Shown here: piece by piece, positions 1 to 64,000 of the stretch | Layout: every line of letters starts with the position of its first letter | Position numbering within the stretch: position 1 is the stretch's first letter | Assembly: GCA_000091205.1 (NCBI GenBank) | Contig: AP006502.2 | Direction: 5' to 3' (one strand) | DNA from: Cyanidioschyzon merolae | Lineage: Eukaryota | DNA: 64,000 nucleotides | Translations under genes and position numbers: made by a program | The notes under the pieces: model-generated | Databases searched by the model: none | Seen by the model: only the letters and a program-made list of their open reading frames with translations | Told to the model about the DNA's origin: nothing

Positions 1-99
1 TCCTCGCAGCATTGGATTCTTCCAACAAATTAATCTGTTTACAAATCCCATATTTGATCGTAGTTGCAACGAAATCGACAAAGTTGTTCGCACCTGTTC

Positions 100-600
100 C
101 ACCAGCGCTAAAGCGACGCGACACAGCAACGCGGAAATCATCAGTGGAGCGAACAATGCCTCGCACCCATGGGCGGCAAATACAGACACTCACGCGCAGA
201 CGCTTCCCAGACTTTTTAGACCGGCAGTCCGGTATCGGCGGCAGCTCTTGCGTCTACAAGTTGAGCATCAGAGGCTGCACTACAAAGTCGGATCGCGCCT
301 GCTCCTCGGGTCTCGTCCTCAGCACCGCACATCGTATGATATTGGTGGCGGCGTTCAAGTCTCGGTTCACGAACTCCATGTCTGCATCGACGCTGGTTGA
401 ACGCACCATGGCGAGGAATCGTCGAACTCGTGCCCTCTGTGCCAATTGGTGCACTGTCAGCTCTGCATGCTTTTCTATCGCCGAAGCGCTGCGCGGCTTT
501 CGCTGCATGTCGTCCTTCTGAAACGTACACCCCAGGTCATCGCTTAATTTTTAAAATGCGCGCACCTGCTTATGCCCTTAGGTGAGGAGCCTCCCACTGG
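100..600 (-). mobile_element. Relic fragment (copy a) of a TnpB/Fanzor-like element, covering the RuvC-III region and 3-prime module; the window start may truncate it.
   Basis: The minus-strand ORF 254..508 encodes MEFVNRDLNAATNIIRCAVL, matching the TnpB/Cas12 RuvC-III signature D-x-N-A-A-x-N-I. Its DNA aligns with 37690-37960 (copy c), for example CGCGCAGACGCTTCCCA...TTTTTAGACCGG and CAGCACCGCACATCG...CGGTTCACGAACT. The frame is disrupted and no RuvC-I or RuvC-II lies upstream. Confidence 0.5.
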
Positions 601-2905
601 GAGAAGGACCTGTGGAAGAGAGACGACAAACGCCCTGGTGTCACTGGACGGTGCGCTTCAGTGATTTACCCAGTCGAGCGATCATTGCGTTTCATGAGAG
701 AAAACACACTTCTTCGATGGCGACGGACCACGTAGCACGCGGCGCAATGAAAAGCAGCTCTACGCTGACGGAATCCGCATATGCTCGAACGCAAGGGGAA
801 TGGTGAAATCCTATGTTGTGTAATAGAAAAACGTCGCCAGACGTCAGGGAAAAGTCTTCAATGATTCGACAAATTGGATGGTACTGTTCGACGAGCCTTC
901 TCCACGAGAGAATTGAAGCTGCCAAATGAATCCACTGGAGCTCCAACAGATGATGATGTGGGCGTTCTCCTCGAGTTCGATCGAACGGACGACGGATTCG
1001 TTTCATTTCGAATACCCGTGCGCGCTCCGAGAGTTTCGTCCCAAGCAAGTCACATTGATTGAAAACAACAAACAGATGATCCGGTGGTTTCTATAGATCG
1101 CAACGCTCCAGGAACTCTTTGCGCGCTTTTTCGGTGCAAGATGGTCGTGCGTGAACTAGGTGTTTATGTTTGTGACTCTCTCCTGGTGTTCTCAGGATCA
1201 CACGAGCAAGCTGTTGTGAAGCAGAGACGCTTGTGTTGGATACTGTCCTCGCTTTTGCGCCACATAAAATGACCAACTGGTCGTTTTCCTACGATTGACA
1301 GCAAGTGCGCTTGAAGAATATCGGCTTTTGGCACGGAGCGCATATCCTTTTTCCTTTCAGTGTCCTGCAATGATCTGAGCAATGTGTTATGACTGACCCG
1401 ACGGGCGAATACAGTGCTCTTTGCGCTATTCATTAAAGAATCTATCCTATAGACAATTCGTCTACGATCTATACGGTATATGGCCCCGGCAAGTCGATCT
1501 CCTTCCATACACTGCAGCATGACGTACAACAGCATCGATTTGAAAGACGATACCGCTACCCAGCGCGTGAGATCATGAACCCGCCCAGAGCCTGTCCACG
1601 GCATCGCACGCTCGACGACGCTAGGCAGCGTTCGGGGAGTTGAGGCGGTGGCTTCGGTCAGCTCTACTTGCTCCCTTTTCGCCGTTCGTCGGTAAACGAG
1701 CGGGGAAGCAGCGCGTATTCGCCACTAGTCCCGCAGGGATCAACAGCAGAACGCCCTATCCGCGCGTCCTCGCTTGCTGCTGTGATCGACTGGAGCGGGC
1801 ATAGGTGCCAGAGCCGTTGACGCGCAGTTCAGCGTTCGGTGTGCTTGTGGGATAACAGAGACGTCGTTGGCGCACTCGAGCCGACCATGTCCGTGCCTGC
1901 AGCACCCAGAGGCCCAGCGATTAGTGATGATATTGAAATCGTCGCACATCCTTGTAATGAACGCATTGACGATTTAATAAATGTTCTATTCGATGACCCG
2001 CGGAGTCTGGGAGAGCCCTGGCGGGCACTGCGCTCGTGTCTGCGGAGGTACGGACTATTCCCGAGGCGAGAGCTCTGGAAACCCCAGCCTCATAAGCTTC
2101 GAGAAAAGCGGTATTCCGGTGAGCCAGATCCGGTGGACGCAGGCATCGGTGATACGTCACACGGCGCCGGACCTGAAACCCACGAATAAGCGCGTTGGCC
2201 ATCGGGGCGGCTCGCCTCTGACACAGGAGCGCGACAATGCGAGCATCATTTCCATGCGACAAACTCGCCCGCAACGTCCTCAGCATGATCTTGCATGCGA
2301 AACCTGTTGTTTCTCCTCAGCTTGTATGACTGATCGAGAAGGTTGCTTCCGAACCTGCCGCGGCGCAGAAAGCGTACGATGCGCTGCCAATTTCGAGCAC
2401 CGACTTTGAGATGAGCTCGGGAGCGTCCGACCAGAGCATCTCATGGAGCCTTGAACGTGCTCGATGATCTCGTGCATGGGCCTTATCCATCACATCGGCA
2501 GGTGTGGCTGTTTCATGTACTGTTGCGTTGCGCGGCATCGCTGGACATCTTCATGCGCCGTAGACGCTCTTCCCGATGACGACCATCAGGGTAACAGCAT
2601 TACACTGGCGCCGGCAAGTGGGTGGCCAGGCCTCGAACACCCCAAAATGGAAACAATCATGTGTGGGCTCCGATGGGGACTTGGCGTCGCCAAGCGGCGT
2701 TCACAGGAACCCCGCCGATGCTCCCCCTGAAAAATGGTCCCTCATACCGCACAGACCAGGATGGCGTTATGGCGAACGCCAGCGCGCATGCGGGACGCTC
2801 GCGCCACTGCCACGTACTCGTTGTTGTGTAGTACCAGCGGTAGCGCTTCGAAGGTCGCATCACCAGGCCGAAACTGGTGACACCCTATCCCGCAGCGCGG
2901 TATGA

Positions 2906-4078
2906 TCAACTCGCGATGCGCAAATTCGCGTGCAGCGACGCTACATCTTCGATGAGCTTGGCGAGCTCCTCTACTTTTTCCCATTCGCTGGCCTCGATTT
3001 CTGGCTGAGCGAAGATGAGCAAAATGAGTGCGCTATTCTGGGTTGTGCTGTCCATGGAAGCGACGGAATAGAGCCCTCCAATGCTGCTTGTGTCCGTGGT
3101 TTCGTCGTCCTCGCTCTCGCCGACATACAGACGACGGATGAGAACAAGGCCGCTTTCACTTTCGAACAGCAAATCACGCATCTCGTCACCCTGCACCATT
3201 AGAATCTGCTCCGTGTCATCAATGAGAAACTGAACATTCGCTAGCAGGGCGACCTGGTCTACCGTGGCATTCGAGGCGATGACCTTGTTGCCCCGCAGCA
3301 GAATCGCTCGCTTCACGTTTCGGAGGCGCGTGAACTCTGCCACGACCGCTAGTGCGCTCTTCTGGATCGCGTCTGAAAAGGCGCCGTCGAACTGACGGAA
3401 ACGATCCAAAAGCGTCACGTTCTGGACAAGGCTCCTCGATGAAAACGGGGGTTTGCGTCCGGAGATGCCGGGCACCAGCGACGGCATCGTGACAGCGCCC
3501 CTGGGACTAGCCGTGAAGCCAAGACTCGGCGCTGCCGCCCGAAGCTCACTGTCTATCACGTGATGGACCAGCTCAGGCGCACTTCGAGGTATCGGGGAGC
3601 CTCCGGAGACCTCCGAGGCGTTGCGCATGTGCTGGCTGGGGTGTCCGGGGGCATCCCCGTCGGTCAACGGGCTCGCTGCATGCGCGCTCAGCGAGTCGTC
3701 CGAGGTGTAGCTTCTGCCGTAGGTCGCACTTCTCGAGAACCCTTGTCCGTCCGTGGTCAGGCCGCTCAATAAAACATCTTCAAACATTGTCAGAAAGTCA
3801 TCTAGTAGCTTCGTGGCGACCAAACGTCCAAGTTGGCAAGAGTCAGACAGGTCCTGGAAAAGCGCTGCCGTTATTCTCGCTCGTTTGGCGGTAACCAACG
3901 TCAGGAGCATATCGTCGAACTGGACCTGAGAGATGTTGCGGCGGGTTTGCCGCGTGACAAACTCCATCACCGCCGTCAACAACGAGCCCACAAGCCGTGG
4001 TTGCTCGACAGGCCGTAGCACCGCCTTGCTATAGAGAACGAGACCCGACTGCGAAACGATGAGAAAAGTTCGAATCAT
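2906..4078 (-). CDS. Hypothetical 390-aa protein; the N-terminus (MIRTFLIVSQSGLVLYSKAV) resembles the first longin domain of Mon1/Fuzzy/HPS1-type tri-longin proteins, but product assignment is weak.
   Basis: A long clean ORF with ATG at 4076-4078. The N-terminal hydrophobic-S-x-S-G-x-hydrophobic-Y-S-K pattern is recalled from longin-domain RabGEF subunits; I could not verify other motifs. Confidence 0.4.
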   Translation of the reverse strand: MIRTFLIVSQSGLVLYSKAVLRPVEQPRLVGSLLTAVMEFVTRQTRRNISQVQFDDMLLTLVTAKRARITAALFQDLSDSCQLGRLVATKLLDDFLTMFEDVLLSGLTTDGQGFSRSATYGRSYTSDDSLSAHAASPLTDGDAPGHPSQHMRNASEVSGGSPIPRSAPELVHHVIDSELRAAAPSLGFTASPRGAVTMPSLVPGISGRKPPFSSRSLVQNVTLLDRFRQFDGAFSDAIQKSALAVVAEFTRLRNVKRAILLRGNKVIASNATVDQVALLANVQFLIDDTEQILMVQGDEMRDLLFESESGLVLIRRLYVGESEDDETTDTSSIGGLYSVASMDSTTQNSALILLIFAQPEIEASEWEKVEELAKLIEDVASLHANLRIAS

Positions 4079-5729
4079 CGTTCATGGTTTTTTCCCCAGA
4101 GCTTTGATTGTGAAACGCGGACTCAAGCAGGTCCCGTTCACCACGAACAGGCACAAAGCGATAAACCGTCACAGAGTCGCTGCCAACGGAGTTCTTCGTT
4201 CCAGGTTCGCGAACGGGTGCGCTTGGCTGGACCGCGCCCCGAGGAGCATCTGAGCCGCTGCAGGCGACTCTGGCTTTTGCTCTGGATCCATGAAGCAGCG
4301 GATGACTTCTGTTCGGATATTGTAGGATGGGGGTACCACGTGCATTTGATGTATGTTGCCGTGGAGTCGTTGGTCGAGTTGAATCTGAGGCAATCTGTAT
4401 GACCCGGACGGAACGAGGTGCGGGAGCATGCGCCGAGCCGTTCGTTGACGGTGCTCGTGCGCTGCCGACTTTTTCTTCCAATGTCAACGCTGCACAAGCG
4501 TGCTTGCGTGCAGCAGCTCGCATAGACGTTGTGGGTTATAGATTCTGTCAGAGGCGCCGGAAAACCTGCTCTCAGCGTCGCGTGCACGCGCTGCCTATTC
4601 ACAGACTGATTGCCGTTCAGGACGCACTTGAAAAAGACACTGCAACATAAAAGTCTTTCCGAATGCATGAACTGTGAAGTGCATAAAGGAGTAAACCATT
4701 GATAGGGTTGATTTTCGAAAGACTGACGCGAGCCGCTTCTTTGCTGGGCGGTAGCTACTGACGGCCTCGTGGCGGGTTTGGGAGTTTCGCCCCATACGCT
4801 GCAGCCGACGATGATAGACGACGTTGTATGGAGGCGGCCGCAGACACGCAGCATGAGACCGTCTTCACTGTGATACGTAAAACGGAGCCTCTGTGGTTGA
4901 AGAAAGATGCGAGATGCCTACTGGAGCTTTGCGAGCGTGCACAGAAAGAGCACGATCATGAAACCTTCCCGAACGGAACCGACGCGAATGCCAAGACTAG
5001 CGCAACGTTCTCCACATCGAGGTTGATCTCCACGGACGCTTCGCAGCAAGTCACTTGCTCTCAGGATCTCTGAAGCTGGTCCACGTATACATGCAGGAAT
5101 ACATGTTCGGGTACACGCTTTGCAACCGCGATACCAGAAGATGTACAGCACGACTCCATTACGAGAAGCTCATGCAGCTTACATTGTACAGGAACTCGAA
5201 GCCTGGTGCTCGGATCCTCGATATTCGAGCCCAACAGCAGCGAATCCGTTACGTAGCAGCATCGGAATTGCCCAGGAGCAGACGGCACTGCCGTTGCATG
5301 CTCCAGTCTCGACAATCTCACGCAGCAGTAGCGTTCACCGATATCTCTCGACCTAGATGTCTACACAACTCGACGCTATATCTACTATGAACCGCAAGCT
5401 CCATTACAGGTCCTGGGGGAGTGTCGGCTGCGTTGCCAGGTTCGCGATTTTCAATGACCGTTTTGGGAACTCGTCGCATTTGATTCACACGGTAACGCTC
5501 GGAGACCCGTTGCCTTTTGCGCGTTGAAGCACCCAAGCTGGGATTCACGCGCAAAGACGTCGAACCGGGAGCATTAGCCTCCGGGCAGAGATGTTCTGGA
5601 GCTCTGGGTGTGCACTTCGTGCAGGGCACTAGCCGGACGCATGACTGATAGCGTCCTCGTCTATGGCTGCGAGAGCTCTGCGACGCATGCCCGCAAGCGT
5701 GTTTCTCGCTGGGCGCTGGTATTCTAGGT

Positions 5730-5754
5730 TTAGAGTCTCAGTAGACGCAATGGG

Positions 5755-5790
<36 letters not shown>

Positions 5791-7535
5791 GGCTCTGAGA
5801 TTCCCCGTATGCGCGGGCGCTTCCGAATGATAGGGCTGCGGGTGTCAAACGTGACGCCAAACTCGCGTTCGAAATCCTTTTTCACCTCGATTACCTCATC
5901 TATGGATCGCGCGAGTCCCAGGTGCTGCATCATCCTGCCGAAACGCTGTTCATCGCGAATGGACCCACGAGGGTGCTCATTTCGCAGATCTTCGTCAGAG
6001 GGGCCTCCCGAAGAAGCTGCTGCATTCGCATCTTGCCGCGTACTCGTTTCCAGGGCACTCGCAGCGCTCTGGCTAGCCGCTCCACTTCCGAGATGGACTC
6101 TCGCGGAAAACTTGGACCCGGGAACAGCTGCGCCGGTTCCTCCCGCGCCAAGCCGATGCTCTTTCTGGTTAGCATTGTCTGATACGAGCATCCGACCCGA
6201 TTCTAAATAAAAAAGTTGCTTATCGGGATTTTCCGGGCCCGTGACGGCCATGGTTTCAGTACTCACACTACTGAATCCCAAGATTTTGCGATTTCCAGGA
6301 TCACTGATAGCGTTCGGTAACCGCTTGACGAGTTGCACGCTCTCGAACACGCGTTTGAGCAGAGTTGTGTTACGCAGCCATCGTGCGATAGCCTCTACCC
6401 GCTCCAAGGTCTCGTTGGGATCAACGCATGTCTTAAAGTACTTTGCTGCGTTCACGAACACAGGGACACGATCGGGTCCGAGGCCGTTCAGCGCAGCCAT
6501 GTACTTGGACCGGGACACCAAAGCATGTTGCTCTTCGGGAACAGAGACTTTGACGCCACCAGGAAACCCGAACGGCGGCAACACAGGTGTTCCAGCGCCT
6601 GCTCGGCTGGAGAAGAAAGCGCTCAACTCATTCTGGTAGAAAATAGGATCACATTTCAGAATATGTAGGTACCAGTTGTGGAAGCGAGTAGAAACATCCG
6701 TGCCACAGCGACTACACCAGCGATACGCTGCATGGCTTGACGGATGGAGACCCAACAAGATATCACCCTCGGGTTCCGGCAGATGAAGGACACCGGAGCG
6801 GATATTGCCCGGCTCTACCGCAGTGGCGCGAGCAGCGGCGATGCCAGCCGGTGTCTGCAAGTTCGGAACCAGTTGCGCAAGTCGCAAACTCGCCTGATCA
6901 ACCTGGCGGTCTGTACCAGTGACCGCTGCTGGAAAGTGCAGCAGACCGGTCTGGGCAGCGGCAGCAGCAGCTGCTGCTGCCGCCGCCGTGCTCGTTCGAC
7001 GGTTACCAGAACCACGGCCGGTCATGTCGGCAAACGTGCCGTCCATAATGAAGGGTCGAGCACCAACCAGCTGTCTCTGTACATAATTGTTCCCTAACCT
7101 CTTGGGTTCGCTGGCCTGAAACTTGCTCAGATCATAGGCTGGATCCCCGGGGTGGTAGGCCGCTAGCTTTTCAGCGAGGCTGAGCTCGAGGTCCGCTCGC
7201 GTTCGCCCTCGAGGAGCGTCATAGACCATAGCAATGACACGCAAAACATCTCGTTGCGTTTGCTTAATTTCTTCAAAGGTAAACTGCGGCAGTGGTTTGA
7301 TGCCAAACTCGAGCAACTTCTGCTCCCGTTCCGCGTCGTTGGCGTAGTTCCGGCGAACGGGTCCGCCGCCCGAGTGCGCGGCAGCACCAGCCACAGTCGA
7401 GCGCGCCGAGGTAATCGCCCCAAACCCAGGCGCTCGCCACACTGGCACGTTTTCCGGTTTTGAAGAAGTGTCTGAGCGGGTATCTCCTCCTTGCAATCCT
7501 CTCGCCGAAGACGAGACTGGAGGTAGGGTCGCCAT
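5730..7535 (-). CDS. Conserved hypothetical protein of about 601 aa, with a CxxC...H...H...C cluster and a C-terminal polyQ (Q11) tract.
   Basis: ORF 5730..7664 with its first ATG at 7533-7535 (MATLPPV...); the ORF track used an alternative GTG start. It is long and uninterrupted with regular codon usage. The C-terminal QQQQQQQQQQQ is encoded by (GCT)11 on the plus strand. I recognised no family. Confidence 0.5.
5756..5788. repeat. (GCT)11 / (CAG)11 trinucleotide microsatellite encoding the polyQ tail of the 5730..7535 gene.
   Basis: Direct reading of gctgctgctgctgctgctgctgctgctgctgct. Confidence 0.9.
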
Positions 7536-10435
7536 ACGCGCCTCGGAGTCAAGCGTGCAGCGCGACAACAATTGCGAAAGGAGTTTGGAAGGCGCCCTCG
7601 GGGCATGTGCAGGGCCCTGTCCAAAATGTGTGGTATATCCTATTTGGCATCTGAAAAAAGTCACCCGCTTACGATCTGTCCGCTGCGAGCAACGTGTCAG
7701 GCTGCGCGCTGTATATTTGTCACTAAATAGTCATAATTGTTCTAGGATTGGTAGTGGGTCCGGGCATGTGCCGAGCGCCCGACAGCATTGCCCGTGTGAT
7801 CTGCGGCGCTCGCGCACCTTGACGTTCTGGTTCGATTCCTCGGTGCTATCCATAGAAATAAATGCGAGCATGAGCGTCTGCAGTGCTCGGACACCATCAT
7901 GTTTCCGAACGTTTCCAGTTGGTGCATTTATTCGAGGAGGGCGCTGCGATCGCATGGGAACAAGTACAAGTTTGAACGCTGCGTAGCGTCTGATGCCCAG
8001 AGTCTGGACTGAATGGAAACGAACTTAAAGTTTGAGCATGGTCGGTATAGCCGTCGGTGGGTATCTCCCGTCCAGAGAGCTGTACCGCTGGTGTCTGTAG
8101 CACTGCGTCTGTTCCAGATTCGAATAGAAACAGGGAACTGCGCGCTTTGTACTTTCTGTCATGAGTTTTTCCTGCAAAATTTTTTAGACTTCCAGCCACG
8201 ACATTCGCTATGCACCTCGAGAAGCTTACAGATTCAAATGCCTTCTCAGGATACTTCATCGTGTTTTTGGAGCGGCGCTTTCGACGCTTCGTCGATGGAA
8301 TTCTTTATGCCATCTTTGTCAAGATGATTCACGGGGCTCTTGAACGAGCGTTGGTACAAGAACTGATATCACTATCGAATTCACAGGTATATGCCTCCAT
8401 GTGTCTTTGTTCCTTGCGAGTAGCATGCTCGAGTCACGCATTCTTCATGATTGGGTCCGCTTGTTTCAAATCCATTCCTCGACGCTGGATGGATGATGGA
8501 GAAATCGAAAAAGTCCCATGACTACTTGTTTACCAGCTTGGATTTTGTTCCCGCTATTCGTTTCCCCATGGTCAACATCGCGTTCCACACACCAATTATC
8601 GAAAGGGATAGCATGCGCGTGCAGCCGACAGAGTGCTCGCCGCAGAGATCACCCAAAAGTAACCGGTAATTTCAAGATACAGCACTGGACTCGAAAGCGG
8701 AGTAGGGCGTTGAGGGCGGCCTCATGCACCCGTCATGGACTTGTGCTGAGCGATGAGGCGAGCGCGTTTGCCCCTCAGTGCAGCGCTCGGAGCAGCGGCC
8801 CAGATCGTACCTATATACATGTATATTGAAACACCTGAGCACAGTCCAAGTTTCACCGCTACGATCTACGCGCCCAGGCTGTACACGAAGAACATGAAAA
8901 CGACAAGCGAACCGCAGATCGCAACTTTCATTTGTGCACAACAAGCGTCGACTCCCACCAAAGGCGGTGTAATCGGAGCTACCTCGCTGCCACCAACATC
9001 TGTCGACTACTGCCGATAAAGCTGGATGGAAAGGGGAAACAGGCCGGTTTAAAGCCAGAGCTTCGAGAGAAGCAAAGCAAACATTTGCAGATGTAGCTCA
9101 CATCGGCCAGCGTTTATGACATTGCGACGAGACCCAAACTTTCGTATATGCACCGGAATGCGTAAAGTGTACCCGTTTCATTGTATGTTGACATTGGCGT
9201 TGAGCAATGATAAATTCGACGTGTAGCCGCGGAACCAACAAATGCTGTGCTCGCCCCGTGGCCGCAAAAAACCGCAACAAGACAGGTGAATGCCCTTAAA
9301 CGACAACGGTACAACGCGTGGATGTGCAGACGACGACAGAAATGGCCAAATGCGAACAGGCATCGACATACTGGGGCTGCTCAGTGGCCCGCGCCAGACG
9401 ACCAGTGCGCAGTGAACGCACCTTCTGGCTCGGTGTGAAACTATTCTGAATTTTACCGGAAGCATATTCGTGCTTGTGCTTATAGAGCAAGGCGTGTGTG
9501 AGACGCATCTGGACTTGCGCGATACGCACGCTCACTGTCGACATGCCGACGGGGATTTTCGTACTCAGCGTTACCGCGCGGGGACACCACAGCGCGTTGC
9601 GCACGGTACCTCGAGCTTCCGAAATGCGCGGTTGCAGCGTTTGGAATACGTTTACGCTGGGTCTACCTCCGAGCTAGCCGTCAGCGACGGCACTCGGAGG
9701 AGCAGCGTATCCGCCCGAAACGGAGCATTTCTTGCGGTGTGCGACACGCACCGCATTCGGCTCCCCATGGAGCTGGTGTCAGTTCCGAGAGCGCGCTCAT
9801 CGTTGCCAAATGCCGGAGCTTGCGCGCGGCGTTTCGTTTTATGTGACTCCGGAATGATGCACAAGGCGTTCTTGCTTGATATTCTGTAGCGATTTGCGCT
9901 CTTGCTGCCCACGAGCAGCCTCGGCAGTTACGTGATTCCGCGTCGTTTCCAGTGTACTGCGCTCGCTGGTTGTGCCTATGCTCCAGAACGACGCGAGCGA
10001 AGCGTCGCGAGAAATACACAGTACTCCCGCATGCTGACGTGACCAAGCGTTCCACGACGGGTCGGGTGACGGCAGCTATTGGCGACGCAACTCGTTTCTC
10101 CATCGAGTCAGTAACTCCAATGCCGTTATGCGCAGCTCTGAACGTACGTTGCGAGTCGCTTGCATCCAGCAAACGAGTGGAATTTTCATCCGCAACCTAA
10201 ATTCATGATCCATTCGCCATCCATACAGTGTCCTGGATACAACGGTTCTTCGGGAGAGGATCCCGTATTCCTGGAAGCAGCGCTCATCGTAGAGCGCATC
10301 GTGCCCGCTGGCACGACGCTGAGCGCCCGTGTGGCGGCCTTGAAGGCCGATCGCGCGTGCCCTAGCCATGGCGGTTTCACGGCATCGTTGTGCCGGCGAG
10401 CAGGATACGCGAAAGTACCCATACACCGTGGCTGA

Positions 10436-10480
10436 TAGACAGGCAGACAGACAGGCAGACAGACAGACAGACAGACAAGT
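10436..10480. repeat. (CAGA)n / (CAGG) microsatellite in the 5-prime intergenic region of the coatomer gene.
   Basis: caggcagacagacaggcagacagacagacagacagacaag read directly. Confidence 0.85.
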
Positions 10481-10560
10481 AGGCAGGCATTCATCTAGGT
10501 ACGCAAATAGTCCGGCTTGACCAGTATCCGGCTCACTTGCCCAAAAGTGCACCCCATAAG

Positions 10561-13278
10561 ATGCCTCTACGTCTTGATCCCGTGAAAGTTGCCCAGGTGC
10601 GGAGTGAGCGCGTCAAGGGTGTAGAGCTACACTCGCGAGAGCCGTGGGTGCTGGTGGCCCTCTACACCGGCCAGGTGCTGATCTTCGACTACGATCGCTG
10701 TGTTGCGTTGAAGCAGTTCGAAGTGTCAGACCAGCCGGTGCGTTGTGCGCGCTTCGTGGAGCGGAAGAACTGGGTTATCGCCGCCGCAGATGATCTCTAC
10801 GTTCGTGTCTATAACTACAACACCATGGAAAAAGTGTGCGAGTTTGAAGCGCATCAGGACTATGTGCGTTCGATAGCTGTGCACCCGACTCGCCCTCTGC
10901 TCCTGACAGCTTCCGACGACATGGCTATCAAACTGTGGGACTGGGAGAGAAACTGGAACTGCACGATGGTATTCGAGGGTCACTCGCACTACGTTATGCA
11001 GGTGGTGTTCAACCCCAAGGATCCGAACACGTTCGCCTCAGCGTCACTCGACTGCACCGTGAAAATCTGGAGTCTGTCGAGCCCAGTTCCGAACATGTCG
11101 CTTGAGGGTCACCGCAAGGGCGTCAACAGTGTCGACTACTACCCGGGTAACGACAAACCGTTCCTGATCAGTGGCGGCGACGATGAGCGCGCGATCGTCT
11201 GGGATATGCAGACAAGGACCCCGGCACAGGAACTCGTTGGCCACACGGCGAATGTCAGTGCTGTACAGTTTCACCCGGTGCGTCCACTGATACTCACCGC
11301 CAGCGAGGATGGCACCGTTCGTGTGTGGAACAGCAACACCTACCGTCTAGAGACGATGCTGTCGTACGGCTTTGAGCGCTGCTGGAGCCTGGCTTGTCTC
11401 AGATCGAGCAGCGTCATCGCCATCGGCTGTGACCTCGGGACGATCGTCGTGCGCATCGGAAAGGACGAGCCCGTTTACAGCATGGATCAGAGTGGAAAAG
11501 TGGTTTTCGCAAAAAACAACGAGATATTCTTCGTAGCGCTGCGTCAAGCACAACTGGATCAGGTAGCGGATGGTGCGCGCGTTTCGGCACCGTTGAAGGA
11601 GATGGGTACCACGGAAATCTACCCGCAACGAATCAGTCATTCACCGAACGGCCGTTTCATTGCAGTTTGCGGCGATGGCGAGTACATGATCTATACGGCG
11701 TTGGCATGGCGTAACAAATCGTTTGGCACCGGAGACGAGCTTGTCTGGGATAATGGCCCGGGAGAGTATGCCGTCCGTGAAGGCAACGCCCGGGTGCACG
11801 TCTTCAATCGAATGCAGAAGGAACGGGCGGTCATTCGCGCACCTTTTCCGATCAAAGCGATTTACGGTGGACCGCTGCTCGGCCTTGGCGGTGAGGATTG
11901 TATCTGCTTCTACGACTGGGCTTCGTTACAAATCGTCCAGCGTATTGACGTAGCTGCAACGAACGTGCTATGGTCCGACACAGCCGATCTGCTTGCGATT
12001 ATAACATCAGATAGCTTTTTCGTCGTTCGCTACAATAGATCCACAGTGGATGCAGCTCTAGAAGCGAGTCAGGGAGTGCTTGGCGCGGACGGCGTAGACG
12101 ACGCATTCTCTGTGCTCCATGAGCAGGCCGATCGCATTGGTACGGGTCGTTGGAGCGGGGAATGCTTTGTCTTCTGCACACATAGCGGGCGTCTGGCGTT
12201 CCTCGTGGGGACCGAATCCACGACCATCGCGCACCTGGATAGACAGCTGTACCTCATGGGCTATCTGCCGACGGACAATCGCGTGTACCTGGTCGATCGT
12301 GACCTCCAGATTATCTCATATGCTTTGCTCGCCAGCATTGTGCAGTTTAAGTCCTACATCCAGAAAGGCATGCTCAGGGAAGCGCTCGACCTGCTCCAGT
12401 CAATACCGCACGCCGAGCACAATCGTCTCGCCCAGTCCCTTGAGAGAGCCGGATACAAGCAGGCAGCGCTGGAGGTTGCCACGGATACCGACTATCGCTT
12501 TGAGTTGGCCTTGACTCTGAACAAACTGGATCTTGCACGTTCCATTGCGGAGCAAGCACCCAGTGAGACTCGTTGGCGCCAGCTCTCCGAAGCTGCAATG
12601 GCCAACAATGATCTCCCACTGGCCGAAATTTGCATGCGAAACGCCCACGATGCCAGCAGTTTACTGTTGTTGCAGGTAGCGCGCGGCGATGCCGCCGGCC
12701 TCCGCGACGTTGCCTCGATTGCGCTCAGGGCAGGCGAATCGAATACGGCATTTTTGGCGAAGCTGCTCCTGCACGATCGACAAGGCTGCTTGGACATCCT
12801 CATTCAGAGTCAGCGATTTCCAGAGGCTGCGCTGTTTGCTCGCAGTTTTATACCGTCCAAGCTTGCCGAGACTGTCCAGTTATGGAAGAAATGGCTCCGT
12901 TCCAAGGGTGAGGATCGCGCAGCCGAGCGCCTGGTAGATCCGGCGTTGCATCCTGAACGCTTTCCAGGCGTACCGCGCTCTCCACTGGCCGATCACGGAT
13001 TGGCCGATGCCAGAAACGGAACCAACAGCGTCTCAGATGAAAAGACCGAGGCGAACAAGCGGACACAAGTCAACCTGGTCTCCGATCTACCCGACGTATC
13101 TCAACTCGCCCTGGACCCTGGTTCACCTGTCGTGAGCAGCACTGGCACGGCAGACGCGCAGCGTCAAAGTACGGATGATGAGCTGGGGCGCTCTCCAGCG
13201 AGTGCGGGTCCGAGCTCTCTCGAGGTTGCGCGAACGCGGTCCGTTTCGCATGATAGCAACTGGGATGTCGACTTTTGA
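10561..13278 (+). CDS. COPB2: Coatomer subunit beta-prime (COPI complex), with N-terminal WD40 beta-propellers and a C-terminal alpha-solenoid.
   Basis: The N-terminus MPLRLDPVKVAQVRSERVKGVELHSREPWVLVALYTGQVLIF...YVRSIAVHPTRPLLLTASDDMAIKLWDWERNWNCTMVFEGHSHYVMQVVFNPKDPNTFASASLDCTVKIW matches the beta-prime-COP consensus nearly position by position. The ATG is at 10561; the track start at 10537 is a TTG. Confidence 0.95.
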   Translation: MPLRLDPVKVAQVRSERVKGVELHSREPWVLVALYTGQVLIFDYDRCVALKQFEVSDQPVRCARFVERKNWVIAAADDLYVRVYNYNTMEKVCEFEAHQDYVRSIAVHPTRPLLLTASDDMAIKLWDWERNWNCTMVFEGHSHYVMQVVFNPKDPNTFASASLDCTVKIWSLSSPVPNMSLEGHRKGVNSVDYYPGNDKPFLISGGDDERAIVWDMQTRTPAQELVGHTANVSAVQFHPVRPLILTASEDGTVRVWNSNTYRLETMLSYGFERCWSLACLRSSSVIAIGCDLGTIVVRIGKDEPVYSMDQSGKVVFAKNNEIFFVALRQAQLDQVADGARVSAPLKEMGTTEIYPQRISHSPNGRFIAVCGDGEYMIYTALAWRNKSFGTGDELVWDNGPGEYAVREGNARVHVFNRMQKERAVIRAPFPIKAIYGGPLLGLGGEDCICFYDWASLQIVQRIDVAATNVLWSDTADLLAIITSDSFFVVRYNRSTVDAALEASQGVLGADGVDDAFSVLHEQADRIGTGRWSGECFVFCTHSGRLAFLVGTESTTIAHLDRQLYLMGYLPTDNRVYLVDRDLQIISYALLASIVQFKSYIQKGMLREALDLLQSIPHAEHNRLAQSLERAGYKQAALEVATDTDYRFELALTLNKLDLARSIAEQAPSETRWRQLSEAAMANNDLPLAEICMRNAHDASSLLLLQVARGDAAGLRDVASIALRAGESNTAFLAKLLLHDRQGCLDILIQSQRFPEAALFARSFIPSKLAETVQLWKKWLRSKGEDRAAERLVDPALHPERFPGVPRSPLADHGLADARNGTNSVSDEKTEANKRTQVNLVSDLPDVSQLALDPGSPVVSSTGTADAQRQSTDDELGRSPASAGPSSLEVARTRSVSHDSNWDVDF

Positions 13279-13314
13279 AGCTGCTCCCCAGAGCTCCGTT
13301 CACGACCATCGTCT

Positions 13315-13331
13315 TGTGTGTGTGTGTGTGC
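13315..13331. repeat. (TG)8 dinucleotide microsatellite just 3-prime of the coatomer stop.
   Basis: tgtgtgtgtgtgtgtg read directly. Confidence 0.8.
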
Positions 13332-13974
13332 GAATTGCATGCATATGAACTGCAGGGGATCCGCGGCCTTTCGAGATGCGTATGGGGTTTCTCCATACAG
13401 GTCAATGGTTACCAGGTAAATGTCGCGTTTGCGGTCGATGCATCTATTCAGCATACGCGCGCTGCTTTGTTGGATCATGCTCAATATCTATCCGAGCATG
13501 GTTTCTCGCGTGCAGCGCACAGTGCGAGAATCGCGCTGGGTGCACCGCTTTGACGATATCCGGACTTGATACGCGTTCGCGATAGCGTTTCGCAAGCCCT
13601 TTGGTGCCCGGCACTTGCTACCGAAGTACTGCGCTGCGTACCATGGCAGACATCGAGGGTGTGACACGAACGAGTTCGCCGCGCACGCTCCTGCGGTGTC
13701 TCGGTAATGGTGCCGCGCTCCGGCTCAAGCAGACTCGTACCCGAGTATCCATCGACGAGAAGCATTACCCGCAGCAGGATTCTGGTGAGCAAAAGCACGG
13801 CCGCTGAGGAGGTGCCCTTCATAGCAGCTAGAGGCCGCAAGCAGTCGTCCACAGATGGAGCTCTTGGGACGCAGGCATAGTTCCCTACTGTACCCGGTGG
13901 CAGAGCAACATCCGCAGCAGGTGATGTGGTGTCCCGCGTATCCATGCGATGTACAGGAATGGCGGTGGTGCACG

Positions 13975-13997
13975 TCTTCTTCTTCTTCTTCTTCTTC
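13975..13997. repeat. (TCT)7 trinucleotide microsatellite.
   Basis: tcttcttcttcttcttcttc read directly; it drives spurious poly-K and poly-S ORFs on both strands. Confidence 0.8.
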
Positions 13998-14566
13998 AGA
14001 TCGTCGTCCTTGCGGGAATGCGATTCCTTGTTCGATGCCGCGCGATGCTCACCGCGAGTCGCGCTCCAGACCCGACGAGGATTGTCAGAAACCTGGATGC
14101 TTCGCCCGCAATGCGCCATATTCAGCGCTCGGGCTTGAGACCTCGCGCCGTGCGGGAGCATTGCACGCATTCGTGCTTGTCCTAGTGTCCTGCGGAAAAT
14201 CGCTGCCTCGGCTCGGGATTCCCACACTCGAGCGACGTCGCATTGCATCGCATCGCATCGGATCGGATCGTATCCAGACGAGTTGCTGCCATGCCAATGG
14301 TCACGAAGCGCCCCGCGGCATCTCCTCAGTTGGCATCGTGCCGCCGCCGCCGCCCTGCACCCGAGACAATCGAAAATCGCAGGTTCACAGCTCCAACAGA
14401 ATTTTGGTTACTTCTCTCTGAACAGCACACATACCGCATATCCACGAATCATGCGTATTCGAGGACGATATCACGGGTATAGGTGTCGTCTTCGCCGTCG
14501 ATCTCTTGCCTCAGGTCCACACCATCGAGGCGTCTTCTCGAATCCGGGTCGGAGTTTCAAGTACCG

Positions 14567-14902
14567 TTAACTGCTGTGGAGGTCGCCCGTCGCAGCCATG
14601 CCGTGTTTGGCATCGTAAACACGTCTCTCGGCATGAAAGATACTCTCGCGCATACCGCGTGTGAAAGACATCAGACCGTGCTTGCTCCGCTCGATATGTT
14701 CAGGTGGCGGGTTCTCAATATAATCAAACGGATGCTTGCCACGAATCTCGCGGTTCAGCTGCACATCGAGGCCCGACTGGAGCTTCCGCACCGACTGATA
14801 GACCGCTGCAAACACACCCGTGAGCACAGCGCCCACCAATGGGTACACGTCGGGCTTCAGCCACCTACGAAAGAACACGGAACTGCGTGATGCTGTCAAC
14901 AT
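14567..14902 (-). CDS. NDUFA4-like small single-pass membrane protein (respiratory complex I/IV accessory subunit family), about 111 aa.
   Basis: MLTASRSSVFFRRWLKPDVYPLVGAVLTGVFAAVYQSVRKL...NPPPEHIERSKHG resembles human NDUFA4 as I recall it ([34 protein letters not shown]..NPEPW). It has one predicted TM helix, and the ATG at 14900-14902 was verified. Confidence 0.5.
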   Translation of the reverse strand: MLTASRSSVFFRRWLKPDVYPLVGAVLTGVFAAVYQSVRKLQSGLDVQLNREIRGKHPFDYIENPPPEHIERSKHGLMSFTRGMRESIFHAERRVYDAKHGMAATGDLHSS

Positions 14903-15892
14903 TTTTTTACGCAGCTTGAGCGTCAAATCGAATACGGTATTACAGAACACCCCAAGGGTCGATAGCGTAAGTAACGCTTCGAACGGAATCGCTCGAGGTC
15001 GGATGCGTTCGAGAGATTTGCCCGCGCATCTGGCGTCGCGATCTCCGCGTTGGACCTCCGGAAGATTCCCTGCGAAGCGCTGCGATACCCGTTACATGTT
15101 CTTTTGCGTGGACGAAACGTTACCATTGATGCGGGGTGTCGGCCTGCAGGCTGCGTACGGGTAATCGAGAAGGCGTCTATCATGCAGCGCGCTGCGTTCA
15201 AGTTCCACGGTTCATAATTTCCTCTGTAATATTCAGGTCATTGCTTGCGTGCGATCGGGTGCAGAATACCTGCCTTGCTGCTCTCGACACAGTATCTATA
15301 CCGGTGGTGCGGTTGCAGCACGGAGACAGACGGGCTCGGCCGCACCACAGAGGGCGTCGGCTCGAGGAATGCTTCCATCGATAAGGAATCGGGACTCATG
15401 ATCATTCTGGGAGTCTGCACGCTGCCCAGATAGACGCACAGACTGCAACAGCGCGAAGCAAGTCGCTGCGTGATCAGTGCACCAGGGCGAAGCTCGGACG
15501 CATTTTACCCTGTGCTAGTCTTTGGATACACTGCGTTGCGCACAAGCCGCTCAGGTCTCGCCACAGCACCCGGCACTGCTGACGCACACAGAGCGCTCGT
15601 CCAGCAGACTCTAGTAGACTCATCCGGATCGCGAGGCCTTCCTCCTAGAAGGTAAACGTACGAGACCACGGAGATTGCTTCCCCTTTTCAACGTTTACCG
15701 TAGAGATGGAACGAAATTCGTACCGAGTAGCTGGTTCGTAGTCCGTTTCCCTTGCTTTTACCGATCGTGTTGCATCCTGAGAAGATGCGCTGTCGCCGCC
15801 GCCTTTAATGCCGCTGGGCGGATGTTTGAAGCGCATGGCTCGCTTCTGCAGTAATCGCTGTGACGAAAGCGTTGCTCTCCTGTATCTTTAGA

Positions 15893-16262
15893 CAAAGGAC
15901 CCGCGATCCCTAGAGGTGGCTATTGCCGTGTTGCACACTCCCTAGGCAAAGCTTGTCTGATCTGAATATATACGCAAAGGATCCGCGATCCTTAAGGGTG
16001 GCTATTGCCGTGTTGCACACTCCCTAGGCAAAGCTTGTCTGATCTGAATATATACGCAAAGGATCCGCGATCCCTAAAGGGTGGCTATTGTCGTGTTGCA
16101 CACTCCCTAGGCAAAGCTTGTCTGATCTGAATATATACGCAAAGGATCCGCGATCCCTAAAGGGTGGCTATTGCCGTGTTGCACACTCCCTAGGCAAAGC
16201 TTGTCTGATCTGAATATATACGCAAAGGATCCGCGATCCCTAAAGGTGGCCACTTTAGCGTC
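15893..16262. repeat. Minisatellite of about 4.4 copies of an 83-bp unit, each carrying AATATATACG, about 150 bp upstream of the POL5-like start codon.
   Basis: The unit caaaggatccgcgatccctaaagggtggctattgccgtgttgcacactccctaggcaaagcttgtctgatctgaatatatacg recurs at 15893, 15975, 16057, 16140 and 16223 with over 95% identity. Confidence 0.9.
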
Positions 16263-16412
16263 ATACTTTCCCTTAGCAAATCGTTTCGATCGATACCCGT
16301 CGCCGTCCGCACACGTCTTTTCGCACGCGAGGCTCCCTGTGCTGCTCCGGTGCAAGGTGCAACCTTTGCGCTTGTGCCGGACTCGTTGACGAAGTTGTGT
16401 GGGTGTCCGGAT

Positions 16413-19400
16413 ATGTCGACGCTCGCCGAGGTGAAGCAGGCGCTTTGGGAGCTGCTTTCCGCGGACGCGGACGTGCGGTGTCGTGCGGCGTCCACGATTT
16501 TGCAAGGCAGTTTGCACTTGCCCGATGAGGATTTCGCGTATACTTGCAGGCGTTTGGTTGCTGGTCTCGTATCATCAGTGCAGGGTGCTCGCGAAGGGTT
16601 CAGCCTCGCGCTCTGCGCTTGTCTACGGCAGCTGCGTGCGGCTGAGGTAGAAGCGACCGGGCACCGGCGACAAGCGCTTATCCTGGACGCATTGCATCGC
16701 GCTTACGATCTTGAAGGCGTACCTACGACATCAGATCCACTCCAGAACGTGAAACATGTCGGTGATGCGCGCGAAATAGCCCTCGCACGCCTGTTCGCAC
16801 TGGGTGCTGTACTCGGCTCATGGGAGCCGTCGCACTGCGAGTCCTTGCCGCCGCTGCAGCTGGGCGGCATTCTTGAGGTTCTAGCGCATATCGCTGATCA
16901 GGATACGAAAAACTTTGCGGAAGCGTGTGGGCGTCTTGCCTGCGAGGCAGTGGCAAAACTTTGTGTCGATCGCTCCCTGTTCCGTGCAGGTTCAGGCGCA
17001 CGTGCAGCAGTTCTGCGATACTGGAAACGCCGGCAACGACAGGGCCGTCCGACGCTTGATGCGCTTGCGGTCATGCTTTTCTGTCGAAATCGGTACACGC
17101 TGCGAGCCAGTGAAGCGGACTGTCCGCTCTGGGGCCAGGAATCGCCTTGCCGGAGCCCAGAGCTTCTCCGCAGGTACGTTGTACCCGTGATCGAGGACCT
17201 GTCAACCGAGCATTCTCCAGTGATGCCACGTGCTTTTGATCTGCTTCTAGCAGAAATGGATGCCGATGTCACGCCTTCTGATGATGGAAATGCTCCTGCT
17301 CGGAAACGTCATCGCAGTGGAGACAGCTCGAAAGCCGCGTGGATCATGCTTTACGAGCAGGTCGTGGCGCCGCACTTATTCTCCAGCAAGCATCCAGCGC
17401 ATGTAGCGCTGGCGCTGCGGCTCTGCATGAAGGCTCTGCAAATTGCCGCGAGCTCGCCTTGCGTCCAAGCGCAAGACTGGCGTGCTATGCTCGCTCACGA
17501 CGACTGGAATGAGCACCTTTGGAACGTTTCACCGCTTCATCGCAAGCACGCTCATGACCTGGAGCCGCTGCTCAAGGCGTTGACGGATGCGCTTGTAGCG
17601 CTACTTGGCAGACGATGTCCACTGAGCACATCTCTGGCGGAAATCTTGTGGGAGAAGGAGCTGCAGCGAGCGCGGGGTGAACACCAAGGGTCCCCAGCCG
17701 TTGTTGTCTTAGAGGCTGCCGCTCGCCATCTACGTGCGACCGAGCTGGCTCGAATGGTCAGGTCGTCGGTCGACCTGACGAAGCTCCCGTTACTCGTTCG
17801 TGGATGGAACGAGAGCCTTCGCCGTGGTGCAGCTGCCGAGCGCACCGAATGTTCGCATAAGGTTCTGGCACTGCTTGACTCCCTGGCTGCTCTGATTGAA
17901 TCGGGTTCGTCTTCAAGGCTTGAGCGACAGCATTGGCGAGGTCCACTGTTCAGTGTCGCAGCGTTCATCGCAACCTGGTCTGAATACGCTGCGAACGAGC
18001 CCGTGCCTGACTGGCTTGGAAGTATGAGATCTCTGCTTGGGTGTATGCAACGGAAAGCGCAGCCCGAGTCCGAACGTGCTCTATGTGTATGTACTGCACA
18101 CCTGGAAAGCCTTGCCGCGCTGTCGGAACACCGCGCAAGTCGCCTCGCGCTTCTCACGCTGGCCTTGGTTCTCATTGTAGCGGTGTCAGCGTGGAGTGCG
18201 CCTTCACCATCGCCAAAGAAGGGGGCACAGCGGACGCCCAGCGAGCCCTCTGACCTGATTTTGCATCATTGCGTACCATTCCTGGACCGCTGCATCGAGC
18301 ATTTGCGGACTCCAGGTCTAGACGGCGACATGTTCGAGATCGAGCTCACGCGCCTCTGCTTGCAGTTGCTTCGTCTCGACGACAGTGGCGTGCGGAGTGC
18401 TGTCGACGTGATTTTTGCTTCTATGATAGCTTCGACGCAGCAGACTGCGGCAGTGCTTCGAGTGGTACTGGGTGAGCTCCCTGGTCTTGCCGATCAGGAC
18501 GACACAAGCACCGATGATCTTGATGATGCCGAGGCAGACCTGCGCTCAAGCTCGAGCGAGAGCGATGCGCCTAGCATCAGCGCTGACGAGGCCACGACGG
18601 ATGCCTCGGATACCTCGGATGCCTCGGATGTGGAATCTAGCCGCCCGCAGGTCGACCTCCAGGCGGATCTCGAGTTGGATATGGATGAGGAGGAGCCGGC
18701 AGTGCTTGCGGCATACGATGCGCAACTGGTGGCTGCTCTAAAACCCCTCGTTGGGGAGCGACGACGAACAAGCCAGTTGTCGGCTTCAAACGCCGCGGAG
18801 AGGTTGCGGGAAAATGCCTTCCACCACCGGGTCTTGGACCTGGTCCAGATCGCGATTCGGTATCAGACTCGTGCTGCAGGTTTCGCACCGGTAACGCTCA
18901 TGGATCTGCTGGGTGCGCTTCATCATGCTGCAGACTTTATCGCTGAGACCCAGGGTACCGACGCGGCCTTATACACAAGGCTCGTTCACGGAGTTCTTGG
19001 TCGCACGCAACGAGCAGCAGCAGCAGCATCCCAGGTGGTCGAAGCAGCGCACGAGCGTGCGTTCCTCGAGTCTTTCCAAAACCTACTGGAACAGGTCGTA
19101 GCGCTGGCAACCGCGAGACCGCACGCCGTACGCTTTACCGAACACGACGCAGTGGCACTGCATGCGGGTATTCGGCTGGCGTTGCAAGCTGCACGTTCAG
19201 CGCAAGCCTCTACCCGGATGGTGGAGCTGTTGTCTAGCGCGCTCTTGCAACCGATCCTGAATCACTATCTCACTACCCGGGGTCGCGTCGTTTCCGCTGA
19301 ACCACAGAAGCGCAGTTCGATTGCTGTTTCGAGTCTAGTGACATTTCTGGGTGATTTGGGCCGACGCATGCCTGCTGTCTTCGCTTGTCCGATTCTGGAA

Positions 19401-19859
19401 GCGCTGCACGGAATGCTCGCCAACGCCCAGGCCATGCAGCAGGACGGCAGGCACGGGCTCCGCTCACATGCACTTCTCGAATGCTGGGCAGTGGTGCTGC
19501 CTCTGGCAACCAGCATGCCGACGGTAGCGTTCCTCAGTGTGGAACGGCGCTTACCGATTCTCGAACGCTGGATCGAGGCGATAGCAGCATGGAACCTGGG
19601 TAGTGCTGGTCAGCGCAAGCTACTGAAACTCAGTCAACCGTTTCTCCGTCAGTTGGCGAAAGACCTGAACACACTTACATCTTCCGCAGAGCGCGATACC
19701 TATCGGTGTCGGATTCGGTGCCTTGTCGAAAGTAAGCTCCAGGTTTTGGCGCTAGGCAATGCGGCAGGGTCGAAACAGCGCGAGCTGCTCGACCAGGTCC
19801 TGCAGACGTGCTGCAACAGTGTCGCTCAGGTCGCTGGATCCGTCCGTGCGATCTCTTGA
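16413..19859 (+). CDS. DNA polymerase phi / POL5 / MYBBP1A-family nucleolar protein, a large helical-repeat protein with an acidic Asp/Glu/Ser tract.
   Basis: The N-terminus MSTLAEVKQALWELLSADADVRCRAASTILQGSLHLPDEDFAYTCRRLVAGLVSSVQGAREGFSLALCACL parallels the yeast Pol5 N-terminus, including the S-A-R-L-G-F-S-L-C-L pattern. An acidic block (DQDDTSTDDLDDAEADL...SDASDVESS) lies around 18.48-18.70 kb. The ATG is at 16413. Confidence 0.6.
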   Translation: MSTLAEVKQALWELLSADADVRCRAASTILQGSLHLPDEDFAYTCRRLVAGLVSSVQGAREGFSLALCACLRQLRAAEVEATGHRRQALILDALHRAYDLEGVPTTSDPLQNVKHVGDAREIALARLFALGAVLGSWEPSHCESLPPLQLGGILEVLAHIADQDTKNFAEACGRLACEAVAKLCVDRSLFRAGSGARAAVLRYWKRRQRQGRPTLDALAVMLFCRNRYTLRASEADCPLWGQESPCRSPELLRRYVVPVIEDLSTEHSPVMPRAFDLLLAEMDADVTPSDDGNAPARKRHRSGDSSKAAWIMLYEQVVAPHLFSSKHPAHVALALRLCMKALQIAASSPCVQAQDWRAMLAHDDWNEHLWNVSPLHRKHAHDLEPLLKALTDALVALLGRRCPLSTSLAEILWEKELQRARGEHQGSPAVVVLEAAARHLRATELARMVRSSVDLTKLPLLVRGWNESLRRGAAAERTECSHKVLALLDSLAALIESGSSSRLERQHWRGPLFSVAAFIATWSEYAANEPVPDWLGSMRSLLGCMQRKAQPESERALCVCTAHLESLAALSEHRASRLALLTLALVLIVAVSAWSAPSPSPKKGAQRTPSEPSDLILHHCVPFLDRCIEHLRTPGLDGDMFEIELTRLCLQLLRLDDSGVRSAVDVIFASMIASTQQTAAVLRVVLGELPGLADQDDTSTDDLDDAEADLRSSSSESDAPSISADEATTDASDTSDASDVESSRPQVDLQADLELDMDEEEPAVLAAYDAQLVAALKPLVGERRRTSQLSASNAAERLRENAFHHRVLDLVQIAIRYQTRAAGFAPVTLMDLLGALHHAADFIAETQGTDAALYTRLVHGVLGRTQRAAAAASQVVEAAHERAFLESFQNLLEQVVALATARPHAVRFTEHDAVALHAGIRLALQAARSAQASTRMVELLSSALLQPILNHYLTTRGRVVSAEPQKRSSIAVSSLVTFLGDLGRRMPAVFACPILEALHGMLANAQAMQQDGRHGLRSHALLECWAVVLPLATSMPTVAFLSVERRLPILERWIEAIAAWNLGSAGQRKLLKLSQPFLRQLAKDLNTLTSSAERDTYRCRIRCLVESKLQVLALGNAAGSKQRELLDQVLQTCCNSVAQVAGSVRAIS

Positions 19860-20124
19860 CACAAGGGGACGCACCCAAAACCTGACGAATGCGCATGCGG
19901 TGTCGGAAAGGCAGCGCCTAGGACGTCCAGCAAGTGTTGACGGAGGCCGCCTGCTCGCTTGCAGCATCGCCTGCGTTCCCTGATCAACATACAGCTTTCT
20001 AAAGGACTCCTGGAGCAGGCGTCTGCAGTGCGGACGATACAGCCGGGTCTACAGTGGATGCTCCGAGGCGTGCTCCAAGCTTCGCTTGGGCATCTCTTGT
20101 TGGAACCTGGATCCTAGGATCCGT

Positions 20125-23100
20125 TTATGGTTGGAGAAGCTTGCGTAAGCGCTCCTTGTAGGCGTTGCATTCCATTTCCATTTCTGCGAGGCAGATAAGG
20201 AGCTCGTTGTGTTCTTCTCGAAGACGCCAAAGCTCCGCCTCCATGTCCGCAGCGCGCGGATCCACGTGGACTTGTGTGGCGTCCTGCTCTTGCTCCTGCG
20301 CTTTCACCACTGCCGCACCTGTTGCTGGTACTGCTGCTGATGCTGTTGCGAAAGCTGACGACGGCAACCAGGCGTGCTGCGAGCTGTCAGCACCGGATGC
20401 GTCCAGCTCGTTGACGTGCGTTGCTCGCCAGGGTTGCTGTGGTTGCGCCCGCTTGTCGTGGTGGTGCTGCTCGGCGAGTTGCTTGCGCAGCAACATGTTC
20501 TCATCGTGCACCATTTCGACTGCGCTGGCAAGTCGTGACTCGCGGGCAATGAGTTCCTCGATCTGTTTCTCTAGTTGCGCGATGAGGTCGCGCTGTGCAG
20601 CTGCACTGCTTGGCAACTCTGCCGCCGTCTCCATATGCTGGCTGTGGCTCCCTCTGGTATCGTCGGATGGATGCGCTGGCTCCAGTCGGGGCAGGTTCGT
20701 GTCGGTGAGCGCTTCTCGTGAAGATACCTGGTCGTCGCCGTTGTCGTCGTCGTCGTCGTCGTCGTCGTTGGGTGTCCCAGCAAGCACGCTGGCACGAGTT
20801 CCAGAGGCATTTGGATGCTGGGCGTGCTCCCATGCTGCCAAGCGTGCGCGTAGGGCGCTGATACAGGTCTGAAGACGAATGTTCTCTTGGCGAAGATCGC
20901 CGCTCGCCATGCGTTCTTTCACGAGAGAGCGCTGTAGCGCATCGACGGACGCTGGATCCGCTGCTGGGCCGTCCACATCATATGAAGCGCTGGAATCGTT
21001 TTCGGGACTTGCTCGGTACTGGGTTGTTTCTGGCGCTGATGCTTCGTCGAACGCGCGCTTGTGCGATGACGCAAGCGCAATCGTGCGCAGGTGTTCGATC
21101 TCTTCCTCGAGTTCCTGGAGGACTTGTTCATGGACCCGCATCATTTCACGCATACTGGCCTCGTGCCTAGATTCAAGTTCAGCTAACTGCCGTTCATAGG
21201 CATCGCGGACAAGTTGTACTTGATGGGTATGCTGCTCTCCAGCGAACGCTTTGTCAGCCCTGATCGCTGACTCGGCGTGATCATCATCATCATCATGATC
21301 GTCATCGCCATCGTTATCATCGGGGTCGTGCTCACCATGCATCGCTAGCACCGCAGGAACTGGCTGCGGTGAGCGCTCGTTGCGCCTCGCCTCCGAGTCT
21401 GCGACTTGTTCGGTACCCGTAGCACCAGCTGATAGGATGACAGCGCGGATTTGCGCCTGGAGGTTGTCAAACTCAAGTTCACATTCTTGCAATGTTGCCT
21501 GCTGATCAGTGAGCATATCAAGCTGCCGGTCGATTATGGCGAATTGCTTATCCCTCCAGAAGTGAACGGTCGACGCACATGCACTGACCTCGGATGCGGT
21601 CGCGTCTATCACTCCAGTGATCTGATCCGTAAGCGCTCGTCTCCATCGATGATGCTCCGCTTCGATCATATGGATGCGAGCACAGAGTGCTTCCTGTTGC
21701 TCCTCAGCGGTAGCCAGTCTCTGGTTGGTCTGGTGAAGCTCCGCTACGCACTCATCGTGCGCAAGCTGAGTCTCGGCGTGCTCCGCGAGTACTCGGTCCA
21801 GCTGCGATTGCAGTTCGTGGCTGATTTCCTCGTACTGCTTTTCCGCCGCCAGTGCTTCTTCACGCTCCAGGCCGAGGGCATTTTGCAAGTTCTGCACTTG
21901 ACTCTGTAGGTGCTGTACTTGGTCTTCTCGAGATGCAAGCGTTTCTTGCAAGAGTAAAACCTGAGCGCTAAGTTCCTCCAATTCAGCATCGCGCGTTTCG
22001 CTTTTGGATTCGAGCTCGCGATTTCTCGCTTCCAGTTCAGCAAGTTTCTCCCTATCCGCCTGGGCCTGTTCTAAAGAGATTTCCAACTCCCGTCGTTCAC
22101 TCTCAAGCTCTTCGCACCTTCGCGTGATCGTTCGCATGGAATCCTCCAGATCCTCGAGCCGGCGGCGGTCTCTGGTAGCCGCAGTCAACGCTTCTTCGTA
22201 TTCCTCGATGCGAGTCTGGTAGAGCTGCACCAGCTCCTCGAGTCTCTGTAGCTCTGCAGTTTGTCCGTCGCAGTCTGCATGCTGCTCTCTGAGCACAGTG
22301 AAGCTGTGGGAAACCTGCGCTAGATCTTCCTCCAGAGACCGGATACGCGAGTTCAACAACGCCTTCTCATGTACGTGAGCATCCAGTTCGGATTTCAGAT
22401 TTGTGCATGTTTCCTGAACACTTTCGAGACGACTTGCATGCTCCAGCAGAGAGTCTCGTTCGTCACAGACGTTTCGATATTGGGTTTCGAGTTCTGCGAG
22501 TTGCGTTTGCGCTGCTTGCTGGGCTGCTACCGCATGCCCGAGAGACGCGCATTCGCTCCGAAGCCTGTCTCGTTCGTCACAGACGTTTCGATATTGGGTT
22601 TCGAGTTCTGCGAGTTGCGTTTGCGCTGCTTGCTGGGCTGCTACCGCATGCCCGAGAGACGCGCATTCGCTCCGAAGCCTGTCTCGCTCGTCACAGACGC
22701 TTCGATACTGGGTTTCGAGTTCTGCGAGTTGCGTTTCAGACCGACGCAATTCCGCAAATGCATCCTCTAAACGCTGCCAGGATCCAACAGCATGCGAGAC
22801 AGGCCCTGCCTCGGCATACCCAGGCTTCAGATATCCAAACAGTTTCACCGCAGCGTCCTTGAGCGCACCCAGCGCAAGCCCTTTAATCAGTATCTCTTCC
22901 AGTATCAAAACCTCTACCCTGAACGCACCATAACCAGCAGCACGCTCCCGAGCGATTGCCTGATTCTTTCGCAAGGCATAAGCGAATAGTTCGGGAAGCG
23001 CCTCCAAGGGCGCAACACACGTCCCTACCTCTGGTGCAGTGCAGGCACCGACCGTCGTGCGCTGCAGCGTCATCTTCGCTTCTGCACTCCCGGACAGCAC

Positions 23101-26100
23101 CACAGATGCATCGCTGCCACGCGGGATATGTGCTGGCAGGATTGCGCTACACCGCCAGATGCGGGTACACAATGTATCCACGCGAGCCTCCATGGAGCGC
23201 AACGAGGCCAACACATGGACTAGGTCTCCATCGAAGCGATTGGACAGGTTGTGCAGGGCATCGAGGGCGATGCTGAGACGCCCACTTGCTGTCGTACCAG
23301 CAGCGAGCGCATTCGCCGGTGCAACCTCGCACCGCAAACTGTCCCCTGTTACCCAACGATCGATGAGTGCATCTGGAGGTTGATCAGCACTCGGCACACG
23401 CCCAGATACCACCATTGATGCGACTTGGGCTGCTCGTTCACCGCTCACACGAGACGCTGCCTCGAGCTCCGATTCACTGGGCTGCAGAGCGGCAAGCACA
23501 TCTGTTTGCGTGCCCGTCGAGGCCACGTCAGGTCGCTGGTGCTGGTCGTGCGTCGTCACCCGCTCTGCCGCTGAACGCAACGACGCCAGTTCCGTGCGCA
23601 GCGTATCACGTTCCTGTTCAAGTCGAATAACCTGTTCTTCAAGGATTTGCTGTGTTTCATAGGCATCTTCTTCGGATCGTTCCAACATTTTCTGCAGTGA
23701 AACAAGTTGGGTTTCGAGGTCCGCGATACGTTGCTCTCGGGAGCCTGCGTCGATAGCAGGGTCGAACGATGTATCTGCTCGCAGTACGGTAGCGAATCGA
23801 TCCTCGCTCGAAGAACGCAGAGGCGGTGCCTCACTCGCAGGATAGCGCGGACTTGCGGAGCCGCTGCCGCTAGCGTCTTCAGCGGCACTTTCGATCACTG
23901 CATCTGAGGGTGCCCCGTCAGCCCCAGTATTCGTACGATTTTGGGACTGGATGTAGTCCTCGAGCGCTCGCAACCGCTCTCGCAAGTGCGCATTCTCGAT
24001 TCGCACGAGTTCCGATGCGCTATCCTCGCCTCGCTCTGCATCCTCGAACTGGTTCAGGAGAATCATCAACCGCTCATTCTTCTGCCGTTCTTCGGCGAGT
24101 GCGCGTTCCAATATCCTGACATCAGTGATATCGCATGCTGACGACTCTGACGTCTCGTCGATGTACGCGTGCGCTTCGTTGCTTCGGAAATGATCCGCAG
24201 TCGTTCGCTCCGCGGGATCGCGGAAAACTCCACTATGCACGTGCTGTGCTGGCAGAACGCTCGACCCGTCATCGACGTGTGCACCAGCGTTCCTCAGTTG
24301 CTCGTTCTCTAGGGCGAGCGCTTCGCACGCTTTCGATATCGACTCCACATCGCGCTGGCGGCTCTGTAATGCCTGCTCCAGCGACGCCACCTGTTCCGTT
24401 AGTCGCCGTACCAAATCCTCGCGCTCAGTTAACTGGTCACGAACGAGCCTCAGTTCCTCCCTAAAACGCGACTCTGAGCCGCGCAGAAGCGAATCTGCAT
24501 AATCCTGACTCTCACGAAGGCTCCTGCGGAGCATTTCAACTTCTTCTTTGGATGCCAACAGCGCCTCGTCTTGTTTTCGAATCATTCTTTTGTATTCGTC
24601 GAGCTGAGCCACCATATCCTCGAGTTCTCGGATTCGCATCTGCATGGCTCGAATCTCATTTGATGATTTGTTTGTGGTGTCATCGAAGTGCCGGTTATCG
24701 ATAGATAACGAGCCGGGCGTCGCAAACTCCTTTGCGTTTCGAGGTGACGCACTCACCCCAACCTCAGCGGACTTGAGAGTCGAGCCCTGCATCTCGGTAT
24801 CAGAAGGCGGAACCTCTTGCTCCACATACTCGTGAAGAAGGCGTTTTTGGACGCAGTCATATACAGGCTCCATAATGGAGACAAGTTCTTGAGGAAAGAT
24901 ATACATATGTCCAAGTTCTTCAACTAGACCAGATCCTTGACGGGATTCGGTCGTCAAGACGCCTCTCGCGAAGCGTTGTTCCAGCAGCAGTCCAGGAGAG
25001 CCCGTGATCGCCGCTGCAAAGTATGCCGACGCTCGCACATCATCCAAGTAAGAAGCAAAGCGCATCAGTCCAATGCGTTTCCGCACAATACCGACCAGGG
25101 TTCTTGGCGATATCACCAGCGATTCCGCTTCTGCACACTCGAGTTCCATGCACTCGGCGATCGCCAGCGCTGCGAGGCCGCGGATATGCACGAAGAGCAT
25201 ACCTTCAGCACGGCTTCCCGACGATGAGACCAGGTCCATCAGCAGCGGCACATTCAGCGGTGTGGACAAGAACTTTTGGCGTGCTCTGTCTGAAACATAC
25301 AGCCAACAGCACAGGAGCAGCAACAGCGCTAGTCGCACTAATGGAGGACTGTTTTCGCGCACCGCACGCCCCAACGTACGCAGCAGCTTCATAAACAGAG
25401 GCTCACCTGCTGAGCATTCGCCCGTGAGCGCACCAGCACCTAGGACGACACGATATCTAGATACTGGCATCAGCAGCGGGTCCTGGTCGGCCACCGATGA
25501 ACCCTGAGCACAGCAGCGTACCATCCACGACGCCAACAGCGAGCACGCGTACAATACAGCAGCTGGGTCAGCTTCATCGGGCCAGCCGACAGCAACACCC
25601 AGCAGTTCAGAGACAACGCGCTGGAGCGCATGAGCAGTGCGTTCATCGATCGATTCGACGTCCTTCAATACTTCGGAAGCGTGCGGATTACTGGAGGCGG
25701 GATCGACGGCACCACAAGTCTGACGCTTGTCTGCCAACATCCAGGTGAACCAGCACAAGCCTGATTCGCTTTCCAGCCATACCATAGAAAGAAAGCAGAA
25801 CGCTGCTGCTCGCAGCTCCTGTGATGCGTGCTCCGTCATCATGTCCAACACGAATGCAAGAAAAAGCGTATGCACCTCTTTCCCGTTTGGTGCCCGGCTG
25901 GTACGTGCTTGGCTGGAATCATCGACTTCAGCGACAACAACCCAAAGTCCATGCAAGAATGATAGGGTCGCGACGTGATCTCGAGACAGGCGGCCTAAAG
26001 TCAGAAGACCTTGGACAACGACGGCGTCCGCGTTGCGAGCACTACAAATCAAGCGCGCGATGCTCTCTGTAACACCGTAATGGAGACAAAGTGCTCGAGT

Positions 26101-27489
26101 CCGTGGTTCCTTGTTCGTAGACTCGGCGCGCGACAAGTGATCGACTAAACCAATCGTCAAAATCAGGTTGTCCACTTGCACGGGTCGCAGTGCTTTCGCT
26201 GGATGATCAGCCAGGAACAAGAGCGGACAGAGCTTTGGGATGCAACCAGCCTCGGCGAAGAGCGTCGCGATCGCCGGATCACCATCCAGCAAAATATCCA
26301 TAAAAATCAGACAGTCTCGCGTGACCAAGTCCATGACGTCTGACGTGGACGCCAACACCATCGGTACATGTTGTTGCTGTCGTAGACTCTCGTCGGATGC
26401 AGATGTTCTCGCTAGCGACTCTGACTGCGGGCGGCCGGATGCTGGAAAGCCATCCGTATCATCTGTTTCTGAGTTATCGTCGGCATCGCCGTTTTCAGCA
26501 GGTGCGTATCTCCGAGATATCTGAACCTCATCGCTCTGCTCATCGACATGGACACTGACTTCCTCATAGCGTGCCTTGTCGATCATTTCGAACAAAAGTT
26601 CGAAAATATTTTCAAAAGCAAGTATTCTCTGGATTTCCCCGCTGTTGCGCGAGAGCTCCATGACGAGACGGAGGCCGTAGGTTCGTACCACCTCGCGCGG
26701 GTCCCGCAGTAAATCCATCATTCGCGAGACTCCTCGCGGGCAGCGAAGAACGGCTTTCTGTAATGGTGGCAGGGCATGCCTCGCGATATGCGTCAGCAAG
26801 TCGGACACCTGAAGCCGAACGGAGTAGTCACCGTCTGCGAGCAAGTCGAGCAGGCACGGTACAAGACCCAGTCCCGCTCGCTCGGAAGCGGTGACGGGTG
26901 GACTGGCGGCACCGAGCATCATAGACACAGCGGTGCGTATCGTGGACGCTGTGTCGGCACTCCACTTCCGCCAAATGTCTTCGTTTCGGTGCAACGGCGC
27001 AACGGCTTCCTTCGATTGGCAGCTGGTATTGCTTCGACGTCGCACGAGCGAACGCCTCTCTGAAGAGGCGGCCTGCGTGCTGTCCTCGAGCGAGCCCGCA
27101 AGACTCACGGTCGGCGCACAGAGAAGCAGTTGTAGCAAAGCGAGCGTACTTTGGATAAGTTCAGACTCCGTCCTGTCCTGCTCGAGGATAGCTCCCAGAA
27201 GAGGCACGCCCTTCGTTACCAACTCTTCCCGGAGGCTCAGCGCGACCCGCAGCGCTTCTGAGACCTCGTCACAGGCATCAGCATCAGCCTGCTCTAAGAG
27301 CTCGGCGACCTTATCGTCTGCCGCAGTCACCCGTCGGAGCAGGACCTCGACACACTGGAGACGTTCAGAGGGAAACCGCCCACAATGCAGCCGGTGTATA
27401 ATCAGGTCGAGCGCTTCTGTAACACCAGAGGTGGCCGGATTACGGTCAGCTCCAGCAACGTAGCGCGCTGCCTTGGTGATCAAGTTCAT
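20125..27489 (-). CDS. USO1: USO1/p115-like vesicle-tethering golgin of 2454 aa. An N-terminal armadillo-like head is followed by a very long coiled coil with poly-Asp tracts and three perfect 38-aa repeats.
   Basis: The N-terminus ...LGAILEQDRTESELIQSTLALLQLLL parallels the p115 head motif LQTDRSDSEIIGYALDTLYNI. The C-terminal two thirds is heptad-rich (LAELETQYRNVCDERDRLRSE...). DDDDDDDDD tracts are encoded by (GTC)n around 20742-20767 and 21283-21300. The ATG at 27487-27489 was verified. Confidence 0.65.
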   Translation of the reverse strand: MNLITKAARYVAGADRNPATSGVTEALDLIIHRLHCGRFPSERLQCVEVLLRRVTAADDKVAELLEQADADACDEVSEALRVALSLREELVTKGVPLLGAILEQDRTESELIQSTLALLQLLLCAPTVSLAGSLEDSTQAASSERRSLVRRRSNTSCQSKEAVAPLHRNEDIWRKWSADTASTIRTAVSMMLGAASPPVTASERAGLGLVPCLLDLLADGDYSVRLQVSDLLTHIARHALPPLQKAVLRCPRGVSRMMDLLRDPREVVRTYGLRLVMELSRNSGEIQRILAFENIFELLFEMIDKARYEEVSVHVDEQSDEVQISRRYAPAENGDADDNSETDDTDGFPASGRPQSESLARTSASDESLRQQQHVPMVLASTSDVMDLVTRDCLIFMDILLDGDPAIATLFAEAGCIPKLCPLLFLADHPAKALRPVQVDNLILTIGLVDHLSRAESTNKEPRTRALCLHYGVTESIARLICSARNADAVVVQGLLTLGRLSRDHVATLSFLHGLWVVVAEVDDSSQARTSRAPNGKEVHTLFLAFVLDMMTEHASQELRAAAFCFLSMVWLESESGLCWFTWMLADKRQTCGAVDPASSNPHASEVLKDVESIDERTAHALQRVVSELLGVAVGWPDEADPAAVLYACSLLASWMVRCCAQGSSVADQDPLLMPVSRYRVVLGAGALTGECSAGEPLFMKLLRTLGRAVRENSPPLVRLALLLLLCCWLYVSDRARQKFLSTPLNVPLLMDLVSSSGSRAEGMLFVHIRGLAALAIAECMELECAEAESLVISPRTLVGIVRKRIGLMRFASYLDDVRASAYFAAAITGSPGLLLEQRFARGVLTTESRQGSGLVEELGHMYIFPQELVSIMEPVYDCVQKRLLHEYVEQEVPPSDTEMQGSTLKSAEVGVSASPRNAKEFATPGSLSIDNRHFDDTTNKSSNEIRAMQMRIRELEDMVAQLDEYKRMIRKQDEALLASKEEVEMLRRSLRESQDYADSLLRGSESRFREELRLVRDQLTEREDLVRRLTEQVASLEQALQSRQRDVESISKACEALALENEQLRNAGAHVDDGSSVLPAQHVHSGVFRDPAERTTADHFRSNEAHAYIDETSESSACDITDVRILERALAEERQKNERLMILLNQFEDAERGEDSASELVRIENAHLRERLRALEDYIQSQNRTNTGADGAPSDAVIESAAEDASGSGSASPRYPASEAPPLRSSSEDRFATVLRADTSFDPAIDAGSREQRIADLETQLVSLQKMLERSEEDAYETQQILEEQVIRLEQERDTLRTELASLRSAAERVTTHDQHQRPDVASTGTQTDVLAALQPSESELEAASRVSGERAAQVASMVVSGRVPSADQPPDALIDRWVTGDSLRCEVAPANALAAGTTASGRLSIALDALHNLSNRFDGDLVHVLASLRSMEARVDTLCTRIWRCSAILPAHIPRGSDASVVLSGSAEAKMTLQRTTVGACTAPEVGTCVAPLEALPELFAYALRKNQAIARERAAGYGAFRVEVLILEEILIKGLALGALKDAAVKLFGYLKPGYAEAGPVSHAVGSWQRLEDAFAELRRSETQLAELETQYRSVCDERDRLRSECASLGHAVAAQQAAQTQLAELETQYRNVCDERDRLRSECASLGHAVAAQQAAQTQLAELETQYRNVCDERDSLLEHASRLESVQETCTNLKSELDAHVHEKALLNSRIRSLEEDLAQVSHSFTVLREQHADCDGQTAELQRLEELVQLYQTRIEEYEEALTAATRDRRRLEDLEDSMRTITRRCEELESERRELEISLEQAQADREKLAELEARNRELESKSETRDAELEELSAQVLLLQETLASREDQVQHLQSQVQNLQNALGLEREEALAAEKQYEEISHELQSQLDRVLAEHAETQLAHDECVAELHQTNQRLATAEEQQEALCARIHMIEAEHHRWRRALTDQITGVIDATASEVSACASTVHFWRDKQFAIIDRQLDMLTDQQATLQECELEFDNLQAQIRAVILSAGATGTEQVADSEARRNERSPQPVPAVLAMHGEHDPDDNDGDDDHDDDDDHAESAIRADKAFAGEQHTHQVQLVRDAYERQLAELESRHEASMREMMRVHEQVLQELEEEIEHLRTIALASSHKRAFDEASAPETTQYRASPENDSSASYDVDGPAADPASVDALQRSLVKERMASGDLRQENIRLQTCISALRARLAAWEHAQHPNASGTRASVLAGTPNDDDDDDDDNGDDQVSSREALTDTNLPRLEPAHPSDDTRGSHSQHMETAAELPSSAAAQRDLIAQLEKQIEELIARESRLASAVEMVHDENMLLRKQLAEQHHHDKRAQPQQPWRATHVNELDASGADSSQHAWLPSSAFATASAAVPATGAAVVKAQEQEQDATQVHVDPRAADMEAELWRLREEHNELLICLAEMEMECNAYKERLRKLLQP
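22453..22795. repeat. Three tandem copies of a 114-bp coding repeat (38 aa, QTQLAELETQYRNVCDERDRLRSECASLGHAVAAQQAA) inside the golgin coiled coil.
   Basis: gtctcgttcgtcacagacgtttcgatattgggtttcgagttctgcgagttgcg... recurs at 22453, 22567 and 22681 with near-perfect identity. Confidence 0.9.
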
Positions 27490-28334
27490 AAGGGGTCTTC
27501 CCTGAGAGGCAACAGCCCTACCGTGTCTATGGCTTCAACGCTAGTTATACGCACGATCCCTGCGCGAGTATAACGTACCGCGCCTGTCTATCGATGTTGC
27601 GTTCGCGCGGCGGGGCGGGCGCTCTGCGGCAGTGCCGGGCACAGCGCTCCTGCGCTCTTCCCGGCACTGCCGCGTTGTGAAGCACCGCGCACATCCACGA
27701 AAGCCGTGCATGATTCCCGCACCACAGAAAGCACCCCAGACGCGACATCGAAGCCAGTGGATAACGACGCGTTGGTATCGCAATATCCGCCTTGCCGATA
27801 CCGTGGAAAATCCATACTCTGGTGTGTAGCGTCGTGTGGGATCGTGTGGTATACACGAATACGCATGCTTGCTTGGAGGCCTCGGTGTAGGCCTATCGTT
27901 GAATCTCTTCGCCAGCACGCTGCTGGGCGTTGCGCTGTGTGGCAACGGCCGCTATGTCCGCCCCCAGCGCCACCAGGCATGCCACAAAACAAAACTCCAG
28001 TATGAGCAAGCGCTTCTCTGCGCCAGAAACGCCAGCACCGTTGTGTGGAAAACTGCCGCTCGAATGAGCTTCCTGATGAAGGTATGAATACGCTGCGATT
28101 GACAAATGCTGCAACGATGGGATGGTTCAGGTGCGGGCGTCCTGCCTATCGATGGGGAACGAGGCCCGACGCATGGGAGCGCTTCCGCAGTTCCGCAGGC
28201 ATCGAACGCCTGTGGCGCTGCGGGCGCGGTGCGCCGCATGTCGTTGCGCCCGCTCCAGCAGCCGTGTGTCACCCGAACAGCGTCCTTCTGGGTAACCCGT
28301 GCGTTCTCATTGCTGTGTGCGTTCGCCGGGCTCC

Positions 28335-29840
28335 ATGAATAAAGAAGACGCTGATGCGTGTCTGAAGTTTGCCCATGAGGCACTCCGGGACGCTGACCTG
28401 GTGAGCGCGCTCAAGTGGGCCCGAAAAGCGTGTCGTTTGCATGATAGCGCTGAAGCGCGGAGTTTACTCGAGACGCTTGAGAAATCTGCTCGTCGAACAG
28501 GTTTTGTCCTGAACAGTGCAGACCATGACCAAGCTGTGGTTGGTGCGGGAGAAGATGACGCGGCGGGTGCCGGCCAGGTGCCTCCCGTGAACACCCACGA
28601 CCGCAGAGGGCAACCTAGCGCTCCTGTTGAAGACGCTGCTGGTGCTGGTGCATCGGGTAAGCGCGAGGCAGACGCGCACGCAAAGCACCAGCCAAGATCC
28701 AACAATTACGTGAACACAGGTGCTAGTCACTCAAACGGTCATTCGCAGGCAGCTTCTGAAGAGGCAGCGAGCGCTGCTTCGCATACGCGCACGCAAAAGC
28801 CGCAACCTGCCCAAACATCGAGACAGCGCTCTAGCCGATCTCCTTCGCAGCGACCTTCGACCTCACGCGAAGATATTGCAGAAATACTGAATGCTCGAGA
28901 TCTCTACCGAGTATTATCTGTGGAGCGAAACGCATCTGACGACGACCTTCGCCGTGCCTATCGCCGACTCGCATTGCGCTTTCATCCGGACAAGAACAGC
29001 GAGCCGGGCGCCGACGCTGCGTTCAAGCGCATTGCACACGCTTTTCAGACGTTGTCCAACCCGGACCGGCGTCGACTCTACGATCAGACTGGCATTGACG
29101 ACGAGCAGTCTGCGCTGAGGTACCAACAAGCACAGGCTCAGGCAGAGCACCACGCGGATGTGTTTTTCATGACAGGCTCGTCATCTTTTCACGGCGCACG
29201 TGGTGCCCGCATCTATACCCCGGACGCTTTTGACGGTTTCTTTTTTGGACCTGGAGAAATGAGTGCCGAAGAGCTTTTTGAGGCGTTCTTCTACGGCGGC
29301 TTTGGGGCCGGCATGCCCATGTCGTACTTGGCACAACGCCGGGCAGCGTTTTTGTCGCGAGCACGACAACAGCGCCAACGTGGCCACCCGTCCGCAGCGG
29401 GAAACGCGGGTCATGCTCGTCGACTTGGCATGTTTTGGCACTTTATGCCCTTTCTGATTTTTCTTTTCTTACCGTACATACTCTCCGCACTCGCACCTCT
29501 GCCCAGTTTTGTACTGGAGCCACAAGGCGCGTTTCGTTGGGAACGACGCACCACGGACACCAATCTTCCGTATTTCGTTCGCGATGAAGCGCATAAGCGA
29601 CAGAAGGAGCAGCATATCGAACTTGAGCGCAGGGTTGAACGGGAATGGCTCCAGCGATACGCCGATTCATGTCGCGCAAGACGGCGGGAACAGGCGCAAC
29701 TACTTGGCTTTGCTCGACGCGCATGGACACATCGCTCGCGAACTGCTTACGAGAATGCTGCCGAGGCCGTGCCAATGCACGATTGCGAATCCTTTGAGCA
29801 TCTACGTCTTAGGTTAGCGAACACATCCCGTTCCCGTTGA
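28335..29840 (+). CDS. ER-membrane J-protein of the DNAJB12/DNAJB14/Hlj1 type, with a J domain, a C-terminal DUF1977-like region and a TM segment.
   Basis: The N-terminus MNKEDADACLKFAHEALRDADLVSALKWARKACRLHDS parallels the DNAJB12 N-terminus. The J domain is DLYRVLSVERNASDDDLRRAYRRLALRFHPDKN...FKRIAHAFQTLSNPDRRRLYD, with the HPD motif present. The hydrophobic FWHFMPFLIFLFLPYILSALAPLP fits a TM segment. The ATG is at 28335. Confidence 0.8.
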   Translation: MNKEDADACLKFAHEALRDADLVSALKWARKACRLHDSAEARSLLETLEKSARRTGFVLNSADHDQAVVGAGEDDAAGAGQVPPVNTHDRRGQPSAPVEDAAGAGASGKREADAHAKHQPRSNNYVNTGASHSNGHSQAASEEAASAASHTRTQKPQPAQTSRQRSSRSPSQRPSTSREDIAEILNARDLYRVLSVERNASDDDLRRAYRRLALRFHPDKNSEPGADAAFKRIAHAFQTLSNPDRRRLYDQTGIDDEQSALRYQQAQAQAEHHADVFFMTGSSSFHGARGARIYTPDAFDGFFFGPGEMSAEELFEAFFYGGFGAGMPMSYLAQRRAAFLSRARQQRQRGHPSAAGNAGHARRLGMFWHFMPFLIFLFLPYILSALAPLPSFVLEPQGAFRWERRTTDTNLPYFVRDEAHKRQKEQHIELERRVEREWLQRYADSCRARRREQAQLLGFARRAWTHRSRTAYENAAEAVPMHDCESFEHLRLRLANTSRSR

Positions 29841-31313
29841 AGCACTAGCGCTACGTTCGTAGGCGCTCGCACACGCGAATCTGCATCATCGCGTAGCGCT
29901 CACGCTCATCGCCCGAATACGCTCATGGCTACGCGAACATTCATACAATCGTCAGGGCTGCCTGTCTTGCGAGTGCCTTTCACACGCGTGCTCGCTCACG
30001 GGTATGCTGCATACCTGCTCTGGTGCGTGGCTGTCTCTGATCTACGGCACGGTAGCGAGATGGTGTCGCGAATACACTTTAGAAGAGGTCTGCGCGCATT
30101 CGGGCTCTGCACATGTATACCAAGCCTCGGTGACGCCTCGTCTATTTCCTGAAGCGCATCAGATGCAAGTATGCAGTCATAGCGGCCTCTGACGGACTTG
30201 CGGTACCATCCGAGGTTCATATTCTCGATGCCTGCATGCTACGAGGGCACTGCAACTGGCTCAGTGGTGCATACGTTTCAGCCGGTGAGCAAATGCTCAG
30301 CAGTTGCTCGTCGAGATTTGTTTCGGAAGCAATAGAAGCCCCCTGTACATTCTAAACGGTGCTCGTTGTACAAGTATTGCATAGCGCTTGGTTCAGAGTC
30401 GGTACGGATTTCTTTCCGCCTGCGGAGGCGCCGCGGCCGTTCCGAGCGCTGCTTAGCTATCGGATGCCTGCAAAGCATAACGTGTCGGTGCTTTGAACGC
30501 TCGTTTCGTGCTTCTTGTTCCAGTGATTCCAGAACGAATTCATGGTATCTGAAGACGAGTCTCGAGGGCACAGTTCCATCAGAGGGCATACAATGAGCAC
30601 GACAAGCTTTACGCGTGCGTTCTACGCTCGATACATCGCGACTAGGGTCCGAATTCGGCACTTGCCTCTCACATTGAAGCGGAATCGAGTTGGGCACTGT
30701 TACCAGTGTCCAAACGTACATCATGAGCGTCTTGGAAGCCACTTGTGGAACCTGTCGAGACTCTTGCGGCCAACTGAAGTACGTCGCGAGCAGGCGTCAA
30801 CAGCAAGCGGCGCCAGTGCTGGCGTAAACTCGAACCGGAGACATTCAGTGTACACTGTAACGTTTTCGAGGGGTTCGTGACCAGACTGAGAGGAGGTCAA
30901 CGCACTGTCCCGTTTCGTCACGCGAGAGACGTTTCAAGTCACGGCCCAGAGGCAAAGCACTCCTACGCAGCTTCCGTGCCTAAGATTCTTGATGCTTCAC
31001 AAAACTTATATTTTCCTGGGTCCCGTTTATAACAAGAGTCATATTACACTACAGTCGGGCACGAGATACTGGAATGGAACACGACAGCCCCACCATGTGT
31101 GAGCGTGCCTGAGCGTTATCGCTTCGCGCACTCTGGAACGGTGGACTCTCACATCCCCAAGGACGGCAAAAGATCACACAAAGGCAGTCCTATTTGTACA
31201 CATATATACGATGATGATCCGTTTCGCGGGCATCATGCGCTGCATACACGGTCTCGCACCAGCGCTGACGTCCCGCAAGACATCTAGGTCCTGCGAGGCG
31301 CGGTTCAGTGCTG

Positions 31314-34280
31314 ATGTGGGCGCTATTCGAAAGAAAAGTCGAATGGAGCGCTCTTCACTCGGCTCACGCTTTTCATCTTGATAAGTATACTATAGATAGT
31401 TTGTTCCGTAGCGATTCCTTGGCGAAATCGGGGCAGTTGCACTTGGGGGCTCGGCACGGGTACACGAGCGGCACCGCTGTGCGGCAAGGCGAGTTGAGCT
31501 GGGTGTCGCCGGTTTGTTCGGGACTATTCGTAGCGCTCTCTGGGCGTTTAGTACAGAGACAGTGTTCTGGATGGAACGGTTTTGCGGCCGCACCGAGGCG
31601 TAGGCGTCGCGGCCAGCGCTGCGTTCTAAGCGTCAATCAACCTAAGGAAGAGCCGTCACCGCAACGAGCGCCACCTGCACACCCAGCGCCAACGCTACAT
31701 CAGCCGCAGCCGCTGCCACTACAGCAGCAGAATCAGCAGCAACCTCAACAGGCAACGGTGAACGCGTCACCGCTGTCGCTGTCGCCTTCGCTGCAGCAAG
31801 CGGAACAGCACTCGGCGCCCAAGTCGAGCACAACCCGCGTGCCAGCCTACAGCGCTCCGGTTGAACAGACCTTCCCAAGCCCAGACACCAGTACTGGCGA
31901 GCCTCTGAAATCTGAAAAGAATGGGAACACGTCTGCAACAGGGAAACATGCTTGCGAAGCCGATGCTACGCTGGACGCTATCTCCGCTAAAGTGATGCGA
32001 GAAATCCTGGGACCTCTCGTTGCTTATCTGGGCCCAGTGCCGTGCTTCAGCATTGAGCAGGCATTAAGTTTTGTGCTTAAGAGTCGCGCCGCCAAGGGAG
32101 AACATGTGTCTGAAGCTAGCCTCGAGCGCGCCACCGGGATCACGAGTATTCTCGCAGAACTCCAAATGGATAGCGATACGATTATCGCGGGAATCTTGAC
32201 GGAGCTCGTGGAGAGTGGCGTTGCATCCCTGGCCTCCATCGCGGAGCAGTTTGGCAATGCTGTTGCGCGCCTCATTGAGGGCGAGGCAAAAGTCAGCCGC
32301 CTACCTGAAATGGCCGAGAGTCCGATAGCTGATGAAAACGTTGAAAACCTACGCCAAATGTTCATCGCCATGGCTTCCGATTTTCGTATCATCGTTATCA
32401 AGCTCGCAGCTCGCCTGCACACCATGCGAACACTGCAGACGCTCCCAGCAGAGCGCCAACGACGAATCGCTCGGGAAACACTGGACATCTTTGCACCGCT
32501 AGCGCACCGCCTAGGAATCTGGTCAGTGAAGAGCCACTTGGAGAATCTCGCCTTTCTCTATCTCTACCCCGAAGAGTACCGGAAGATTCGGTCTCATATC
32601 GAGGGGCGCATGCCCTCCTACAAACGGATTCTGGAGGAGAGCAAAGCGCGCCTCGAGCATGCGCTGAGCAGCGATCCAATCCTCAGGCGCACGGTTAGTC
32701 GTATTGAGGTTGCAGCGCGTTCCAAGGAAATCTATTCCATTTGGCAGAAACTACAACGCGGACGCGCACAGCGCCTGGATCATATATACGACCTGGTTGC
32801 GTTGCGGGTGACGATTGATCCGCGCGAGGACCTGTCCGTAGTCGGCACGAGCGGTACAAATGAAATGGATCGAGATGAGGCCGAGAAAACGCGGCTCCGC
32901 GATGACGAGAATGGGCTCTGCTATTACGTGCTCGGTATCGTCCATCAACTGTGGCACCCCGTTCCCGGACGTGTGAAGGACTACATCGCTTTTCCGAAAC
33001 CGAATGGCTATCAGTCACTGCACACCACGGTCGTGGTAGACAACGGCTCCGATCAGGCACCGCTCGAGGTTCAAATTCGAACCCGGGCGATGGATCGCAC
33101 AGCAGAGTACGGTATGGCTGCACACTGGTACTTCAAGGAACATGACCAACTGACGGCCGCCGCGTCCAACTCCTGGTTAACGAGCATTCAAGAGTGGAAT
33201 CTGGATATCCAGTCTTCTCACGAATTTGTGGAACTTGTAAGACGCGAATTGCTCGGCAACCGGGTTTTTGTGTTCGTGAACGATACGAATACCGAGAACG
33301 CGACCCGCATCCTGAATCTACCTCGAGGGTCCACGGTGGTGGATGTTGCATTCGCGATCAGCGCAGATGCCGGGTACCGCATGATCGCGGCGAAAGTGAA
33401 TGGCTCGATGGTACCCATGAACTACGTTCTCCAAAATGCGGACATGATCCAGATCGTGCGGAGCAAGTACTCACCAGGTCCCAGCTTGGAGTGGGTCCAG
33501 TACGCGAAGACGAGGCTTGCGCAGCATGCGCTGCGGCAGTTTTTCGCCCGTTGGCAAGGTGAGACGGAGCTTCCAAAACATTTTACGAGTGCTGCGGATC
33601 CGGACCTCGAGTCTGGGAGTAGCGCAAACGACAAGAATGGTGAGCCAGGTATCGACGGGAACTCGTCGAAAGCGGCTTCTAATGAGGAACGCCAGTTCCG
33701 CTGGGATCGTTCACAGCGCAGCGAAGACGCCGTGAACAGCTTCCTAAGTAGCATGAAGCCAGAAGACCTTCTCGATGATATGTGCTTACAAATCTCGCCT
33801 GCTCAACTCGTTTTCGAGGACGGACTCGAAATCGCTTCCGCGTCCATGGCGCGCTGCTGCCTGCCTCTGCCGAGCGACAAAATTTTCGGTGTCATCGCAG
33901 ACGGTGCCAGTCAGGTGGAAATTCATCGACAGGGATGCGCAGTAGGGCAGCGCGCCCTAGTGCAGACCAGCGGCGCGCGCAAACTCTCCGTCCAGTGGCA
34001 GAGCCCAGCGCGTAGCGGGACCACGCGTGCAGCACGGCTTCCCGCTTGTCTGAAAGTGACCTGCATTGATCGAAATGGCCTTCTCAGCGATGTCAGTCGG
34101 GCAGTTATTGAAAAAGGCATCACAATTCTGTCGACCCGAAGCACCTCTACGCAGAACACAGCTTACCTGGAGTACTGCGTTGCTGTCATCAATCGAACTG
34201 AACTTGATTCCTTATGTGCCGCCCTGCGCGATATCCCTGGGGTTGTCACCGTGGAAGACGGCTTGGCGCCGCACGTCTAA
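31314..34280 (+). CDS. RelA/SpoT homolog (RSH) (p)ppGpp synthetase of long-form architecture: pseudo-HD, synthetase, TGS and ACT domains, preceded by an N-terminal Q/P-rich extension of about 230 aa.
   Basis: It aligns to E. coli SpoT/RelA as FRIIVIKLAARLHTMRTLQTLPAERQRRIARETLDIFAPLAHRLGIW and RSKEIYSIWQKLQRG...YDLVALRVTI...FPKPNGYQSLHTTV...EVQIRTRAMDRTAEYGMAAHWYFKE. A TGS-like block (VFVFVNDTN...MIQIV) and a C-terminal ACT (LKVTCIDRNGLLSDVSRAVIEKGITILS) follow. The hydrolase HD dyad reads ILTELVESG at 32193-32219 where SpoT has LLHDVIEDT. Confidence 0.85.
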   Translation: MWALFERKVEWSALHSAHAFHLDKYTIDSLFRSDSLAKSGQLHLGARHGYTSGTAVRQGELSWVSPVCSGLFVALSGRLVQRQCSGWNGFAAAPRRRRRGQRCVLSVNQPKEEPSPQRAPPAHPAPTLHQPQPLPLQQQNQQQPQQATVNASPLSLSPSLQQAEQHSAPKSSTTRVPAYSAPVEQTFPSPDTSTGEPLKSEKNGNTSATGKHACEADATLDAISAKVMREILGPLVAYLGPVPCFSIEQALSFVLKSRAAKGEHVSEASLERATGITSILAELQMDSDTIIAGILTELVESGVASLASIAEQFGNAVARLIEGEAKVSRLPEMAESPIADENVENLRQMFIAMASDFRIIVIKLAARLHTMRTLQTLPAERQRRIARETLDIFAPLAHRLGIWSVKSHLENLAFLYLYPEEYRKIRSHIEGRMPSYKRILEESKARLEHALSSDPILRRTVSRIEVAARSKEIYSIWQKLQRGRAQRLDHIYDLVALRVTIDPREDLSVVGTSGTNEMDRDEAEKTRLRDDENGLCYYVLGIVHQLWHPVPGRVKDYIAFPKPNGYQSLHTTVVVDNGSDQAPLEVQIRTRAMDRTAEYGMAAHWYFKEHDQLTAAASNSWLTSIQEWNLDIQSSHEFVELVRRELLGNRVFVFVNDTNTENATRILNLPRGSTVVDVAFAISADAGYRMIAAKVNGSMVPMNYVLQNADMIQIVRSKYSPGPSLEWVQYAKTRLAQHALRQFFARWQGETELPKHFTSAADPDLESGSSANDKNGEPGIDGNSSKAASNEERQFRWDRSQRSEDAVNSFLSSMKPEDLLDDMCLQISPAQLVFEDGLEIASASMARCCLPLPSDKIFGVIADGASQVEIHRQGCAVGQRALVQTSGARKLSVQWQSPARSGTTRAARLPACLKVTCIDRNGLLSDVSRAVIEKGITILSTRSTSTQNTAYLEYCVAVINRTELDSLCAALRDIPGVVTVEDGLAPHV

Positions 34281-35387
34281 GCGGCGTTCGCACGACGCTT
34301 CGCCTTCAAAGTCCGCCGTCCCGTGCGTCGAGGAGCATCTCGAGAAGCGGAAATCGCCGCGCTTTTCGCCAACAGGTTGCCAGTGTCGCGTCGCAAGCAG
34401 ACAGACACTGAGTGATTCGGGGGGAAACATCAGAACTGACGGCGGCGACGGCAACATCGAAGTCGTTTTAGCAGCAGTACCAGCATCTGTTCAACGTTTG
34501 GAGCCAACACACAACGCAGTGTGGACCGACCGGGACGCGTGCCCAGACAACAGCACGATTACCCGCCATCGCCATCGATATTCACGGGGAAACGAAACCT
34601 GCATCGTCATTGCCAGGTTGACGCGTCCGATGATACGGATACCGGTGCGGCACGCGTCGCGAACCCAGTACACCATGAACACGCTCCGAGCCGCTTCTCG
34701 GTAACGCCGCCAGCCGACGAACCGCTGATTCAGCAAGAGCACCACGAACAACACGAATCATTACCATTAGCGCAGGATTCAGTAGTTCATTCTTCGAAAG
34801 CGTCCAAAATCTCTTCCGAAACTTCAGTAAGGCTGGGTGCATCGCAGAGGCTGCGGTTCAGCAGCGACGATGATGCGTGCACGGAGCGATTCAGCGGCAC
34901 GCATGATGCTCGTTGTTTGATGTTCGTACGCTGCACAGAGGGCGGCGTCCAGTATCCGCAGGCACCTTTCGCCTCGTTATCCTGCGGATGTTTATGAACC
35001 ATGCGGAACAGAGGCTCAAAGCATTCCACGCAAAGCTGGGTCACGATGCGCGCACCGAAGACACCCGGCATCCTGCACTACTGTACCGATAGTGCATGTC
35101 GCTCCGTAGGAGGCGCAATGGATACAGGCTTCAAGGGCAAGGGCGGCATGCCAGTATGTTCGGCAATGTGCATGCGCTCCGCAGGCTGGCTTCGGAGCTG
35201 CACGCACTGGTGGTGGCATCGACAGAGGGCCAGCATCGAAGTGAGCGTCGCCGCCTCCGCAGCAGGCGCGTTGCGGCGACGCGCAGTTCCAGGATGCATC
35301 CGAGGATGCGTGCTGCCACGAGCGCTATGACGCAGTGTCCGGAATGTCTCACTGGGCATGCGCCTGCATGCAGCATGCCTCCGGTAC

Positions 35388-36281
35388 TCATTCCTGGTTC
35401 ATTCCCATCGGATGGAAGAACTGCTTCACCGGTGCGAAGGATCGACGATGGATGGGGCTGGGCCCGAGCTCACGCAGCAGCTCCAGATGCCGTGGAGTCG
35501 GATATCCCTTGTTGTCTGCAAACTCATAACCGGGGTAGTGTTTGTCCAGGTTCTCCATGAGTCGATCCCGAGTGACTTTGGCAACGATGCTCGCCGCGGC
35601 AATGCTCAAGCTAGACGCATCGCCGTTGACGATTCCGAAGAACTCTGTGGCGGATGCGTTGTGCGCGTTCCGCTCATTTTCTCGTTTCAGTGTGGCCGGG
35701 AGCGATCCGTCAATAAGGGCAACTGCAGGCGAGCCGTTCCGCAGCGCTTGTAGAGCCTTCTGCATCGCGATCACGGTCGCTTCGAGGATGTTGACGGCGT
35801 CGATGACGTCCGCTTCGACGATGCCAACGCCCACGTCCACCCCAGTGCGCGGGTCCAACAGAAGATCGTAAATTTCGTCGCGAGCGAATGGAGAGAGCTT
35901 CTTCGAGTCGTTGAGGTTTTCGATCCAGAGGTCGCGCGGCAGAACGCACGCGGCTGCGACCACTGGACCGGCGAGGCTGCCGCGTCCGGCCTCGTCGACA
36001 CCGGCCAAGCGGAAGGCATCCTCTCTGGAAGAACTGTAAAACGCACGCTCTAGCTCGCCTAAGAGATGAAGTCGATTCTTCTCTTTCTCGGTGAGCAGGT
36101 GGGTGAGGCGCGAGTCTCGACGCAGAATGCGGTACTCGGAGTCGTCGGAGAAGCCCCGCACGGTCACGTAGGTATGGGCTGCAGCTCCAAGTGCGCTCAG
36201 AGCACCCCTGCTTCTCCGCATTGCGCGCTTTGGAAACCGGCATGCACGGCACCACCGCGACAGAGAGACCAAATACGCCAT
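35388..36281 (-). CDS. rnhB: Bacterial-type ribonuclease HII (RnhB family) with an N-terminal presequence-like extension of about 95 aa, probably organelle-targeted.
   Basis: GVDEAGRGSLAGPVVAAACVL...DSKKLS...ALIDGSLPATL...HNASATEFFGIVNGDASSLSIAAASIVAKVTRDRLMENLDKHYPGYEFADNKGYPTPRHLELL...HRRSFAPV follows the bacterial RNase HII consensus, including the KGYPT and HRRSF motifs, rather than eukaryotic RNase H2A. The ATG at 36279-36281 was verified. Confidence 0.8.
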   Translation of the reverse strand: MAYLVSLSRWCRACRFPKRAMRRSRGALSALGAAAHTYVTVRGFSDDSEYRILRRDSRLTHLLTEKEKNRLHLLGELERAFYSSSREDAFRLAGVDEAGRGSLAGPVVAAACVLPRDLWIENLNDSKKLSPFARDEIYDLLLDPRTGVDVGVGIVEADVIDAVNILEATVIAMQKALQALRNGSPAVALIDGSLPATLKRENERNAHNASATEFFGIVNGDASSLSIAAASIVAKVTRDRLMENLDKHYPGYEFADNKGYPTPRHLELLRELGPSPIHRRSFAPVKQFFHPMGMNQE

Positions 36282-37544
36282 GACTGCGCTGCAAAAGCGG
36301 TATGTTCGTAGTTACATAGACCCAAGAGGAAAGACGTAGAGCTGGTGCAATGTGCGCCCGCGCCATGCCAGCGCTGTGAAACATTCGCATCTGGAGATGT
36401 GCTGGTATGGGGCGCGCTTACTATCACCCGGTGCTGCGCTGAACGGGATCACGTCGGGACGACACACGCTCCGGCACGCTTCGAGTGTTCGTCGTTGTTT
36501 CCAGTTGGACCTGGTCGTGTCTCGCCACGTACGAAATCTCTGCTCTTTTGAGGGATGCCCGCCGGACGCGACGGCAACTCGTTCTTCGAGGCGTCGCCTC
36601 GTTGGCGCTGCCTCCAGCGTGTTACGCCCAAGCTCTGTTTGGTGTTGCTCAGGTGACTGGGCCAGTGGCGTCAGTCTGAGCACTGTATTCTGTTGCCACG
36701 GTAAGCAACGTGTGTATATGTTTGTTTATGTACAGGGTGCAGAGCAGCGCGTTGCGGGATACCGTCCTGCCCTGGCTTGTTGCTGCTGGTAAGGTGCTGT
36801 GCGCTCTCTGGGCGCACGGTGCTCATTTGTCATAGGTTCTTCAGGGATTTGTTTTGCATCCATATGAGCTGGTCCTTTTGCTACGGTTGCACGTAGCGTA
36901 GAGAGCTACAGGTCCGCTCCCGGGGCACTACAGGCGCTGCCAACCAAAAAACATGTGCTCGCGGGTACCAGGAGCACGAATATGTTCGTGACGCTCCGAG
37001 GCTCTACTTCGCTCCGCGAAAAACTGGAAACGCTTTTGCGTTCTACAGCTTTCGCCTACGCTGAATACGGAATTCTTTATTGCTGACGGACCTGCGAAGT
37101 TACCTAGCTCCCGCGTATGCCCAAACTGTCGCCTACAACCTGGGCAGCACGCGCAGCTCCACATGCGTCAAGCGCTCGCAGTGCGGAACAGGATCCGCAG
37201 CTCGGGCACGAAGTGAGCAGCAACGGTATCTGCCCTGTATCGAAAAGGACGGTGAGTTGCTGCATCTTCTCGAACCAGAACAGAATTGATTGATGCGCGC
37301 GCCCAGTCATTCGATGAACGATCCTCAGGTGGTCCGTAGCATTCACATCATGGGCTGGGCATTTCAACGAAGCACCTTCAAAACCGAGAGCCTGGTGCAT
37401 GCCTGCATGCGGGGAGTTCCGATGGATACGCAGGGCCACGTTCGCATCTGTCGAGGCTGGACAGACGCCCACATTGATGGTCTCATCCGCGAATCGCATT
37501 GCCTGCATGGTGCCTGGAACGGCGTCCTGTGCCGGCCGGGGTTC

Positions 37545-38154
37545 CTATTCGGCTAAGACGATCGTACATACCGACTTGTCATTACCAGAGCGCATGCGGA
37601 GTTGCTTCCGTATCCGGGTATCAAAGCAGCCTGTTCTTTGCGTTAAGGGCTCGGACAATGCCCAGCGAAACATTGAATGTCCCACGACGGTAGAGTGTAT
37701 AAAGACACCCGCGCGCAGACGCTTCCCAACGTTTCTGGACCCACCGACTGCTATCGGTTTCAATTTCTCTTTGCAAACTTGGAGCTTGAGAGGATGTCCC
37801 GCAAAGTTGGCTGGTACCAGCTCCCCGGGTTTCGTTTTCAGCACCGCACATCGTCGGATGCCGTTGACGTGTCGGTTCACGAACTGCATGCGTTTATTGC
37901 ATCTGATGGAACTCACCATTGCAAGGATTCCTAGAACTAGCGCCCTCTGTGCCACTACAGCCTTGTCATCGTCCGGTCGGGCAAACACCTTTTCTTGTCT
38001 GTCTCTCATCGTCATCTTCTTCCTCGTCACGTGCTTATCTTCGCTCGATGGTCGGCGAGATGAGGATTTTTTCGTTTTTTCGGCAGCCGGTGGCGGCGGT
38101 CCTCATGGTTCCCAACTGTCATGTCCATACGTTTCCCACGTCTTTTATATTTGA
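37545..38154 (-). mobile_element. Relic fragment (copy c) of the TnpB/Fanzor-like element, with a degenerate RuvC-III region and 3-prime module, lying just 3-prime of the RPS5 gene.
   Basis: Minus ORF 37545..38030 contains CNKRMQFVNRHVNGIRRCAVLKTKP, a decayed version of VNRD-NAA-NI-RCAVL. Its DNA aligns to copy a (positions 150-420), and an MCGAENETRGAG peptide in frame 37621..37851 parallels MCGAEDETRGAG in copy a. No intact domains remain. Confidence 0.45.
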
Positions 38155-38357
38155 AAATGAACGCACTTCGAACACATCTGCGATAAACGGCGAAACGGCA
38201 TTTGATGACACGCACCGAGCGGTGACTCTCCAACGAGGTAAACGACTATAGGAGAGAGAACCAGCCTCGCTAGCGCCGATGATCTCATGGCAGCATGCAA
38301 AGCGCACACGCTGCTTTCCTCACCTGCACAGTAACATGCATTGTGTGCAGTATCTCC

Positions 38358-38951
38358 TTAGCGATTCGCTTTGGCGACACGCTCGATTTCATCCTTCTTC
38401 TTGATGGCGAAGGAGTTTGAGCTCCCTTTCGCGGCGTTGATCAGTTCATCAGCCAAGCACTCGGCAATTGTTTTCACGTTCCGGAACGCGGACTCTCGCG
38501 CGCCCGTCGTGAGAAGCCAGAGCGCGACATTCACGCGTCGCAGCGGCGATACGTCAACAGCCTGGCGTCGAACCGTCCCCGCGGAGCCGATACGCGTCGA
38601 GTCCTCGCGTGGACCCGAATTGATCACAGCGTCCACGAGAATCTGCACCGGGTTCTGATCAGTGAGAACGTGCATGATTTCGAAGCAGTGTTTCACAATC
38701 CGAACTGCCATAAGTTTCTTTCCATTGTTCCTTCCGTGCTTCATCAGGGCGTTCACGAGACGCTCCACTATTGGGCACTGCGCCTTTTTGAAGCGTCGCG
38801 TCTGGTACCGCCCCGCCGTGTGCGGCAGGTACACTGCGTACTTCTGCTTCACAGCGATGTAGTCAGCCAGGGCAATATCTGAAACCTCAACATCCTCCAG
38901 TGACCACTTATTAAAGAGAAGAATCTCACGAGCTGGGACCTGCGCCTCCAT
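38358..38951 (-). CDS. RPS5: 40S ribosomal protein S5 (uS7).
   Basis: [88 protein letters not shown]...[37 protein letters not shown] is nearly collinear with human RPS5. Start is placed at the internal ATG near 38949-38951 (plus or minus 1); the track start is an upstream GTG. Confidence 0.9.
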
Positions 38952-39371
38952 GGCGGCTGCTTTAGCACCAGCGAGGTTTCCGAGCGTCGGAACCTGCACG
39001 TCGTAGCTCTATCCTTGCCTTGCGGGGGTTGCGCGGCCGCAAGCCCATGGACGCCGCCGTAGGGAGGTGGTAGAGATCTTGACAAAAAGGCAATTTAGTG
39101 GACGTTAAGGCCAGGTCTATCGCATGCGCAATCGGCTGGCCCTGGGGGCACCAGTGCTGGCCGAGCGCATTCTCTCTTGCGTGGTGCTGCGTCTCCGTCG
39201 ACGCACAGACGCCAGGAGCCCTCTGTAGCGTCCTTGCGCCGACCAGTCGAGGGTGTTTCGGGAGCGTCCTTGTTGTTGGACGGGTACTCTGCTCGTTACC
39301 ATGTCTACTGGACTCTGCGATATTTGATCTCCGTATACAGACATAGACTGCGGGAAAGATTCTCATAAACT

Positions 39372-40712
39372 ATGTCGATGGAAGGGAACGCCGACCCAGC
39401 GCTGGCCGCTCGGCAGTACCTGGAGCAGTGCACGGACACGTCGACGGCCGCTGTTCCACGAGAGCGACCAACCAAGGCGCTACCTGTTCCGAGGCGTTGG
39501 CGAACTGGCGAAAGTGACGAGGCTGAACGTCTTCTCGCAGACGAGCTGCTTCTTCGATCACTCAGCGCGCTGCCGCAGAACTATGACTTTGAAATCGCCA
39601 AAACGGTGGAACGCATACGCCGCGATCGGATCCAAAGCGTGGCGCTGCAGCTGCCGGAAGGCCTCCAAGTCTATGCATGTACGCTTGCGGACATTTTGCA
39701 GCGTCTATGTCAAACGAAGGGCAGCCATACCTGCCTGAAAGTCGTGATTCTGGCAGAAGTCACGTATGGAGCTTGTTGCGTGGACGACCTTGCAGCCCAA
39801 CGATGCGGTTGTGAACTCCTCATACATTACGGACATAGTTGTCTGGTTCCGATCCAGCATGCCTGCGTGCGTACCATGTATATATTTGTTCGCGTGTCCT
39901 TCGAAACGGAGCACTTGATCCAATGTATTATGAAAGAGTTCGAAGAGCGCTCTGAAAGGATCCGTTTGTACCTCGTGAGCACGATTCAGTTTCAGGGCCT
40001 GTTGGGGACTGTTGCGAAGGCGCTGCGCGAACGGGGGCGTTTTTCGGAGATTTTTATACCACAAGCGCGTCCGCTGTCTCGAGGCGAGCTGCTCGGCTGT
40101 ACAGCACCGATGGTATCAACCGAGCACGAGGCACAAGAGACGGTACCCTCGATTGGAGACTCGTGGGCAGTCCTGTACATAGGAGACGGTCGCTTTCATT
40201 TAGAGTCTGTGATGATTCAAAATGCCCATGTGGAAGCATTCTACCGCTATGATCCCTACGGGAAAACCTTGACAAGGGAATTCTACGATCATGACTCGAT
40301 GGTGCGGGAGCGATGGGAGGCGATCGAAGCAGCTCGTCGGCCCAATGTTCGTCTCTGGGGGGTTATTTTGGGTACTCTTGGGCGGCAGGGGAACCTGAAC
40401 ATCCTCCGTCGAATTCTAGGCATGCTTCGGGAAGATTGTAAGCAGTACGTTGCGATCCTTTGCAATGAGGTGACACCGGAGAAGCTGCGCTTGCTCAGCG
40501 GCAGCGGCATCGACGTTTGGGTGCAGGTGGCATGTCCGCGGCTCAGTATCGACTGGGGTCGAAACCTGGCGCCGGACGGTGCCCCCGTTCTGACACCATA
40601 CGAGGCCATGGTGGCCCTGGGTCGGGTTCCATGGCGAGGACGGCGGTATCCCATGGACTATTACGCTGGCAGCGGAGGCCCCTGGTCGAACTATTACCGT
40701 GATGGGTCATAG
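39372..40712 (+). CDS. DPH1: Diphthamide biosynthesis protein 1 (2-(3-amino-3-carboxypropyl)histidine synthase subunit 1; DPH1/DPH2 radical-SAM family).
   Basis: PQNYDFEIAKTVERIRRDRIQSVALQLPEGL...TYGACCVDDLAAQRCGCELLIHYGHSCLVPI...PLSRGELLGCT...YIGDGRFHLESVMIQN...YDPYGKTLTREFYDH...GVILGTLGRQGNLNIL...VQVACPRLSIDWG...LTPYEAMVAL...YPMDYY matches yeast Dph1 block by block. The ATG at 39372 was verified. Confidence 0.85.
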   Translation: MSMEGNADPALAARQYLEQCTDTSTAAVPRERPTKALPVPRRWRTGESDEAERLLADELLLRSLSALPQNYDFEIAKTVERIRRDRIQSVALQLPEGLQVYACTLADILQRLCQTKGSHTCLKVVILAEVTYGACCVDDLAAQRCGCELLIHYGHSCLVPIQHACVRTMYIFVRVSFETEHLIQCIMKEFEERSERIRLYLVSTIQFQGLLGTVAKALRERGRFSEIFIPQARPLSRGELLGCTAPMVSTEHEAQETVPSIGDSWAVLYIGDGRFHLESVMIQNAHVEAFYRYDPYGKTLTREFYDHDSMVRERWEAIEAARRPNVRLWGVILGTLGRQGNLNILRRILGMLREDCKQYVAILCNEVTPEKLRLLSGSGIDVWVQVACPRLSIDWGRNLAPDGAPVLTPYEAMVALGRVPWRGRRYPMDYYAGSGGPWSNYYRDGS

Positions 40713-41649
40713 TGTGGGCCAATGTGCCGATCGCATGTGCTGGTATCACCACGGACTAGGCCAAGGCTGTGAATATGCAGTAAACCATGACCCAGATTTC
40801 TGAAGTGTGCGCTCAAACACACGACAGGTGCATTTACAAGATGTTGTCGGATAGGATAGCGCTGGTGATGGGTTATCGAGCGGCCCTATGAACCGCGTCA
40901 CAGACGCTGTATCGTTTGCGCTGGTCGCAGCGATAATCCACCACGTTGTCTTCAGTTGCTTTCGAAGGCACCAACTTGCAAGCGTACGCATCAAACCGCT
41001 TTCCATGTGTGTTACGAATCGGGCCTCATGCGTTACTGACTGCGACACTGCGGGAACGCCTAAGGAGCAGGTATCCAGGCTGTTTTCGCACACACACGAT
41101 GCGATACGGTCCAAAGCGCAAGATACGTACACTGTGCAATGCACTGAAAATTCGAGTGCAGGCTCAATTCAAGCAGCAACGCCGGATTCCTACCAAGAAT
41201 CGATCCCGACGCAACCGTGTGCATCTTTTGGACTCTTGCACCACAAAAGGCGAAAAACATTCCCAATGCGGAGAGCGCATGGAGCGTCCCTGTTGAGCGC
41301 ACTGGGCCGAGCCATCTATGACACCGGGCCGGGGCACCGCTGCATGCAGGACAACTCCTCGGCGGTGGCAGCATCTGCGTAAAGGCCAGACTTTACGCGG
41401 ATTATTCACTTTCGGACCAAGCATCGTCATTGTCCGATGCAGCACCGTATTCGTTCGCATCCACATTGGTTGAATCCTTTTAACATCGGGTCGAAACAAA
41501 CCAGCAATTTTGCAGAGCTTCCGCACGTCGGCAGCCGCCCCCGCGCATCCGCTAACGGCATACTTCACGCGTCATCGCTGCGAGGCGCTTCCGCCGCTGT
41601 TGAACACACTTAGGTGGTGCTGGTTCTGGTAGTGGTGGCGAAGACGGCC

Positions 41650-41988
41650 CTATTGCACCTCAGATTTGCGCTTTGCTTCTTTTATCAACGTTACCAGCTC
41701 TCCGCGCTCGTATGCCTCCATCGTCTCCGAACAACCGCCAATGTGCTTACCACCGATGAAGACGTTCGGAACCGTTCGTTGCCCAGTCCAGCCATATAAG
41801 AGGTTCTGTATCTCTATGCCATCGTTCCCAAGCTCGTCAAGTTCTATGATTTGAGCAGGTGCCTGAAGTTCTTGCATCAGACTTTTCACCTGGGCGCAGA
41901 AGCCACACCAGCTCTTGGAGAAAACAACCACCGGCTGGCTGGCAACCAGTTCCCGCAGCTGCTGCTCCAGTCCGGAGCTCGAGCTCAT
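41650..41988 (-). CDS. Dithiol glutaredoxin (about 112 aa) with a CGFC active site.
   Basis: MSSSSGLEQQLRELVASQPVVVFSKSWCGFCAQVKSLMQEL...TVPNVFIGGKHIGGCSETMEAYERGEL fits the glutaredoxin fold motifs C-x-x-C, TVP and GG...D. The ATG at 41986-41988 was verified; the longer track ORF upstream is not supported. Confidence 0.75.
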   Translation of the reverse strand: MSSSSGLEQQLRELVASQPVVVFSKSWCGFCAQVKSLMQELQAPAQIIELDELGNDGIEIQNLLYGWTGQRTVPNVFIGGKHIGGCSETMEAYERGELVTLIKEAKRKSEVQ

Positions 41989-42646
41989 CGTCACCCGCTG
42001 CACCCTACACGCAAACCTGGTAACTCCCAGACCGACACCCTGCGTTTGCCGCTGAACAAACGTGTCGAGAGCACGTCTCGTGTACGGTGTCACAGCAGGC
42101 GCACGCACCCACTGGTGCAGAAGCGCACGGTGGTACTGCATACCAGCTCGCAGCGCGTTGCACCTACCTGCTGCCACGAGGACTCCAACACCTGCAAAGT
42201 TAAAGCAGATATGCCCCATCGCAACCGCGAGCGTACGTCAGCTCCCTATGCCGCGAAGCCCGTCGTAGCTCGTTTACGCGGGCAGCACGGCGTCGTCAGC
42301 CTGCATCACGCCGCTGTCGCCTTCAGGCAGCCGCATCTGCGAAGCGCGCAGCCGTTGCGCCTCCATCGGCCGCCGGCCTCCAGGCAGCAGCTGTATCCTC
42401 CGTCGAGGCATCAGGGCTGGGTGGGGCCCGCTGGGCTGCTGCCGCACTCGCATGGTAAATGGACCAGGCGCGTCCTTCTCAGTGCACCTGCGTCTATCGG
42501 TTGTCGGGTGTGGGTACTGTCGCCACTGTGTGCGCTGCGCTCAGGCTGTGGACGTTGACGCTGGTGCTAACGCTGGTACTTCCCTGCATCCTCAACGTGG
42601 ACTGGCTGGTATACTGCGGGGTCAGCAAAACTGTCCCTTCGACGAT

Positions 42647-43273
42647 ATGCTTGTAGCTTTCGTCTCGAACATTCTGTGTCTTTTGTTCGGGTACCTGTAC
42701 CCTGTCTATGCAACGTACAAGACGCTGAAGCGCGCTGATCCCGCGGAAACCAAACAGTGGCTCATGTACTGGGTCGTTATCTCCGGGTTTGCGGTAGCGG
42801 AGTTGGTTGGTGACGTCGTGCTTGCGCTTTTACCGTTCTACAACGAGATAAAGGCGGGTTTTGTCTTATGGCTAGTGCTGCCGCAAACTCGAGGTGCAAC
42901 CGTCATCTACAACGCTTACGTGGAAAAGTACCTGGCGCACCACGAGCAGGAGATTGAACGCATCGCACTCGAGACTCGTCAGCGGTGGCGACTAGGCGTC
43001 GGCGGCAACGCGACCGGTTCCGGCACTGGCGAGGCGCCCCCGCTGGTTGAGGTCAGCGCTTTAGACTCGCCTGTGCGAAGCGATGACGTCGATGGACGAC
43101 GGTACCGCGCCTTACAGCAACGCAGAGCGCGTGAGCGCACGGGACGTCGTCCGTCGGCTACCAGTGCACAGCCTGCTGGCGTGCCCTATGAAGCGGTCGC
43201 TTTGGAGGCGCCACTTCCACCGTCAGACTCGTCACCGATACGCGCCTCGAAGCGACTTGGGTTGGTGCGCTGA
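42647..43273 (+). CDS. HVA22/TB2/DP1 (REEP/Yop1) family ER-shaping membrane protein.
   Basis: MLVAFVSNILCLLFGYLYPVYATYKTLKRADPAETKQWLMYWVVISGFAVAELVGDVVLALLPFYNEIKAGFVLWLVLPQTRGATVIYNAYVEKYL is the canonical TB2/DP1/HVA22 core. The ATG at 42647 was verified. Confidence 0.75.
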   Translation: MLVAFVSNILCLLFGYLYPVYATYKTLKRADPAETKQWLMYWVVISGFAVAELVGDVVLALLPFYNEIKAGFVLWLVLPQTRGATVIYNAYVEKYLAHHEQEIERIALETRQRWRLGVGGNATGSGTGEAPPLVEVSALDSPVRSDDVDGRRYRALQQRRARERTGRRPSATSAQPAGVPYEAVALEAPLPPSDSSPIRASKRLGLVR

Positions 43274-43289
43274 GCCAACTCACTGTCCG

Positions 43290-45206
43290 TCAAACTTTAT
43301 ACAGCAAATCCATGTACGAAAGCAACAGGTCTGATACGACACCGCGCGCTGGCATGGTCCCGCCTAGCCCATAAATAGGCGCCATGCCTTCGGTTTTTCC
43401 GGTTCGGTTGGAACGGTCGAGTTCTAGATTGGACTTGACGCAGTCGCTGAGATCGCTGAGGAAGCGTTCGATGACACCTGGTGCACAGTGCCGCAGTGTC
43501 AAGCAGATGTGAATACAAGGTGGGCGATGCAGTCCATTCAGCGACCAGCCGCGATCACTCATCGCGTCCAGAACCCTGTAAATATTGAGCGTACTCGGGT
43601 CGGCAGCTGCCAACGCGATCACCCAAAGCGGAGCACCGAGGATGCGCAGGTCCGGAATACGCGCCCTGATGCCGGTTTTGAGTGCATGTGCAGCCCGAAA
43701 GATGGCGTCCGTCGCATGCATGTAGCCGTCCTCGCCCATGCGAAGCATAGAGGCCCAGCAGGCAGCAATGAGACCTCCCGGTCGACTCCCTGCGAACGTT
43801 GGCGAATAATAAAGACCGCCACTCCAATCCGTGAGGGTGAAAAATTGATAGCGACGCCACTCTGGAGTAGCGTACAGGATAACACTGGTACCTTTGGCGG
43901 CGTATCCGTACTTGTGCGTGTCCACAGATATCGAGGTTACTCCTGGGACGCGAAAATCGATGCAAGGAACCTGCAGGTCTCGTAGATGCGGGGCATCCGG
44001 TCGCAACTTTTGCAGCATTTCCAGCCATGGCAAAACAAATCCACCGAGGCAGGCATCCACGTGGAATCCGACTCGTCGCTTCTGTGCGATCTCTGCGAGG
44101 TCCTCGATCGAATCAATGACACCATGTGGGAACTGAGGCGCTGAGCCCACAATCAAAACGGTATTGCGGTTCACGAGTTTGCGCACGTGCTCCACCTTGA
44201 CTCGGAAAGTTTCCGGATTTACGGCGGCGATTCGCAAGCGCAGGTTGAAATATTGAGCCGCCTTGTAGAAGGCCGCATGGGCCGTGCTAGGTATAATGAT
44301 CTCTGGACGTGTGATGCGTCGCTCTGCACGGCCCCAGTCACGGTACGTTTTGCATGCAAGGAGGATGCTCTCGGTACCGCCGGAAGTGACCACACCGCAG
44401 GCTTGTGGTCCCCCGTGCAGCATGCTCGCCGTCATCCGCACAATCTCCGCCTCAAACTTGATGCACGAAGGCCACACATCAGCATGGAGAGGGTTCAGAT
44501 GCGTTGTCCGTGCATACACGTTCGATAGGAACTCGGCGTGCGCTCGATCCCCCGAGTAAACTGCGCCACTGACAAAGCCTTGCTCCCATTTAGGTGCCTC
44601 GCATTCTATCATTCGATCGAGGTCGGCGAGAATCTGTGTTGGCGCTCGACCCTCTGCGGGAAGACGATCAAAAGTCGGAACAATTCCCCTGTAGGGATGA
44701 ACGACAGCGTCCATGGGTTCAAGCGACTTGGCGTAGGCTGATCGAAGTCGCTGGGCGAGAGTCGGCAGCCAGCGCGTTGCCTGACGGTAGAGGAAGGAAG
44801 CCATTCGCTCGGGAATCCAGGGAAGGAGACGCTCCAAAAGGTCATTCAAGCGTGTTTTCCAGCTTATTTGTGACTCAGATAAGGAGTGAACACTGTTCTC
44901 AACCGAGGCAGTCGCCATAACACTACGAGCTGCGGCTCCAGTACCTACGTGCGAAGGCGCAGCGTCTGGAGTGCACGCTTCACCAAGCGCAGAACCCGAA
45001 CAAGAGCATTCGCTCGCAGCTATTTGCCAGCCGTTGTTCGTCACTGCAGGTGCCTGCGTGTTCCAGTTGAGTCGCGTGCCTGTGGCGTTCGTGCTGGTGG
45101 GCGTCTCGGTACCCTGCTCTGACCGCGCGGCTGCCGAAGGCGACCCCTCGGGCCCGGAATCCTCGCAGGATACACGCCGAGCTTCCACCGCGAACTCCTC
45201 AGTCAT
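43290..45206 (-). CDS. SGPL1: Sphingosine-1-phosphate lyase, a PLP-dependent group II decarboxylase-fold enzyme.
   Basis: Motifs SGGTESILLACKTYRDWGR, GFHVDACLGGFVLPW, SISVDTHKYGYAAKGTSVILY and an N-terminal TM-like segment match the SPL/Dpl1 family; the K in THKYGYA is the PLP lysine. The ATG at 45204-45206 was verified. Confidence 0.85.
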   Translation of the reverse strand: MTEEFAVEARRVSCEDSGPEGSPSAAARSEQGTETPTSTNATGTRLNWNTQAPAVTNNGWQIAASECSCSGSALGEACTPDAAPSHVGTGAAARSVMATASVENSVHSLSESQISWKTRLNDLLERLLPWIPERMASFLYRQATRWLPTLAQRLRSAYAKSLEPMDAVVHPYRGIVPTFDRLPAEGRAPTQILADLDRMIECEAPKWEQGFVSGAVYSGDRAHAEFLSNVYARTTHLNPLHADVWPSCIKFEAEIVRMTASMLHGGPQACGVVTSGGTESILLACKTYRDWGRAERRITRPEIIIPSTAHAAFYKAAQYFNLRLRIAAVNPETFRVKVEHVRKLVNRNTVLIVGSAPQFPHGVIDSIEDLAEIAQKRRVGFHVDACLGGFVLPWLEMLQKLRPDAPHLRDLQVPCIDFRVPGVTSISVDTHKYGYAAKGTSVILYATPEWRRYQFFTLTDWSGGLYYSPTFAGSRPGGLIAACWASMLRMGEDGYMHATDAIFRAAHALKTGIRARIPDLRILGAPLWVIALAAADPSTLNIYRVLDAMSDRGWSLNGLHRPPCIHICLTLRHCAPGVIERFLSDLSDCVKSNLELDRSNRTGKTEGMAPIYGLGGTMPARGVVSDLLLSYMDLLYKV

Positions 45207-45493
45207 TTTCCGCGGACAGTTCCGTTACACCTCCTAGAAAAGAAGGCAATACCAAACTACGTTGAACAGACGGCAGCCGCGCACACCTGTTCGTTTTTGT
45301 TTCCAGTAGCAGCACGTTTCCATGGACCATGGATCCCAGATTGCGGGGTGGATGGATATTGTCTTTCGGGAAAGCGTCCATCGTGATGCATCCTGCCTTA
45401 TCGTTGCATTCCTCGTGATTCCTCTCTGATATACTGGTCGTTGCGTATGTTGTATGGTGCGCCATACCTACTTTGTACACCCCGCACAAGCGT

Positions 45494-46651
45494 TTAAACT
45501 ACTGGAGCGGATGCTGCAAGGCATGCACGGTCACTCGATAGAGTATACGAATCGACCAGTATATCCGAGAAGAAGCATGGGCTATGGGACTCGGAAGTAG
45601 ATGGAATGATGGACGTCTTCCCGCGCATGGCCACACCAAACGCCGTTCGAAAGTCGAACGACGCCAACGGTGTACAGTAGTGGCGGGAAAACCGCGCCCT
45701 AGACAAAACGTCTCCAACTGACGTCCAGACGCCTCCCGCCTTTTTGGACCGGTCACCTACTACTGATTCCAATTCTTTCTCATATAAATCGACTTTGAGT
45801 GATTGTCCAATAAAGTTCTCTCTTGTCAGCTCTGGAGGTCTTTCCTCCAGCACCGCACATTTCCTCATATTGATTGCGGCATTAAAGTCTCGGTTCACGA
45901 GCTCCATCCGTTTCTTGCCATCACTGGTTGTACTTACTAATGCGAGTAGTCGACGAACTTTCGCCCTCCATTCCATTTGCTCTTCCTTCAGCGGTCCGTA
46001 CTTTGCTATTTCCTCAGGGCTCCTCTGGCACTTTTCCATCTCGGCCCTTTGAAGTGTGCACCCCAGTTCATGGTGTGTATACGATGTCCGAAACTCATCT
46101 ATTGGTATCGTAACAGAACGCCCTGCGCACTCCTTGTACACCCTCGTCGTTGGAGCTGGCGTAGTTCCTTTTTGTGTCTTCCAGCACCCTGCTCTGTACG
46201 CTAACACGAGCCTTTGAGTCTTGTCCTCTTTGAGGGCACTCAACTCATTGAAACAATTCGCGAATGCCCGCGGCTTCCCACAATACAAATTCATTCGTAA
46301 ACGTGCCCACCGGGGCTTGGTATACTCCTTCCACAGCGTATCCCAATGCGCCATGCGAACTTCCATGAATTTCCGAAAGGCTTCAAAGTCCGCTCCTCGG
46401 TTAGTCACGTCGCTCAAAGCTTCCAGGTGATCTTTCATTCCTGAATTCCACGTCTCAATTTTCTTTCTCGTATTCATGATTCCCGATTCTCGATAGTATC
46501 TCGCTCTCGAGAACCTCAAAAGACGCATGTGTTTCTGACGTAAGTTACCATCAGCACCATCTTCCGCACGCTTGGGTACAGCGATGGTTACGATATTCGT
46601 ATTCCCAGGGTCCGCGCCAACGACAAAGTCGTTATCTTGCACTTTCTGCAT
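45494..46651 (-). pseudogene. RuvC-domain portion of the copy-B TnpB/Fanzor-like gene; its ORF reads through the ancestral stop into the 3-prime module.
   Basis: Copy C terminates 9 codons after RCAVV (TAG at 60732-34), whereas copy B has CAG at the aligned position and continues more than 100 codons into sequence that is conserved non-coding in the other copies. Confidence 0.55.
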
Positions 46652-47130
46652 CGCAGGATCCGCCTTCTTGTTTTCTTAATGCTTCGTCGCGTCAACGACA
46701 AGGTCGTTATCTTGCACCTCCTGCATCACAGGATCCGCCGTCTTCTCATCTTCATCCTTCGTAATGTCAACAACAAGGTCGTTATTCTCTACCTCCTGAG
46801 TCGCAGGATCCTCTTCTTTGTTTTCTTCATGCTTCGCCGCGCCAATGATAAAGCCGTTATCCTGCACCTCCTGCGTCGCAGGATCCGCCGTCTTCTCATC
46901 TTCATCCTTCGTAATGTCAACAACAAGGTCGTTATTCTCTACCTCCTGAGTCGCAGGATCCTCTTCTTTGTTTTCTTCATGCTTCGCCGCGCCAATGATA
47001 AAGCCGTTATCCTGCACCTCCTGCGTCGCAGGATCCGCCGTCTTCTCATCTTCATCCTTCGTAATGTCAACGACAAAGTCGTTATTCTCTACCTCCTGAG
47101 TCGCAGGATCCTCCTCTTTGTTTTCTTCAT
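46620..47130. repeat. Perfect 150-bp tandem array (two 75-bp half-units; about 3.4 units) inside copy B. It encodes [25 protein letters not shown] / [25 protein letters not shown] and duplicates the segment just N-terminal to RuvC-I.
   Basis: tcttctcatcttcatccttcgtaatgtcaac recurs at exactly 46741, 46891 and 47041. The repeat peptide [17 protein letters not shown] parallels the native [20 protein letters not shown] that opens the RuvC-I block. Copy C has only one unit. Confidence 0.9.
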
Positions 47131-49822
47131 GCTTCGTCACGGGTGCAGCCGAGGGTGGAACTGGACGATCTTTCTTCAACCGCCGATAGTGTACACACAT
47201 GGCTACGCCATCGGTTTCGATCATCCCAGTGAATACCTTTTGTTTGCTGACTTTGAGACGTTTGAAATCGAAGATACTCTTCCAGTACGTCTCCCGGTTT
47301 TCACGGATGAAGTCCTCCCTGCTAACATTGAACCCCGGACTGATCTCCTTCATGATGCCGTAAAGGACGCCTGAATCGATACTCACAAAATACTACTTGA
47401 TGTTGCACAACGGAACCACGTTTAACTGCTTCCCCATTAGGAAAGCCTTCCGTCTCTCCCACTCTTCATTTGTCTCTTCACTCAGCTTCATCTCCGCCTT
47501 GCGTTCGAGTTCACGATTCAGAAACACAAAATAGCGCAGGATGAGGCGATAGTACCTTTCCTTATCTTTTTTTAACTCTGACACCTTTTCTGTTGGATTC
47601 GGTAGCCCCATGACTGCGCCGTGCTCTTGCATAGCCGCACGGATTACAGAAGCTTCATTCGTGCTCTCGTTTGACGCCTTCTTCTCGAAAAATTCGACCT
47701 CATCTTCATGCCTGCGATCTTTCGTGATGGCATCGATAATCGCCCATATCCCCTTGCGTGAGATTCCCGGGTACAGCGCAAACACGGCGCGTATCATGAA
47801 ACGTTCGAGGTTCATCGTCAAATGGTTCTTCAGGTTCGTCAGGTACTTGATGGCCCCGTATTCGTAAATATCCGCGTCACCTGTATACCGAGTACCATCG
47901 AAGCTGTAAAAGAGATGTTTTTCGTGCAGGACGTGCACCCGCTCATTTCCCCTCCGCGCTTCCGCTGTACCAATCGTCATGTGACGAATAAAGGTCTCGT
48001 CGGAAACTCGTTCGGAAGCTCGACTGTTTCCATGTGCGTCATTTCGCGATACATCTCCCCGCCAAATGCACTAGTCCTGACGACACCTTTATTATAGTCA
48101 TGGAGTTCGGCTCAACACGGTTTCGGATGGACTCTCGTAACTTTTTCTTGCACGGAACCTTGATCTGTCCAAGAAGACAGGCTTTCATAACCAGTTCGTT
48201 GTAGTGTGGTCTTTCTTGCAGCCATCGACGTAGGACCTCCCTCCTTTCGGTCCTTCTTCTCTTCCTTTTCTTCTGGACTCGGTACTGTTTTTTGTTTTTT
48301 CTGGCAGCCAGCGACACTTGGCCTCCAGGATCGTCGACTTGGTTTTTGATAACATTTCCTTTTTTATTTTTCTTGAAAAAGAGCGCTCTTTGAACGCTTC
48401 TCCTATAAACCGCGAAAAAGGACTTGAATACACTTATTTGAGGGTTGAAACACGATTCAACTGAAAACTGCAGTTTGCTACGACTTCAACGGAAATAGAA
48501 CTTTTACTTTACTGCTGGATCATAAAGGTTTGGATCGTGTCTCCCTTCAACGGCGACAAGCGCGTCATATCTCATGACTGCCAGATCTCCCAGGTGCGCG
48601 TCTCAACCGCGCTATTTAGAAAAAAAGGAAAGAGACTCACGATTCACGAGCAACGAGCTATCGATTTCTTTCCCCGTCTACATGAAACATTAAAAGGGGG
48701 AAATTTTTTCCGCATGTCCGAAAGTTTAACGTCTAGGCGGAAAGTCGCGCGGGCCGAACGAGTCTGCCAGGCTCGTGCTTCATGCCCCTCCCAGCGGCGG
48801 GTTCTTGAAAGAAACCTGTGCTACTCGTCCACAAAGCAATTCATTCTGGGACTAGGGACAGTTAAGCTGCATCTGGGCATCGCCCTGGTCGCAGTGGACT
48901 CCTAGGATATCGATTCGCGCTGTCGCAGGCAGTAGGTCTGCCAGCGTAGCTTGCAGGCTCCCAGAATGATCATGAACCTCGACCCTGATTCAGCCGTAGC
49001 ATTCCTCGAGTCGATGCGCTCTCTTGTATGGCATGTCGGTTCTCTCTGTCCATGCTGCGACCGCGCCGCCGCTATAGGCGCTATCGCGGACGCTCGCGAC
49101 GGGCAGTCGGCACACGGTCGAACTTGAAAATAATCGGTACCTCCGAGGGAACGTATGGGAAGCGGAACTTGCGAGGAGGGCGCGGAACGATGGAAACCCC
49201 ACAACGCGCGGTTACCGAGCACGCTCTCAGGGATTGCTGCTCTGTGGGTCAACGTTTCGTCCAACGAAAAGGAATCGAGTGTGTCCTTCACGCGCGCCGC
49301 TAGGCAGGTACACTCAACTCGTTCAGTGGTAAAGACGTTTTTCCGACGGTTCACTCGATATATCACAACGCATTGCGAAAATGAGTTGTCACTGACGTGT
49401 CCGTGGACCAGCCAGTTCATGTGCCGTATATGCGCTTTTTCTCAACAGATAGGTGAACGACCTTCCAGGTCCGTGTGGTGCTGTCGAAAGCGTTCCCGTC
49501 GAAACGGTACACATATGATCAAAGCGGGCCTGTTTGGAGGCATTCTAGATGCAGCTCTGGATATTGATCGTAGCTATGTAAATAGTATCCTTGCGAGAGA
49601 GCAGCCTGGCACCGCTGCCGCAACGGCAACCTTTGAATCTTGAACACTCATTCCAGTTTTAGATCAAATTTGACACCCGTCACTGGACGGCCATCGACGC
49701 CTGTCTCAGACGCTTCATCACCGCCGCCACCGACGCCGCTGGGTACCACCGAGCGCTGTACGCTTCAGCGCTCATCTGTGTCTACGACAAGGCGAGCTGC
49801 ACCGGCGCTCGGAACTCGTTCC

Positions 49823-50662
49823 ATGTGCGCGTTTATAGTAACTGGTTCACAGTGCTCTCGAGCGCAAGCAAATGTCTGGACGAAGGAGACGGTAGCGTGC
49901 AGGCGGGGACCAAAACCGCGCAGCAGCACAGCAAAGGGTCGTCCCCTGCGCATGGGTGTGGAAAGGGTACCCCCGCCCAAACCGGGGCAAGTTGTGGTTG
50001 CACCTTCCATTCTGTCGGCGAACTTTGCCCGACTCGGTGAAGAGGTAAGCGCTGTAGACCGCTTCGGTGCAGACTGGATACATGTTGACGTTATGGACGG
50101 GCACTTTGTACCGCCAATAACCATCGGCGCAGGCGTCGTGGAGGCGCTGCGTCCGGTTACACAGCGGCCGCTTGACGTTCACTTGATGGTCGTGAATCCA
50201 GACCAACACATCCCCGCCTTTGCCAAAGCAGGCGCTGACATCATCAGCGTGCATTGCGAGGGCGAGTCGACGATCCACCTGCATCGAACGCTGCAGATGA
50301 TTCGAAGCCTCGGGTGTCGTGCCGGTGTCGTTCTGAACCCGGCCACGCCACCAATGGCAATTGAGTACGTCCTACCTATCGTGGACCTGGTGCTGGTGAT
50401 GAGCGTAAATCCGGGGTACGGCGGGCAAGCATTTATTGACGAGGTGTTGCCGAAAATCACCGAGATACGGAAGATGGCTGATCGCCTCGGCAAGCATGAT
50501 CTCTGGCTCGAGGTCGACGGCGGCGTGAAGGGCTCCAACGCCTGGCGTGTTGTCGAGGCGGGTGCGAACGCCCTGGTAGCCGGTTCAGCAGTGTTTGGTG
50601 CCAAGGACTACAAAGCCGCTATCGATGAAATCCGGGCCGCGCGAAGACCTGTTGCTGTCTAA
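49823..50662 (+). CDS. RPE: Ribulose-phosphate 3-epimerase (RPE), possibly with a short N-terminal targeting peptide. An alternative start at 49952 would give the mature-size enzyme.
   Basis: [18 protein letters not shown]...[17 protein letters not shown]...[13 protein letters not shown]...[14 protein letters not shown]...[28 protein letters not shown] is the canonical RPE TIM-barrel consensus. The track ORF starts at a TTG (49640); in-frame ATGs are at 49823 and 49952. Confidence 0.9.
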
Positions 50663-52838
50663 AGTGAATTCGGGAACGAATTGGGCTCCATTTGTGTCCG
50701 GTCTTCATCTCGTGGTTACATAGAAACCCGCTGGACAGGGTCATCCAGAGCCGATGCACATCGAATTCAGTGGGCACGCTCTCCTAGTAGTACCGAGCGT
50801 CGTTGCTCTTCTCTGGGGAGGGATCGCTAGATGCCGCGTTTTCGCATACGACTCGGAGGGAGTGCATCGGCCGTGTGCAGCCACCAGACTGGAGCTTCAA
50901 TAACACATGGAAAGCGTTACAGTACCCGTTGTTGAAGCGTGACATGTCGCCACTGTGGCAAGCGCGCCGGCTGCTTTCACGCTTGAGGACGCCAGGCCTT
51001 TGCTACAGATGCGAACAGGTTCACGGACTGGAACAAGTCTCCGAGTTTCTGTTTAGTTTCCGTCGGAAAAGCTGTTCAAAGCAGCAGGAAAAGGCAGTAG
51101 AGAAGCGTGAGCCACGACAGCTTCAACAGTGGTCACCTCGTTCACAGCCTGTAGCAGCAATGATGAGCGCTAGCTGCGGCTGCAGTTCGAGCGACGCAAC
51201 GTACGTCGCTTACGGAAATGGAGCACATTTAGCAGAATCTCAGTTGTTGACGTTTCACTAAAAGATTTGGGTTGAACACTATCGCACAGAGTCGTCAGTC
51301 GATGTTTCTACGCATACGCACCCGATATTCTCCCGTTCAATGCAGTGCTGTATGGCGACCTATCGTCGCAACGAGGAAACGAGGTTTGTCCATCCAGCGC
51401 AGGCACGTGCGTTCCAGGCACGGGGCTAGGCTCGTCGCCGCGGCTTCTGTTGCTGCTTCTTTTGATGAAAACCCCCAATGACAACTGAGCAGCCTCGAGC
51501 TGATACCCCTGATACCAGACGGCAGAAAGCTAACACAGGCCGAAAATCAGAGTCGCTGGTGCTGAACTGGTCCAGCATGCGTCCGGATGAGCAGCTGGTG
51601 CTTCGGGACTGCGCACGACAGGCAGCTCTTCGAGGAACAGGGGCACTTGTCGGCGGCGCACTGCTCTCTAGTCTGGTGCTCTACGGTTTACCATAGCCGG
51701 CTCGTACTGGCTCCACACGCTTTTTCCAGGATAGTTGGCGTGCGCGCGTTCCAGCCTGGTTGCGGGTGCTCGCTATTGTCGCCACTGCTGGGGTGAGCGG
51801 CTACGCTGGAGCGCCGAGCACGGTGCCCAGCTGCTTGGAGCGTATCTTGCGACTTCCGAACTCACACCTGGCGGCGGAGGTGCGACTCAGTATCGAAGAC
51901 TGGCAGACGCACTGGTCGCAACGAGTGTTAGACTTGAAACCGCTGCAGCCGGCTGCCGAACCCGAGCAACACCTCGTACGGAGGGCTTCTGCGGAGACTG
52001 CACCCAGAGACAGCGGTCAAGCGCCCGTCTCATGCCGTACCAGGGGAACGGCACCCAGAGACAGCGGTGCTGCGCTTCCGCGAAAGCACGTCATTCGACT
52101 CTGGAACCGTTTTTTTCATCAGCGGCTACCGTAGCCGCATTTGCCGCATCAGGAATTATCGACTGCATCTCTCAATAGCAGAGAAAGCGCGTCGCAATTT
52201 GATCAGGAGCGTACGAGGTGCCTGTCGTCACGGTAACGAATCCGGTACGATGTGGGGTTCAAAAGCGAAACGTTGGTGCTCCAGCCGCTCGCGACGGTAG
52301 CCTGCAGAAAAGTGGAGAATTCGCGTTATGTGAAGTTGTACGCACGTTCGGCATCTCGATCCAGCAGGTATCGTTGCGCATTCATGAAAGCTTTGAGCTG
52401 GTCCTTGACGGTTGCACCGTCCCGCAGGAAAACCAAGACATGCTTTGTTGAAGGCTAAGCGTAGATAATGTAACGCTCATTCCGATGCAGTGCCGCACAG
52501 TGGAGAAAGTGTCGAGCGTGTTTGACTCTTTGCAGACTCGCTCCGAAAACGATTTCAGGACGATAGTCCCGCCAAGGTGGAATCATAAAGCGCTCATTTG
52601 CACAGATTTCTCGTGGAGTTGGGAGTGTCAGTTGCCTGGACGCCTGGCGAGGCGTCTGCGCGCGTGCTGAGACGAAGCGCACATAAGAAGAACGCTGGCC
52701 TGTGTGTCTGCTTTTTCTCAAAATGACTATTGTTTAGGCATAGCCGCTGCGCGTCTACGTCAGTCGTGTGCAGATGAGGTTGCCACAAGGGCCTATGGAT
52801 TGTCGCTTTATAGAATTTGTGTTGGACCGGGTTTGCGA

Positions 52839-54950
52839 ATGATGCGGCAAAACGACGGCGTAGGCTACCGACTGGGAGTATGGCCCTGGAATCGACGCCC
52901 AGCGGACAGCGAACTCCTGGAGCCGAAGTGCCGCTCGCCACGGTTGCTGTTCGGGATCGGTGCGGTGCTCGGAAAGCCGGGCGCTTACTATGCCATGCAA
53001 CGTATACGCGGTGCTCGTAGATCTCACCAGGCGCTATGTTCCGTCTATTCTCGGCGTTTTGTTGCAAGTCTGTCGGAGTCCTGGGCTGAAGCACATACAA
53101 CAGACGCCGCAGCTGAAGCGCTCGTGCAGGAGGGTGTGCTGACGCGCGGCTCGCGTGAGTACCGTCTGTTCCACGGACTCTCAGCGACGCGGGCCGAAAA
53201 AGTCCTTTATGCTCTGCGTAACCGAACGGATTGCGTCGCGGTTGTCCTCGACGGGGTTCACGGTGTCCATAACCTGGCTGCAGTCTGCCGGTCCTGCGAT
53301 GCCTTTGGGGTCCAGAACGTGCACTTTATTCCCCCGGATCGGTATGCGCTTCATTCAGAGACAGGTTCAGAGTCAGAAACAGGGCCATATGCGACGAGCG
53401 CCACTGCCAAGGCTCATTATCTGGGCCAGTTCCTCAAGTCGGCTGCATGCGATACCGCTGGGGGTGCCCACAAGTGGCTGAGCCTGAAGACCCACGGAAG
53501 CGTTCCTGAGCTCGTAAGTAGACTCCGAGCGCTGGACTATCGTATTTTCGTATCCAGCGTCTATGCGGATCGATGCATTTCTCTGTATGATTTGAACTTT
53601 GTGGATAGTAGGTATCAGAAATGTGCGTTTGTGTTTGGAAATGAGAATTCAGGGGTCTCCGAACAGCTGCAGGAGGCTGCGGACAGTCTGTTTACGATCC
53701 CAATGTACGGATTTGTCGAGTCGCTGAACGTGTCCGTATCAGTGGCAACGACACTCTCCTACGTAACACTTCAGCTTCGCAAGCAACTCGGTTCCGACTT
53801 TCCACTGCCAGTCGCGAGAAAACGTGAAGTACCGTATTTTTGGCTGCATGGTGGCTCGTTTGGTGAGCTCGAGCGCACGGCGACTCGCGGACAGGCGTCG
53901 AATGTGCGGGGTCTCTTCAAGGAAGGGCGTAGTGCTTTCTCGGTTTTTGGGCGTCGCTTCGAGCAAGAGCTCCGGAAGAAGGGTCTATTTGGGCTCGAAC
54001 CGAGCGGCCCCAACGCTGTGCTTGCCCCAGTGACTCGACAGCAGTACGCCAGACGAATACAGAACTACCTCATTCGTCGAAAGGGTGGCGTTTTTGGCGA
54101 AACCGATCCCCTGCGACGACGACGCCATCACGCGGAAACCTTTATAGGCCTTCTCGCTTGGATGAGCATTTGTGTGCGGAATGTCGAGTTTGCACATGCG
54201 AGCAGTCTACTACCCGTCTACAGAGCCGTATTCAGCAAGGTCGACGAGGTGATGGAGACTGACGCTTCCGCTGCTGCTGCGCTGCGTGTCGCTGCGCAGC
54301 CGTGGAGCATTCTGGACGACACCGGTGCCAAGCACTGCGTCAAGCTGGTCTGGGAAGTCCTGGAAGCGGAGTCAGCTACCTCTGGAATCGATGTCGCTGG
54401 CCTGCGCACGGCGGTGATGAAGCTGAATCCCCGCATTGTTGCGACTCGCCTGCTGTGTGACGTTCTGCAGATTGACATGCACACTGACCTGAAAGCGACC
54501 GAGTGGGCTGCAGCAACCTTTGGTCCAGCGGCTATAGAGGAAATGCAGAGCTTACCACAAACAGAATGGTACCATATCCAGACTGCAGTGCGTCTACTGC
54601 ACGCATGCGACGTTCGACGGCTATTCTACCTCAGCTGCGACAGCGAATCAGTTTCACGAACAGACAGGAAAACCTTCTTGCATCATCCAAGACATAGCCT
54701 GTATGAATGCTACTTTTGGGACGTGATGCGTTCAGCAGGGGCGGATGCCCCTGCAGCTGGCGACTGTGATACGCAGAACGTACCTGTACTCAGTTTTAAT
54801 TCGTATGCACCTGACAGCATGGAGCTCACAGCGCTTGCGAATAGCTCTGGCGCCTCCGCTGAAGCTCATGAAGAGCTGCGCCCGCATTTGCATTTAGAAC
54901 GAGCAGTCCAGGCGATTGCATTCGATTTCCAGCGTTTGCGCAACGTATGA
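52839..54950 (+). CDS. SpoU/TrmH-family (SPOUT) RNA 2-prime-O-ribose methyltransferase with a C-terminal extension of about 400 aa with no family I could place.
   Basis: The SpoU core reads VVLDGVHGVHNLAAVCRSCDAFGVQNVHFI...RIFVSSVYADRCISLYDLNF...CAFVFGNENSGVSEQLQEAADSLFTIPMYGFVESLNVSVSVATTLSYV. The start is uncertain: the track start at 52704 is GTG, and the first ATG pair lies near 52839. Confidence 0.7.
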   Translation: MMRQNDGVGYRLGVWPWNRRPADSELLEPKCRSPRLLFGIGAVLGKPGAYYAMQRIRGARRSHQALCSVYSRRFVASLSESWAEAHTTDAAAEALVQEGVLTRGSREYRLFHGLSATRAEKVLYALRNRTDCVAVVLDGVHGVHNLAAVCRSCDAFGVQNVHFIPPDRYALHSETGSESETGPYATSATAKAHYLGQFLKSAACDTAGGAHKWLSLKTHGSVPELVSRLRALDYRIFVSSVYADRCISLYDLNFVDSRYQKCAFVFGNENSGVSEQLQEAADSLFTIPMYGFVESLNVSVSVATTLSYVTLQLRKQLGSDFPLPVARKREVPYFWLHGGSFGELERTATRGQASNVRGLFKEGRSAFSVFGRRFEQELRKKGLFGLEPSGPNAVLAPVTRQQYARRIQNYLIRRKGGVFGETDPLRRRRHHAETFIGLLAWMSICVRNVEFAHASSLLPVYRAVFSKVDEVMETDASAAAALRVAAQPWSILDDTGAKHCVKLVWEVLEAESATSGIDVAGLRTAVMKLNPRIVATRLLCDVLQIDMHTDLKATEWAAATFGPAAIEEMQSLPQTEWYHIQTAVRLLHACDVRRLFYLSCDSESVSRTDRKTFLHHPRHSLYECYFWDVMRSAGADAPAAGDCDTQNVPVLSFNSYAPDSMELTALANSSGASAEAHEELRPHLHLERAVQAIAFDFQRLRNV

Positions 54951-55383
54951 CGTCACATGCGCAAATATGACGCTCTCGAGGGCGACGTTCGCGAGTCGAC
55001 ATCCGAAGCAGGATACGGCGCCAATGTCCTGTCTCTGTGCACCAGCCGGATAATCACTGTGTCGATGAAACCTCTTTTCCAAGAGTGCATCGCATTCCAG
55101 GATTTGTTCCATGTGGAAGCGCCTGTCACAGGAGCTAGGCGACAGCATCGATTACCGGCGACATTCGCACACCTGGAGACATGTGCTTAGAGCCAAGCGT
55201 CCTGTACGATAAGCACTTCGAGACACGACATATATAGAGCCAGCATCAGGGATGGACAGAGATGTTCTCAATGCCACATCAGCGTTCTGCGGCACGGATC
55301 GCGCTACATAGGTATCATAGAGAACTGCGGCGCCGTGGAATGGCGTGCTGTGGATCTCGCGGCACTGCATGGTATGCCTGCTG

Positions 55384-56358
55384 CTATCCTGGCACATCAT
55401 CTACAGATTCTGATTCTTCTGTTGCCACAAGTTCGCTGATGAAATGATCCATCTCCTGACAGGCGTAGGCGCTATCTCTTATGCACTGCTGCGCGGCGTC
55501 GAGTACCACGTCGGGCTCCACGGGCAAGGAGCCGCGCTTCCATATCGCTCGCAGGTGCTGCGCGCTGTCACTGGCCACAGAAAGGAAACAGCCCGCCAGC
55601 GTCTCCTCCTCAGCGCACGGATCGATTATAAACCACCGCGGGGCGACCAAAGTCACCTGATCATGCTCTGTGCGCGAGTCGCGTACCAGAGGCGGAATAA
55701 AAGCCCCACTAGCGCTCAGCGGAGCGTTCGAGGCATTCAGGAGAGCGCAGTACTCTGCCCGGTCATCCAGTTCCCAGCTTCCACCGCTTTCACTGTCCTG
55801 CCAATACACGGACGGGACAACGGTTGTTGCCAGTGCTGCCCTCACAGCGTAGGTCACGGCATCGAGAATGTTACCCCCCGAGGCCCCGAGCACCAGTACG
55901 TCCACGTACACGTCCCAGCAGCACACCCGGAGCGTACCCGGATCCGAAGCTAGCCGCTGTTCCCTGCAGAAGAGGTCTGCTAAAAACTCAGGAGAAGCTG
56001 CGTAGGCAGTATCTAGAAACGAGACGAGCTCTGCCTCAAGCACCTCAGTGGAGCGTCCTTGAAACTCGGGACTTGCGACTCCGCAGAACTCCACAGAAAA
56101 CGCGATCGAGCCACGTTTGGCGTCATCTTCCGCATGAGCTGGCAAATTGTATTGCCTCAGCTCCAGGTTTATACCGACGAGTACGTCGTTAGTCCGACCG
56201 ACGAACACTCGACTGGAGCCCGCTGTGGAGGGCAGCACATCAACAGCAACGCTCACAGAGCGCGATCGAAGCGCACTGCGTCCGTCAACTCTTAGACCAT
56301 GCTCCTTGAACAACCATATAAGACTTTTCTTCTCAGTTCTAGACAGTTCGGTCGGCAT
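55384..56358 (-). CDS. Exosome complex RNase-PH-like subunit (RRP43/EXOSC8-like; RRP42 not excluded).
   Basis: MPTELSRTEKKSLIWLFKEHGLRVDGRSALRSRSVSVAVDVLPSTAGSSRVFVGRTNDVLVGINLEL...CCWDVYVDVLVLGASGGNILDAVTYAVRAALATTVVP...FIIDPCAEEETLAGCFLSVA follows the EXOSC8 pattern [24 protein letters not shown]...IVDPTGEEE. The ATG at 56356-56358 was verified. Confidence 0.7.
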   Translation of the reverse strand: MPTELSRTEKKSLIWLFKEHGLRVDGRSALRSRSVSVAVDVLPSTAGSSRVFVGRTNDVLVGINLELRQYNLPAHAEDDAKRGSIAFSVEFCGVASPEFQGRSTEVLEAELVSFLDTAYAASPEFLADLFCREQRLASDPGTLRVCCWDVYVDVLVLGASGGNILDAVTYAVRAALATTVVPSVYWQDSESGGSWELDDRAEYCALLNASNAPLSASGAFIPPLVRDSRTEHDQVTLVAPRWFIIDPCAEEETLAGCFLSVASDSAQHLRAIWKRGSLPVEPDVVLDAAQQCIRDSAYACQEMDHFISELVATEESESVDDVPG

Positions 56359-58957
56359 CGCTGTGGCATCTTAGAGAGGTCGGAGAGCGCAGCCGTTTCA
56401 AGGCTTCGGAGAGAGAAGGCTGCGCGCACAGGTGGCCCTGGAAAACGCTGCGAACTCGAGTGTCTTATTTCCAGGTTGGACTGCATAGCAACAATTGTAA
56501 TCATACGGCTCAAAGGAAGAAAGAGAAATTGTAGTGTGGTCTCCGCTAAATCCCCAAGAAAGGAAAACTTGAGCGGGTCGCCTGTTTAGAGTGATGCTCG
56601 GCTGTGGAGCGTTCATAGCGCAGGTGGCTCCAGCCAGGCTTTCCTGGTGCTGCAAGGCGCCGCGTTTTTATGCTACTGGCCTCTCAACGATAGCAAATTG
56701 TTGAAGAGAGCTGGGGTACGAATAGTGATGGCACACGATATGAGAAAAAGTGTGTGATACAACCGTCGCGGAATTTTTGGCGCTATGCCGTACCTACTAC
56801 TACCGGCTCGTTCCAAGAGACAGCTACTAAGCCGATATTAGTCCCGTAATGGTATATGCGGATGCATATTATAACTTACATGTTTGCACGCGGGGCGCGC
56901 CGTCGCAGGAGCGTCTTGGCGTGCTCGAGGTATGCTCCCGCCCCAGAGGCAAGCGATCGGGAGCTTGTGGTAGGCAGGATGCGGAGAGGACGAATATCGT
57001 GCACTTTGTGTAATACAAGCTCGACTACACACGTCTGGGTAGACATAATTCAGGAACGTGCCGTACGCGCGAAGGGGACGCTCAGTGCCCACTGACGTGC
57101 GTAGCGGGCTTTTGCACAGGCGCGACGCAGCAGAGACCGAGGCGCCTCCTTTGGACCGCACTTTCAGAAGATTCTTCATGGACCAGTATCTGGTGAGCGG
57201 ACCCATAATGCAGTCCTCGTGGTGTCTGAGAGGTTTAGTGACACGGTACTGGCCGCTGCGGCCAAACCGCTATCCTCAGAGCTATGGGTTGGCTTTCCTG
57301 GTGCCTGACATGTGGATTGCGCATAATCACGAGTCTCGCCCTCAGTTGTAGCATGCAATCGAAGAAAGAATCCTCTTCGTCACCGCTCGAGTTGATTCTT
57401 TCCAAGGCGAGCGGCATTGATGCGCACCGCGTAATCGCCAGCCACGTTGTTTTCGATTGGCAGCTTCGACCCACCACGTGAGCGTTCTTCGTAGGTATCT
57501 TGGAAAGACGCATCGGAATACACGCTTCATACGGGCAGTACGAGCCTCGTCTCCTTGACCTCGCGTCAGGCCTTGATTCGGATGGAGCGTCGGTTTAATC
57601 CGATGACGGATAATTTCTGAGGCATGAGTGCCTTGCAGTTTCGAGCTGGAAAGCAGGCTCAGCGTGGACAAAATGAGCGTATCAACACTATCTAGAGGAG
57701 AATGTGACAAAGGATTTTACACGGAAACAAGTTGAGATCACATAGAAAGAGTCTTCTACCTGAAAACGATAAAATGTACTTCCGAGGTGTCCCCCGCCGG
57801 ACTGTCGGTGGCGGCCAGCCCGTGCATGATCGGAAAAACAAATCGGACTCGAAGATAAAGTAAACCGTGGCGGATGCAGTACCCCTGGTATTTGGTGGGA
57901 TCGTCCATCTGTAGTGGAAATTCTCGCAAAAGCGATTCGTCGAACGCGGTGCAAACCGGCCGAGCACTACACGTCCGTCTAAACGTTTTACTCGCAGTGC
58001 CTAGCACCGCTTGTTGAGGGCTCGATGCCTGTATGCAGGCTTTCGCGCGGAATACTAGTTGTGGTTTGCAACAGGGATGCTTCAGAGCCTTGCCCGCATC
58101 CGCTTCTTGTCGACGAAAGGAACGTCAACGGAGAATATTTATACTGGAATACGGAGACCTCAGCAAATTGATTTCGTAGAAAGATGCAGTCGCGGCCCGT
58201 TTTTCGCCACGGTTCGAGATCACTTTGCACATCTAACTGAAATGCGGAAAGAGACAGGAAAATGCATGTCTAGTCGGGTAATGATACACTGCGAGCGATT
58301 TGACGTTCCCACCATCATCTCATCTAATATTGGTATAGGTTGGGCCTCATTTTCTTACTCACTCGCGTCGCAGATCGCGAAGGCCAAGTCCGTGCACGTC
58401 AGGATTGCATCGCATCTTCGCATTTGGAGGCGTTATGCTTTCATTATGCACACATGGACGCGGCACATAGTATGCGACGACGCTGTCTGTACACTCGAAG
58501 TACCTGAATGCTGTCGCTTGGGCTGGTTGATGATCTGACGAGATGCCAGTTGCAGCATCCAGGGCGAGAAGCATTTCTCGAGGACTTATAGACCTATCTC
58601 GCCTCCCATGCCTGTTAAAGTATCCGAGAGGAGCATATCGGCGCGTCGGCGGTTAATAGACGCACGAAATCTACTTACCAGATTCCGCTCTACCCAGAAT
58701 CTCTCAGGGTAAGAGTTCAATACAGTCCTGCGTCTGGCCGGACAAGCGCTGTCGGTGTGCTTACGGTGCGCGCCGCGAACACGTACTGCTCTGGATTCGG
58801 AAAGCAACTCTGTCTTGAGGAGAGAGCGCTGGAACGCGCGTCGGTAACTAGGCTACCGTATAGGTCGAACGTTTAAGCGGTAAAAGCCTTTTGTGCTCGT
58901 GTTTGTGACTCGCTCAGCGTCTAAACAGGCTTTACGCTCGGTTGCGAGGTTCTTGCT

Positions 58958-59944
58958 ATGTTGCCGAGCACTTTTGGGTGTGTGACTCGTCCACCGAAAG
59001 TCTTAGCACTAGTACTAGTTCTAGTTTTCCTCGTGTGGACGTACTTTTCTGCCAGCTTCCTATGTTCGAGCGGTTTCTGGGCTTTCTCCTCGCGCCTTAG
59101 CGCTGGAAGTAGCGACAAGCACGTTCTTTCTGCTGGTTTATGCAGATCGACGCTACTTGACACCGTTGAGAATATCAGTCGGAGTCACGTCGAACAAGCT
59201 CAGGGGTCGTCGTACCCATACCTCTTTCCGCCAATTATTCACCAGATTTGGCTGGGCAACCGTCCTTTCCCGAGTAGCTTCTCACGCAGTCAGGAGAGTT
59301 TCCGGACCAAAAATCCAGATATGTACTATGCGCTCTGGCGTGATAATGATATTGCGTGTTTAATAAGGCGATTCTATCCTGTTTTGGCTCCGGTGTATGC
59401 GAAGATTACCCGGGTAGCGACCACTTCAGATCTCGCGCGATACCTGGTACTCTATGTTTTCGGAGGTTTCTACTCAGATACGGATACGGTTTGTTTGCAG
59501 CCGATCCGGAAATGGCCCATGCTCGAAGGAACGCAAGCTATGGTCGGTCTAGAAGCGGAATTCAGCCATGTACCCAATTGGCAAGACATGATTGTCGTCA
59601 GGCAGATTCAGGTATCCGTATGGACATTGGCCTCTACACCGCTTCATCCACTGTTTGGTTCCGCGATTCACGGTATTTTCGTGAACTGTACACGTTTGTC
59701 TAGGGAGAAGCTCGAAGGAATGGATGTTATGGAAGTCGCAGGCCCAGGGTATTTCACTGATACTGTGTTCCATTATATGCACGCTTTTGGTGCTGGGTAC
59801 GCGAATCTTAGCGGTTTGTCGAGACCCACTCTGTTCGGGGATCTGCTGGTTCAGCCTCTGCATGTTTTTCGCTGGGAGGGTCGCGGCCCCGAAGAGGAGG
59901 CCTGTATCCAACACTTATTCGGTCAGTCTTGGCGCTGGCGGTGA
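58958..59944 (+). CDS. GT32-family glycosyltransferase (Och1/Gly_transf_sug type, DXD motif), a type II membrane protein.
   Basis: An N-terminal signal anchor (VLALVLVLVFLVWTYF) is followed by PIIHQIWLGNRPFP...YYALWRDNDIACLIRRFYPVLAPVYAKITRVATTSDLARYLVLYVFGGFYSDTDTVCLQPI, matching the alpha-1,6-mannosyltransferase/GT32 sugar-binding region with DTD as the DXD motif. The ATG at 58958 was verified. Confidence 0.7.
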   Translation: MLPSTFGCVTRPPKVLALVLVLVFLVWTYFSASFLCSSGFWAFSSRLSAGSSDKHVLSAGLCRSTLLDTVENISRSHVEQAQGSSYPYLFPPIIHQIWLGNRPFPSSFSRSQESFRTKNPDMYYALWRDNDIACLIRRFYPVLAPVYAKITRVATTSDLARYLVLYVFGGFYSDTDTVCLQPIRKWPMLEGTQAMVGLEAEFSHVPNWQDMIVVRQIQVSVWTLASTPLHPLFGSAIHGIFVNCTRLSREKLEGMDVMEVAGPGYFTDTVFHYMHAFGAGYANLSGLSRPTLFGDLLVQPLHVFRWEGRGPEEEACIQHLFGQSWRWR

Positions 59945-60479
59945 CCGCCGCCGCCTCAGTGGCAAGAAATCAACGTCATAATGGTGCTTTTGGCTACGAG
60001 GGGAGATCGAATGTGATAAACGCCGGATTTCTGAAGGCGAAGTCATCATGGAGTACCTGACTGAATGCTTTTAACGCTTCGCAATTTGAGATTGCTATAC
60101 TATATACTGGACGGCAGCAGTTCCTTCATTTTTATTAGACTCCAGCCTGCGTACGGAAGAGATAGCGTTTCAGCATGCTCACTCTGAAGACTCGAATCAG
60201 AAGACGTTCGCAATCTTCGTAATGCGTCAAGGGCGACTTGCCCGATGCAGAGCACCATCTCCATGTTTTGAACGGCATGGTCATCTTCGTGCCTTTGTTG
60301 GTACACTTTTGCCTCCGAGTCAAAGGATGTGTGTTAGAATCTTCGCTTACTGTTGTTCATGTAGAAATGGTCGAACTAAGCGTATGCGATGACGTAAATC
60401 GTCCTGTAACAGAGATGTGACATCCCTGCGGCGAGCAAATACCCGTGGTCTCTATCTTTCCGAGCTTTCGGAAAAAATT

Positions 60480-62940
60480 GTTCGGGGTGATTGTTTCCGA
60501 ATTGAGGGTTGCGATTTTTATGACGACGACGCCAGCGACAGCAAATGTCTTCCAAAGAAAACGTTGCTGCCAGCGGCGCACAGTAGTGGCGAGTGACCCG
60601 CCCTAGACAAGACGTCTCTAGCTGATGTGCAGACGCCTCCCGGTCTTAATGGACCGGCCACGTACTACGGCTTCCAATTTCTTCTCATATTGATCTACTC
60701 TGCAGGATTGTCAAACAAAGTTCCCTCTTGTCTACCCAGGAGGTCTCGGCTCCACCACCGCACATCTCCGTATATTGATAGCGGCATTCAAGTCTCGATC
60801 CACGAATTCCATACATTTTTTGCCGTCGTTGGTTGAACGTACTAATGCAACTAGTCCTCGAACGTTCGCCCTCCTTTCCATACGCTCCTCCGTCAGCGTT
60901 CTGTACATTTTGACATCCTCGGGACTCCTATGGCACTTTTCCATCTCGAATCTCTGGAGAGTACACACCAGCTCATAGTGTGTATACGATGTTCGGAACT
61001 CATATACAGGTATCGTAACGAGACGCCGTGCGCACTGCTTGTCCACCCTCGTCGTTGGAGCTGGCGTAGTTCCTTTCTTCGACGCTCATCGCCCTGCTCC
61101 GTATGCTACTCTGAGCCTTTGACTTTCATCCTCCTTCAGGGTACTCAACTCATTGAAACAATTCGCGAACGCTCGCTGCTTCCCACAATACGAATTCATA
61201 TGCAGACGAGCCAACCGGGGATTCGTATACTCCTCCCACAGTACATCCCAATGAGCAATGCGAACTTCCATAAATTTCCGAAAAGATTTAAAGTCTGCTC
61301 CTCAGACGGTCACCTCGCCCAAAGCTTCCACGAGATCCTTCATTCCTGTGTACCAAGTCTCGATATTCTTCCCCGCATTCGTTATACGAGATTTTCGATA
61401 GTATGTCGCTCGCGAGAACCTCAAAAGACGCGTATATTTCTGGTGCAAGTTGCCGTTGGAGCAATCTTCCGCATGCTTGGGTACAGCGATGGTTATGATA
61501 TTCGTGTTCTAGGAGTTACTACCAACGACAAAGACGTTCACGTGGGGATTACACGTCCCCTGGCCGTTCTACTTCTTTCCGTGCATCGGTATGGGCGATA
61601 ACGAAGACGGGATAGGACGAAGTACATGCAACCGCTAATAATGTACACATCTGTATACGCCATCGCTATCGATGGTCCCCGTGAGTACTTTTTTTGACCG
61701 GTTTGGGGCGTTTGGAATCGAAATAGTTCTCCCAGCAGGTGTTCCGGTCTTCGCCGGTTACCTCTTTGTTGCTTCCATCGAGCTCAGGACAGATCTCTAT
61801 CATGAAGGCAGAGAGAACTCTGGGGTCGATATTCACAAAACATGACTTGAACTCGCATAACCGGCCGACAATGAAACGCTTCTGGAGAAGACTTCAATGT
61901 CGTTTCTTCCGTCCGTGATTTTTGCCACACTCAAATCCATATCGGCCTCGCGTTCGGGTTCTCGGTCCAAAAAAATGAAGTACGGCAGGATAAAAGGGAT
62001 AAATCTCTCTTCGTCTGCCTTTGATCATACCTGACAGTTTCTCCCTTGAGATGACAAGCCCCGAGACTGAACGAAGTTCTAAACTAGCGGCGCGGATAGC
62101 AGAAGCAGAATTCGTCGACTTGCATGATGTGCTCTTGTCGACGAATATGATCTCCTGTTCATGCTAGCGAGCGTTCTTGAGAATATCGATGATTGGCCGC
62201 ATCCCTTCGCGAAAAAGGCTCGCGTACAGCACAAAGCGGGCGCCTATCGTGAAAAAGACGAAAGATAAGATTTTTTGGTTCCTCGCATTCGTGAGGCAAC
62301 TCAATGCCCTGTATTCGTATCTTTTTACGTCACACCGATGTCCAGCACCATTGACGCGGTAATTGTCGTAAATTGTGAGGGGGGCATCAGCCAGCTCATT
62401 GCTCTTTGATGCTTCCCCATTGCGAGGACTCAGGTGGTTGAAGAAAGTCTTTTTGAAAAATAATTCCGGAAATATCACTTTTGCGATATGCGTTACGTCG
62501 TGATGCAGCTCGATCTGCAAATGCGTCAGTCCAAAAGAAAAGTTACGACCAGACCTGGAGTGCGAATCTACGCGGTCTCTGATAGCGTCTAGGAGCATTC
62601 AGTCGTACGGATAATTGATATGCTGGAGACGACAGGATCACACAACCATATCGTCGTACGGACATCACTCTTGCAGCCTTCGTGGTAGCGCCTCCACATC
62701 TAACTTCTTCTTTTTTCCCTACTCCTCGGAAATAGCTACTACGTCTCGTTTTTTTTCCAATATTCGGCATCCCCGGTCATCCACAACACAACACGTCCAG
62801 TTCCATAAGTGAAAGATGTTTTGGGAGAAAAACTCATCGGACGCTTGTGCGTAGAGCGGCGAATATCGGTTGAATACATTTACTTGAAGATTGAAATACC
62901 ATTGAAGCCAAAACAATACTTTGCTAGGATCCGATCGCAA
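60480..62940 (-). mobile_element. Degenerate TnpB/Fanzor-like element, copy C (subtelomeric), homologous to copy B along its length but fragmented by frameshifts and carrying a single repeat unit.
   Basis: ORF 60732..61046 reads EFRTSYTHYELVCTLQRFEMEKCHRSPED...MEFVDRDLNAAINIRRCAVVEPRPPG. ORF 61086..61271 (MEVRIAHWDVLWEEYTNPRLARLHMNSYCGKQRAFANCFNELSTLKED) matches the copy-B peptide MEVRMAHWDTLWKEYTKPRWARLRMNLYCGKPRAFANCFNELSALKED. ORF 62164..62598 matches the copy-B N-terminal segment. DNA homology with copy B runs from about 60540 to 62935. Confidence 0.55.
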
Positions 62941-63883
62941 GTACAAGAGGCCCCGATAAAGCAGTCGCTCAAGAAGAGGTCATTACCGCGTTTCTATTGA
63001 TCGGCGAGGCGCACGTCGGGTGACGAGACGGCCAGAATTCGCGATGCGTTACTATGGCACACGACATAGAAAATGCCAACTAGTAAATGATATACACAAA
63101 CGGGATAGCAAGTAATATCGCCACCAACCTGAAACCTTAAAAGGAAGAAGTTTTTGCGTATGGCCACACTGTTAGATTAAGCGGAAGGTCTGCGAGCCGC
63201 GAAACCCAACCGGCCAGTCCCCCGTGTGACCCTTCAGTGGCGGGTGATGCGCCGCACCTAACCACCCCAACCGAACGCATTTGATTGTGGAATCATGAGC
63301 GGGTATGCTGCATCAGAATCTCACTTTGGGCAAGGCGGACTTCCAATACAAAACTCCGCGCTATACCAGGCAGAAGAGCTGGAATTAGAGCTTGGAGGCT
63401 TCCAGAAATATAAATAGCACTGATTCCGTGTTGCATGAAACAAGCATCAACCGACGCGCTCAGTAGTATGTGAAAGCTACTGTGCTCCCCAAGAGCATCA
63501 GCACCAGCGATGGAGAAACTTCGGAGGGTGCAGACGGCAGGCATCCGGCGCAGAATAAAAGCGTGAAACGACCAGCAAAGCCGAGAGTAAGTAAAAGCGA
63601 TGCAATGCACAGAGATTGTTCAGCACGATAAAGGATTTTACGAACCAAAAAGACGAAGCGGCGATCTCAGCCATCTGATCAGTGGAAAAATTCTGCAAAC
63701 CAGTAAAAGCAAAACGTCCGAAGTAAATTCCCGATGAATTTGGTATATAATCTATGTCGCGGTAACAGATGCGAAAAAGCCCAGATCGTGCCGCGAGAAG
63801 TGATACACTTGTGGGAAATGAAATAATACACGTCGCTATCAAAGATGCTTTCGCACTAAGATCATCAAACCTATGTGAAACTG

Positions 63884-64000
63884 GGGGAACGGGCGGAGCG
63901 GGGGGAACGGAGGGAACGGGGGGAACGGAGGGAACGGGGGGAACGGGGGGAACGGGAACGGAGGGAACGGGGGAATGGAAGGAATGGGGGGAATGGGGGG
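63884..64000 (+). repeat. Telomere-like G-strand repeat array at the window end: irregular GGGGGAACG / GGAGGGAACG units grading into AATGGGGGG.
   Basis: gggggaacgggcggagcggggggaacggagggaacggggggaacgg...gggggaatggaaggaatggggggaatgggggg runs to the last base, with the G-rich strand 5-prime to 3-prime toward the end. AATGGGGGG is the telomere unit I recall for cyanidiophycean red algae. Confidence 0.6.

What the first reader, a model, noticed from the sequence alone, without database searches (positions are those of the whole stretch)
32118..32570. RelA/SpoT homolog with a pseudo-hydrolase domain (HD replaced by TE) and intact synthetase: a RelA-like alarmone synthetase in a eukaryote
In the stretch aligning to SpoT GEPYITHPVAVA...LLHDVIEDT the protein reads ERATGITSILAE...ILTELVESG. 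The metal-binding His and the HD dyad are therefore lost (T-E at 32199-32204), and ADRTHNMRT becomes AARLHTMRT. The synthetase motifs (RSKEIYSIWQKL, YDLVALRV, PKPNGYQSLHTTV, EVQIRT, AAHWYFKE) and the TGS and ACT domains are intact. This predicts a synthetase-only long RSH with a Q/P-rich N-terminal extension of about 230 aa and no obvious cleavable presequence.
Basis: partly seen in the sequence, partly recalled or inferred. Interest (0 to 1): 0.55.

Follow-up and report, generated by a model that had tools for sequence, protein, structure and literature searches.

The report
Known red-alga RSH with dead hydrolase
This is an already catalogued nuclear gene of the red alga Cyanidioschyzon merolae for a long RelA/SpoT-type enzyme that has lost its alarmone-degrading site and probably still makes ppGpp, which is a useful detail but not a surprise.

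Summary
The ORF 31314-34280 (+) is identical to C. merolae 10D BAM83520.1/XP_005539556.1, annotated "ppGpp synthetase/hydrolase Rel". It is already listed as an RSH1-family protein in published RSH catalogues.

Against B. subtilis and Thermus Rel, all four Mn2+ ligands are replaced: H53R, H77T, D78E (T-E at 32199-32204) and D144A. D82, N148, R44, K45 and Y50 are also replaced. The domain still folds like Rel and is under purifying selection, so it is a pseudo-hydrolase.

"Intact synthetase/TGS" is overstated. The Gly equivalent to RelSeq G240 is Ala (32715-32717), and the TGS His that reads the tRNA CCA end is Ser. The other nine synthetase residues scored are conserved.

The decay is graded among sister Cyanidiaceae lineages and absent in Galdieria. 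A C. merolae paralogue has the opposite pattern: hydrolase intact, synthetase degenerate.

Best reading: a probably plastid-targeted, synthetase-only RSH1. It resembles RelA by convergence only (RXKD motif, not in the RelA clade). Activity and localisation are untested. Interest is low.

The parts
31314..34280 (+). Complete intronless CDS (988 aa plus stop) of C. merolae RSH1-family protein BAM83520.1 / XP_005539556.1
   Evidence: ORF list. Exact-sequence match in the protein collection.
31314..31634 (+). N-terminal residues 1-107, a possible plastid presequence. Features: MWALF start, LFVALSG (31524-31544), GFAAAPRRRRRG (31578-31613); residues 61-107 contain no acidic residue.
   Evidence: The start Met and the open frame are conserved in syntenic orthologues L001 and L002, but sequence identity is only 18-27%. 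Composition. Comparison with the RPE N-terminus MCAFIV. Targeting itself is inferred, not shown.
31635..31997 (+). Q/P-rich low-complexity linker (residues 108-228), largely specific to this lineage
   Evidence: Q+P = 29%. About 50 residues are absent from L001 and L002, and identity is 14-29%.
32061..32522 (+). Pseudo-hydrolase domain (Pfam HD_4, residues 250-403): fold retained, catalytic site lost
   Evidence: HD_4 E = 3.9e-44. Site table. AlphaFold2 model and Foldseek, TM-score normalised to the target up to 0.90 against Rel N-terminal regions. pN 0.16-0.18 against a saturated pS of about 0.78.
32127..32129 (+). Arg272 in place of Mn ligand H53
32199..32204 (+). Thr296-Glu297 in place of the H77-D78 dyad
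32211..32216 (+). Glu300-Ser301 in place of the catalytic E81-D82 pair (Asp lost)
32409..32423 (+). A-R-L-H-T in place of D144-R-L-H-N148 (Mn ligand D144 and N148 both lost)
32718..33146 (+). RelA_SpoT synthetase domain (residues 469-611). R241, K243, D264, R269, RVKD (32970-32981), Y308, H312, E324, Q326 and R328 equivalents are all present.
   Evidence: Pfam E = 1.7e-33. Site table. No amino-acid polymorphism in this domain among 11 environmental variants.
32715..32717 (+). Ala468 in place of the conserved synthetase Gly (RelSeq/B. subtilis G240)
   Evidence: Shared by all seven Cyanidiophyceae orthologues, whereas Gly is present in the 114 non-Cyanidiophyceae hits scored.
33309..33458 (+). 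TGS domain (residues 666-715), the most conserved part of the protein (96-100% identity among Cyanidiaceae). Ser683 (33360-33362) replaces the CCA-sensing His.
33573..33728 (+). Predicted disordered, variable insert where bacterial Rel has part of the alpha-helical domain
   Evidence: pLDDT < 50 for model residues 526-577. 41-42% identity to orthologues over residues 756-840. Pfam RelA_AH_RIS (PF19296) is not listed for any of the Cyanidiophyceae proteins, while it is listed for most bacterial hits.
33855..33938 (+). Zinc-finger/RIS motif CCLPLPSD...EIHRQGC
   Evidence: Sequence located. PF28438 RelA_RIS is precomputed for the cluster representative and the orthologues.
34038..34256 (+). C-terminal ACT/RRM domain (residues 909-981)
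   Evidence: ACT_4 E = 1.1e-11

Best explanation
The gene encodes the 'red RSH1'-type long RelA/SpoT homologue of Cyanidioschyzon merolae. It is made in the cytosol and is probably imported into the plastid through its long N-terminal extension.

Its hydrolase domain survives only as a folded scaffold. The Mn2+ site and the ppGpp-binding residues are gone, so it cannot degrade (p)ppGpp. Its synthetase domain keeps the ATP-, Mg2+- and guanine-binding residues and most likely still transfers pyrophosphate from ATP to GDP/GTP.

The TGS, zinc-finger and ACT domains are retained and constrained, so activity is probably regulated through them. The tRNA-CCA-sensing His is missing and the helical domain is partly replaced by a disordered insert, so the trigger is probably not the classical deacylated-tRNA signal.

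Degradation of ppGpp would fall to the paralogue XP_005538788.1, which has an intact hydrolase site and a degenerate synthetase. This is a RelA/SpoT-like division of labour that arose independently.

Shown here: gene identity, domain architecture, loss of the hydrolase residues, conservation of the synthetase residues, retention of the fold, purifying selection, and graded decay in sister lineages. Inferred: synthetase activity, plastid location, mode of regulation, and partnership with the paralogue.
For: - Identity: exact match to BAM83520.1/XP_005539556.1.
- Architecture: HD_4 + RelA_SpoT + TGS + ACT; TIGR00691 scores 500.7 against a cut-off of 499.2.
- Hydrolase: H53R, H77T, D78E, D82S, D144A, N148T, R44E, K45H, Y50S against B. 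subtilis and Thermus Rel.
- Synthetase: 9 of 10 catalytic positions kept against 1 of 9 hydrolase positions (Fisher p = 0.001). The nine are invariant in all seven Cyanidiophyceae orthologues.
- No amino-acid polymorphism in the synthetase domain among 11 environmental variants.
- A Gly-to-Ala change at the same position is tolerated in the active synthetase PtRSH4a (Avilan 2019).
- Fold: AlphaFold2 pLDDT 83.6; Foldseek hits RelA 5iqr at E = 2e-37 and Rel N-terminal regions at target-normalised TM-score 0.78-0.90.
- Constraint on the pseudo-domain: 71-75% amino-acid identity and pN of about 0.17 against a saturated pS of about 0.78 relative to the syntenic orthologues L001 and L002.
- Graded decay: Galdieria is canonical. 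L002 keeps the four Mn ligands but has lost R44, K45, Y50, D82 and N148. L001 has additionally lost D78, and P0022 has lost H77. C. merolae has lost all four ligands.
- Paralogue: hydrolase residues intact, but G240V, R241A, R269Q, R295H and R328F (sequence, table).
- Biological context: ppGpp inhibits plastid rRNA transcription in C. merolae (Imamura 2018, as summarised).
Against: - No enzymatic or genetic test of this protein was found. Imamura 2018, the one experimental paper on C. merolae RSHs, could not be read.
- Substitution of G240 is the criterion commonly used to infer loss of synthetase activity.
- The localisation prediction recorded in Avilan 2019 Table S2 gives no chloroplast call for this protein, unlike the other three C. 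merolae RSHs.
- The first 60 residues are 10% acidic, which is atypical of a transit peptide.
- Synonymous sites are saturated, so dN/dS could not be estimated properly.
Confidence: 0.6

Rival explanations
1. Doubly inactive pseudoenzyme. The hydrolase is dead, and the G240->Ala change together with the altered C-terminal region also silences the synthetase. The protein would then act only as a (p)ppGpp- or ribosome-binding regulator or scaffold.
For: - G240 is replaced by Ala, and substitution at this site is widely used to infer loss of synthetase activity.
- The TGS His is lost and the helical domain is partly disordered.
- C. merolae already has a demonstrated synthetase, CmRSH4b.
- Another C. 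merolae protein with a degenerate HD motif, CMO005C, has been proposed to act as a sensor.
Against: - Every other ATP-, Mg- and guanine-contacting residue scored is invariant across Cyanidiophyceae. This includes Galdieria, where the Ala is already present alongside a canonical hydrolase.
- Ala at this position is compatible with activity in PtRSH4a.
- The synthetase domain is 83-85% identical to the orthologues and carries no polymorphism. That pattern is hard to explain if catalysis were lost.
Confidence: 0.22
2. Still bifunctional. A cryptic or re-wired hydrolase site uses other residues, so the protein behaves like the diatom enzyme PtRSH1 from the same clade.
For: [quoted passage not shown]
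- The domain is well folded and conserved.
- E81, H147 and T151 remain.
Against: - All four Mn2+ ligands are replaced, along with the catalytic Asp and the R44/K45/Y50/N148 substrate contacts.
- Sister lineages carry different residues at the same positions. That is the signature of relaxed constraint, not of a re-engineered site.
Confidence: 0.03
3. Active synthetase that works outside the plastid, in the cytosol or the mitochondrion, giving C. merolae a non-plastid alarmone pool.
For: - No chloroplast call in Avilan 2019 Table S2.
- Acidic residues within the first 60 amino acids.
- A Mesh1-like protein is located in C. merolae mitochondria.
Against: - RSHs from plants and from the red alga that have been localised experimentally are chloroplast proteins.
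- The conserved start is followed by an N-terminal Phe, like a bona fide plastid enzyme in the same window.
- Residues 61-107 are basic and free of acidic residues.
- The C-terminal domains are those that dock on bacterial-type ribosomes.
Confidence: 0.15

Closest known systems
E. coli RelA (monofunctional long RSH of gamma/beta-proteobacteria)
   Same: Long RSH architecture with an inactive pseudo-hydrolase domain kept as a scaffold, a synthetase domain, and TGS, zinc-finger and ACT C-terminal domains. RelA 5iqr is the best Foldseek match (E = 2e-37). It is paired with a separate hydrolase-competent paralogue.
   Different: The loss of the hydrolase is independent. The RelA equivalog model scores 328.5 bits against a cut-off of 728. 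The protein has RVKD (the RXKD type of bifunctional Rel; own knowledge of Sajish et al. 2007) rather than RelA's EXDD. The TGS His used for CCA recognition is Ser. The helical domain is partly replaced by a disordered insert. It is eukaryotic and nuclear-encoded, with a 228-aa N-terminal extension.
Diatom PtRSH1 and other 'red RSH1 clade' enzymes (Avilan et al. 2019)
   Same: Same published clade and the same HD-SYN-TGS-ACT architecture. Diatom RSH1 proteins are the closest non-Cyanidiophyceae eukaryotic hits, at 40-46% identity.
   Different: PtRSH1 is an experimentally bifunctional enzyme with canonical hydrolase residues and Gly at position 240. The C. merolae protein has lost the hydrolase site and has Ala at position 240.
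Galdieria sulphuraria orthologue (P0023; presumably XP_005705328.1)
   Same: Sister sequence in the published tree. It shares Ala at G240, all other synthetase residues, and loss of the TGS His (Asp in Galdieria).
   Different: Galdieria keeps every hydrolase residue (HFHHDEDDN against the reference KYHHDEDDN) and lacks the long Q/P-rich extension. Its branch is shorter (0.25 against 0.61).
C. merolae paralogue XP_005538788.1 and plant RSH1 (e.g. Arabidopsis RSH1)
   Same: Same extended RSH1 family and the same full-length architecture.
   Different: The degeneration is a mirror image. The hydrolase is intact, while the synthetase has lost G240, R241, R269, R295 and R328. This is like plant RSH1, which acts as the main ppGpp hydrolase.
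PtRSH4a, and CmRSH4b (CMN082C) and other RSH4-type synthetases
   Same: Algal RSHs with degenerate hydrolase domains that act as ppGpp synthetases. PtRSH4a also has Ala at the G240 position and is active.
   Different: They belong to the RSH4 family, have a much more divergent hydrolase region and lack the full TGS-ACT C-terminal region.

Membership tests
Long RSH (RelA/SpoT homologue superfamily) | N-terminal HD-fold domain followed by a RelA_SpoT nucleotidyltransferase domain | tested here: met
   Pfam HD_4 E = 3.9e-44 and RelA_SpoT E = 1.7e-33. PDB Rel N-terminal regions match at E = 7e-87. Foldseek target-normalised TM-score up to 0.90.
Long RSH (RelA/SpoT homologue superfamily) | C-terminal regulatory region with TGS, zinc-finger/RIS and ACT/RRM domains | tested here: met
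   TGS E = 1.1e-13 and ACT_4 E = 1.1e-11. CC...H..C motif at 33855-33938. TIGR00691 scores 500.7 against a cut-off of 499.2, which is only just above threshold.
Archaeplastida/algal RSH1 family (red RSH1 clade) | Phylogenetic placement with algal RSH1 and Deinococcus-Thermus Rel | tested here: met
   The nearest hits outside Cyanidiophyceae are diatom RSH1 and Meiothermus/Thermus Rel. The published ML tree puts XP_005539556.1 as sister to Galdieria XP_005705328.1 within RSH1 (support 94.2/0.997/99). I did not compute a tree of my own.
Archaeplastida/algal RSH1 family (red RSH1 clade) | Intact (p)ppGpp hydrolase domain, stated to characterise the extended clade (Avilan 2019) | tested here: not met
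   Only 1 of 9 hydrolase positions is retained and all four Mn ligands are lost. The protein is therefore an atypical, hydrolase-dead member by descent.
Archaeplastida/algal RSH1 family (red RSH1 clade) | Plastid targeting | tested here: inconclusive
   For: conserved start Met, Phe at position 5, and a basic, acid-free stretch at residues 61-107. Against: no chloroplast call in the published prediction. No targeting predictor was available here.
RelA (monofunctional synthetase of gamma/beta-proteobacteria) | Membership of the RelA orthologue group | tested here: not met
   NCBIfam NF008124 (RelA equivalog) scores 328.5 bits against a cut-off of 728. Published trees place the protein elsewhere.
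RelA (monofunctional synthetase of gamma/beta-proteobacteria) | Catalytically dead pseudo-hydrolase domain | tested here: met
RelA (monofunctional synthetase of gamma/beta-proteobacteria) | EXDD charge motif in the synthetase domain (own knowledge: Sajish et al. 2007) | tested here: not met
   The motif is RVKD at 32970-32981, i.e. the RXKD type.
RelA (monofunctional synthetase of gamma/beta-proteobacteria) | TGS His that recognises the 3' CCA of deacylated tRNA (E. coli H432 / B. subtilis H420; own knowledge) | tested here: not met
   Ser683 occupies this position.
RelA (monofunctional synthetase of gamma/beta-proteobacteria) | Activation by a stalled ribosome carrying deacylated A-site tRNA | not testable with these tools
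   Requires biochemistry with plastid 70S ribosomes.
Bifunctional Rel/SpoT | Mn2+ ligands H53, H77, D78, D144 and the catalytic E81-D82 pair | tested here: not met
   The residues are R, T, E, A and E-S. The SpoT equivalog NF008303 scores 357 against a cut-off of 947.
Catalytically competent (p)ppGpp synthetase | R241, K243, D264, R269, Y308, H312, E324, Q326 and R328 (B. subtilis numbering) | tested here: met
   All are present, and they are invariant in the seven Cyanidiophyceae sequences.
Catalytically competent (p)ppGpp synthetase | Conserved Gly240 before R-x-K | tested here: not met
   Ala468 occupies this position. The same substitution is tolerated in PtRSH4a, so this is not decisive.

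The most novel reading that the evidence does not exclude
The Cyanidiaceae preserve a RelA/SpoT-style subfunctionalisation in progress inside a eukaryote. After the split from Galdieria, the red-RSH1 enzyme stopped hydrolysing ppGpp, and its Mn site has since decayed ligand by ligand in separate lineages: none lost in L002, one in L001 and in P0022, all four in C. merolae. The paralogue kept only the hydrolase. The TGS domain is nearly invariant among Cyanidiaceae yet lacks the tRNA-CCA His (Ser in C. merolae, L001 and L002; P0022 retains His). This would imply that this plastid synthetase is switched on by a signal other than deacylated tRNA.
Probability: 0.4. Interest if true: 0.4.

Novelty: already known. 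Interest (0 to 1): 0.2.

Why it matters
It matters modestly, for two reasons.

1. The GenBank product name, "ppGpp synthetase/hydrolase Rel", is misleading, and the published generalisation that RSH1-clade enzymes have intact hydrolase domains has an exception here. Anyone modelling ppGpp homeostasis in this model red alga should treat XP_005539556.1 as a likely synthetase-only enzyme and XP_005538788.1 as the likely hydrolase.

2. The graded decay among close relatives is a tidy natural example of how a bifunctional Rel becomes RelA-like.

It does not reveal a new kind of system. RSH enzymes in plastid-bearing eukaryotes, and monofunctional long RSHs with pseudo-hydrolase domains, are both well established.

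Tried and rejected
1. A bacterial or contaminant origin was rejected. The protein is an exact match to a C. merolae nuclear protein, the neighbours are eukaryotic genes (COPB', DNA pol phi-like, DnaJ, RNase H2, RPS5, diphthamide synthase) and the window ends in telomere-like repeats.

2. A sequencing or assembly error at the HD site was rejected. Eleven independent environmental variants carry R/T/E/A.

3. HMMER alignments to three solved Rel proteins and a MAFFT alignment agree on the register. No His-Asp pair lies nearby.

4. Per-domain dN/dS could not be obtained. Synonymous sites are saturated against L001 and L002 (pS 0.75-0.98), so only pN against pS and amino-acid identity are reported. 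The >99% identical variants were available only as proteins, and their few polymorphisms are only suggestive.

5. An out-of-frame upstream ORF (31211-31381, MMIRFAGIMRC...) looked like a transit peptide. It has no counterpart upstream of the orthologues, so it was not adopted as an alternative N-terminus.

6. Looking for the locus tag or for expression and proteomic data in supplements led nowhere.

7. Imamura et al. 2018 could not be opened by PubMed id or by DOI. Whether this particular gene was assayed there is unknown to me.

8. The colour-coded HYD/SYN columns of Avilan 2019 Table S2 are lost in the text copy. I could not see how those authors scored this protein's hydrolase.

9. No tRNA gene is present in the window.


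Full report
**Numbering**

Residues of the window protein are numbered from the ATG at 31314 (988 aa, as in GenBank). Pfam coordinates were reported from the GTG at 31308 and are 2 higher. Reference positions use B. subtilis Rel numbering, which matches the RelSeq numbering I recall at the hydrolase positions and G240, taken from the alignment to PDB 6yxa.

**1. What is there**

A single uninterrupted ORF runs from 31308/31314 to 34280 on the + strand. The 988-aa product is identical to BAM83520.1 / XP_005539556.1, annotated "ppGpp synthetase/hydrolase Rel" of Cyanidioschyzon merolae 10D, on a 1.62-Mb contig. The downstream neighbour, an RNase HII-family protein, matches the next GenBank entry, BAM83521.1.

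The rest of the window is typical eukaryotic nuclear DNA with long intronless ORFs:
- COPB'-like, DNA pol phi-like, a 2454-aa Uso1/p115-like ORF, DnaJ, RPS5/S7e and diphthamide synthase;
- HVA22, ribulose-phosphate epimerase, a SpoU methylase and RNase PH.

There are no tRNA genes. The window ends in degenerate GGGGGAAC/T repeats, which look telomeric. The statement "in a eukaryote" is therefore correct.

**2. Checking the observation**

Pfam finds HD_4 (E = 3.9e-44), RelA_SpoT (1.7e-33), TGS (1.1e-13) and ACT_4 (1.1e-11). The NCBIfam spoT_relA subfamily model is only just passed (500.7 against 499.2). The RelA and SpoT equivalog models are far below their cut-offs.

HMMER alignments to solved Rel proteins (the mycobacterial-type RelA chain 8fr8_I, B. 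subtilis 6yxa, Thermus 6s2v) and a MAFFT alignment agree on the register.

| Reference position | Role | Residue in this protein | Window coordinates |
|---|---|---|---|
| H53 | Mn ligand | Arg272 | 32127-32129 |
| E81-D82 | catalytic pair | Glu300-Ser301 | 32211-32216 |
| D144 | Mn ligand | Ala366 | within 32409-32423 |
| N148 | substrate contact | Thr370 | within 32409-32423 |
| R44 / K45 / Y50 | substrate contacts | Glu / His / Ser | not listed |

All four Mn2+ ligands and five further catalytic or substrate residues are gone. Of the nine hydrolase positions scored, only E81 remains.

GEPYITHPVAVA corresponds to SEASLERATGIT, not ERATGITSILAE. This does not change the conclusion.

The quoted synthetase strings are all present. 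R241, K243, D264, R269, R295/K297 (RVKD), Y308, H312, E324, Q326 and R328 are conserved.

Two departures were missed:
- The Gly before R-x-K (G240) is Ala468 (GCG, 32715-32717).
- The TGS His that reads the tRNA 3' CCA (B. subtilis H420) is Ser683 (33360-33362).

Eleven environmental variants of the protein, more than 99% identical, all carry the same residues, so this is not an assembly artefact.

**3. Is the dead domain still a domain?**

An AlphaFold2 model of residues 229-988, built from a 78-sequence alignment, has mean pLDDT 83.6. The only long low-confidence stretch is model residues 526-577, which correspond to protein residues 754-805. Foldseek returns ribosome-bound RelA (5iqr, E = 2e-37), B. 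subtilis Rel, SpoT, and Rel N-terminal catalytic regions at target-normalised TM-score 0.78-0.90.

Two syntenic orthologous loci were recovered from metagenome/SRA assemblies: L001 and L002. Both have the gene order DnaJ - RSH - RNase HII - RPS5, as in the window. Amino-acid identity to these orthologues, by region:

| Region | Identity |
|---|---|
| Pseudo-hydrolase domain | 71-75% |
| Inter-domain helices | 92-97% |
| Synthetase domain | 83-85% |
| TGS | 96% (100% between L001 and L002) |
| N-terminal 228 residues | 14-29% |

For the pseudo-hydrolase domain, pN is 0.16-0.18 against a saturated pS of about 0.78. Because synonymous sites are saturated, no dN/dS value is claimed. The pseudo-hydrolase domain is nonetheless clearly kept by selection as a structural or regulatory module, as in RelA.

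**4. Evolutionary context**

Of the hits that could be scored, 111 have canonical Mn ligands, Gly240 and the TGS His. Three more are N-terminally truncated but otherwise canonical. Every deviation sits in Cyanidiophyceae.

| Sequence | Hydrolase site state |
|---|---|
| Galdieria (P0023-25) | All Mn-ligand and catalytic residues canonical |
| L002 | Keeps H53, H77, D78, D144; has lost R44, K45, Y50, D82, N148 |
| L001 | As L002, plus D78->Gln |
| P0022 | Has H77->Tyr |
| C. merolae | All four Mn ligands lost |

The replacement residues differ between lineages at the same positions. That pattern fits one loss of function in the Cyanidiaceae ancestor, after the split from Galdieria, followed by relaxed, lineage-specific decay.

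Ala at G240 is shared by all Cyanidiophyceae, including Galdieria. The TGS His is replaced in all of them except P0022. All other synthetase residues are unchanged in every one of these sequences. That argues the Ala is compatible with function.

The contrast of 9 of 10 synthetase positions kept against 1 of 9 hydrolase positions kept is significant (Fisher p = 0.001). None of the 15 amino-acid polymorphisms in the environmental variants falls in the synthetase domain.

**5. The paralogue**

Avilan et al. 2019 list four C. merolae RSHs. The second RSH1, XP_005538788.1 (sequence), keeps every hydrolase residue. It has G240V, R241A, R269Q, R295H and R328F, and AMEFWPE in place of AAHWxYK.

The two RSH1 paralogues are therefore degenerate in complementary ways. 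This parallels RelA and SpoT, and it parallels plant RSH1, which acts as a hydrolase.

**6. N-terminus**

No in-frame Met occurs between residue 1 and residue 228, so the extension is part of the protein if ATG 31314 is used. In L001 and L002 the frame stays open well upstream of the automatically called starts. It contains a Met in a matching context: MFLSLGLEGWKAL and MFLISNFEGWKGL, against MWALFERKVEWSAL in the window protein.

- Residues 61-107 have no acidic residue and are 17% Arg/Lys. They end in RRRRRGQRCVLSVNQP, a motif echoed in the orthologues.
- Ribulose-phosphate epimerase in the same window starts MCAFIVTG, and P0022 starts MSPAFVAYG. Both show the N-terminal Phe motif I know from red-algal transit peptides.
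- A presequence is therefore plausible.
- Against this, the first 60 residues are 10% acidic, and the published prediction gives no chloroplast call.
- Localisation remains open.

**7. Comparison with what is known**

Atkinson et al. 2011 already catalogued four C. merolae RSHs. They wrote that the alga has "Rsh1[HS], Rsh1[S] and Rsh4[S]", and that some algal Rsh1/4 proteins have degrading HD domains. I cannot verify which protein they called Rsh1[S].

Avilan et al. 2019 place XP_005539556.1 as sister to Galdieria XP_005705328.1, on a long branch (0.61 against 0.25). This pair sits beside the CASH/diatom RSH1 group that contains the bifunctional PtRSH1. They describe the clade as having an intact hydrolase domain and as potentially bifunctional throughout. 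This protein is an exception to that description.

They also show that PtRSH4a, with Ala at the G240 position, is an active synthetase. The only C. merolae RSH with published activity that I could trace is CmRSH4b, CMN082C.

**8. Verdict**

- The hydrolase-dead observation is correct and robust (confidence about 0.95).
- "Synthetase-only" is the best reading, but it rests on residue conservation and is qualified by G240A (about 0.65-0.7).
- "RelA-like" is a functional analogy, not membership. The RXKD motif, the missing TGS His, the partly disordered helical region and the phylogeny all differ from RelA.
- The gene and its family are already in the literature and databases, so novelty is low.
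- The small additions here are the complete residue audit, the graded decay among sister lineages, the mirror-image paralogue and the altered TGS sensor residue.

Noticed in passing
window 63879-64000: The window ends in about 14 degenerate 9-nt repeats (GGGGGGAAC, GGAGGGAAC, then GGGGGGAAT). They resemble the C. merolae telomere repeat as I recall it, so the window probably abuts a chromosome end.
   Followed up: partly
window 31211-31381 (+), out of frame with the RSH CDS: An upstream ORF of 56 codons starts ATGATG and overlaps the annotated RSH start by 68 nt. Its product, MMIRFAGIMRCIHGLAPALTSRKTSRS..., looks like a transit peptide. No counterpart exists upstream of the orthologues in L001 or L002, so it is probably chance or a lineage-specific uORF.
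   Followed up: partly
window 49640-50662 (+): A ribulose-phosphate 3-epimerase ORF. Its first Met is followed by CAFIVTG and about 50 basic or hydroxylated residues before the catalytic domain. It looks like a textbook red-algal Phe-type plastid transit peptide and is useful as an internal comparison.
   Followed up: partly
window 46613-47138: Tandem repeats of 150 bp (3.2 copies, 95% matches) with a 75-bp sub-period lie in a region of low GC (0.49) and strong negative GC and AT skew. ORFs of about 240 aa overlap each other on both strands there (46637-47374 + and 46676-47386 -). Which strand codes, if either, was not determined.
   Followed up: no
window 15893-16250: An intergenic tandem repeat of 83 bp (4.3 copies, 96% matches) lies just upstream of the DNA pol phi-like ORF (16350-19859).
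   Followed up: no
window 20125-27489 (-): A very long intronless ORF of 2454 aa has only a weak Uso1/p115 head match (E = 7e-8). It contains an internal 114-bp repeat of 2.5 copies at 22453-22736. The region also shows a marked AT skew (-0.24 at 20-22 kb).
   Followed up: no
window 2906-4078 (-), 4138-4854 (-), 5730-7664 (-), 13481-14248 (-), 37399-38154 (+), 45494-46651 (-), 60930-61601 (+): Seven ORFs of 223-644 aa have no Pfam match at E <= 1e-5. They may be lineage-specific genes or non-coding ORFs.
   Followed up: no
L001 3641-6463 and L002 3381-6203: The automatically called starts of the orthologous RSH genes (L001 4001, L002 3699) are probably about 110-120 codons too far downstream. 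The frame is open upstream and contains a Met in a context matching the C. merolae start.
   Followed up: partly

Follow-up and report, generated by a model that had tools for sequence, protein, structure and literature searches.

A Fanzor1 pseudogene in a probable old CMe-1A insertion beside the sphingosine-1-phosphate lyase gene of Cyanidioschyzon merolae

Fanzor proteins were defined by Bao and Jurka (2013, Mobile DNA 4:12, PMC3627910) in a paper that also described CMe-1A, a family of ~150 copies in Cyanidioschyzon merolae that are ~80% identical to a 3,169-bp consensus, which encodes a 734-aa protein and has TE-N2_CMe as its 5′ 635 bp. CMe-1 was put in Fanzor1 in that work, and a CCCC zinc finger was not the criterion for the placement. 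According to the same paper, the ~734-aa ORF is uninterrupted in some copies. Red algae are also listed in the 2023 Fanzor census. The Fanzor1 protein SpuFz1 of Spizellomyces punctatus (PDB 8GKH, 9CEU-9CEZ) is an omega-RNA-guided DNA endonuclease, and its nuclease lobe contains a CCCC zinc finger that ISDra2 TnpB has too (Saito et al., 2023). Jiang et al. (2023) describe the RuvC-II motif of Fanzor1 as rearranged, the canonical glutamate being replaced by Gly or Pro and an alternative Glu lying downstream. TnpB proteins, such as ISDra2 TnpB of IS200/IS605 (PDB 8H1J), are bacterial, keep the canonical RuvC-II glutamate and have a TnpA partner, while Fanzor2 proteins, such as mimivirus ApmFz2 (PDB 9B0L), are associated with IS607-like elements and belong to the same superfamily.

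The stretch of DNA analysed here, a 64-kb window of the C. merolae genome, holds on its minus strand what is very probably an old CMe-1A insertion that has become fixed and has since lost its activity, a member of the family of transposable elements that carry Fanzor1 in this alga. When aligned to the published consensus (PMC3627910, supplementary file 2) by blastn and MAFFT, the copy spans about 45639 to about 49265 and is equivalent to consensus 1-3169 plus 2 nt. By blastn, consensus 70-2190 matches 49194-47068 with 82.9% DNA identity and consensus 2122-3169 matches 46686-45641 with 87.7%, giving 83-88% over 3.1 kb in coding and non-coding parts alike, and the first 70 bp of the consensus align weakly. 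The copy shares with CMe-1A the absence of terminal inverted repeats, and its ~900 bp of 5′ non-coding sequence include, at 48624-49265 on the minus strand, the equivalent of TE-N2_CMe (consensus 1-636); it differs from the consensus in being inactivated and in having six extra 75-bp repeat units. A comparison of 37 distinct copies sets the 3′ boundary at ...GGCG+TT, from which the published consensus appears to end 2 nt too short. No transposase ORF is present among the window ORFs within or beside the element, and six ORFs in its flanks encode proteins identical to those of C. merolae 10D (BAM83514 to BAM83530). A sequence-only reading of this locus had placed a near-complete TnpB/Fanzor-like element at 45494-48500; the element proves to be larger, and near-completeness holds for its length, not for its gene, which is a pseudogene. 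Because CMe-1A had already been described from the same genome in 2013, the identification, though correct, adds nothing new, and the novelty which that reading implied is not supported.

Several 5′ modules that seem unrelated to one another are joined to one Fanzor core. The flanks seem biased in composition, the 5′ side being T-rich (GATTTTKTTTC) and the 3′ side beginning with TT and continuing G/T-rich.

The gene in the element was delimited by codon-by-codon comparison with the 734-aa CMe-1 ORF, and extends on the minus strand over 45699-48350, from a lost start codon (ATG to ATC) to a TAG that is kept but now out of frame, with 79% identity to the CMe-1 protein over aligned codons. It has five indels in total, 1-bp deletions at codons 17, 98, 116 and 722 and a 1-bp insertion near 48248, together with two premature stops, one in place of S320 (47395-47393) and the other a TAA (46678-46676) inside a tandem array. 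This array, delimited by Tandem Repeats Finder and consensus alignment at 46613-47138 on the minus strand, comprises seven copies of a 75-bp (25-aa) unit in the ORF just before RuvC-I and accounts for 450 bp beyond the consensus; AlphaFold models the corresponding stretch of P0186, a near-intact, full-length relative, as disordered. Changes are found at 10 of the 50 positions that are at least 90% conserved, including G153R at a position that is Gly in 74 of 74 relatives. Mismatches to the consensus amount to 13.0% at first, 7.2% at second and 19.5% at third codon positions, and to 19.4% in non-coding DNA (chi-square p=1e-9), a pattern that we read as suggesting past selection on the coding sequence. 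Judged by its sequence, this copy is incapable of making the ~734-aa protein.

If introns took out the stops and frameshifts, or recoding read past them, the locus could be a still-functional Fanzor gene, as its long open stretches and the intron gains that Jiang et al. (2023) report for Fanzor genes of other eukaryotes might suggest. We consider this extremely improbable. The start is ATC, strongly conserved residues are substituted at the ten positions noted above, and both P0186 and a 722-aa ORF in L005 read uninterrupted through the lesion positions. Compared with these relatives and with an intron-less consensus, the lesions consist of substitutions of single bases and indels of 1 bp, and for this reason rescue by introns or recoding is rejected in favor of a pseudogene.

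The same lesions bear on the minus-strand frame that had been followed from 48433 to 45494. It is long and mostly open, as was claimed, at 980 codons, but it holds seven internal stops (beginning at 48187, 48100, 48094, 48091, 48073, 47395 and 46678) and not three, and it coincides with the Fanzor frame proper from about 48006 to 45737 only. Four 1-bp indels put it out of register upstream of that stretch, so the basic, NLS-like N-terminus reported there was a translation out of frame; at the other end, beyond 45737, a 1-bp deletion lets the frame overrun the real stop (TAG, 45701-45699) into non-coding DNA. The N-terminus of the consensus CMe-1 protein is basic and contains KKRK (GKKRKTVPSPEEQEKTKKQKREARRQR), and the codon-17 deletion of the window copy falls inside this motif.

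The segment coding for the RuvC domain and a degenerate nuclease/TNB part is located at 45698-46651 on the minus strand (alignment A2, AlphaFold, Foldseek, HMMER), within the longest surviving ORF, of 385 aa (45494-46651, minus strand; ORF list). GADPG, IDEFRTSYTHHELGC and NRDFNAAINM all occur as first described, and the catalytic residues D14 (46612-46610), E186 (46096-46094) and D255 (45889-45887), whose codons lie on the minus strand, are invariant in A2, an alignment of 75 sequences. Searches with the 385-aa ORF alone gave no meaningful match in Pfam, NCBIfam or PDB sequences, and none of the window ORF to Pfam OrfB_IS605 or OrfB_Zn_ribbon or to NCBIfam; a shallow 10-sequence profile likewise gave no match to the PDB. 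The link needed the 75-sequence A2 profile, which matched PpFz1 (E=2.5e-18), SpuFz1 (9.2e-11) and GtFz1 (1.1e-3) among PDB sequences and nothing else at E<1, with the family motifs aligning by HMMER with DPGR, DEFRTS and NRD of PpFz1 and SpuFz1. Pfam PF07282 (Cas12f1-like TNB domain) was reached, weakly, by 6 of the 75 relatives, and PF26935.1, which is attached to many matches in a precomputed table, was not reproduced in a Pfam search.

Predicted folds agree with the profile. Foldseek placed the AlphaFold model of the window RuvC segment (pLDDT 86.4) closest to SpuFz (9cez/8gkh, E about 1e-9), PpFz and GtFz, followed by Cas12 and ISDra2 TnpB, and the full-length model of P0186 (pLDDT 81.9) matched SpuFz1 with TM 0.71 and E=3e-16; SpuFz1 was the best match of both models, and for each the top seven matches were Fanzor1 structures. 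The relationship to Fanzor is visible only to profiles and folds, not to single-sequence searches. The P0186 model has a TnpB-like architecture, with an N-terminal wedge/recognition half and a C-terminal RuvC/nuclease half, and the N-terminal half is frameshifted in the window copy.

Although sequence identity to SpuFz1 is only about 15%, the two share the DPG, DE[FY]xTS and NRD motifs and a Gly at the canonical RuvC-II position. The family has the rearranged RuvC-II, in which AYG (Gly in 74 of 74) aligns to VMG of SpuFz1 and the Glu of DEFRTS follows 33 residues later; the window copy has this Gly mutated to Arg. Unlike SpuFz1, the CMe-1 clade is without the CCCC zinc finger, both Cys pairs being present in 0 of the 39 members in which both motifs could be located, and the window copy reads DEFRTSYTHHELGC...LVSTTSDGKK at the site, so the nuclease lobe of the clade may behave differently. 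ISDra2 TnpB has the RuvC fold in common with the family, and for both a guide RNA would be expected at the 3′ end of the transposon, but it is a much weaker match (Foldseek rank 9, E=8e-4, TM 0.33), and the window element has no TnpA. Fanzor2 matched with a Foldseek E of only 0.035 over 280 columns, and no IS607 serine recombinase is nearby.

The claim of a Fanzor/TnpB-type split-RuvC nuclease on a multicopy eukaryotic element is thus borne out, with consensus alignment, family profile and Foldseek in agreement: the profile matches Fanzor1, the D/E/D triad is invariant among the relatives, and the structural comparison leads to Fanzor1 for both models. The empty single-sequence searches of Pfam, NCBIfam and the PDB would also suit motifs that belong to an unrelated repetitive family, a bacterial TnpB contaminant or a recent horizontal transfer, and not to a eukaryotic Fanzor. 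We count this explanation as refuted and give it next to no probability, as the profile and fold matches are specific to Fanzor1, with Cas12, TnpB and Fanzor2 far weaker, the element is embedded among C. merolae nuclear genes and lacks TnpA, and the ~150 genomic copies reported are diverged (Bao and Jurka, 2013, PMC3627910).

The 385-aa ORF starts with an ATG, holds all three catalytic residues and recurs as a 98%-identical 385-aa ORF in related strains (P0001, a 13-member cluster), and might for these reasons be taken for a protein cut down to its RuvC part and domesticated by the host for a new function. This we regard as very improbable: the ORF is without the N-terminal RNA-/DNA-binding half of the full-length model, its last ~70 residues are frameshift read-through of non-coding DNA, its ATG lies inside the unstable tandem repeat, it carries G153R and nine further conserved-site changes, and recent common ancestry is enough to explain 97-99% identity between strains.

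The window contains four Fanzor-coding copies or fragments along with further element fragments. Three copies had been noticed besides the one described above, and all three are confirmed on the minus strand: a second near-full-length CMe-1A copy at 60550-63695, more diverged at ~72% identity to the consensus (blastn to consensus 108-3164, 5′ extension, tblastn), and two isolated CMe-1-like 3′-terminal fragments, found by blastn and tblastn, at 188-540 (consensus 2737-3092) and 37590-37955 (consensus about 2840-3087). On the plus strand, blastn finds a solo TE-N2_CMe-like element at 15111-15758 (consensus 5-636, 71%). Metagenome contigs from related strains show at least 37 distinct insertion sites.

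The first gene to follow the element downstream, in the same orientation, is the host gene for sphingosine-1-phosphate lyase (SPL; 43290-45206, minus strand), as had been stated; it matches Pfam PF00282 and, by phmmer against the PDB, the solved SPL 3MAD (E=1.2e-155) and human SPL 4Q6R (E=2.8e-121). A look-up for proteins identical to the lyase ORF gave no match, probably owing to a different start in the annotation. The 3′ end of the element, which had been put within ~290 bp of the SPL start, is instead 434 bp from the SPL ATG. Between the two, at 45314-45623, sensitive blastn and a self inverted match reveal two inverted 5′-head fragments of the element that form a palindrome, its arms corresponding to consensus 11-212 (45314-45521, plus strand) and consensus 60-178 (45623-45507, minus strand). 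The same palindrome arrangement is found at the orthologous loci in metagenome contigs L001 and L002, which share the insertion and its flank layout, with protein identity of 97-99%, and this speaks for the age of the insertion. The DNA directly upstream of the SPL gene should be annotated as transposon-derived.

In alignment A3, of 39 copies, the element closes with a conserved module (45639-45870, minus strand) in which the ~45 final codons are followed by 59 nt of 3′ non-coding DNA with a hairpin at the terminus; similarity holds over ~230 nt and drops sharply past ...GGCGTT. Folding of the terminal 26 nt gives the 10-bp hairpin (45641-45663, minus strand), and these nucleotides fold at or below -6 kcal/mol in 64% of copies versus 16% of control windows, the window copy reaching -13.4 kcal/mol. 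Covariation in the 3′ RNA is not significant, and since three hand-drawn helices were paired in 78% of cells, the same as with shuffled columns, we do not claim a covariation-supported RNA; RNAalifold found no consensus structure for the 39 3′ ends. Explanations by a known RNA or by tRNA targeting do not apply, as Rfam has no matches in 45000-49600 and no tRNA gene is present in the whole window. The module is where the guide (omega) RNA scaffold of a Fanzor would be expected.

Helitrons were considered because the element has a 3′ hairpin and 5′ parts that vary, and were rejected. Helitrons have 5′-TC...CTRR-3′ termini and a hairpin that stops 10-12 nt short of the end, and their autonomous copies encode a Rep/helicase. 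The termini here are 5′ CGATGAC... and ...GGCGTT 3′, the hairpin abuts the end, and no Rep/helicase similarity was seen for the element.

For intact members of the family, a mechanism can be modelled on other Fanzor1 proteins (SpuFz1, GtFz1 and PpFz1), RNA-guided cleavage by CMe-1 being something that we infer from homology only. The intact ~734-aa protein would enter the nucleus via its putatively targeting basic N-terminus and would bind a guide RNA transcribed at the element's conserved 3′ terminus, with a guide portion that would read into the flanking DNA. Matching DNA would be cut beside a short motif by a RuvC site composed of the D of GADPG, the relocated E of DEFRTS and the D of NRDFNAA, and cutting might, as proposed for TnpB, promote persistence of the element or its spread by break-induced copying. 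The window copy could at most supply a 3′-end RNA to protein from intact copies elsewhere.

A more specific reading, which we put forward tentatively and think unlikely, is that the CMe-1 clade is a distinct, zinc-finger-less branch of Fanzor1 whose elements need no transposase to spread and are copied through the action of the nuclease, with priming from the 3′ end. It would fit a 3′ terminus that is conserved and ends in a hairpin, the joining of unrelated 5′ modules to one Fanzor core, and the 3′ origin of both fragments that stand isolated in the window; it would also fit the flank biases, which could reflect a target-adjacent motif together with a preference for certain targets.

The use of the result lies mainly in annotation, and it carries little weight as a discovery: as the C. 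merolae 10D gene models leave these loci unlabelled, the close matches listed for the 385-aa ORF including no NCBI-sourced protein, the stretch should be annotated as a CMe-1A pseudogene. The side observations, all of them tentative, namely the lack of the zinc finger, the 3′ hairpin, the 5′ modules, the minisatellite within the ORF and the flank biases, could guide tests of native Fanzor in C. merolae. If the 3′-primed copying reading were true, the intact members, coming from an acidophile of 42-45 °C, would be candidate heat-tolerant RNA-guided nucleases that are native to a genetically tractable alga.

The minus-strand frame at 48433-45494 lies in a copy of CMe-1A, a Fanzor1-bearing transposable element already known from this same C. 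merolae genome. Fanzor1 and Fanzor2 were defined by Bao & Jurka (Mobile DNA 2013, PMC3627910), who give CMe-1A as the single Fanzor1 family of C. merolae, with about 150 copies that are each about 80% identical to a 3,169-bp consensus. As described there, the element encodes a 734-aa single-exon protein, lacks terminal inverted repeats, has target duplications listed as undetermined, and shares its 5' 635 bp almost identically with a separate element, TE-N2_CMe. Alignment with the consensus DNA and protein from the supplementary files of that paper gave 82.9% identity between consensus 70-2190 and window 49194-47068 and 87.7% between consensus 2122-3169 and window 46686-45641, with position 1 falling near 49265 in a global alignment. 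Because the consensus aligns across 49265-45641, we assign the region to one CMe-1A copy, which is about 3.6 kb long because its 75-bp repeat is expanded. The limits proposed from the sequence alone thus need correction: the real copy reaches ~800 bp farther upstream, and it ends at ~45639-45641, 434 bp from the ATG of the sphingosine-1-phosphate lyase gene at 45206. That three further family copies occur in the window was correct, as protein-level similarity recurs on the minus strand at 60550-63695, 188-540 and 37590-37955. Six ORFs across the window exactly match annotated C. merolae 10D proteins (BAM83514 to BAM83530).

The copy is a Fanzor1 gene remnant that is unable to encode the Fanzor1 protein. 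A codon-by-codon comparison with the consensus ORF showed that the start codon at 48350 is ATC rather than ATG. Codons 17, 98, 116 and 722 have each lost 1 bp, and 1 bp has been gained near 48248. A Ser codon has become a stop at 47395, a TAA lies within the expanded repeat at 46678, and the repeat has six units (450 bp) more than in the consensus. In addition, of 50 positions with at least 90% conservation among relatives, 10 are altered, G153R included. The sequence-only reading was right that a long frame exists (980 codons) and that it contains the motifs GADPG, IDEFRTSYTHHELGC and NRDFNAAINM, but the three stops that it reported are in fact seven internal stops, five of them grouped near the N-terminus, and no true ORF exceeds 385 aa (45494-46651). 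Its single frame coincides with the true one only over ~48006-45737, and its end at 45494 is read-through into non-coding DNA beyond the true TAG at 45701-45699. The "basic NLS-like N-terminus" is an out-of-frame translation of purine-rich DNA; a KKRK-rich N-terminus is present in the consensus CMe-1 protein.

Used as a single-sequence query, the 385-aa ORF retrieved nothing from Pfam, NCBIfam or PDB sequences, and a large protein collection yielded 213 unannotated, chiefly metagenomic relatives. A second search, seeded with an intact relative at 47% identity (P0118), returned a broad set of 590-730-aa proteins with 33-64% identity. In a 75-sequence alignment of the clade (A2), D14 (the Asp of GADPG), E186 (the Glu of DEFRTS) and D255 (the Asp of NRDFNAA), numbered on the window segment, are among the sole invariant residues of the C-terminal half. 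Compared with solved proteins, the A2 profile matched only three families, all of them experimentally characterized Fanzor1 nucleases, Parasitella PpFz1 (E=2.5e-18), Spizellomyces SpuFz1 (E=9.2e-11) and Guillardia GtFz1 (E=1.1e-3), and the three catalytic motifs aligned with those of each.

Predicted structures led to the same nucleases. For the RuvC segment of the window itself, an AlphaFold model (pLDDT 86.4) had SpuFz, PpFz and GtFz as its best seven Foldseek matches, with E down to 1e-9, followed by Cas12 proteins and ISDra2 TnpB. The full-length model of P0186, the closest near-intact relative (pLDDT 81.9), superimposes on the whole of SpuFz1 with a TM score of 0.71 (SpuFz1-normalized) and E=3e-16, whereas mimivirus Fanzor2 reached only E=0.035. 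With triad, profile and folds all agreeing with Fanzor1, the TnpB/Fanzor-type RuvC interpretation is supported. The original observation is confirmed in part. A weak match to the Pfam TNB model was found in only 6 of 75 relatives.

The family also shares the rearranged RuvC active site that Jiang et al. (2023) describe for Fanzors: all 74 of 74 relatives have Gly at the canonical RuvC-II position (AYG), and the catalytic Glu lies 33 residues downstream. SpuFz1 and TnpB have a CCCC zinc finger in common (Saito et al., 2023). PpFz1 has this finger too. In contrast, alignment A2 shows none in the stretch from the catalytic Glu to the final Asp (window 46094-45887 in this copy), with both Cys pairs found in 0 of 39 scorable clade members. 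Most members retain a single Cys, in GLLWC.

The 75-bp repeat comprises seven tandem copies at 46613-47138. Its 25-aa in-frame unit, minisatellite-like, immediately precedes the RuvC-I Asp. Each unit carries the NDxVV lead-in strand again but lacks the DPG, and this stretch is disordered in the predicted model. The consensus has one unit, and other copies (L003, L005, L020, L023 and others), judged from BLAST-segment gaps, have about 1 to 6 or more. Strand composition departs strongly from balance in two intervals: 46001-48000, corresponding to this purine-rich region, has a GC content of 0.49, GC skew of -0.21 and AT skew of -0.20, and an AT skew of -0.24 at 20001-22000 lies inside a 2,454-aa ORF (20125-27489).

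Mismatches to the consensus at codon positions 1, 2 and 3 are 13.0%, 7.2% and 19.5%, versus 19.4% in non-coding sequence (p=1e-9). This pattern indicates that most of the divergence accumulated under protein-level selection and that decay came later, in agreement with the remark of Bao & Jurka on long-lived coding capacity (PMC3627910). Related strains carry near-intact ORFs (P0186, 752 aa; locus L005, 722 aa). Two metagenome contigs, L001 and L002, have the same insertion and flanks, with 97-99% protein identity, so the insertion is older than the divergence of the strains.

We examined the element ends in 80 related loci, representing 37-45 distinct insertion sites. Among distinct copies, 3' similarity ends abruptly after ...GGCG, TT nearly always follows (30/37 and 35/37 copies for its two positions), and a G/T bias (TTKGKTG) beyond them is gone by about +10 (37 distinct copies). 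A T-rich GATTTTKTTTC-like motif precedes consensus position 1 in seven distinct copies. The corresponding flanks of the window copy are 45638-45630 (3') and 49266-49276 (5'). Such non-random flanks could reflect a preference for certain targets or a target-adjacent motif, or the consensus ends may be set slightly off. In most copies the last 26 nt fold into a hairpin, which takes either of two registers. Folding energy reaches -6 kcal/mol or lower in 64% of copies versus 16% of control windows; the hairpin of the window copy has a perfect 10-bp stem (-13.4 kcal/mol). In the systems studied by Saito et al. (2023) and Jiang et al. (2023), Fanzor/TnpB guide RNAs are encoded at the corresponding 3' site. 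Here, RNAalifold gave no consensus structure for the 3' ends, three hand-drawn helices paired no better than column-shuffled controls, and Rfam had no match in 45000-49600, so the guide RNA is an inference.

At its upstream end, the Fanzor core (consensus ~646-3169) adjoins at least four unrelated sequences, namely TE-N2 in direct orientation, TE-N2 in inverted orientation, and two further shared modules, as seen where the core begins (consensus ~646) in L005, L010, L011, L016, L023, L026, L052, L055, L068, L069, L070 and L077. As the 3' end is common to all copies despite these differences, the CMe-1A consensus as published may combine TE-N2 with a separate 2.5-kb core.

The immediate downstream neighbor, on the same strand, is the lyase gene (43290-45206, minus; E=1.2e-155 to a solved bacterial lyase and 2.8e-121 to the human enzyme). 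The 434-bp gap is itself transposon-derived, holding two opposed CMe-1A/TE-N2 head fragments (45623-45507, minus, consensus 60-178; 45314-45521, plus, consensus 11-212) that form a palindrome at 45314-45623, flanked directly by the 3' end of the element on one side and by the lyase ATG on the other. This palindrome is kept in the orthologous loci L001 and L002, and L069 also shows head-to-tail order, with an element 3' end and then a TE-N2 head within about 20-60 bp. Elsewhere, a TE-N2-like element stands alone at 15111-15758. Both isolated Fanzor fragments are 3'-terminal pieces (188-540, consensus ~2737-3092; 37590-37955, ~2840-3087), the latter lying antisense within a 251-aa plus-strand ORF (37399-38154).

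More than 100 apparently intact relatives (P0180-P0285; 590-730 aa, 33-64% identity) come from contigs of only 2-5 kb in many metagenome and read-archive assemblies, which indicates that the CMe-1 clade extends well beyond Cyanidioschyzon. Many relatives have a precomputed PF26935.1 match that a local Pfam-A scan of the same proteins did not return. By analogy with characterized Fanzor1 and TnpB proteins, intact family members would act as nuclear, RNA-guided, RuvC-type DNA endonucleases, with a guide probably drawn from the element's 3' end and adjoining flank, and their cutting may allow the element to be retained or to spread.

Follow-up and report, generated by a model that had tools for sequence, protein, structure and literature searches.

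Four TnpB-like copies in a 64-kb window, the whole stretch of DNA analysed here, resemble one another at the 3′ ends of their reading frames. The question raised by this locus is whether the shared stretch includes the scaffold of a guide RNA. A preliminary description of the sequence had proposed that it does, and had regarded everything from 45830 to 45560 as non-coding. The stretch is read here as the 3′ end of the Fanzor1 element CMe-1A, consisting of a coding C-terminal tail followed by a right-end module of ~65 nt. Sequence comparison, folding models and analogy with published relatives suggest, with a confidence somewhat better than even, that this module is most likely a Fanzor1 omega-RNA scaffold.

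The copies and their Fanzor1 protein

The window is DNA of Cyanidioschyzon merolae 10D, and its TnpB-like copies are members of the published Fanzor1 element CMe-1A. That family has been described as ~150 copies with ~80% identity to the consensus, ~3 kb in length and without TIRs, with a single Fanzor1 ORF and a TE-N2_CMe-like 5′ segment of 635 bp that it has in common with a short repeat (Bao & Jurka 2013, PMC3627910). No transposon class has been assigned to it since 2013, and its ends, TSD and RNA are not given in PMC3627910. The available part of the supplements to the 2023 Nature paper contains no mention of C. merolae. Copies B and C and related copies are 73–87% identical, in agreement with the ~80% of CMe-1A; on this sequence evidence, set against the published description of the family, B and C belong to CMe-1A. 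About 70 related copies came from hot-spring metagenomes. The copies in the window are as follows.

48560..49180, minus strand: 5′ module of copy B, left boundary approximate; a solo copy of the repeat lies at 15296-15717 (plus strand)
45699..47980, minus strand: Fanzor1 ORF remnant of copy B, from translation, alignment with 23 homologues and profile match to Fanzor1 structures
60603..62930, minus strand: copy C, a decayed CMe-1A Fanzor1 pseudogene with the family stop at 60605-60603 and a premature TAG four codons upstream
180..540, minus strand: relic a, a RuvC-III and C-terminal coding fragment of a more divergent copy, from repeat families and four-way alignment
37699..38030, minus strand: relic c, a fragment of the same kind as relic a, from repeat families and four-way alignment

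The ORF at 43290-45206 of the window is identical to C. merolae 10D XP_005539562.1.

The protein carries the motifs of a RuvC nuclease. The RuvC-I DPG motif is present as GADPGNTN in copy B, and D14, P15 and G16 are invariant or nearly so in an alignment with diverse relatives. The RuvC-II glutamate with [TS][TS] (DEFRTSYTHHE) and the RuvC-III motif RDxxxxxN (NRDFNAAIN) are both present; E186, R254, D255 and N261 are conserved in alignment A7, and the spacings of the motifs agree with the Bao & Jurka motif (PMC3627910). The C4 zinc-finger region between RuvC-II and RuvC-III is represented only by HHxxxC...x9...C, and the Pfam TNB domain (PF07282) gave a weak match, below cut-off and in distant relatives only. 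A Pfam scan of the ORF pieces and a PDB search with a narrow, family-only profile returned nothing, so a broader profile was needed. Profile A7, built from the window ORF and its relatives, matches the PDB structures of PpFz1 (9CF0, E=2.3e-20) and GtFz1 (9CER, E=1.6e-5). An AlphaFold2 model of the 385-aa ORF from a shallow alignment was of too low a quality (pLDDT 47) to base a fold search on.

Copy B can be followed as one reading frame interrupted by in-frame stops at 47395-47393 and 46678-46676 and by a -1 frameshift near 45738. Copy C has undergone heavy decay. Among 74 related copies there is no full-length open ORF, the longest open frame being 551 codons. Copies B and C are pseudogenes, and so is each of the metagenomic copies examined.

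The coding tail and the stop codon

Repeat families D4, D8 and D9 and a four-way alignment bear out the observation that the sequences quoted in the preliminary description are common to all four copies. Most of this similarity (45830-45702, minus strand) nevertheless codes for protein, as the last ~43 codons of the ORF, and cannot be the non-coding module that it was taken for.

45702..45830, minus strand: coding C-terminal tail (...RPPELTRENFIGQSLKVDLYEKELESVVGDRSKK-G-RRL..SWRRFV), holding the previously noted core (45726-45737) and the GGACCGG palindrome
45737..45740, minus strand: site of a 1-nt deletion found only in copy B and in L002, its metagenomic allele
45699..45701, minus strand: family-consensus stop TAG, present in copy B and out of frame
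45701..45713, minus strand: possible small hairpin P0 (AGAC-GUUUU-GUCU), weak, from alignments; it overlaps the last codons and the stop

The evidence for coding lies in the homologues and in the pattern of substitution. The conserved C-terminus reads ...VVGGRSKKxGRRLHVSWRRxV*, with 24 homologues ending ...GGRSKKxGRRLHVSWRRFV*, and the translated consensus of 59 copies ends ...RRLV*. Variability at the three codon positions is 0.117, 0.101 and 0.169. The core singled out earlier, CAGACGCCTCCC, codes for G-R-R-L. In the form CAGACGCYTCCC it occurs exactly at 197, 37716, 45726 and 60630, with one further match at a single mismatch elsewhere; chance would give ~0.8 matches, and none of 100 shuffles reaches five. 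Relics a and c thus do keep the core, as had been claimed, and it is coding sequence that they keep: the four-way similarity ends inside the coding part, and a covariance-model search did not detect the right-end module in either relic. The supposed GGACCGG / CCGGTC stem is a palindrome without a loop, lying within the codons GGC-CGG-TCC (G-R-S), and is not credible as a structure. The basic patch of the tail may be NLS-like.

Nor has copy B lost its stop codon, as the preliminary description supposed. The TAG is intact at 45701-45699 and is out of frame because of the 1-nt deletion within 45740-45737, where copy B reads AAAAAGG-CGGGAGG against the family sequence AAAAAGACNGGGAGG; the resulting shift carries the annotated ORF on to 45494. 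Copy C, for its part, has a private nonsense mutation (TGG to TAG) four codons before the family stop. The family stop is kept as TAG at its position in 33 of 74 copies.

Extent, fold and reading of the right-end module

The true non-coding module begins with the stop TAG (45701-45699) and continues for ~65 nt down to 45634, ~68 nt in all. Its boundary is sharp: among ~70 copies conservation extends ~65 nt beyond the stop and then collapses. The module therefore does not span to 45560, since 45633-45560 lies outside the element and belongs in part to another dispersed repeat. Flanking sequences after the terminal GGTG are unrelated between copies, so that a conserved boundary followed by copy-specific sequence, which had been suggested as a test, is indeed what is seen; because this holds for any transposon end, it discriminates only weakly for an omega-RNA. 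In the window a covariance model of the module matches copy B at 45634-45703 (85.9 bits) and copy C (45.5 bits) and nothing else. Across 81 loci (~375 kb) nearly all matches lie directly after a Fanzor1 stop, and four extra matches (L038, L044, L049 and L058) are the ends of a second, neighbouring copy. An Rfam scan of 45300-46100 gave a match at chance level only.

45682..45698, minus strand: stem-loop 1, GGCG(C)GG-UUUU-CCCGCC, 6 bp; outer 4 bp GGCG/CGCC near-invariant, inner pairs and loop variable
45672..45681, minus strand: conserved linker ACUACUGUAC, predicted to be mostly unpaired; per-site variability 0.03-0.14
45633..45673, minus strand: long terminal stem-loop 2, from folding, the covariance-model match 45634-45703 and GGTG enrichment
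45614..45632, minus strand: flank just beyond the right end (GGCCAUGCGCGGGAAGACG...), copy-specific; guide segment predicted on the omega-RNA reading of the module
60530..60607, minus strand: right-end module of copy C, variant V2, from the covariance-model match; predicted fold of -27.8 kcal/mol

The last two bases of the linker (45673-45672) also open stem-loop 2. This hairpin consists of an outer helix, ACACCG/UGGUGU, and an inner helix, GGCGUCGUUCGA-CUU-UCGAACGGCGUU, and its 3′ arm is formed by the last bases of the element (GGUG). In the V2 variant of copy C, stem-loop 1 and the linker are the same and stem-loop 2 is longer through an additional helical segment, UGGCAGCAA/UUUGCUGUC. Its outer helix reads GCGCCG/UGGCGU and includes a double change from A-U to G-C relative to copy B. 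The two variants differ in sequence, and in both a long stem reaches the element end. A long-range helix between CAGUAGUGG (~45764) and CCACUACUG in the tail was also considered, and was not adopted because the changes found in it are only disruptive or wobble changes.

Folding of the copy B module is favourable both as RNA (z=-2.3) and as DNA (z=-3.3). Over 49 independent copies folding z averages -1.7, compared with +0.8 in a coding control. The sense strand of these copies folds at -28.2 kcal/mol and the antisense strand at -21.4 kcal/mol, and sense is the stronger in 45 of the 49. The fold is predicted for copies B and C and for most others, its likeness to Fanzor1 omega-RNAs being drawn from published descriptions only.

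The predicted module agrees with those descriptions in position, size and layout. [quoted passage not shown] 2023, PMC10432273), and Fanzor1 omega-RNAs have a 7-bp SL1 and total 75-90 nt, those of SpuFz1 and PpFz1 having a single SL2 that adjoins the guide (Xu et al. 2024, PMC11423790). By analogy, a sense transcript of CMe-1A would run across the right end into flanking DNA and would be trimmed to the scaffold plus ~15-20 nt of flank, which in copy B would start at 45632 and proceed downwards. Bound by a Fanzor1 protein, the flank-derived segment would guide it to matching DNA beside a TAM. The module sequence marks the right end of the transposon as well. The guide role proposed for 45614..45632 follows the Fanzor1 literature. 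In these pseudogene copies the module has probably become a relic, or can be used only in trans. The general idea of a guide-RNA or right-end scaffold at the 3′ end of the gene thus survives in the ~68-nt module and its two-hairpin fold, while the sequences originally put forward for it are coding.

The evidence of fold and boundary fits a role in RNA and a role in single-stranded DNA alike. It is possible, if unlikely, that the tail is a DNA-level transposition signal only. An HUH-type or rolling-circle transposase supplied in trans would then recognise its hairpin and terminal motif in single-stranded form, with no guide RNA. Such a signal would resemble the right ends of Helitrons, IS91, Replitrons or IS200/IS605 elements, and several features of CMe-1A are of this kind. 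The boundary is sharp and a subterminal hairpin, as looked for at Helitron/HUH right ends, is present; in 26 of 49 copies a GGTG is located no more than 22 nt from the foot of the hairpin, compared with 7.7% of control windows. A CACC - hairpin - GGTG layout resembles the arrangement of guide and cleavage site at IS200/IS605 right ends. A constant 3′ end is combined with at least three alternative 5′ modules, whose homology starts raggedly so that no single left end emerged; that of copy B fits the TE-N2_CMe-like 5′ 635 bp of CMe-1A (PMC3627910). Head-to-tail neighbours occur in L038 and L058, and no inverted repeat joining left and right ends was found in CMe-1A copies, in line with the TIR-less description in PMC3627910. 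In Chlamydomonas, moreover, the elements that carry Fanzor1 are Helitron2 elements of the non-autonomous kind and have hairpins at the 3′ end (PMC3627910). Against a purely DNA-level role, CMe-1A encodes Fanzor1 and no transposase, and its ends are not Helitron-like: they lack 5′-TC, and the right end terminates in GGTG / GGYGT and not in the canonical CTRR-3′. G-U-type wobble pairs and the sense-strand bias suit RNA at least equally well, and size and two-hairpin layout agree with Fanzor1 omega-RNAs. Since both roles normally coexist on one sequence in TnpB/Fanzor systems, a DNA signal is more a complement to the omega-RNA scaffold than an alternative to it.

A combined scheme, in which an HUH-type or rolling-circle mechanism moves CMe-1A as single-stranded DNA and the hairpin is both transposition signal and guide-adjacent omega-RNA stem, is distinctly improbable. 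It would fit the CACC-hairpin-GGTG right end, the absence of inverted repeats, the interchangeable 5′ modules and the head-to-tail neighbours, and if true would make CMe-1A a eukaryotic counterpart of the TnpA/TnpB arrangement. An inverted repeat at 45407-45455 / 45538-45586 was considered as the TIR of a larger carrier transposon, and was rejected because near other copies neither the position nor the orientation of the motif is constant.

Conservation of the module and its relation to known systems

The conservation of the tail might instead be functionless, a matter of shared ancestry among old transposon copies, with hairpins that are an accident of the ancestral sequence. This is improbable, though some observations are in its favour: the copies are all pseudogenes with ~80% similarity over their whole length, and the average conservation of the tail is no better than that of the coding part, its mean variability of 0.216 exceeding the 0.169 of third codon positions. 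That average, however, conceals a very uneven distribution, with 0.02-0.15 per site in the stems and linker against 0.4-0.57 in loops and spacers. Two differing hairpin variants both keep a long stem to the element end, and the module folds far better than the coding control and shuffles.

Compensatory change, on which the preliminary description would have had the matter decided, is found only in part. Within the main variant V1 (28 sequences) covariation does not rise above shuffles, with 81.8% of cells paired as against 81.3%, as functionless descent would have it. When V2 is added (66 related sequences), a covariance-model alignment fitted to the structure gives a score of 0.172 against 0.133 for shuffles and 0.045-0.091 for slid controls, and 51 further pair types against 41.7 when shuffled; none of 500 shuffles reaches either value, both of which depend on related sequences and on an alignment fitted to the structure. 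In a permutation test (p=0.009) the outer helix finds better pairing in the downstream sequence of the same copy than in downstream sequences taken from other copies. Judged by whole-tail folding energy in a chimera test, a copy's own downstream segment is no better than those of same-variant copies. RNAalifold on a structure-blind MAFFT alignment of 49 tails recovered only 3 bp of stem-loop 1, since that alignment leaves the two hairpin variants in different registers.

It is very improbable that the tail is simply the 3′ UTR of the Fanzor1 mRNA, with motif and hairpins serving 3′-end formation or stability: it does lie directly 3′ of the stop on the sense strand, and the UGUAC-containing linker could conceivably be a processing signal, but the end of conservation coincides with the transposon boundary, and the last bases are paired in a hairpin, a pattern typical of omega-RNA scaffolds and transposon ends and not of polyadenylation regions.

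If the module is an omega-RNA scaffold, its nearest counterparts are those of SpuFz1 and PpFz1. The protein family is the same, as the profile matches to the PpFz1 and GtFz1 structures indicate; the scaffolds are ~65-75 nt; and a short first stem-loop (6 bp in CMe-1A, 7 bp in the published RNAs) precedes one stem-loop that abuts the flank-derived guide. The putative RNA of CMe-1A, predicted from sequence, has no sequence similarity to the others. Spu-1 also has 30-nt inverted repeats, the right one spanned by its omega-RNA, and many ORF-less ghost copies. CMe-1A has no inverted repeats, and the covariance-model search of the window and 81 loci detected no ghosts.

In ISDra2, of the IS200/IS605 group, the TnpB omega/reRNA likewise derives from the 3′ part of the nuclease gene together with the right end, with the guide taken from the flank, and as DNA the right-end hairpin has a second role in signalling transposition. 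There is extensive overlap between the bacterial scaffold and the ORF, and the scaffold includes a pseudoknot, whereas the predicted structure of CMe-1A lies almost wholly after the stop, and CMe-1A has no known Y1 transposase partner. The Helitron2-type elements CRe-1,2,3 of Chlamydomonas (PMC3627910) are non-autonomous carriers of Fanzor1 that share with CMe-1A a 3′ subterminal hairpin and a 3′ end that stays intact while the 5′ ends vary or are truncated. In contrast to these elements, a likeness to Helitron termini, an asymmetric terminal inverted repeat and a RepHel partner are absent from the findings on CMe-1A.

The family described here corresponds to the published CMe-1A/TE-N2_CMe in organism, in the ~80% figure for copy divergence, in its length of ~3 kb, in its single Fanzor1 ORF, in its lack of TIRs and in a 5′ module common with a short solo repeat. 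New relative to PMC3627910 are the position of the right end, the folding predicted for the tail and the proposal that this tail is an omega-RNA scaffold. For annotation the value lies in a correction, the stretch first flagged being mostly coding sequence of pseudogenised copies. A guide-RNA scaffold is an expected feature of such an element and not a new kind of system; the picture of Fanzor biology is unchanged, with one predicted member of the expected layout added. If the RNA is confirmed, it would provide the omega-RNA and the exact right end of the one Fanzor1 family that has been reported from a red alga. The genome of this host is very small, completely sequenced and amenable to genetics, and the hitherto unclassified CMe-1A would become analysable with respect to its ends, the target and any homing mechanism it may have.

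Fanzor1 pseudogenes of the CMe-1A family

The four TnpB-like copies in the window are Fanzor1 pseudogenes of the CMe-1A family, as indicated by motifs (DPG, EFRTS, NRDxxAAxN) and by a profile of the window ORF and diverse relatives, which matches two solved Fanzor1 structures, 9CF0 from Parasitella parasitica (E=2.3e-20) and 9CER from Guillardia theta (E=1.6e-5). The zinc finger is degenerate. A Pfam scan of the ORF pieces and a search of the PDB with a family-only profile gave no match, and the AlphaFold2 model is poor (pLDDT 47). Exhaustive HMMER searching yielded 1430 relatives; a search of a large protein collection gave 259, most of them at 70-85% identity and drawn largely from a few JGI metagenomes, and a scan of metagenome contigs gave 80 related loci. 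Precomputed annotation places PF26935.1, presumably a newer Pfam family, on the N-terminal part of several homologues (P0012, P0014, P0025 and others), for which a separate Pfam scan gave no match.

Copies in the window, and its terminal repeats
47980 to the region of interest, minus: copy B, one reading frame with two in-frame stops
about 62930-60530: copy C, heavily decayed
180-540: relic a, short piece of RuvC-III and the C-terminal part
37699-38030: relic c, short piece of RuvC-III and the C-terminal part
63867-64000, up to the window end: tandem 9-nt repeats of GGGGGGAAT / GGGAACGGG type

In C. merolae, CMe-1A comprises ~150 copies of ~3 kb, ~80% identical to their consensus, with one Fanzor1 ORF, no TIRs and unknown class; its 5' 635 bp are in common with the short repeat TE-N2_CMe, and intact copies exist (Bao & Jurka 2013, PMC3627910). 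Copy B, copy C and 74 related copies have no full-length open frame (the longest is 551 codons), so that their present-day function is doubtful unless intact copies exist elsewhere. One in-frame stop of copy B is a GAA to TAA change within a 75-bp tandem repeat. These repeats (46543-47141, minus), just upstream of RuvC-I in the Fanzor1 ORF, encode acidic units whose number ranges from 0 to about 5 among family members.

In keeping with this alga, the window has a GC content of ~55% and long ORFs without interruptions, one of which (43290-45206, minus) is identical to the sphingosine-1-phosphate lyase XP_005539562.1 of C. merolae 10D. The 9-nt repeats look like degenerate-to-canonical telomere repeats; thus the window probably abuts a chromosome end, and the four copies would be subtelomeric. 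Other tandem repeats have periods of 82-83 bp (five units, 15833-16287) and 114 bp (three units, 22453-22794, within a 2454-aa ORF at 20125-27489).

The end of the coding sequence and the right-end module

The preliminary description had proposed that all four copies share a non-coding module beyond RuvC-III, a candidate omega-RNA or right-end scaffold. The similarities it quoted are real, as judged by a repeat search and a four-way alignment, and its core motif, CAGACGCYTCCC, matches exactly at these four copies; 0.8 matches would arise by chance. On the gene strand this core reads GGGAGGCGTCTG, codons for G-R-R-L. The C-terminal end ...VVGGRSKKxGRRLHVSWRRFV* is shared by 24 homologues, the consensus translation of 59 independent copies ends ...GGRSKKTGRRLHVSWRRLV*, and variability over the last 66 codons (0.117, 0.101 and 0.169 at codon positions 1, 2 and 3) is of the coding type. 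On this sequence evidence the stretch from RuvC-III to 45702 is coding. Its basic C-terminal tail may be a nuclear localisation signal.

The family stop, TAG at 45701-45699, is kept in copy B, but a one-base deletion within 45740-45737 puts it out of frame, and the annotated ORF runs on to 45494. The TAG of copy C, four codons ahead of the family stop, is a private TGG to TAG change, so the stop-codon loss earlier ascribed to copy B was a misreading. The supposed GGACCGG/CCGGTC stem is a palindrome inside codons GGC-CGG-TCC and, being loop-less, cannot form a hairpin.

Two further complementarities involve the coding sequence. In many family copies CAGUAGUGG (A-V-V-G codons; 45758-45766, minus) is perfectly complementary to CCACUACUG in the tail (45675-45683); a long-range helix of these segments, enclosing stem-loop 1, is unsupported because variant copies carry disruptive or wobble changes only. 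An internal coding segment of copy B, GTGTACACTATCGGCG (47181-47196, minus), is complementary at 13/16 positions to the conserved tail motif CGCCACTACTGTACAC, and this recurs at the homologous place in copy C (61633-61648, minus), near chance level.

In an alignment of 70 copies that spans 200 nt upstream and 450 nt downstream of the stop, conservation reaches ~60-68 nt past the stop and then collapses, column occupancy dropping from ~0.95 to ~0.2.

Right-end module (tail) of copy B
45701-45699, minus: stop codon UAG
45698-45682, minus: stem-loop 1 (SL1), GGCG(C)GG-UUUU-CCCGCC, from folding
45681-45672, minus: linker ACUACUGUAC
45673-45633, minus: stem-loop 2 (SL2), from folding; outer helix ACACCG/UGGUGU, a 2-nt bulge, then inner helix GGCGUCGUUCGA-CUU-UCGAACGGCGUU

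Of all non-coding stretches the linker is the best conserved, with a variability of 0.03-0.14. Directly past the inner hairpin TT is nearly universal, GGTG occurs within 22 nt in 26/49 independent copies (7.7% of control windows), and beyond GGTG the flanks are unrelated between copies. The right end of the element is thus at about 45634/45633. The segment 45633-45560, previously assigned to the module, is flank, and from about 45627 it is part of another dispersed repeat. A 49-nt inverted repeat (45407-45455 / 45538-45586; 76% complementary, 82 nt apart) adjoins the right end of copy B. Near 26/81 related loci the core motif of this inverted repeat, ACGACCAGTATATCCGAGA, appears again, its position and orientation both varying, which assigns it to a dispersed repeat of its own, possibly MITE-like.

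A covariance model (CM) of the tail finds copy B (45634-45703, 85.9 bits) and copy C (60530-60607, 45.5 bits) in the window and gives no match at relics a and c; sharing by all four copies therefore holds for the coding part only. A weak match at 12635-12689 (minus; 15.1 bits, rough E=0.01), inside an opposite-strand 913-aa ORF, is probably chance. Over 81 loci (~375 kb) nearly all CM matches directly follow a Fanzor1 stop codon, and no ORF-less copies were found. Each of four extra matches (metagenomic loci L038, L044, L049 and L058) marks the end of a second copy nearby; in three cases this end lies upstream and has the same orientation.

Structure and covariation of the tail

The copy B tail folds better than its shuffles (z=-2.3 as RNA over 136 nt; z=-3.3 as DNA over 81 nt). 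Among 49 copies, which are mutually related and not independent trials, the sense strand has a mean MFE of -28.2 kcal/mol and the antisense strand one of -21.4, and in 45 copies it is the sense strand that folds better; mean z is -1.7, compared with +0.8 in an equal-length coding control 120 nt upstream, where the strand difference is only 1.8 kcal/mol.

SL2 exists in two variants, V1 (CGUCGUUCGA-CUU-UCGAACGGCG) and V2 (...CAGCAACGUUUUUC-UUUU-GAAAGGCGUUUGCUG...), which differ at 7/23 apical positions and in pairing register, yet each forms a long stem extending to the element end. The outer helix is GCGCCG/UGGCGU in copy C and ACACCG/UGGUGU in copy B; copy C thus has G-C in place of one A-U pair of copy B (a double change) and G-U in place of another. 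Across variants, a CM alignment of 66 distinct sequences gives covariation of 0.172 (0.133 in shuffles, 0/500; slid controls 0.045-0.091), 54 double-change cells (26.6) and 51 further pair types (41.7, 0/500), although this alignment is fitted to the structure and its result is biased upward. Outer helices pair better with their own downstream strand than with others' (-7.15 and -6.54 kcal/mol; permutation p=0.009); in whole-tail chimeras, own downstream sequence is no better than that of the same variant. Within V1 (28 sequences) 81.8% of cells are paired, compared with 33-60% in slid controls, but covariation does not exceed that of shuffles, and RNAalifold on a structure-blind alignment recovers only 3 bp of SL1. 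Taken together, these mixed counts are best read as pointing to a real structure that sub-lineages have kept, with statistical support that is moderate and falls short of strong.

A predicted omega-RNA at the element end

The tail is most likely an omega-RNA scaffold, that of the CMe-1A Fanzor1, and at the same time the right end of the element, since it fits the Fanzor1 pattern in placement and layout. The GtFz1 omega-RNA overlaps 17 codons (PMC10432273). Fanzor1 RNAs in structures begin with a 7-bp stem-loop, and in SpuFz1 and PpFz1 a single second stem-loop adjoins the guide, for totals of 90 and 75 nt (PMC11423790); Yoon et al. report that in all the cases they examined the guide is flanked by a conserved stem-loop. 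In the CMe-1A tail the scaffold measures ~68 nt: SL1 has 6 bp, the linker is conserved, and SL2 closes with the last bases. The scaffold proposal thus survives for the tail, and not for the sequences first quoted, which are coding, or for the relics. The copy B guide is predicted to start at 45632 (GGCCAUGCGCGGGAAG...). For such an omega-RNA we would infer transcription, processing, binding, cleavage and a TAM.

A purely DNA-level role, as a single-strand or rolling-circle transposon end, seems unlikely. Features of the element that suit such a role are its lack of TIRs, a subterminal right-end hairpin in a CACC...GGTG arrangement, and a constant 3' end joined to at least three alternative 5' modules; in addition, at two loci (L038, L058) just 5-14 nt separate a right end from the 5' module of the next element, the same module at both (TCGATGTACGGGTTAGG...). 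However, the termini are not Helitron-like, no transposase was identified, and one sequence in TnpB and Fanzor systems normally has both the DNA and the RNA role. Shared ancestry alone, which is improbable, would have to accommodate very uneven conservation within the tail and two hairpin variants. Processing of a 3' UTR is an improbable role too, and it leaves the pairing of the terminal bases unexplained.

The 5' module of copy B (48560-49180, minus) also occurs solo at 15296-15717 (plus; ~66% identity), where it fits the published TE-N2_CMe. Among the other family copies there are at least two different 5' modules, and the junction lies at a small hairpin that is conserved (GCGCTCAGTGAGCGC / GCGCG..CGCGC, near 48615-48595). 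Head-to-tail neighbours (L038 135-202 and 3447-3514; L058 1-41 and 3447-3514; L044 241-305 and 3378-3445) could reflect a rolling-circle type of origin, an insertion preference beside an existing end, or dimer duplication.

A literature search, including the supplements of one 2023 paper, found no paper tying omega-RNA to C. merolae. The CMe-1A family (2013) and Fanzor1 omega-RNAs (2023-24) were already known; to these is added a predicted CMe-1A omega-RNA.

Follow-up and report, generated by a model that had tools for sequence, protein, structure and literature searches.

The DNA analyzed here (the window, 64,000 nt) covers the right-hand terminus of Cyanidioschyzon merolae 10D chromosome 20; AACGGGGGG/AATGGGGGG-type telomere repeats close the window end, and six flanking proteins in the window are exact C. 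merolae 10D matches (BAM83514–BAM83530, CMT locus tags). On the minus strand it carries copy B, which aligns to the consensus of the Fanzor1 element CMe-1A at 85.3% identity across consensus positions 70–3169 (blastn, pairwise alignment), and which matches the CMe-1 protein (734 aa) by tblastn at 53–83% amino acid identity in three segments covering residues 1–723. CMe-1A has been described as ~150 copies in C. merolae, ~80% identical to a ~3.2 kb consensus and without TIRs (Bao and Jurka 2013, Mob DNA 4:12, PMC3627910); both the consensus DNA (supplement 2) and the protein used here were taken from the supplements of that paper. Copy B resembles the published element over 3.1 kb at 85%, encodes the CMe-1 protein and comes from the same species and strain, so that similarity to the consensus, coding content and host all place it in CMe-1A. 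At the linker site it carries exactly 450 bp more than the consensus. The main features of the window outside the array are as follows.

49194..45641, minus: copy B, a CMe-1A Fanzor1 element that is close to full length and a pseudogene (blastn and pairwise alignment to the consensus)
48013..48059, minus: two 1-nt deletions, uncompensated, in the N-terminal part of the coding sequence, causing a frameshift (alignment to the consensus)
47393..47395, minus: in-frame TAG (NIK-stop-YF, where the consensus has NIKSHF)
46676..46678, minus: in-frame TAA in array unit U6 (the b units and the CMe-1A consensus read GAA here)
46610..46612, minus: putative RuvC-I catalytic Asp codon (GA-D-PG; motif of Bao and Jurka 2013)
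46094..46096, minus: putative RuvC-II Glu codon (IPID-E-FRTS; hhalign to the DEF/DEY-TS of green-algal Fanzor1)
45887..45889, minus: putative RuvC-III Asp codon (NR-D-FNAAIN; motif, and hhalign to green-algal Fanzor1)
63593..60550, minus: copy C, an older, heavily decayed CMe-1A copy, 72% identical to the consensus, with a single unit at ~61517–61609
188–540, 15165–15742, 37712–37947 and 45314–45514: short CMe-1A fragments (alignment to the consensus)

A single frame runs from 47980 to 45494 on the minus strand of copy B, interrupted only by the TAG and the TAA. The N-terminal deletions, near 48059 and 48013, split the ORF into pieces at 48039–48317 and 47393–47980, a third uncompensated 1-nt deletion lies near 45737 (alignment to the consensus), and no ORF piece corresponds to an annotated C. 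merolae 10D protein. With two stop codons and uncompensated frameshifts, copy B is a pseudogene that cannot yield a full-length protein. Introns spanning the two in-frame stops were ruled out, since the CMe-1A consensus has sense codons straight across both. A 245-aa ORF on the plus strand (46637–47374) was likewise rejected as a gene, being the stop-free antisense of the repeat.

The putative RuvC triad motifs of copy B read GADPGNTN (46618–46595), IDEFRTS (46102–46082) and NRDFNAAIN (45895–45869). When the family alignment was compared with the C-terminal halves of four green-algal Fanzor1 proteins, hhalign returned a match of 98.1% probability (E = 8.5e-14) over 168 columns, from RuvC-II to RuvC-III. 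The C4 zinc finger that forms part of the Fanzor1 motif of Bao and Jurka (PMC3627910) does not appear between RuvC-II and RuvC-III: copy B has no CxxC...CxxC there but reads SYTHHELGCTLQR..EKC, with LALV standing opposite the algal proteins' second CxxC. Volvox VCa-1 likewise does without this finger. So does the published CMe-1 consensus, and its absence from copy B is therefore no argument against the published classification. Scans of the three copy B ORF pieces gave no Pfam family for the RuvC half and nothing significant in NCBIfam, and a PDB profile search returned only spurious (coiled-coil) matches to the acidic repeat. The Pfam and NCBIfam hints were chance matches to that same repeat. 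AlphaFold2 with shallow family alignments yielded poor models, with mean pLDDT of 39.5 and 41.4 for relatives bearing four units (P0019) and one unit (P0073), respectively; the repeat region of the former had the lowest confidence (23–32) and no secondary structure, in a model too poor throughout to carry weight.

Organization of the array in copy B

An earlier note had drawn attention to an in-frame tandem expansion of the segment leading into RuvC-I. Tandem Repeats Finder recovers the array where that note had placed it, as 7.0 copies of period 75 (46613–47138, 74% matches) or as 3.2 copies of period 150 (46651–47136, 95% matches, score 858). The array reads in one frame with the Fanzor coding sequence on either side, its unit length being a multiple of 3, and it carries a net charge of −38 over 176 residues. 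To set the register, the minus strand was cut at every GATCCT (Asp-Pro), which gives six full units and a native seventh.

46613..47138, minus: coding minisatellite of seven 75-bp (25-aa) units, whose a/b alternation produces a 150-bp higher-order period
47110–47036, minus: U1, type a'
47035–46961, minus: U2, type b
46960–46886, minus: U3, type a
46885–46811, minus: U4, type b
46810–46736, minus: U5, type a
46735–46661, minus: U6, b-like, divergent, bearing the TAA
46586..46660, minus: U7, the native unit, running into GADPGNTN (RuvC-I) (translation)
46729..47071, minus: the sole stretch with an exact 150-bp period, 2.3 periods in 343 bp (offset-150 comparison)

The unit identity matrix shows that U2 equals U4 and U3 equals U5 (75/75 in each case), that U1 is identical to U3 at 73/75 positions, with two differences from U5 as well, and that type a and type b units agree at only 52–54/75 (~70%). 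The peptide that the earlier note had singled out as a paralog of the native sequence is the b unit, which matches the native 48 nt at 41/48. Its description of three exact 150-bp periods holds for 2.3 of them, within 46729–47071; the third period carries 3 mismatches. The exact stretch fits the footprint of one recent duplication of a [b+a] pair (U2U3 = U4U5) laid down on an older array, and the pairwise identities bear out the view that the last expansion step was very recent.

In consensus terms, the repeating segment consists of 25 codons, which start at [A/T]KHEExKEA and end at ...VVGA. This boundary bears on what was duplicated: the approach to RuvC-I is repeated, as had been proposed, but the segment stops one codon upstream of the putative catalytic Asp, so that the RuvC-I motif itself was not duplicated. 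The TAA at 46676–46678 differs by one base from the GAA that the b units share with the CMe-1A consensus (AAG CAT GAA GAA), in agreement with the single nonsense change suggested earlier.

Unit number across the CMe-1 family

The published CMe-1 consensus, both protein and DNA, has one unit before GADPG, and the 2013 paper is silent on a tandem repeat, its text containing no instance of the word "tandem" (PMC3627910). Copy C agrees with the consensus in having a single unit, as the earlier note had observed, whereas seven are present in copy B and two to six in most of the metagenomic relatives. When the repeat-bearing ORF was used as a protein query, 172 relatives were found, all in JGI/ENA metagenomes. 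Among those spanning the region, the linker from RRLKxDRP to GA|DPG measures 33 + 25n residues, with n from 0 to 5 (n = 0 in 8, 1 in 13, 2 in 7, 3 in 16, 4 in 6 and 5 in 1). A DNA-level scan of metagenome contigs yielded 80 loci, related copies from hot springs, with extra length measured between conserved anchors, and gave a similarly stepped series in 82 arrays: 4 with no extra unit, 23 with one, 17 with two, 19 with three, 15 with four, 4 with five and 1 with six. Copy B, with n = 6 extra units, is the longest array sampled, the other copies having 1–6 units in all.

These samples are biased toward query-like copies, and repeat-bearing queries favor repeat-rich ones; the protein search was therefore run again with the RuvC half alone as the query. 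It yielded 28 ORFs crossing the whole linker, 7 of them with one unit and 21 with two to six. Arrays also occur in near-full-length ORFs (778 aa with 4 units in L005; 772 aa with 3 units in L025). P0304, which is more distantly related (47% identity), lacks an array. Multi-unit arrays occur throughout the CMe-1 Fanzor1 family and are not special to copy B. The comparison across copies that the earlier note had called for thus returns 1–7 units, variable both between copies and between alleles.

That note had also allowed that the array might be a generic minisatellite, to be recognized by its presence outside the element. This did not prove to be so: all 545 unit matches in 594 kb fall within CMe-1A arrays or at array-internal contig ends, and a minisatellite unrelated to the element was rejected on this basis.

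Most of the units are old. With near-identical arrays collapsed, another array holds the closest relative for 154 of 168 units, which indicates that most units descend from common ancestors in which they already belonged to arrays. Within-array duplicates of recent date are confined to L015, L029, L034 and copy B, and 100% identical pairs to copy B alone. The statement that the element had repeatedly duplicated the junction is accordingly retained for one recent 150-bp step in copy B, but not for the array as a whole, which is largely inherited and belongs to a family in which multi-unit arrays are widespread.

Could the identity of U2 with U4 and of U3 with U5 reflect ongoing gene conversion of an older seven-unit array rather than a recent duplication? 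The length of the exact stretch (343 bp) and the close similarity of U1 to U3 and U5 (only 2/75 different) would be expected under conversion as well. Yet the related alleles are shorter by exactly one period, and the median best identity of a unit is 83% within its own array vs. 91% to units of other arrays, which argues against pervasive homogenization. We therefore consider conversion very improbable and prefer a recent duplication.

Alleles of the locus and the probable order of events

Orthologous loci with 99–100% identical flanks sometimes differ in unit number, as seen in four pairs.

Window and L001: 2 units apart (exactly 150 bp)
L004 and L012: 2 units apart
L032 and L056: 1 unit apart
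L034 and L051: 1 unit apart

At the copy B locus, all 8 alleles of the P0001 cluster have the arrangement a' b a b'(TAA), the extra period being present in none of them, and one allele (P0312) has the 10D amino acid sequence minus one 150-bp period. The sequences used for this comparison are short-read metagenome assemblies, in which perfect 150-bp repeats can collapse, and four contigs of the 594 kb scan begin or finish within arrays; a gain of 150 bp specific to 10D is for this reason not proven. The converse reading, that the third period is an artefact of the reference assembly and that the array in fact comprises five units, like the metagenomic alleles, draws on the same observations, namely that 8/8 alleles are shorter and that P0312 is otherwise identical to 10D in amino acid sequence. 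However, the window matches the 10D chromosome record (1,621,617 bp, ending in telomere repeats), and that assembly was reportedly completed with Sanger reads long enough to cover a 343-bp repeat. Assemblers of short reads, moreover, shrink perfect repeats rather than expand them, which makes the metagenomic contigs the more suspect, and similar differences of 1–2 units are seen at three other loci. An error in the reference is thus highly unlikely, and we take the seven-unit array as real.

The TAA is common to 8/8 alleles of the P0001 cluster, while the TAG at 47393–47395 is absent from two alleles (P0306 and P0307). A copy with GAA at the TAA codon, which the earlier note had suggested seeking, is found in a divergent orthologue at the same insertion site (L026, 91% and 81% identity), where it is accompanied by five different-looking units. 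Another candidate, L083, was rejected as a plain orthologue, as its 5' half and flank are orthologous (96% identical), whereas its 3' half is 87% identical and leads into other genes; L083 is a recombinant or else a contig joined from two sources (a chimera).

From these alleles we infer that the nonsense change in U6 preceded the 150-bp expansion. The element would have been inserted with an array that already had several units; a G-to-T change would then have created the stop in U6, further lesions, the TAG among them, would have followed, and one 150-bp (b+a) duplication would have occurred in the 10D lineage. Because copy B was already dead by that time, this last expansion would have had no consequence at the protein level and would presumably be a neutral event in the DNA.

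Constraint on the array and the proposed explanation

We compared diversity at codon positions 1/2/3 in the array and on both sides of it. Values of 0.136/0.096/0.247 in the 450 nt of RuvC after the array and 0.140/0.118/0.186 in the 300 nt before it contrast with 0.241/0.183/0.211 in the array. The RuvC pattern is the signature expected of purifying selection, and the array lacks its third-position excess. The native unit is the most conserved across the family, with its ...NDFVVGA end at F90 V88 V88 G91 A88 (%), whereas the extra units are relaxed at these sites, with L/F and, at the Gly site, D65/G30; their net charge is −5.7 per unit vs. −2.8 for the native unit. These comparisons reveal that the extra units are weakly constrained. 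The reading frame nonetheless appears to be kept: array lengths are nearly always 75n, or 75n ± a multiple of 3, about 8 of 9 small independent indels are multiples of 3, and stops are rare (15/4975 codons). In-frame indels and rare stops indicate that the arrays passed through translated master copies, so that they may have had selective value; on the other hand, the essential RuvC domain downstream is enough to keep the frame, and a function of the extra units themselves is not required.

The array lies between the T-D-G strand and the G-x-D-P-G motif, that is, in the linker that joins WED to RuvC-I in Fanzor1 proteins. The stretch from T[DN]G to DPG measures 32 to 86 aa across nine other Fanzor1 families (Bao and Jurka, supplement 3, PMC3627910), and this site is therefore generally length-tolerant. 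The linkers of those nine families are of low complexity and their length differences are not visibly tandem units, whereas the CMe-1 linker changes in quantized steps of 25 aa, each unit holding half of the catalytic-Asp strand.

We propose, with a probability of roughly 80%, that the array is a coding minisatellite (VNTR) in a decayed CMe-1A copy, produced by slippage or unequal exchange within a WED-RuvC linker that tolerates differences in length. A 75-bp segment, comprising the acidic end of the WED-to-RuvC linker and the first half of the RuvC-I Asp strand, would have been tandemly duplicated in a family ancestor, and the array would then have lengthened, shortened and diverged, in master copies as well as in elements already inserted. 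The pattern of unit gain and loss suggests replication slippage or unequal exchange as the process. Extra units would be tolerated as a flexible acidic extension of an interdomain linker of variable length, and only the last unit, which adjoins the Asp, would be constrained.

On another reading, selection maintains the acidic 25-aa repeats as a functional module of active CMe-1 Fanzor1 proteins, for example a length-tunable acidic spacer or a nucleic-acid mimic ahead of the RuvC active site, and the array of copy B is its fossil. Most family copies do have at least two units, near-intact ORFs carry three or four (L005 and L025), indels in the arrays are almost always in frame with few stops, and the extra units consistently exceed the native one in acidity. 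The missing third-position excess in an array flanked by RuvC and WED-side regions that have one speaks against such selection, as does a unit number that varies freely from 1 to 7, even among alleles of one locus. Preservation of the frame is predicted by the essential RuvC in any case, common descent can account for the acidity, and the distant relative P0304 has no array. We regard a selected module as unlikely, and slightly less likely again its more specific form, in which an active RNA-guided nuclease lineage would use the array as a tunable element, such as a nucleic-acid mimic with an autoinhibitory role or a spacer fixing the WED/RuvC geometry. Were a functional module nevertheless present, copy-number variation would modulate Fanzor1 activity or transposon spread in Cyanidiales.

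The proposed coding minisatellite has counterparts in other genomes. Mouse L1 ORF1 has a length-polymorphism region whose in-frame tandem repeats differ in copy number between subfamilies and copies. Both cases are in-frame minisatellites in the ORF of a transposable element, although L1 is a retrotransposon with a different protein and unit length, and there is no sequence relationship to the CMe-1A array. Intragenic VNTRs, such as those of yeast cell-wall genes, consist of head-to-tail units in multiples of 3, with allelic copy-number polymorphism that arises by slippage or unequal recombination; the CMe-1A array differs in that its host gene is a multicopy mobile element, so that the variation extends over paralogous copies as well as alleles. 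The element was already known and in-frame minisatellites are of a known kind, whereas the family array, for which no description was found in the literature searched, is apparently undescribed, hidden by a consensus with one unit.

The picture of how Fanzor/TnpB systems work stays unchanged. For practical purposes, the one-unit consensus under-represents the family, which is relevant to any reconstruction or expression of CMe-1 Fanzor1. The WED-to-RuvC-I junction takes up to ~150 extra residues in genomic copies and might offer an insertion site for engineering, if activity is kept. The array also breaks short-read assemblies of Cyanidiales, and its length could mark strains at the chromosome 20 subtelomere.

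Metagenome relatives of copy B and its repeat array

We compared positions 1-4017 of the related metagenome locus L083 (Ga0504776_001505) with window 49810-45641, which contains copy B, the decayed copy of the Fanzor1 element CMe-1A that carries the array of 75-bp in-frame tandem units. The two are 96% identical in the upstream flank and the 5' half but only 87% identical in the 3' half, the change falling at the repeat array, and the genes downstream of the L083 3' half (an ACT/HAD hydrolase, UMP1 and an ABC transporter) are other than those of copy B. In L083, either copies of the element have recombined ectopically or the metagenome contig is chimeric. Two further loci, L022 and L026, have element bodies that are 98.4% identical and arrays that are one unit apart, while an ungapped comparison of 400 nt outside the element gave no match; this is explained by either a recent paralogous copy or a flank indel. 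Four other metagenome contigs (L072, L073, L064 and L005) start within the 75-bp array, that of L072 at the equivalent of window 46935; short-read assemblies break at this array.

Open reading frames and the zinc-finger position

The strand opposite the array contains one long reading frame:

46637-47374 (+), 245-aa ORF antisense to the repeat

This ORF exists only because the antisense strand of the repeat lacks stop codons, and no support was found for it as a gene. Among the metagenome proteins, P0295 (581 aa, JGI) has a CMe-1-like Fanzor C-terminal third that continues into a region with precomputed Pfam matches to methyltransferases (PF13847, PF13649 and PF08241); it is probably a decayed element read through into an adjacent gene.

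The CxxC...CxxC zinc finger of the published Fanzor/TnpB motif is absent from the CMe-1 family, in which THHELGC...EKC occupies its position (copy B 46020-46090; CMe-1 family alignment A5 and A6, an alignment of four green-algal Fanzor1 C-terminal halves). Volvox VCa-1 likewise lacks the CxxC...CxxC zinc finger.

Other repeats and element fragments in the window

CMe-1A-related fragments and further tandem repeats lie elsewhere in the window:

15165-15742, CMe-1A/TE-N2_CMe-like fragment, 5' part only (consensus 59-621, 73%)
15893-16250, tandem repeat with an 83-bp period (4.3 copies, matches 96%)
22453-22736, tandem repeat with a 114-bp period (2.5 copies, matches 98%)
45314-45514 (+), 200-bp CMe-1A 5'-end fragment (consensus 11-205, 77%)

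The fragment at 45314-45514, inverted relative to copy B and ~130 bp past its 3' end (45641), may be TE-N2_CMe-like or a nested insertion. The 83-bp repeat starts ~150 bp after the fragment at 15165-15742. The 114-bp repeat, a further in-frame coding repeat of the window besides the copy B array, lies within a 2454-aa ORF (20125-27489, -), a Uso1/p115-like host gene (BAM83518).

At the window end, 63879-64000 consists of degenerate AACGGGGGG followed by 9-mer repeats AATGGGGGG; together with exact C. merolae 10D protein matches, these terminal repeats place the window at a telomere of chromosome 20.

Follow-up and report, generated by a model that had tools for sequence, protein, structure and literature searches.

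The window analysed here, a stretch of 64,000 nucleotides from Cyanidioschyzon merolae (contig AP006502.2), ends in telomere-like repeats, and the element lying close to them (copy C) is very probably an old, inactivated copy of the Fanzor1 element CMe-1A, which would be part of a star-like radiation of its family, would have drifted neutrally since, and would owe its position next to the telomere to chance and/or to its being a passenger in a joined terminal block of 11.3 kb. The family itself is already known. It was catalogued in 2007 as an element of 3.2 kb with 253 copies, carrying truncated ORFs in all of them, transcribed, randomly distributed over all the chromosomes and accounting for 5% of the genome (Nozaki 2007), and its assignment to Fanzor1 followed in 2013 (Bao & Jurka 2013, Mobile DNA 4:12). 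The latter study reported about 150 copies of CMe-1A, roughly 80% identical to the consensus and lacking terminal inverted repeats and target-site duplications, and published the CMe-1A consensus and the 734-aa CMe-1 protein in its Additional files. The interspersed element of Nozaki 2007, which has 253 copies of 3.2 kb and a truncated ORF resembling WSV486, is CMe-1A. Being one more decayed member of a known repeat family, copy C carries little weight in itself.

Extent and decay of copy C

A full-element nhmmer profile, built from metagenome copies only and leaving out the sequences of the window, matched copy C in a single hit at positions 63670-60519 of the minus strand (envelope 63710-60498, E about 0, profile positions 51-3290). 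Moreover, positions 108-3164 of the published CMe-1A consensus (3169 bp) correspond to window positions 63593-60550 in one HSP of 3086 columns, with 72.1% identity. According to these data, copy C is a near-full-length, decayed CMe-1A of about 3.17 kb, extending from about 60532 to 63703 on the minus strand; its 5' end was placed by a multi-copy alignment with seven other copies, and the ends of the element are known to about 10 nt. The first-pass annotation had enclosed the element within 60480-62940 and overlooked a non-coding module at the 5' end, about 760 bp long (62940..63703, minus strand), which is delimited by the alignment with the seven other copies and by a profile of the 5' module only (63643-63132, E=1e-48). 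This module is the counterpart of the 5' 635-bp part common to CMe-1A and TE-N2_CMe, as described by Bao & Jurka 2013. A solo 5' module resembling TE-N2_CMe lies elsewhere in the window, at 15099..15761 on the plus strand (nhmmer E=2e-108), where positions 59-621 of the CMe-1A consensus align to 15165-15742 with 72.6% identity. Copy C equals CMe-1A in its length, in its full-length alignment and in its 5' non-coding module, but it is more diverged, with 72% identity to the consensus compared to roughly 80% for typical C. merolae copies.

As a by-product of these corrected boundaries, the 5' module is found to reach to about 175 bp from the telomere repeats, a gap that had been estimated at about 1 kb. 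The intervening spacer (63704..63878, 175 bp, GC 0.41) was found only in four orthologous contigs (L001-L004) among the loci fetched, and it is followed by an array of telomere-like 9-mers (63879..64000, plus strand), made up of variant AACGGGGGG/AACGGAGGG units and then of canonical AATGGGGGG units, for which TRF gave a period of 9 and 14 copies; Nozaki 2007 gives AATGGGGGG as the telomere repeat of C. merolae. The junction between copy C and the telomere repeats is identical in four metagenome contigs. The orthologous contigs share 99.5-99.8% identity across copy C and the same telomere junction, the position being shared in natural populations. No target-site duplication, which the first-pass annotation had linked to independent insertion, is visible at the ends of copy C or of the other full-length copies, ends that are defined only to about 10 nt by profiles that included flanking bases.

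Four ORF fragments of copy C, all on the minus strand, fall exactly where they had been placed from the sequence: the N-terminal fragment of the decayed Fanzor1 gene (62164..62598, 144 aa, also retrieved by tblastn with the queries P0084 and P0033), a middle fragment (61086-61271), a fragment of 104 aa (60732..61046) in which RuvC-II (YEFRTS) and RuvC-III (DRDLNAAINI) are still readable and which matches Pfam PF07282 weakly (E 0.022), and a last one at 60540-60690. That the gene is broken by frameshifts was borne out as well, since the homologous frame switches at least three times (62598-62029 in frame 0, 62024-61902 in frame 1, 61908-61687 in frame 0 and 61688-60597 in frame 1) and the conceptual translation of 669 codons has 11 in-frame stops. 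The RuvC-I remnant (61500..61526, minus strand) reads VVGSNS*NTNI, the ADPG motif having become SNS followed by a stop (asterisk), so that the catalytic Asp is now an Asn. Copy C is dead as a gene. With the gene destroyed and the RuvC-I aspartate lost, nothing is possible in cis, and RNA-guided DNA cleavage by copy C as encoded would be impossible.

The end of the window had been described as AT-richer and gene-poor; the first statement holds, and the second holds in part. The GC content is 0.487 in copy C and 0.513 in the region 56400-60531, compared to 0.565 over positions 1-45000, but the AT-richness is partly the element's own, since the GC content of the 3' 1 kb is 0.505 in the consensus of the sampled copies and 0.499 in copy B, another copy in the window. 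A RIP-like GC-to-AT mutational bias was ruled out as its source: the substitution spectrum of copy C is unbiased, with a ratio of GC>AT to AT>GC changes of 1.16 (family median 1.13). As for genes, the region retains a conserved glycosyltransferase gene (PF04488; 58958..59944, plus strand, exact protein match); no other ordinary gene stands between it and copy C. Exact matches to proteins of the window came from hot-spring metagenomes only.

Assignment of the family to Fanzor1 and the 3' module

The reading of copy C as a degenerate Fanzor-like element is supported, besides the alignment to the CMe-1A consensus, by profile matches to three Fanzor1 proteins of solved structure. A profile of 49 sequences (A4), having the family member P0121 as its first sequence and including diverse homologues from a search of 1.84 billion representatives, matched in the PDB the Fanzor1 proteins of Parasitella parasitica (9cf0, E=1.6e-19), Spizellomyces punctatus (SpuFz1, 8gkh, 5.9e-12) and Guillardia theta (9cer, 1e-7), with no further match below E=0.1. 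These matches are due to the addition of the diverse homologues to the narrow family profile; neither phmmer nor the narrow profile retrieved a relevant match from the PDB. The homology covers both the split RuvC domain and the region that precedes it, and the RuvC-I DPG, RuvC-II DEFRT/DEYKT and RuvC-III NRD (with its aspartate) motifs align between the family and the Fanzor1 structures. Over the 49 diverse homologues, D484, which aligns with the DPG motif of the solved proteins, and E656 do not vary, and the conservation of D725 is 90% or more; the D-E-D triad is thus present in the family and absent from copy C, where SNS-stop replaces ADPG. On these alignments, the family of copy C is Fanzor1, and an intact CMe-1A would encode a TnpB-like RuvC nuclease. 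At least one uninterrupted ORF of the family, of 752 aa, exists in related populations (P0121). The value of this result lies in demonstrating directly, by homology, that the cyanidialean family is Fanzor1, though missed by Pfam, which gave only sub-threshold matches to PF07282 (Cas12f1-like_TNB) on the ORFs of copies B and C. AlphaFold2, run from a shallow family alignment, gave a pLDDT of 33.6.

The zinc-finger label that the first-pass annotation had attached to the 60732-61046 segment finds no support in the sequence: between RuvC-II and RuvC-III there is no CxxC...CxxC pair in copy C or in the family consensus (DEFRTSYTHHELGCTLQRVEMEKCQRSPE...VNRDFNAAINIRRCAV), which has only scattered Cys/His residues. 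The CMe-1 family differs in this from SpuFz1, whose CxxC zinc-finger pairs it lacks, and the interval may hold a non-canonical metal site. The family further differs from the characterised Fanzor1 nucleases in that acidic 25-aa repeats, forming a variable array, immediately precede RuvC-I, and copy C differs from them also in having no RuvC-I aspartate.

In Fanzor and TnpB elements, the omega-RNA comes from the 3' end, where its sequence overlaps that of the ORF terminus. The family has a conserved non-coding 3' module overlapping the ORF end, which in copy C occupies 60532..60690 on the minus strand and is conserved in 43/43 distinct copies, a sharp loss of similarity marking the 3' boundary of the element when all 43 are aligned. 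We consider it a candidate omega-RNA scaffold; if the family works as characterised Fanzor1 systems do, an omega-RNA would be produced from this end, with the adjoining DNA supplying its guide. In the proposed helices, 85% of the cells pair, compared to 40-61% when the partners are slid; covariation does not rise above shuffles (135-177 out of 500 reach the observed score), and RNAalifold gave five pairs only. The mean fold z is -1.5 in sense and -1.05 in antisense orientation, with values below -2 in 16/43 and 5/43 copies, respectively. In copy C, the module still forms the stems typical of the family (MFE -45.7 to -46.6 kcal/mol, z -1.7). No Rfam family matched anywhere in the window. As delimited, the module can be used for testing as omega-RNA.

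Relationship of copy C to the other copies

The comparison copy in the window, copy B, lies at 45641..49263 on the minus strand and is likewise a CMe-1A pseudogene. It has 83-88% identity to the consensus; its gene is interrupted by two in-frame stops and frameshifted in the N-terminal part, and it has lost 1 nt close to the C-terminus. Copy C is collinear with it, as had been proposed, on the same strand: blastn aligns 60569-61538 with 45663-46633 (79.6% over 972 nt) and 61629-62254 with 47177-47801 (65%), with weaker blocks up to 62929. The absence of a tandem expansion from copy C was likewise confirmed, with one 75-nt unit against about 7 in copy B; the CMe-1A consensus also has a single unit, and it is therefore copy B that gained units, rather than copy C that lost any.

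Over the best-conserved 1-kb region, copy C shares 77.9-79.0% identity with its eight nearest sampled copies, copy B (78.1%) being among them, and 76.7% on average with the 42 other distinct sampled copies; for the other copies, the nearest neighbour lies at 79-98% (mostly 83-87%) and the mean at 77-83%. Copy C is, thus, the most diverged among the 43 distinct sampled copies, with 135 differences from their consensus over 936 columns (median 83). Like CMe-1A as published, the sampled copies are about 80% identical among themselves and have mostly broken ORFs, and neither terminal inverted repeats nor target-site duplications could be made out at the sampled elements, whose ends are known to about 10 nt. 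On these identities the relationship is star-like, and copy C is no special kin of copy B. When homologues were sought with copy C's conceptual translation, an approach ill-suited to degenerate copies, only long ORFs of at most 70% identity were returned, and no close paralogue.

The same strand, the same order of segments and a distance of 15 kb might suggest that copy C arose as a local duplicate of copy B, later losing the tandem array and decaying. We give this almost no credence, for the identity between the two (78.1%) is no higher than that of copy C to unrelated copies, the nearest relatives of copy B are other copies (89.5%), their flanks have nothing in common, and the single 75-nt unit of copy C is the published consensus state; the identities (78.1% to copy B, 79.0% to the nearest copy) rule out a direct duplicate. 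A residual use of copy C, dead as a gene yet supplying, for example, an omega-RNA in trans for an intact Fanzor1 or a telomere-adjacent heterochromatin or boundary, is somewhat less far-fetched and still very improbable: the 3' module keeps its stems, an uninterrupted family ORF exists in related populations and the repeat family is transcribed (Nozaki 2007), but no sampled copy has diverged further than copy C, whose substitution spectrum looks neutral and whose 3' module lacks a covariation signal. The preferred reading, by which copy C inserted or was inherited long ago and would then have drifted neutrally, leaves its telomeric position to two routes that are not mutually exclusive. One would be chance, given a family making up about 5% of the genome, and the other would be passage with the terminal block.

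The terminal block and the rearrangement of the chromosome end

The terminal 11.3 kb of the window comprise, in order, a SpoU methylase gene, an RNase PH gene, the glycosyltransferase gene, copy C and the telomere, and they have a discrete proximal boundary at about 52670-52690, inside a truncated RUS/UVB_sens gene (PF04884; 52206..52676, minus strand; tblastn residues 450-606, 96.8% identity), of whose 606 residues just the last 157, at the C-terminus, are left. Seven contigs carrying the epimerase gene depart from the window at this boundary and run into an intact RUS gene; seven others (L001-L007) align across the junction, and in the two checked directly (L001 and L006) the junction sequence of the window is present. 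Among the contigs compared, the window alone spans the region from the epimerase gene through the junction. Neither the SpoU gene nor the long epimerase ORF had an exact protein match, the epimerase being reached via P0274. Remodelling of the chromosome end, in the direction of the first-pass reading, did, therefore, happen here, at the level of a block; the direction of the rearrangement is suggested solely by the truncation of the RUS gene in the window. The block would have been joined to the chromosome at a break inside this RUS-family gene, carrying copy C along, and since it is joined at that breakpoint, copy C is probably a passenger in the rearrangement.

A role of subtelomeres as a sink or source of dispersed duplicates had been proposed, by which copy C would have arrived through subtelomere-to-subtelomere duplication or exchange and sister copies would lie at other chromosome ends. 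The breakpoint-bounded terminal 11.3 kb, variable among related lineages, lend this some plausibility, together with the shared subtelomeric blocks known in C. merolae and its relatives, consisting of eight element types and up to 20 kb long (Nozaki 2007), the subtelomeric gene duplication of Cyanidiophyceae (Cho et al. 2023), and the density of elements in the window: about 13.5% of it is element-derived, against a reported mean of 5% for the genome, a factor of approximately 2.7, and elements may be locally enriched towards this end of the chromosome. We nevertheless regard it as quite unlikely. The nearest sampled copy is only 79% identical and copy C is almost equidistant from its closest relatives; the 150-253 copies of the family are reported on all chromosomes (Bao & Jurka 2013; Nozaki 2007), with a random distribution according to the latter study; and telomere repeats occur, within up to 10 kb of flank, at 0 of 80 paralogous loci, these being the best-conserved of 236 and coming from fragmented metagenome assemblies, so that degenerate copies near telomeres would be under-sampled. 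Furthermore, the flanks of copy C (56400-58950, 59950-60520 and 63711-63878) match orthologous contigs only, among the loci fetched, and the neighbouring glycosyltransferase, whose exact protein occurs in 49 sample blocks, has the same neighbours in 10/10 places listed. Copy C had also been considered useful for dating subtelomeric exchange; this does not hold, since it is at least 21% diverged from every other sampled copy, whereas the end-variant lineages differ by 0.1-3%, so that its insertion long predates any end rearrangement and cannot date it. That dispersed CMe-1A/Fanzor1 copies are substrates or landmarks of chromosome-end remodelling, with ectopic recombination between copies or breaks made by a still-active Fanzor1 driving the turnover of the ends, is an unlikely though not negligible proposal. 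By this proposal the 11.3-kb block would have been captured by a chromosome that had broken within the RUS gene; another structural difference among lineages (metagenome contig L091) falls within copy B's tandem array.

Compared to the subtelomeric blocks described in Cyanidiophyceae (Nozaki 2007; Cho et al. 2023), the 11.3-kb block is similarly adjacent to the telomere, has a discrete boundary and differs between close lineages, but a second copy of it was not seen among the loci fetched. The SpoU methylase, RNase PH and PF04488 genes are not named in the Figure 3 legend of Nozaki 2007, where chromosome-end genes of C. merolae are given. The end variant mapped here, in which the RUS gene is cut short at 52.67 kb, differs from one natural hot-spring lineage to another and could serve in studies of end replacement in a very compact eukaryotic genome.

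Extent and Decay of Copy C

Copy C, the decayed element beside the telomere, was compared with copy B (45641-49263), another copy of the family, by blastn against the window. A collinear minus-strand match of 60000-63200 to 45663-48483 was retrieved, whose strongest block is 79.6% identical over 972 nt and the next 65% over 635 nt, with the similarity continuing beyond these in two weak blocks. The degenerate copy collinear with copy B, reported in the first-pass annotation, is thus real, and the ORF fragments that it listed are present where it placed them.

In order to define the extent of the element, 80 paralogous metagenome loci were fetched and their element ends aligned. At the 3' boundary, the similarity among the 43 distinct copies is lost abruptly just past the terminal hairpin, which places the 3' end of copy C at ~60532. 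On the 5' side of the ORF, a subfamily including copies B and C has ~760 bp of extra common non-coding sequence; the 5' module starts with ...CGATGACAAAACGTTTACATTG, and the sequence upstream of CGATGACAAAACGTTTACATTG is unrelated between copies. An nhmmer profile of the full element, built from seven metagenome copies without any window sequence, crossed copy C in one alignment (hmm 51-3290 = 63670-60519, E about 0), a second profile, restricted to the 5' module, matched 63643-63132 (E=1e-48), and the consensus of the published transposon CMe-1A (Bao & Jurka 2013, Additional file 2) aligned at 108-3164 with 63593-60550 as a single HSP (72.1% identity). Since the two profile matches and the consensus alignment independently agree, these data indicate that copy C spans ~60532-63703 (3.17 kb), so that the interval previously proposed (60480-62940) was an underestimate and the gap to the first telomere-like repeat is ~175 bp rather than ~1 kb.

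A three-frame translation along the homologous frame revealed at least three frame switches, and the conceptual translation contains 11 stops in 669 codons; copy C is therefore broken by frameshifts, as had been stated. RuvC-I reads VVGSNS*NTNI in place of the family motif, while RuvC-II (YEFRTS) and RuvC-III (DRDLNAAINI) remain legible. Judging from its sequence, copy C cannot give an active protein; copy B is a pseudogene too.

Copy C has one 75-nt unit and, as first described, lacks the 75/150-nt tandem array found at 46613-47138 in copy B. This single unit is the state of the published CMe-1A consensus, which indicates that the units were gained by copy B. The unit is in frame, encodes 25 residues, is acidic, and lies just upstream of RuvC-I; its copy number varies: the consensus and copy C have 1, copy B has ~7, and the inspected metagenome ORFs have ~3 to 6. 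The array appears to act as a hypervariable linker within the nuclease gene. The proteins with the unit considered here are P0017, P0019, P0122, and P0121. The last comes from natural populations (metagenome contigs L011:773-3028 and L012:3261-5516), in which at least one family copy has an ORF that runs for 752 aa or more without interruption and contains all three RuvC motifs.

Affiliation with Fanzor1 and CMe-1A

The Pfam search retrieved only Cas12f1-like_TNB matches, all sub-threshold; profiles made from the family only did not reach any solved structure, and AlphaFold2 on the shallow family alignment gave no usable model (pLDDT 33.6). A profile searched against 1.84 billion representative proteins retrieved 1567 relatives, many of 580-740 aa. 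A broad profile was built from P0121 and 48 diverse relatives. The underlying alignment shows no substitution of the RuvC-I aspartate or the RuvC-II glutamate, and conservation of the aspartate in RuvC-III reaches at least 90%. Against the PDB, the profile matched the Fanzor1 structures of Parasitella parasitica (9cf0, E=1.6e-19), Spizellomyces punctatus (8gkh, E=5.9e-12), and Guillardia theta (9cer, E=1e-7), and nothing else below E=0.1. These matches indicate that the family, which encodes a RuvC protein of Fanzor1 type, belongs to Fanzor1. The Fanzor label of the first-pass annotation was therefore right, and its "ZnF" label was not borne out, as no paired-CxxC zinc finger is present in the sequence.

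According to the consensus alignment, the element of copy C is the already known CMe-1A, described as 3169 bp long and present in about 150 copies, each ~80% identical to the consensus, with no TIRs, undetermined TSDs, and a 635-bp 5' part in common with TE-N2_CMe (Bao & Jurka 2013). This element was also described as a 3.2-kb repeat with 253 copies, spread at random across all chromosomes (~5% of the genome), and with a truncated ORF resembling WSSV WSV486; in strain 10D every copy is truncated (Nozaki 2007). In certain lineages, CMe-1A may remain active.

A 3' module of ~130-190 nt overlaps the last ORF codons (consensus ORF end, ...GRRLHVSWRRFV*), and its conservation reaches the element boundary. 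By analogy with established Fanzor/TnpB biology, this module is a candidate omega-RNA scaffold, the guide of which would be taken from the flanking sequence. In the proposed helices, 85% of cells pair vs. 40-61% with the partners slid, and the sense strand folds somewhat more stably than the antisense one. Covariation in the module showed no excess over shuffles, as anticipated should the majority of copies be pseudogenes under drift, and RNAalifold found almost no structure in it.

Searches with the CMe-1A family also retrieved a truncated copy (185-541), a solo TE-N2_CMe-like 5' module (15099-15761, +), an internally deleted copy (37712-38250), and partial inverted 5' modules just past the 3' end of copy B (45295-45521, +; 45482-45623, -), the family pieces, copy B included, together making up 13.5% of the window. 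The two partial modules form the inverted repeat 45407-45455/45538-45586, and an 83-bp tandem repeat (15893-16250, 4.3 copies, 96% self-identical) lies immediately downstream of the solo module. Some copies have bases at their 5' end, or just outside it, that are similar to the 3' terminal motif of the element, GACGTTTGCTGTTGCTGG, namely TTTGCTGTTGCCGCTG in the 5' flank of the metagenome locus L061 and GACGTTTTGCTTTTACTGG in copy C (63695-63718); this likeness could represent a short terminal direct repeat, a preference for insertion by the end of another copy, or chance.

Divergence of Copy C and the Chromosome End

Identities were compared over the best-conserved 1 kb of the 43 distinct copies. 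A typical copy has its nearest neighbour at 83-87% (full range 79-98%) and a mean identity to all the others of 77-83%. For copy C, the top match is 79.0%, the eight best are 77.9-79.0%, copy B is at 78.1%, and the mean is 76.7%, making it the most diverged of the sampled copies. These values rule out that copy C is a duplicate of copy B or of any sampled copy, leaving the suggested subtelomeric duplication of the copy itself unsupported. It differs from the sampled-copy consensus at 135 of 936 columns (83 for the median copy), with no GC-to-AT bias among these differences. The GC content of the family consensus in this region is 0.505 vs. 0.565 for window positions 1-45000; hence, the AT-richer end previously noted holds, non-element DNA at 56.4-60.5 kb being somewhat AT-richer too (0.513), and is in part owed to the composition of the element family.

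The window ends in 9-bp repeats, namely variant AACGGGGGG and AACGGAGGG units followed by AATGGGGGG units, the latter being a telomere repeat reported from Cyanidioschyzon merolae alone (Nozaki 2007). The last 11.5 kb share 99.5-99.9% identity with hot-spring metagenome contigs stopping in the same repeats. Together, the repeats and these contigs indicate that the window reaches a genuine chromosome end, in a red alga of the Cyanidioschyzon type. Exact matches to its proteins all come from metagenomes; the source may be a relative of C. merolae 10D rather than 10D, or 10D may be absent from the protein collection. Telomere repeats were found in none of the 80 paralogous loci, flanks included. 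At 63879-64000 and at the ends of the metagenome contigs L001-L004, the telomere-proximal variants are AACGGGGGG, AACGGAGGG, and AACGGGCGG, with canonical AATGGGGGG at the very end only; the pattern of variant units in the window is not quite that of the orthologous contigs.

The Terminal Block and the RUS Breakpoint

The terminal 11.3 kb harbor, in this order, SpoU methylase, RNase PH, a glycosyltransferase, copy C, and the telomere. The metagenome contigs with this glycosyltransferase are all shorter than 20 kb, and seven of them start at 52330-52635. Seven contigs with the gene for ribulose-phosphate 3-epimerase (49952-50662 in the window) follow the window until ~52670-52690; past this point they have an intact RUS/UVB_sens (PF04884) gene of 606 aa, as well as 4 kb or more of sequence that the window lacks. 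The window retains only the last 157 codons of this gene (52206-52676, 96.8% identity). In L001 and L006, the two contigs inspected directly, the junction is exactly as in the window, and each of the contigs shown that reach the breakpoint either ends at it or continues as in one of the two arrangements, whose lineages diverge by ~1.5-3% on the centromere-proximal side.

These alignments indicate that the terminal 11.3 kb were attached to the chromosome at a breakpoint within the RUS gene and document a rearrangement of the chromosome end at the level of the block. The truncation of the RUS gene suggests that the arrangement of the window is the derived one. No other copy is less than 21% divergent from copy C, whose insertion is hence far older than this event; copy C is probably a passenger in the terminal block and no clock for the rearrangement, and the proposal to use it for dating subtelomeric exchange does not hold.

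In the metagenome contig L091, collinearity with the window is restricted to 47005-52690 (96.7% identity); within its Fanzor copy (5056-8346), the 3' half lying past the tandem array is only 81% identical to copy B, and farther out the contig has no match to the window. This suggests either a second structural breakpoint inside the Fanzor copy or a chimeric metagenome-assembly join at the repeat. As for the epimerase protein, it is 100% identical to metagenome proteins only, with no NCBI Cyanidioschyzon entry among the listed hits, its best named relative being that of Cyanidium caldarium (82% identity).
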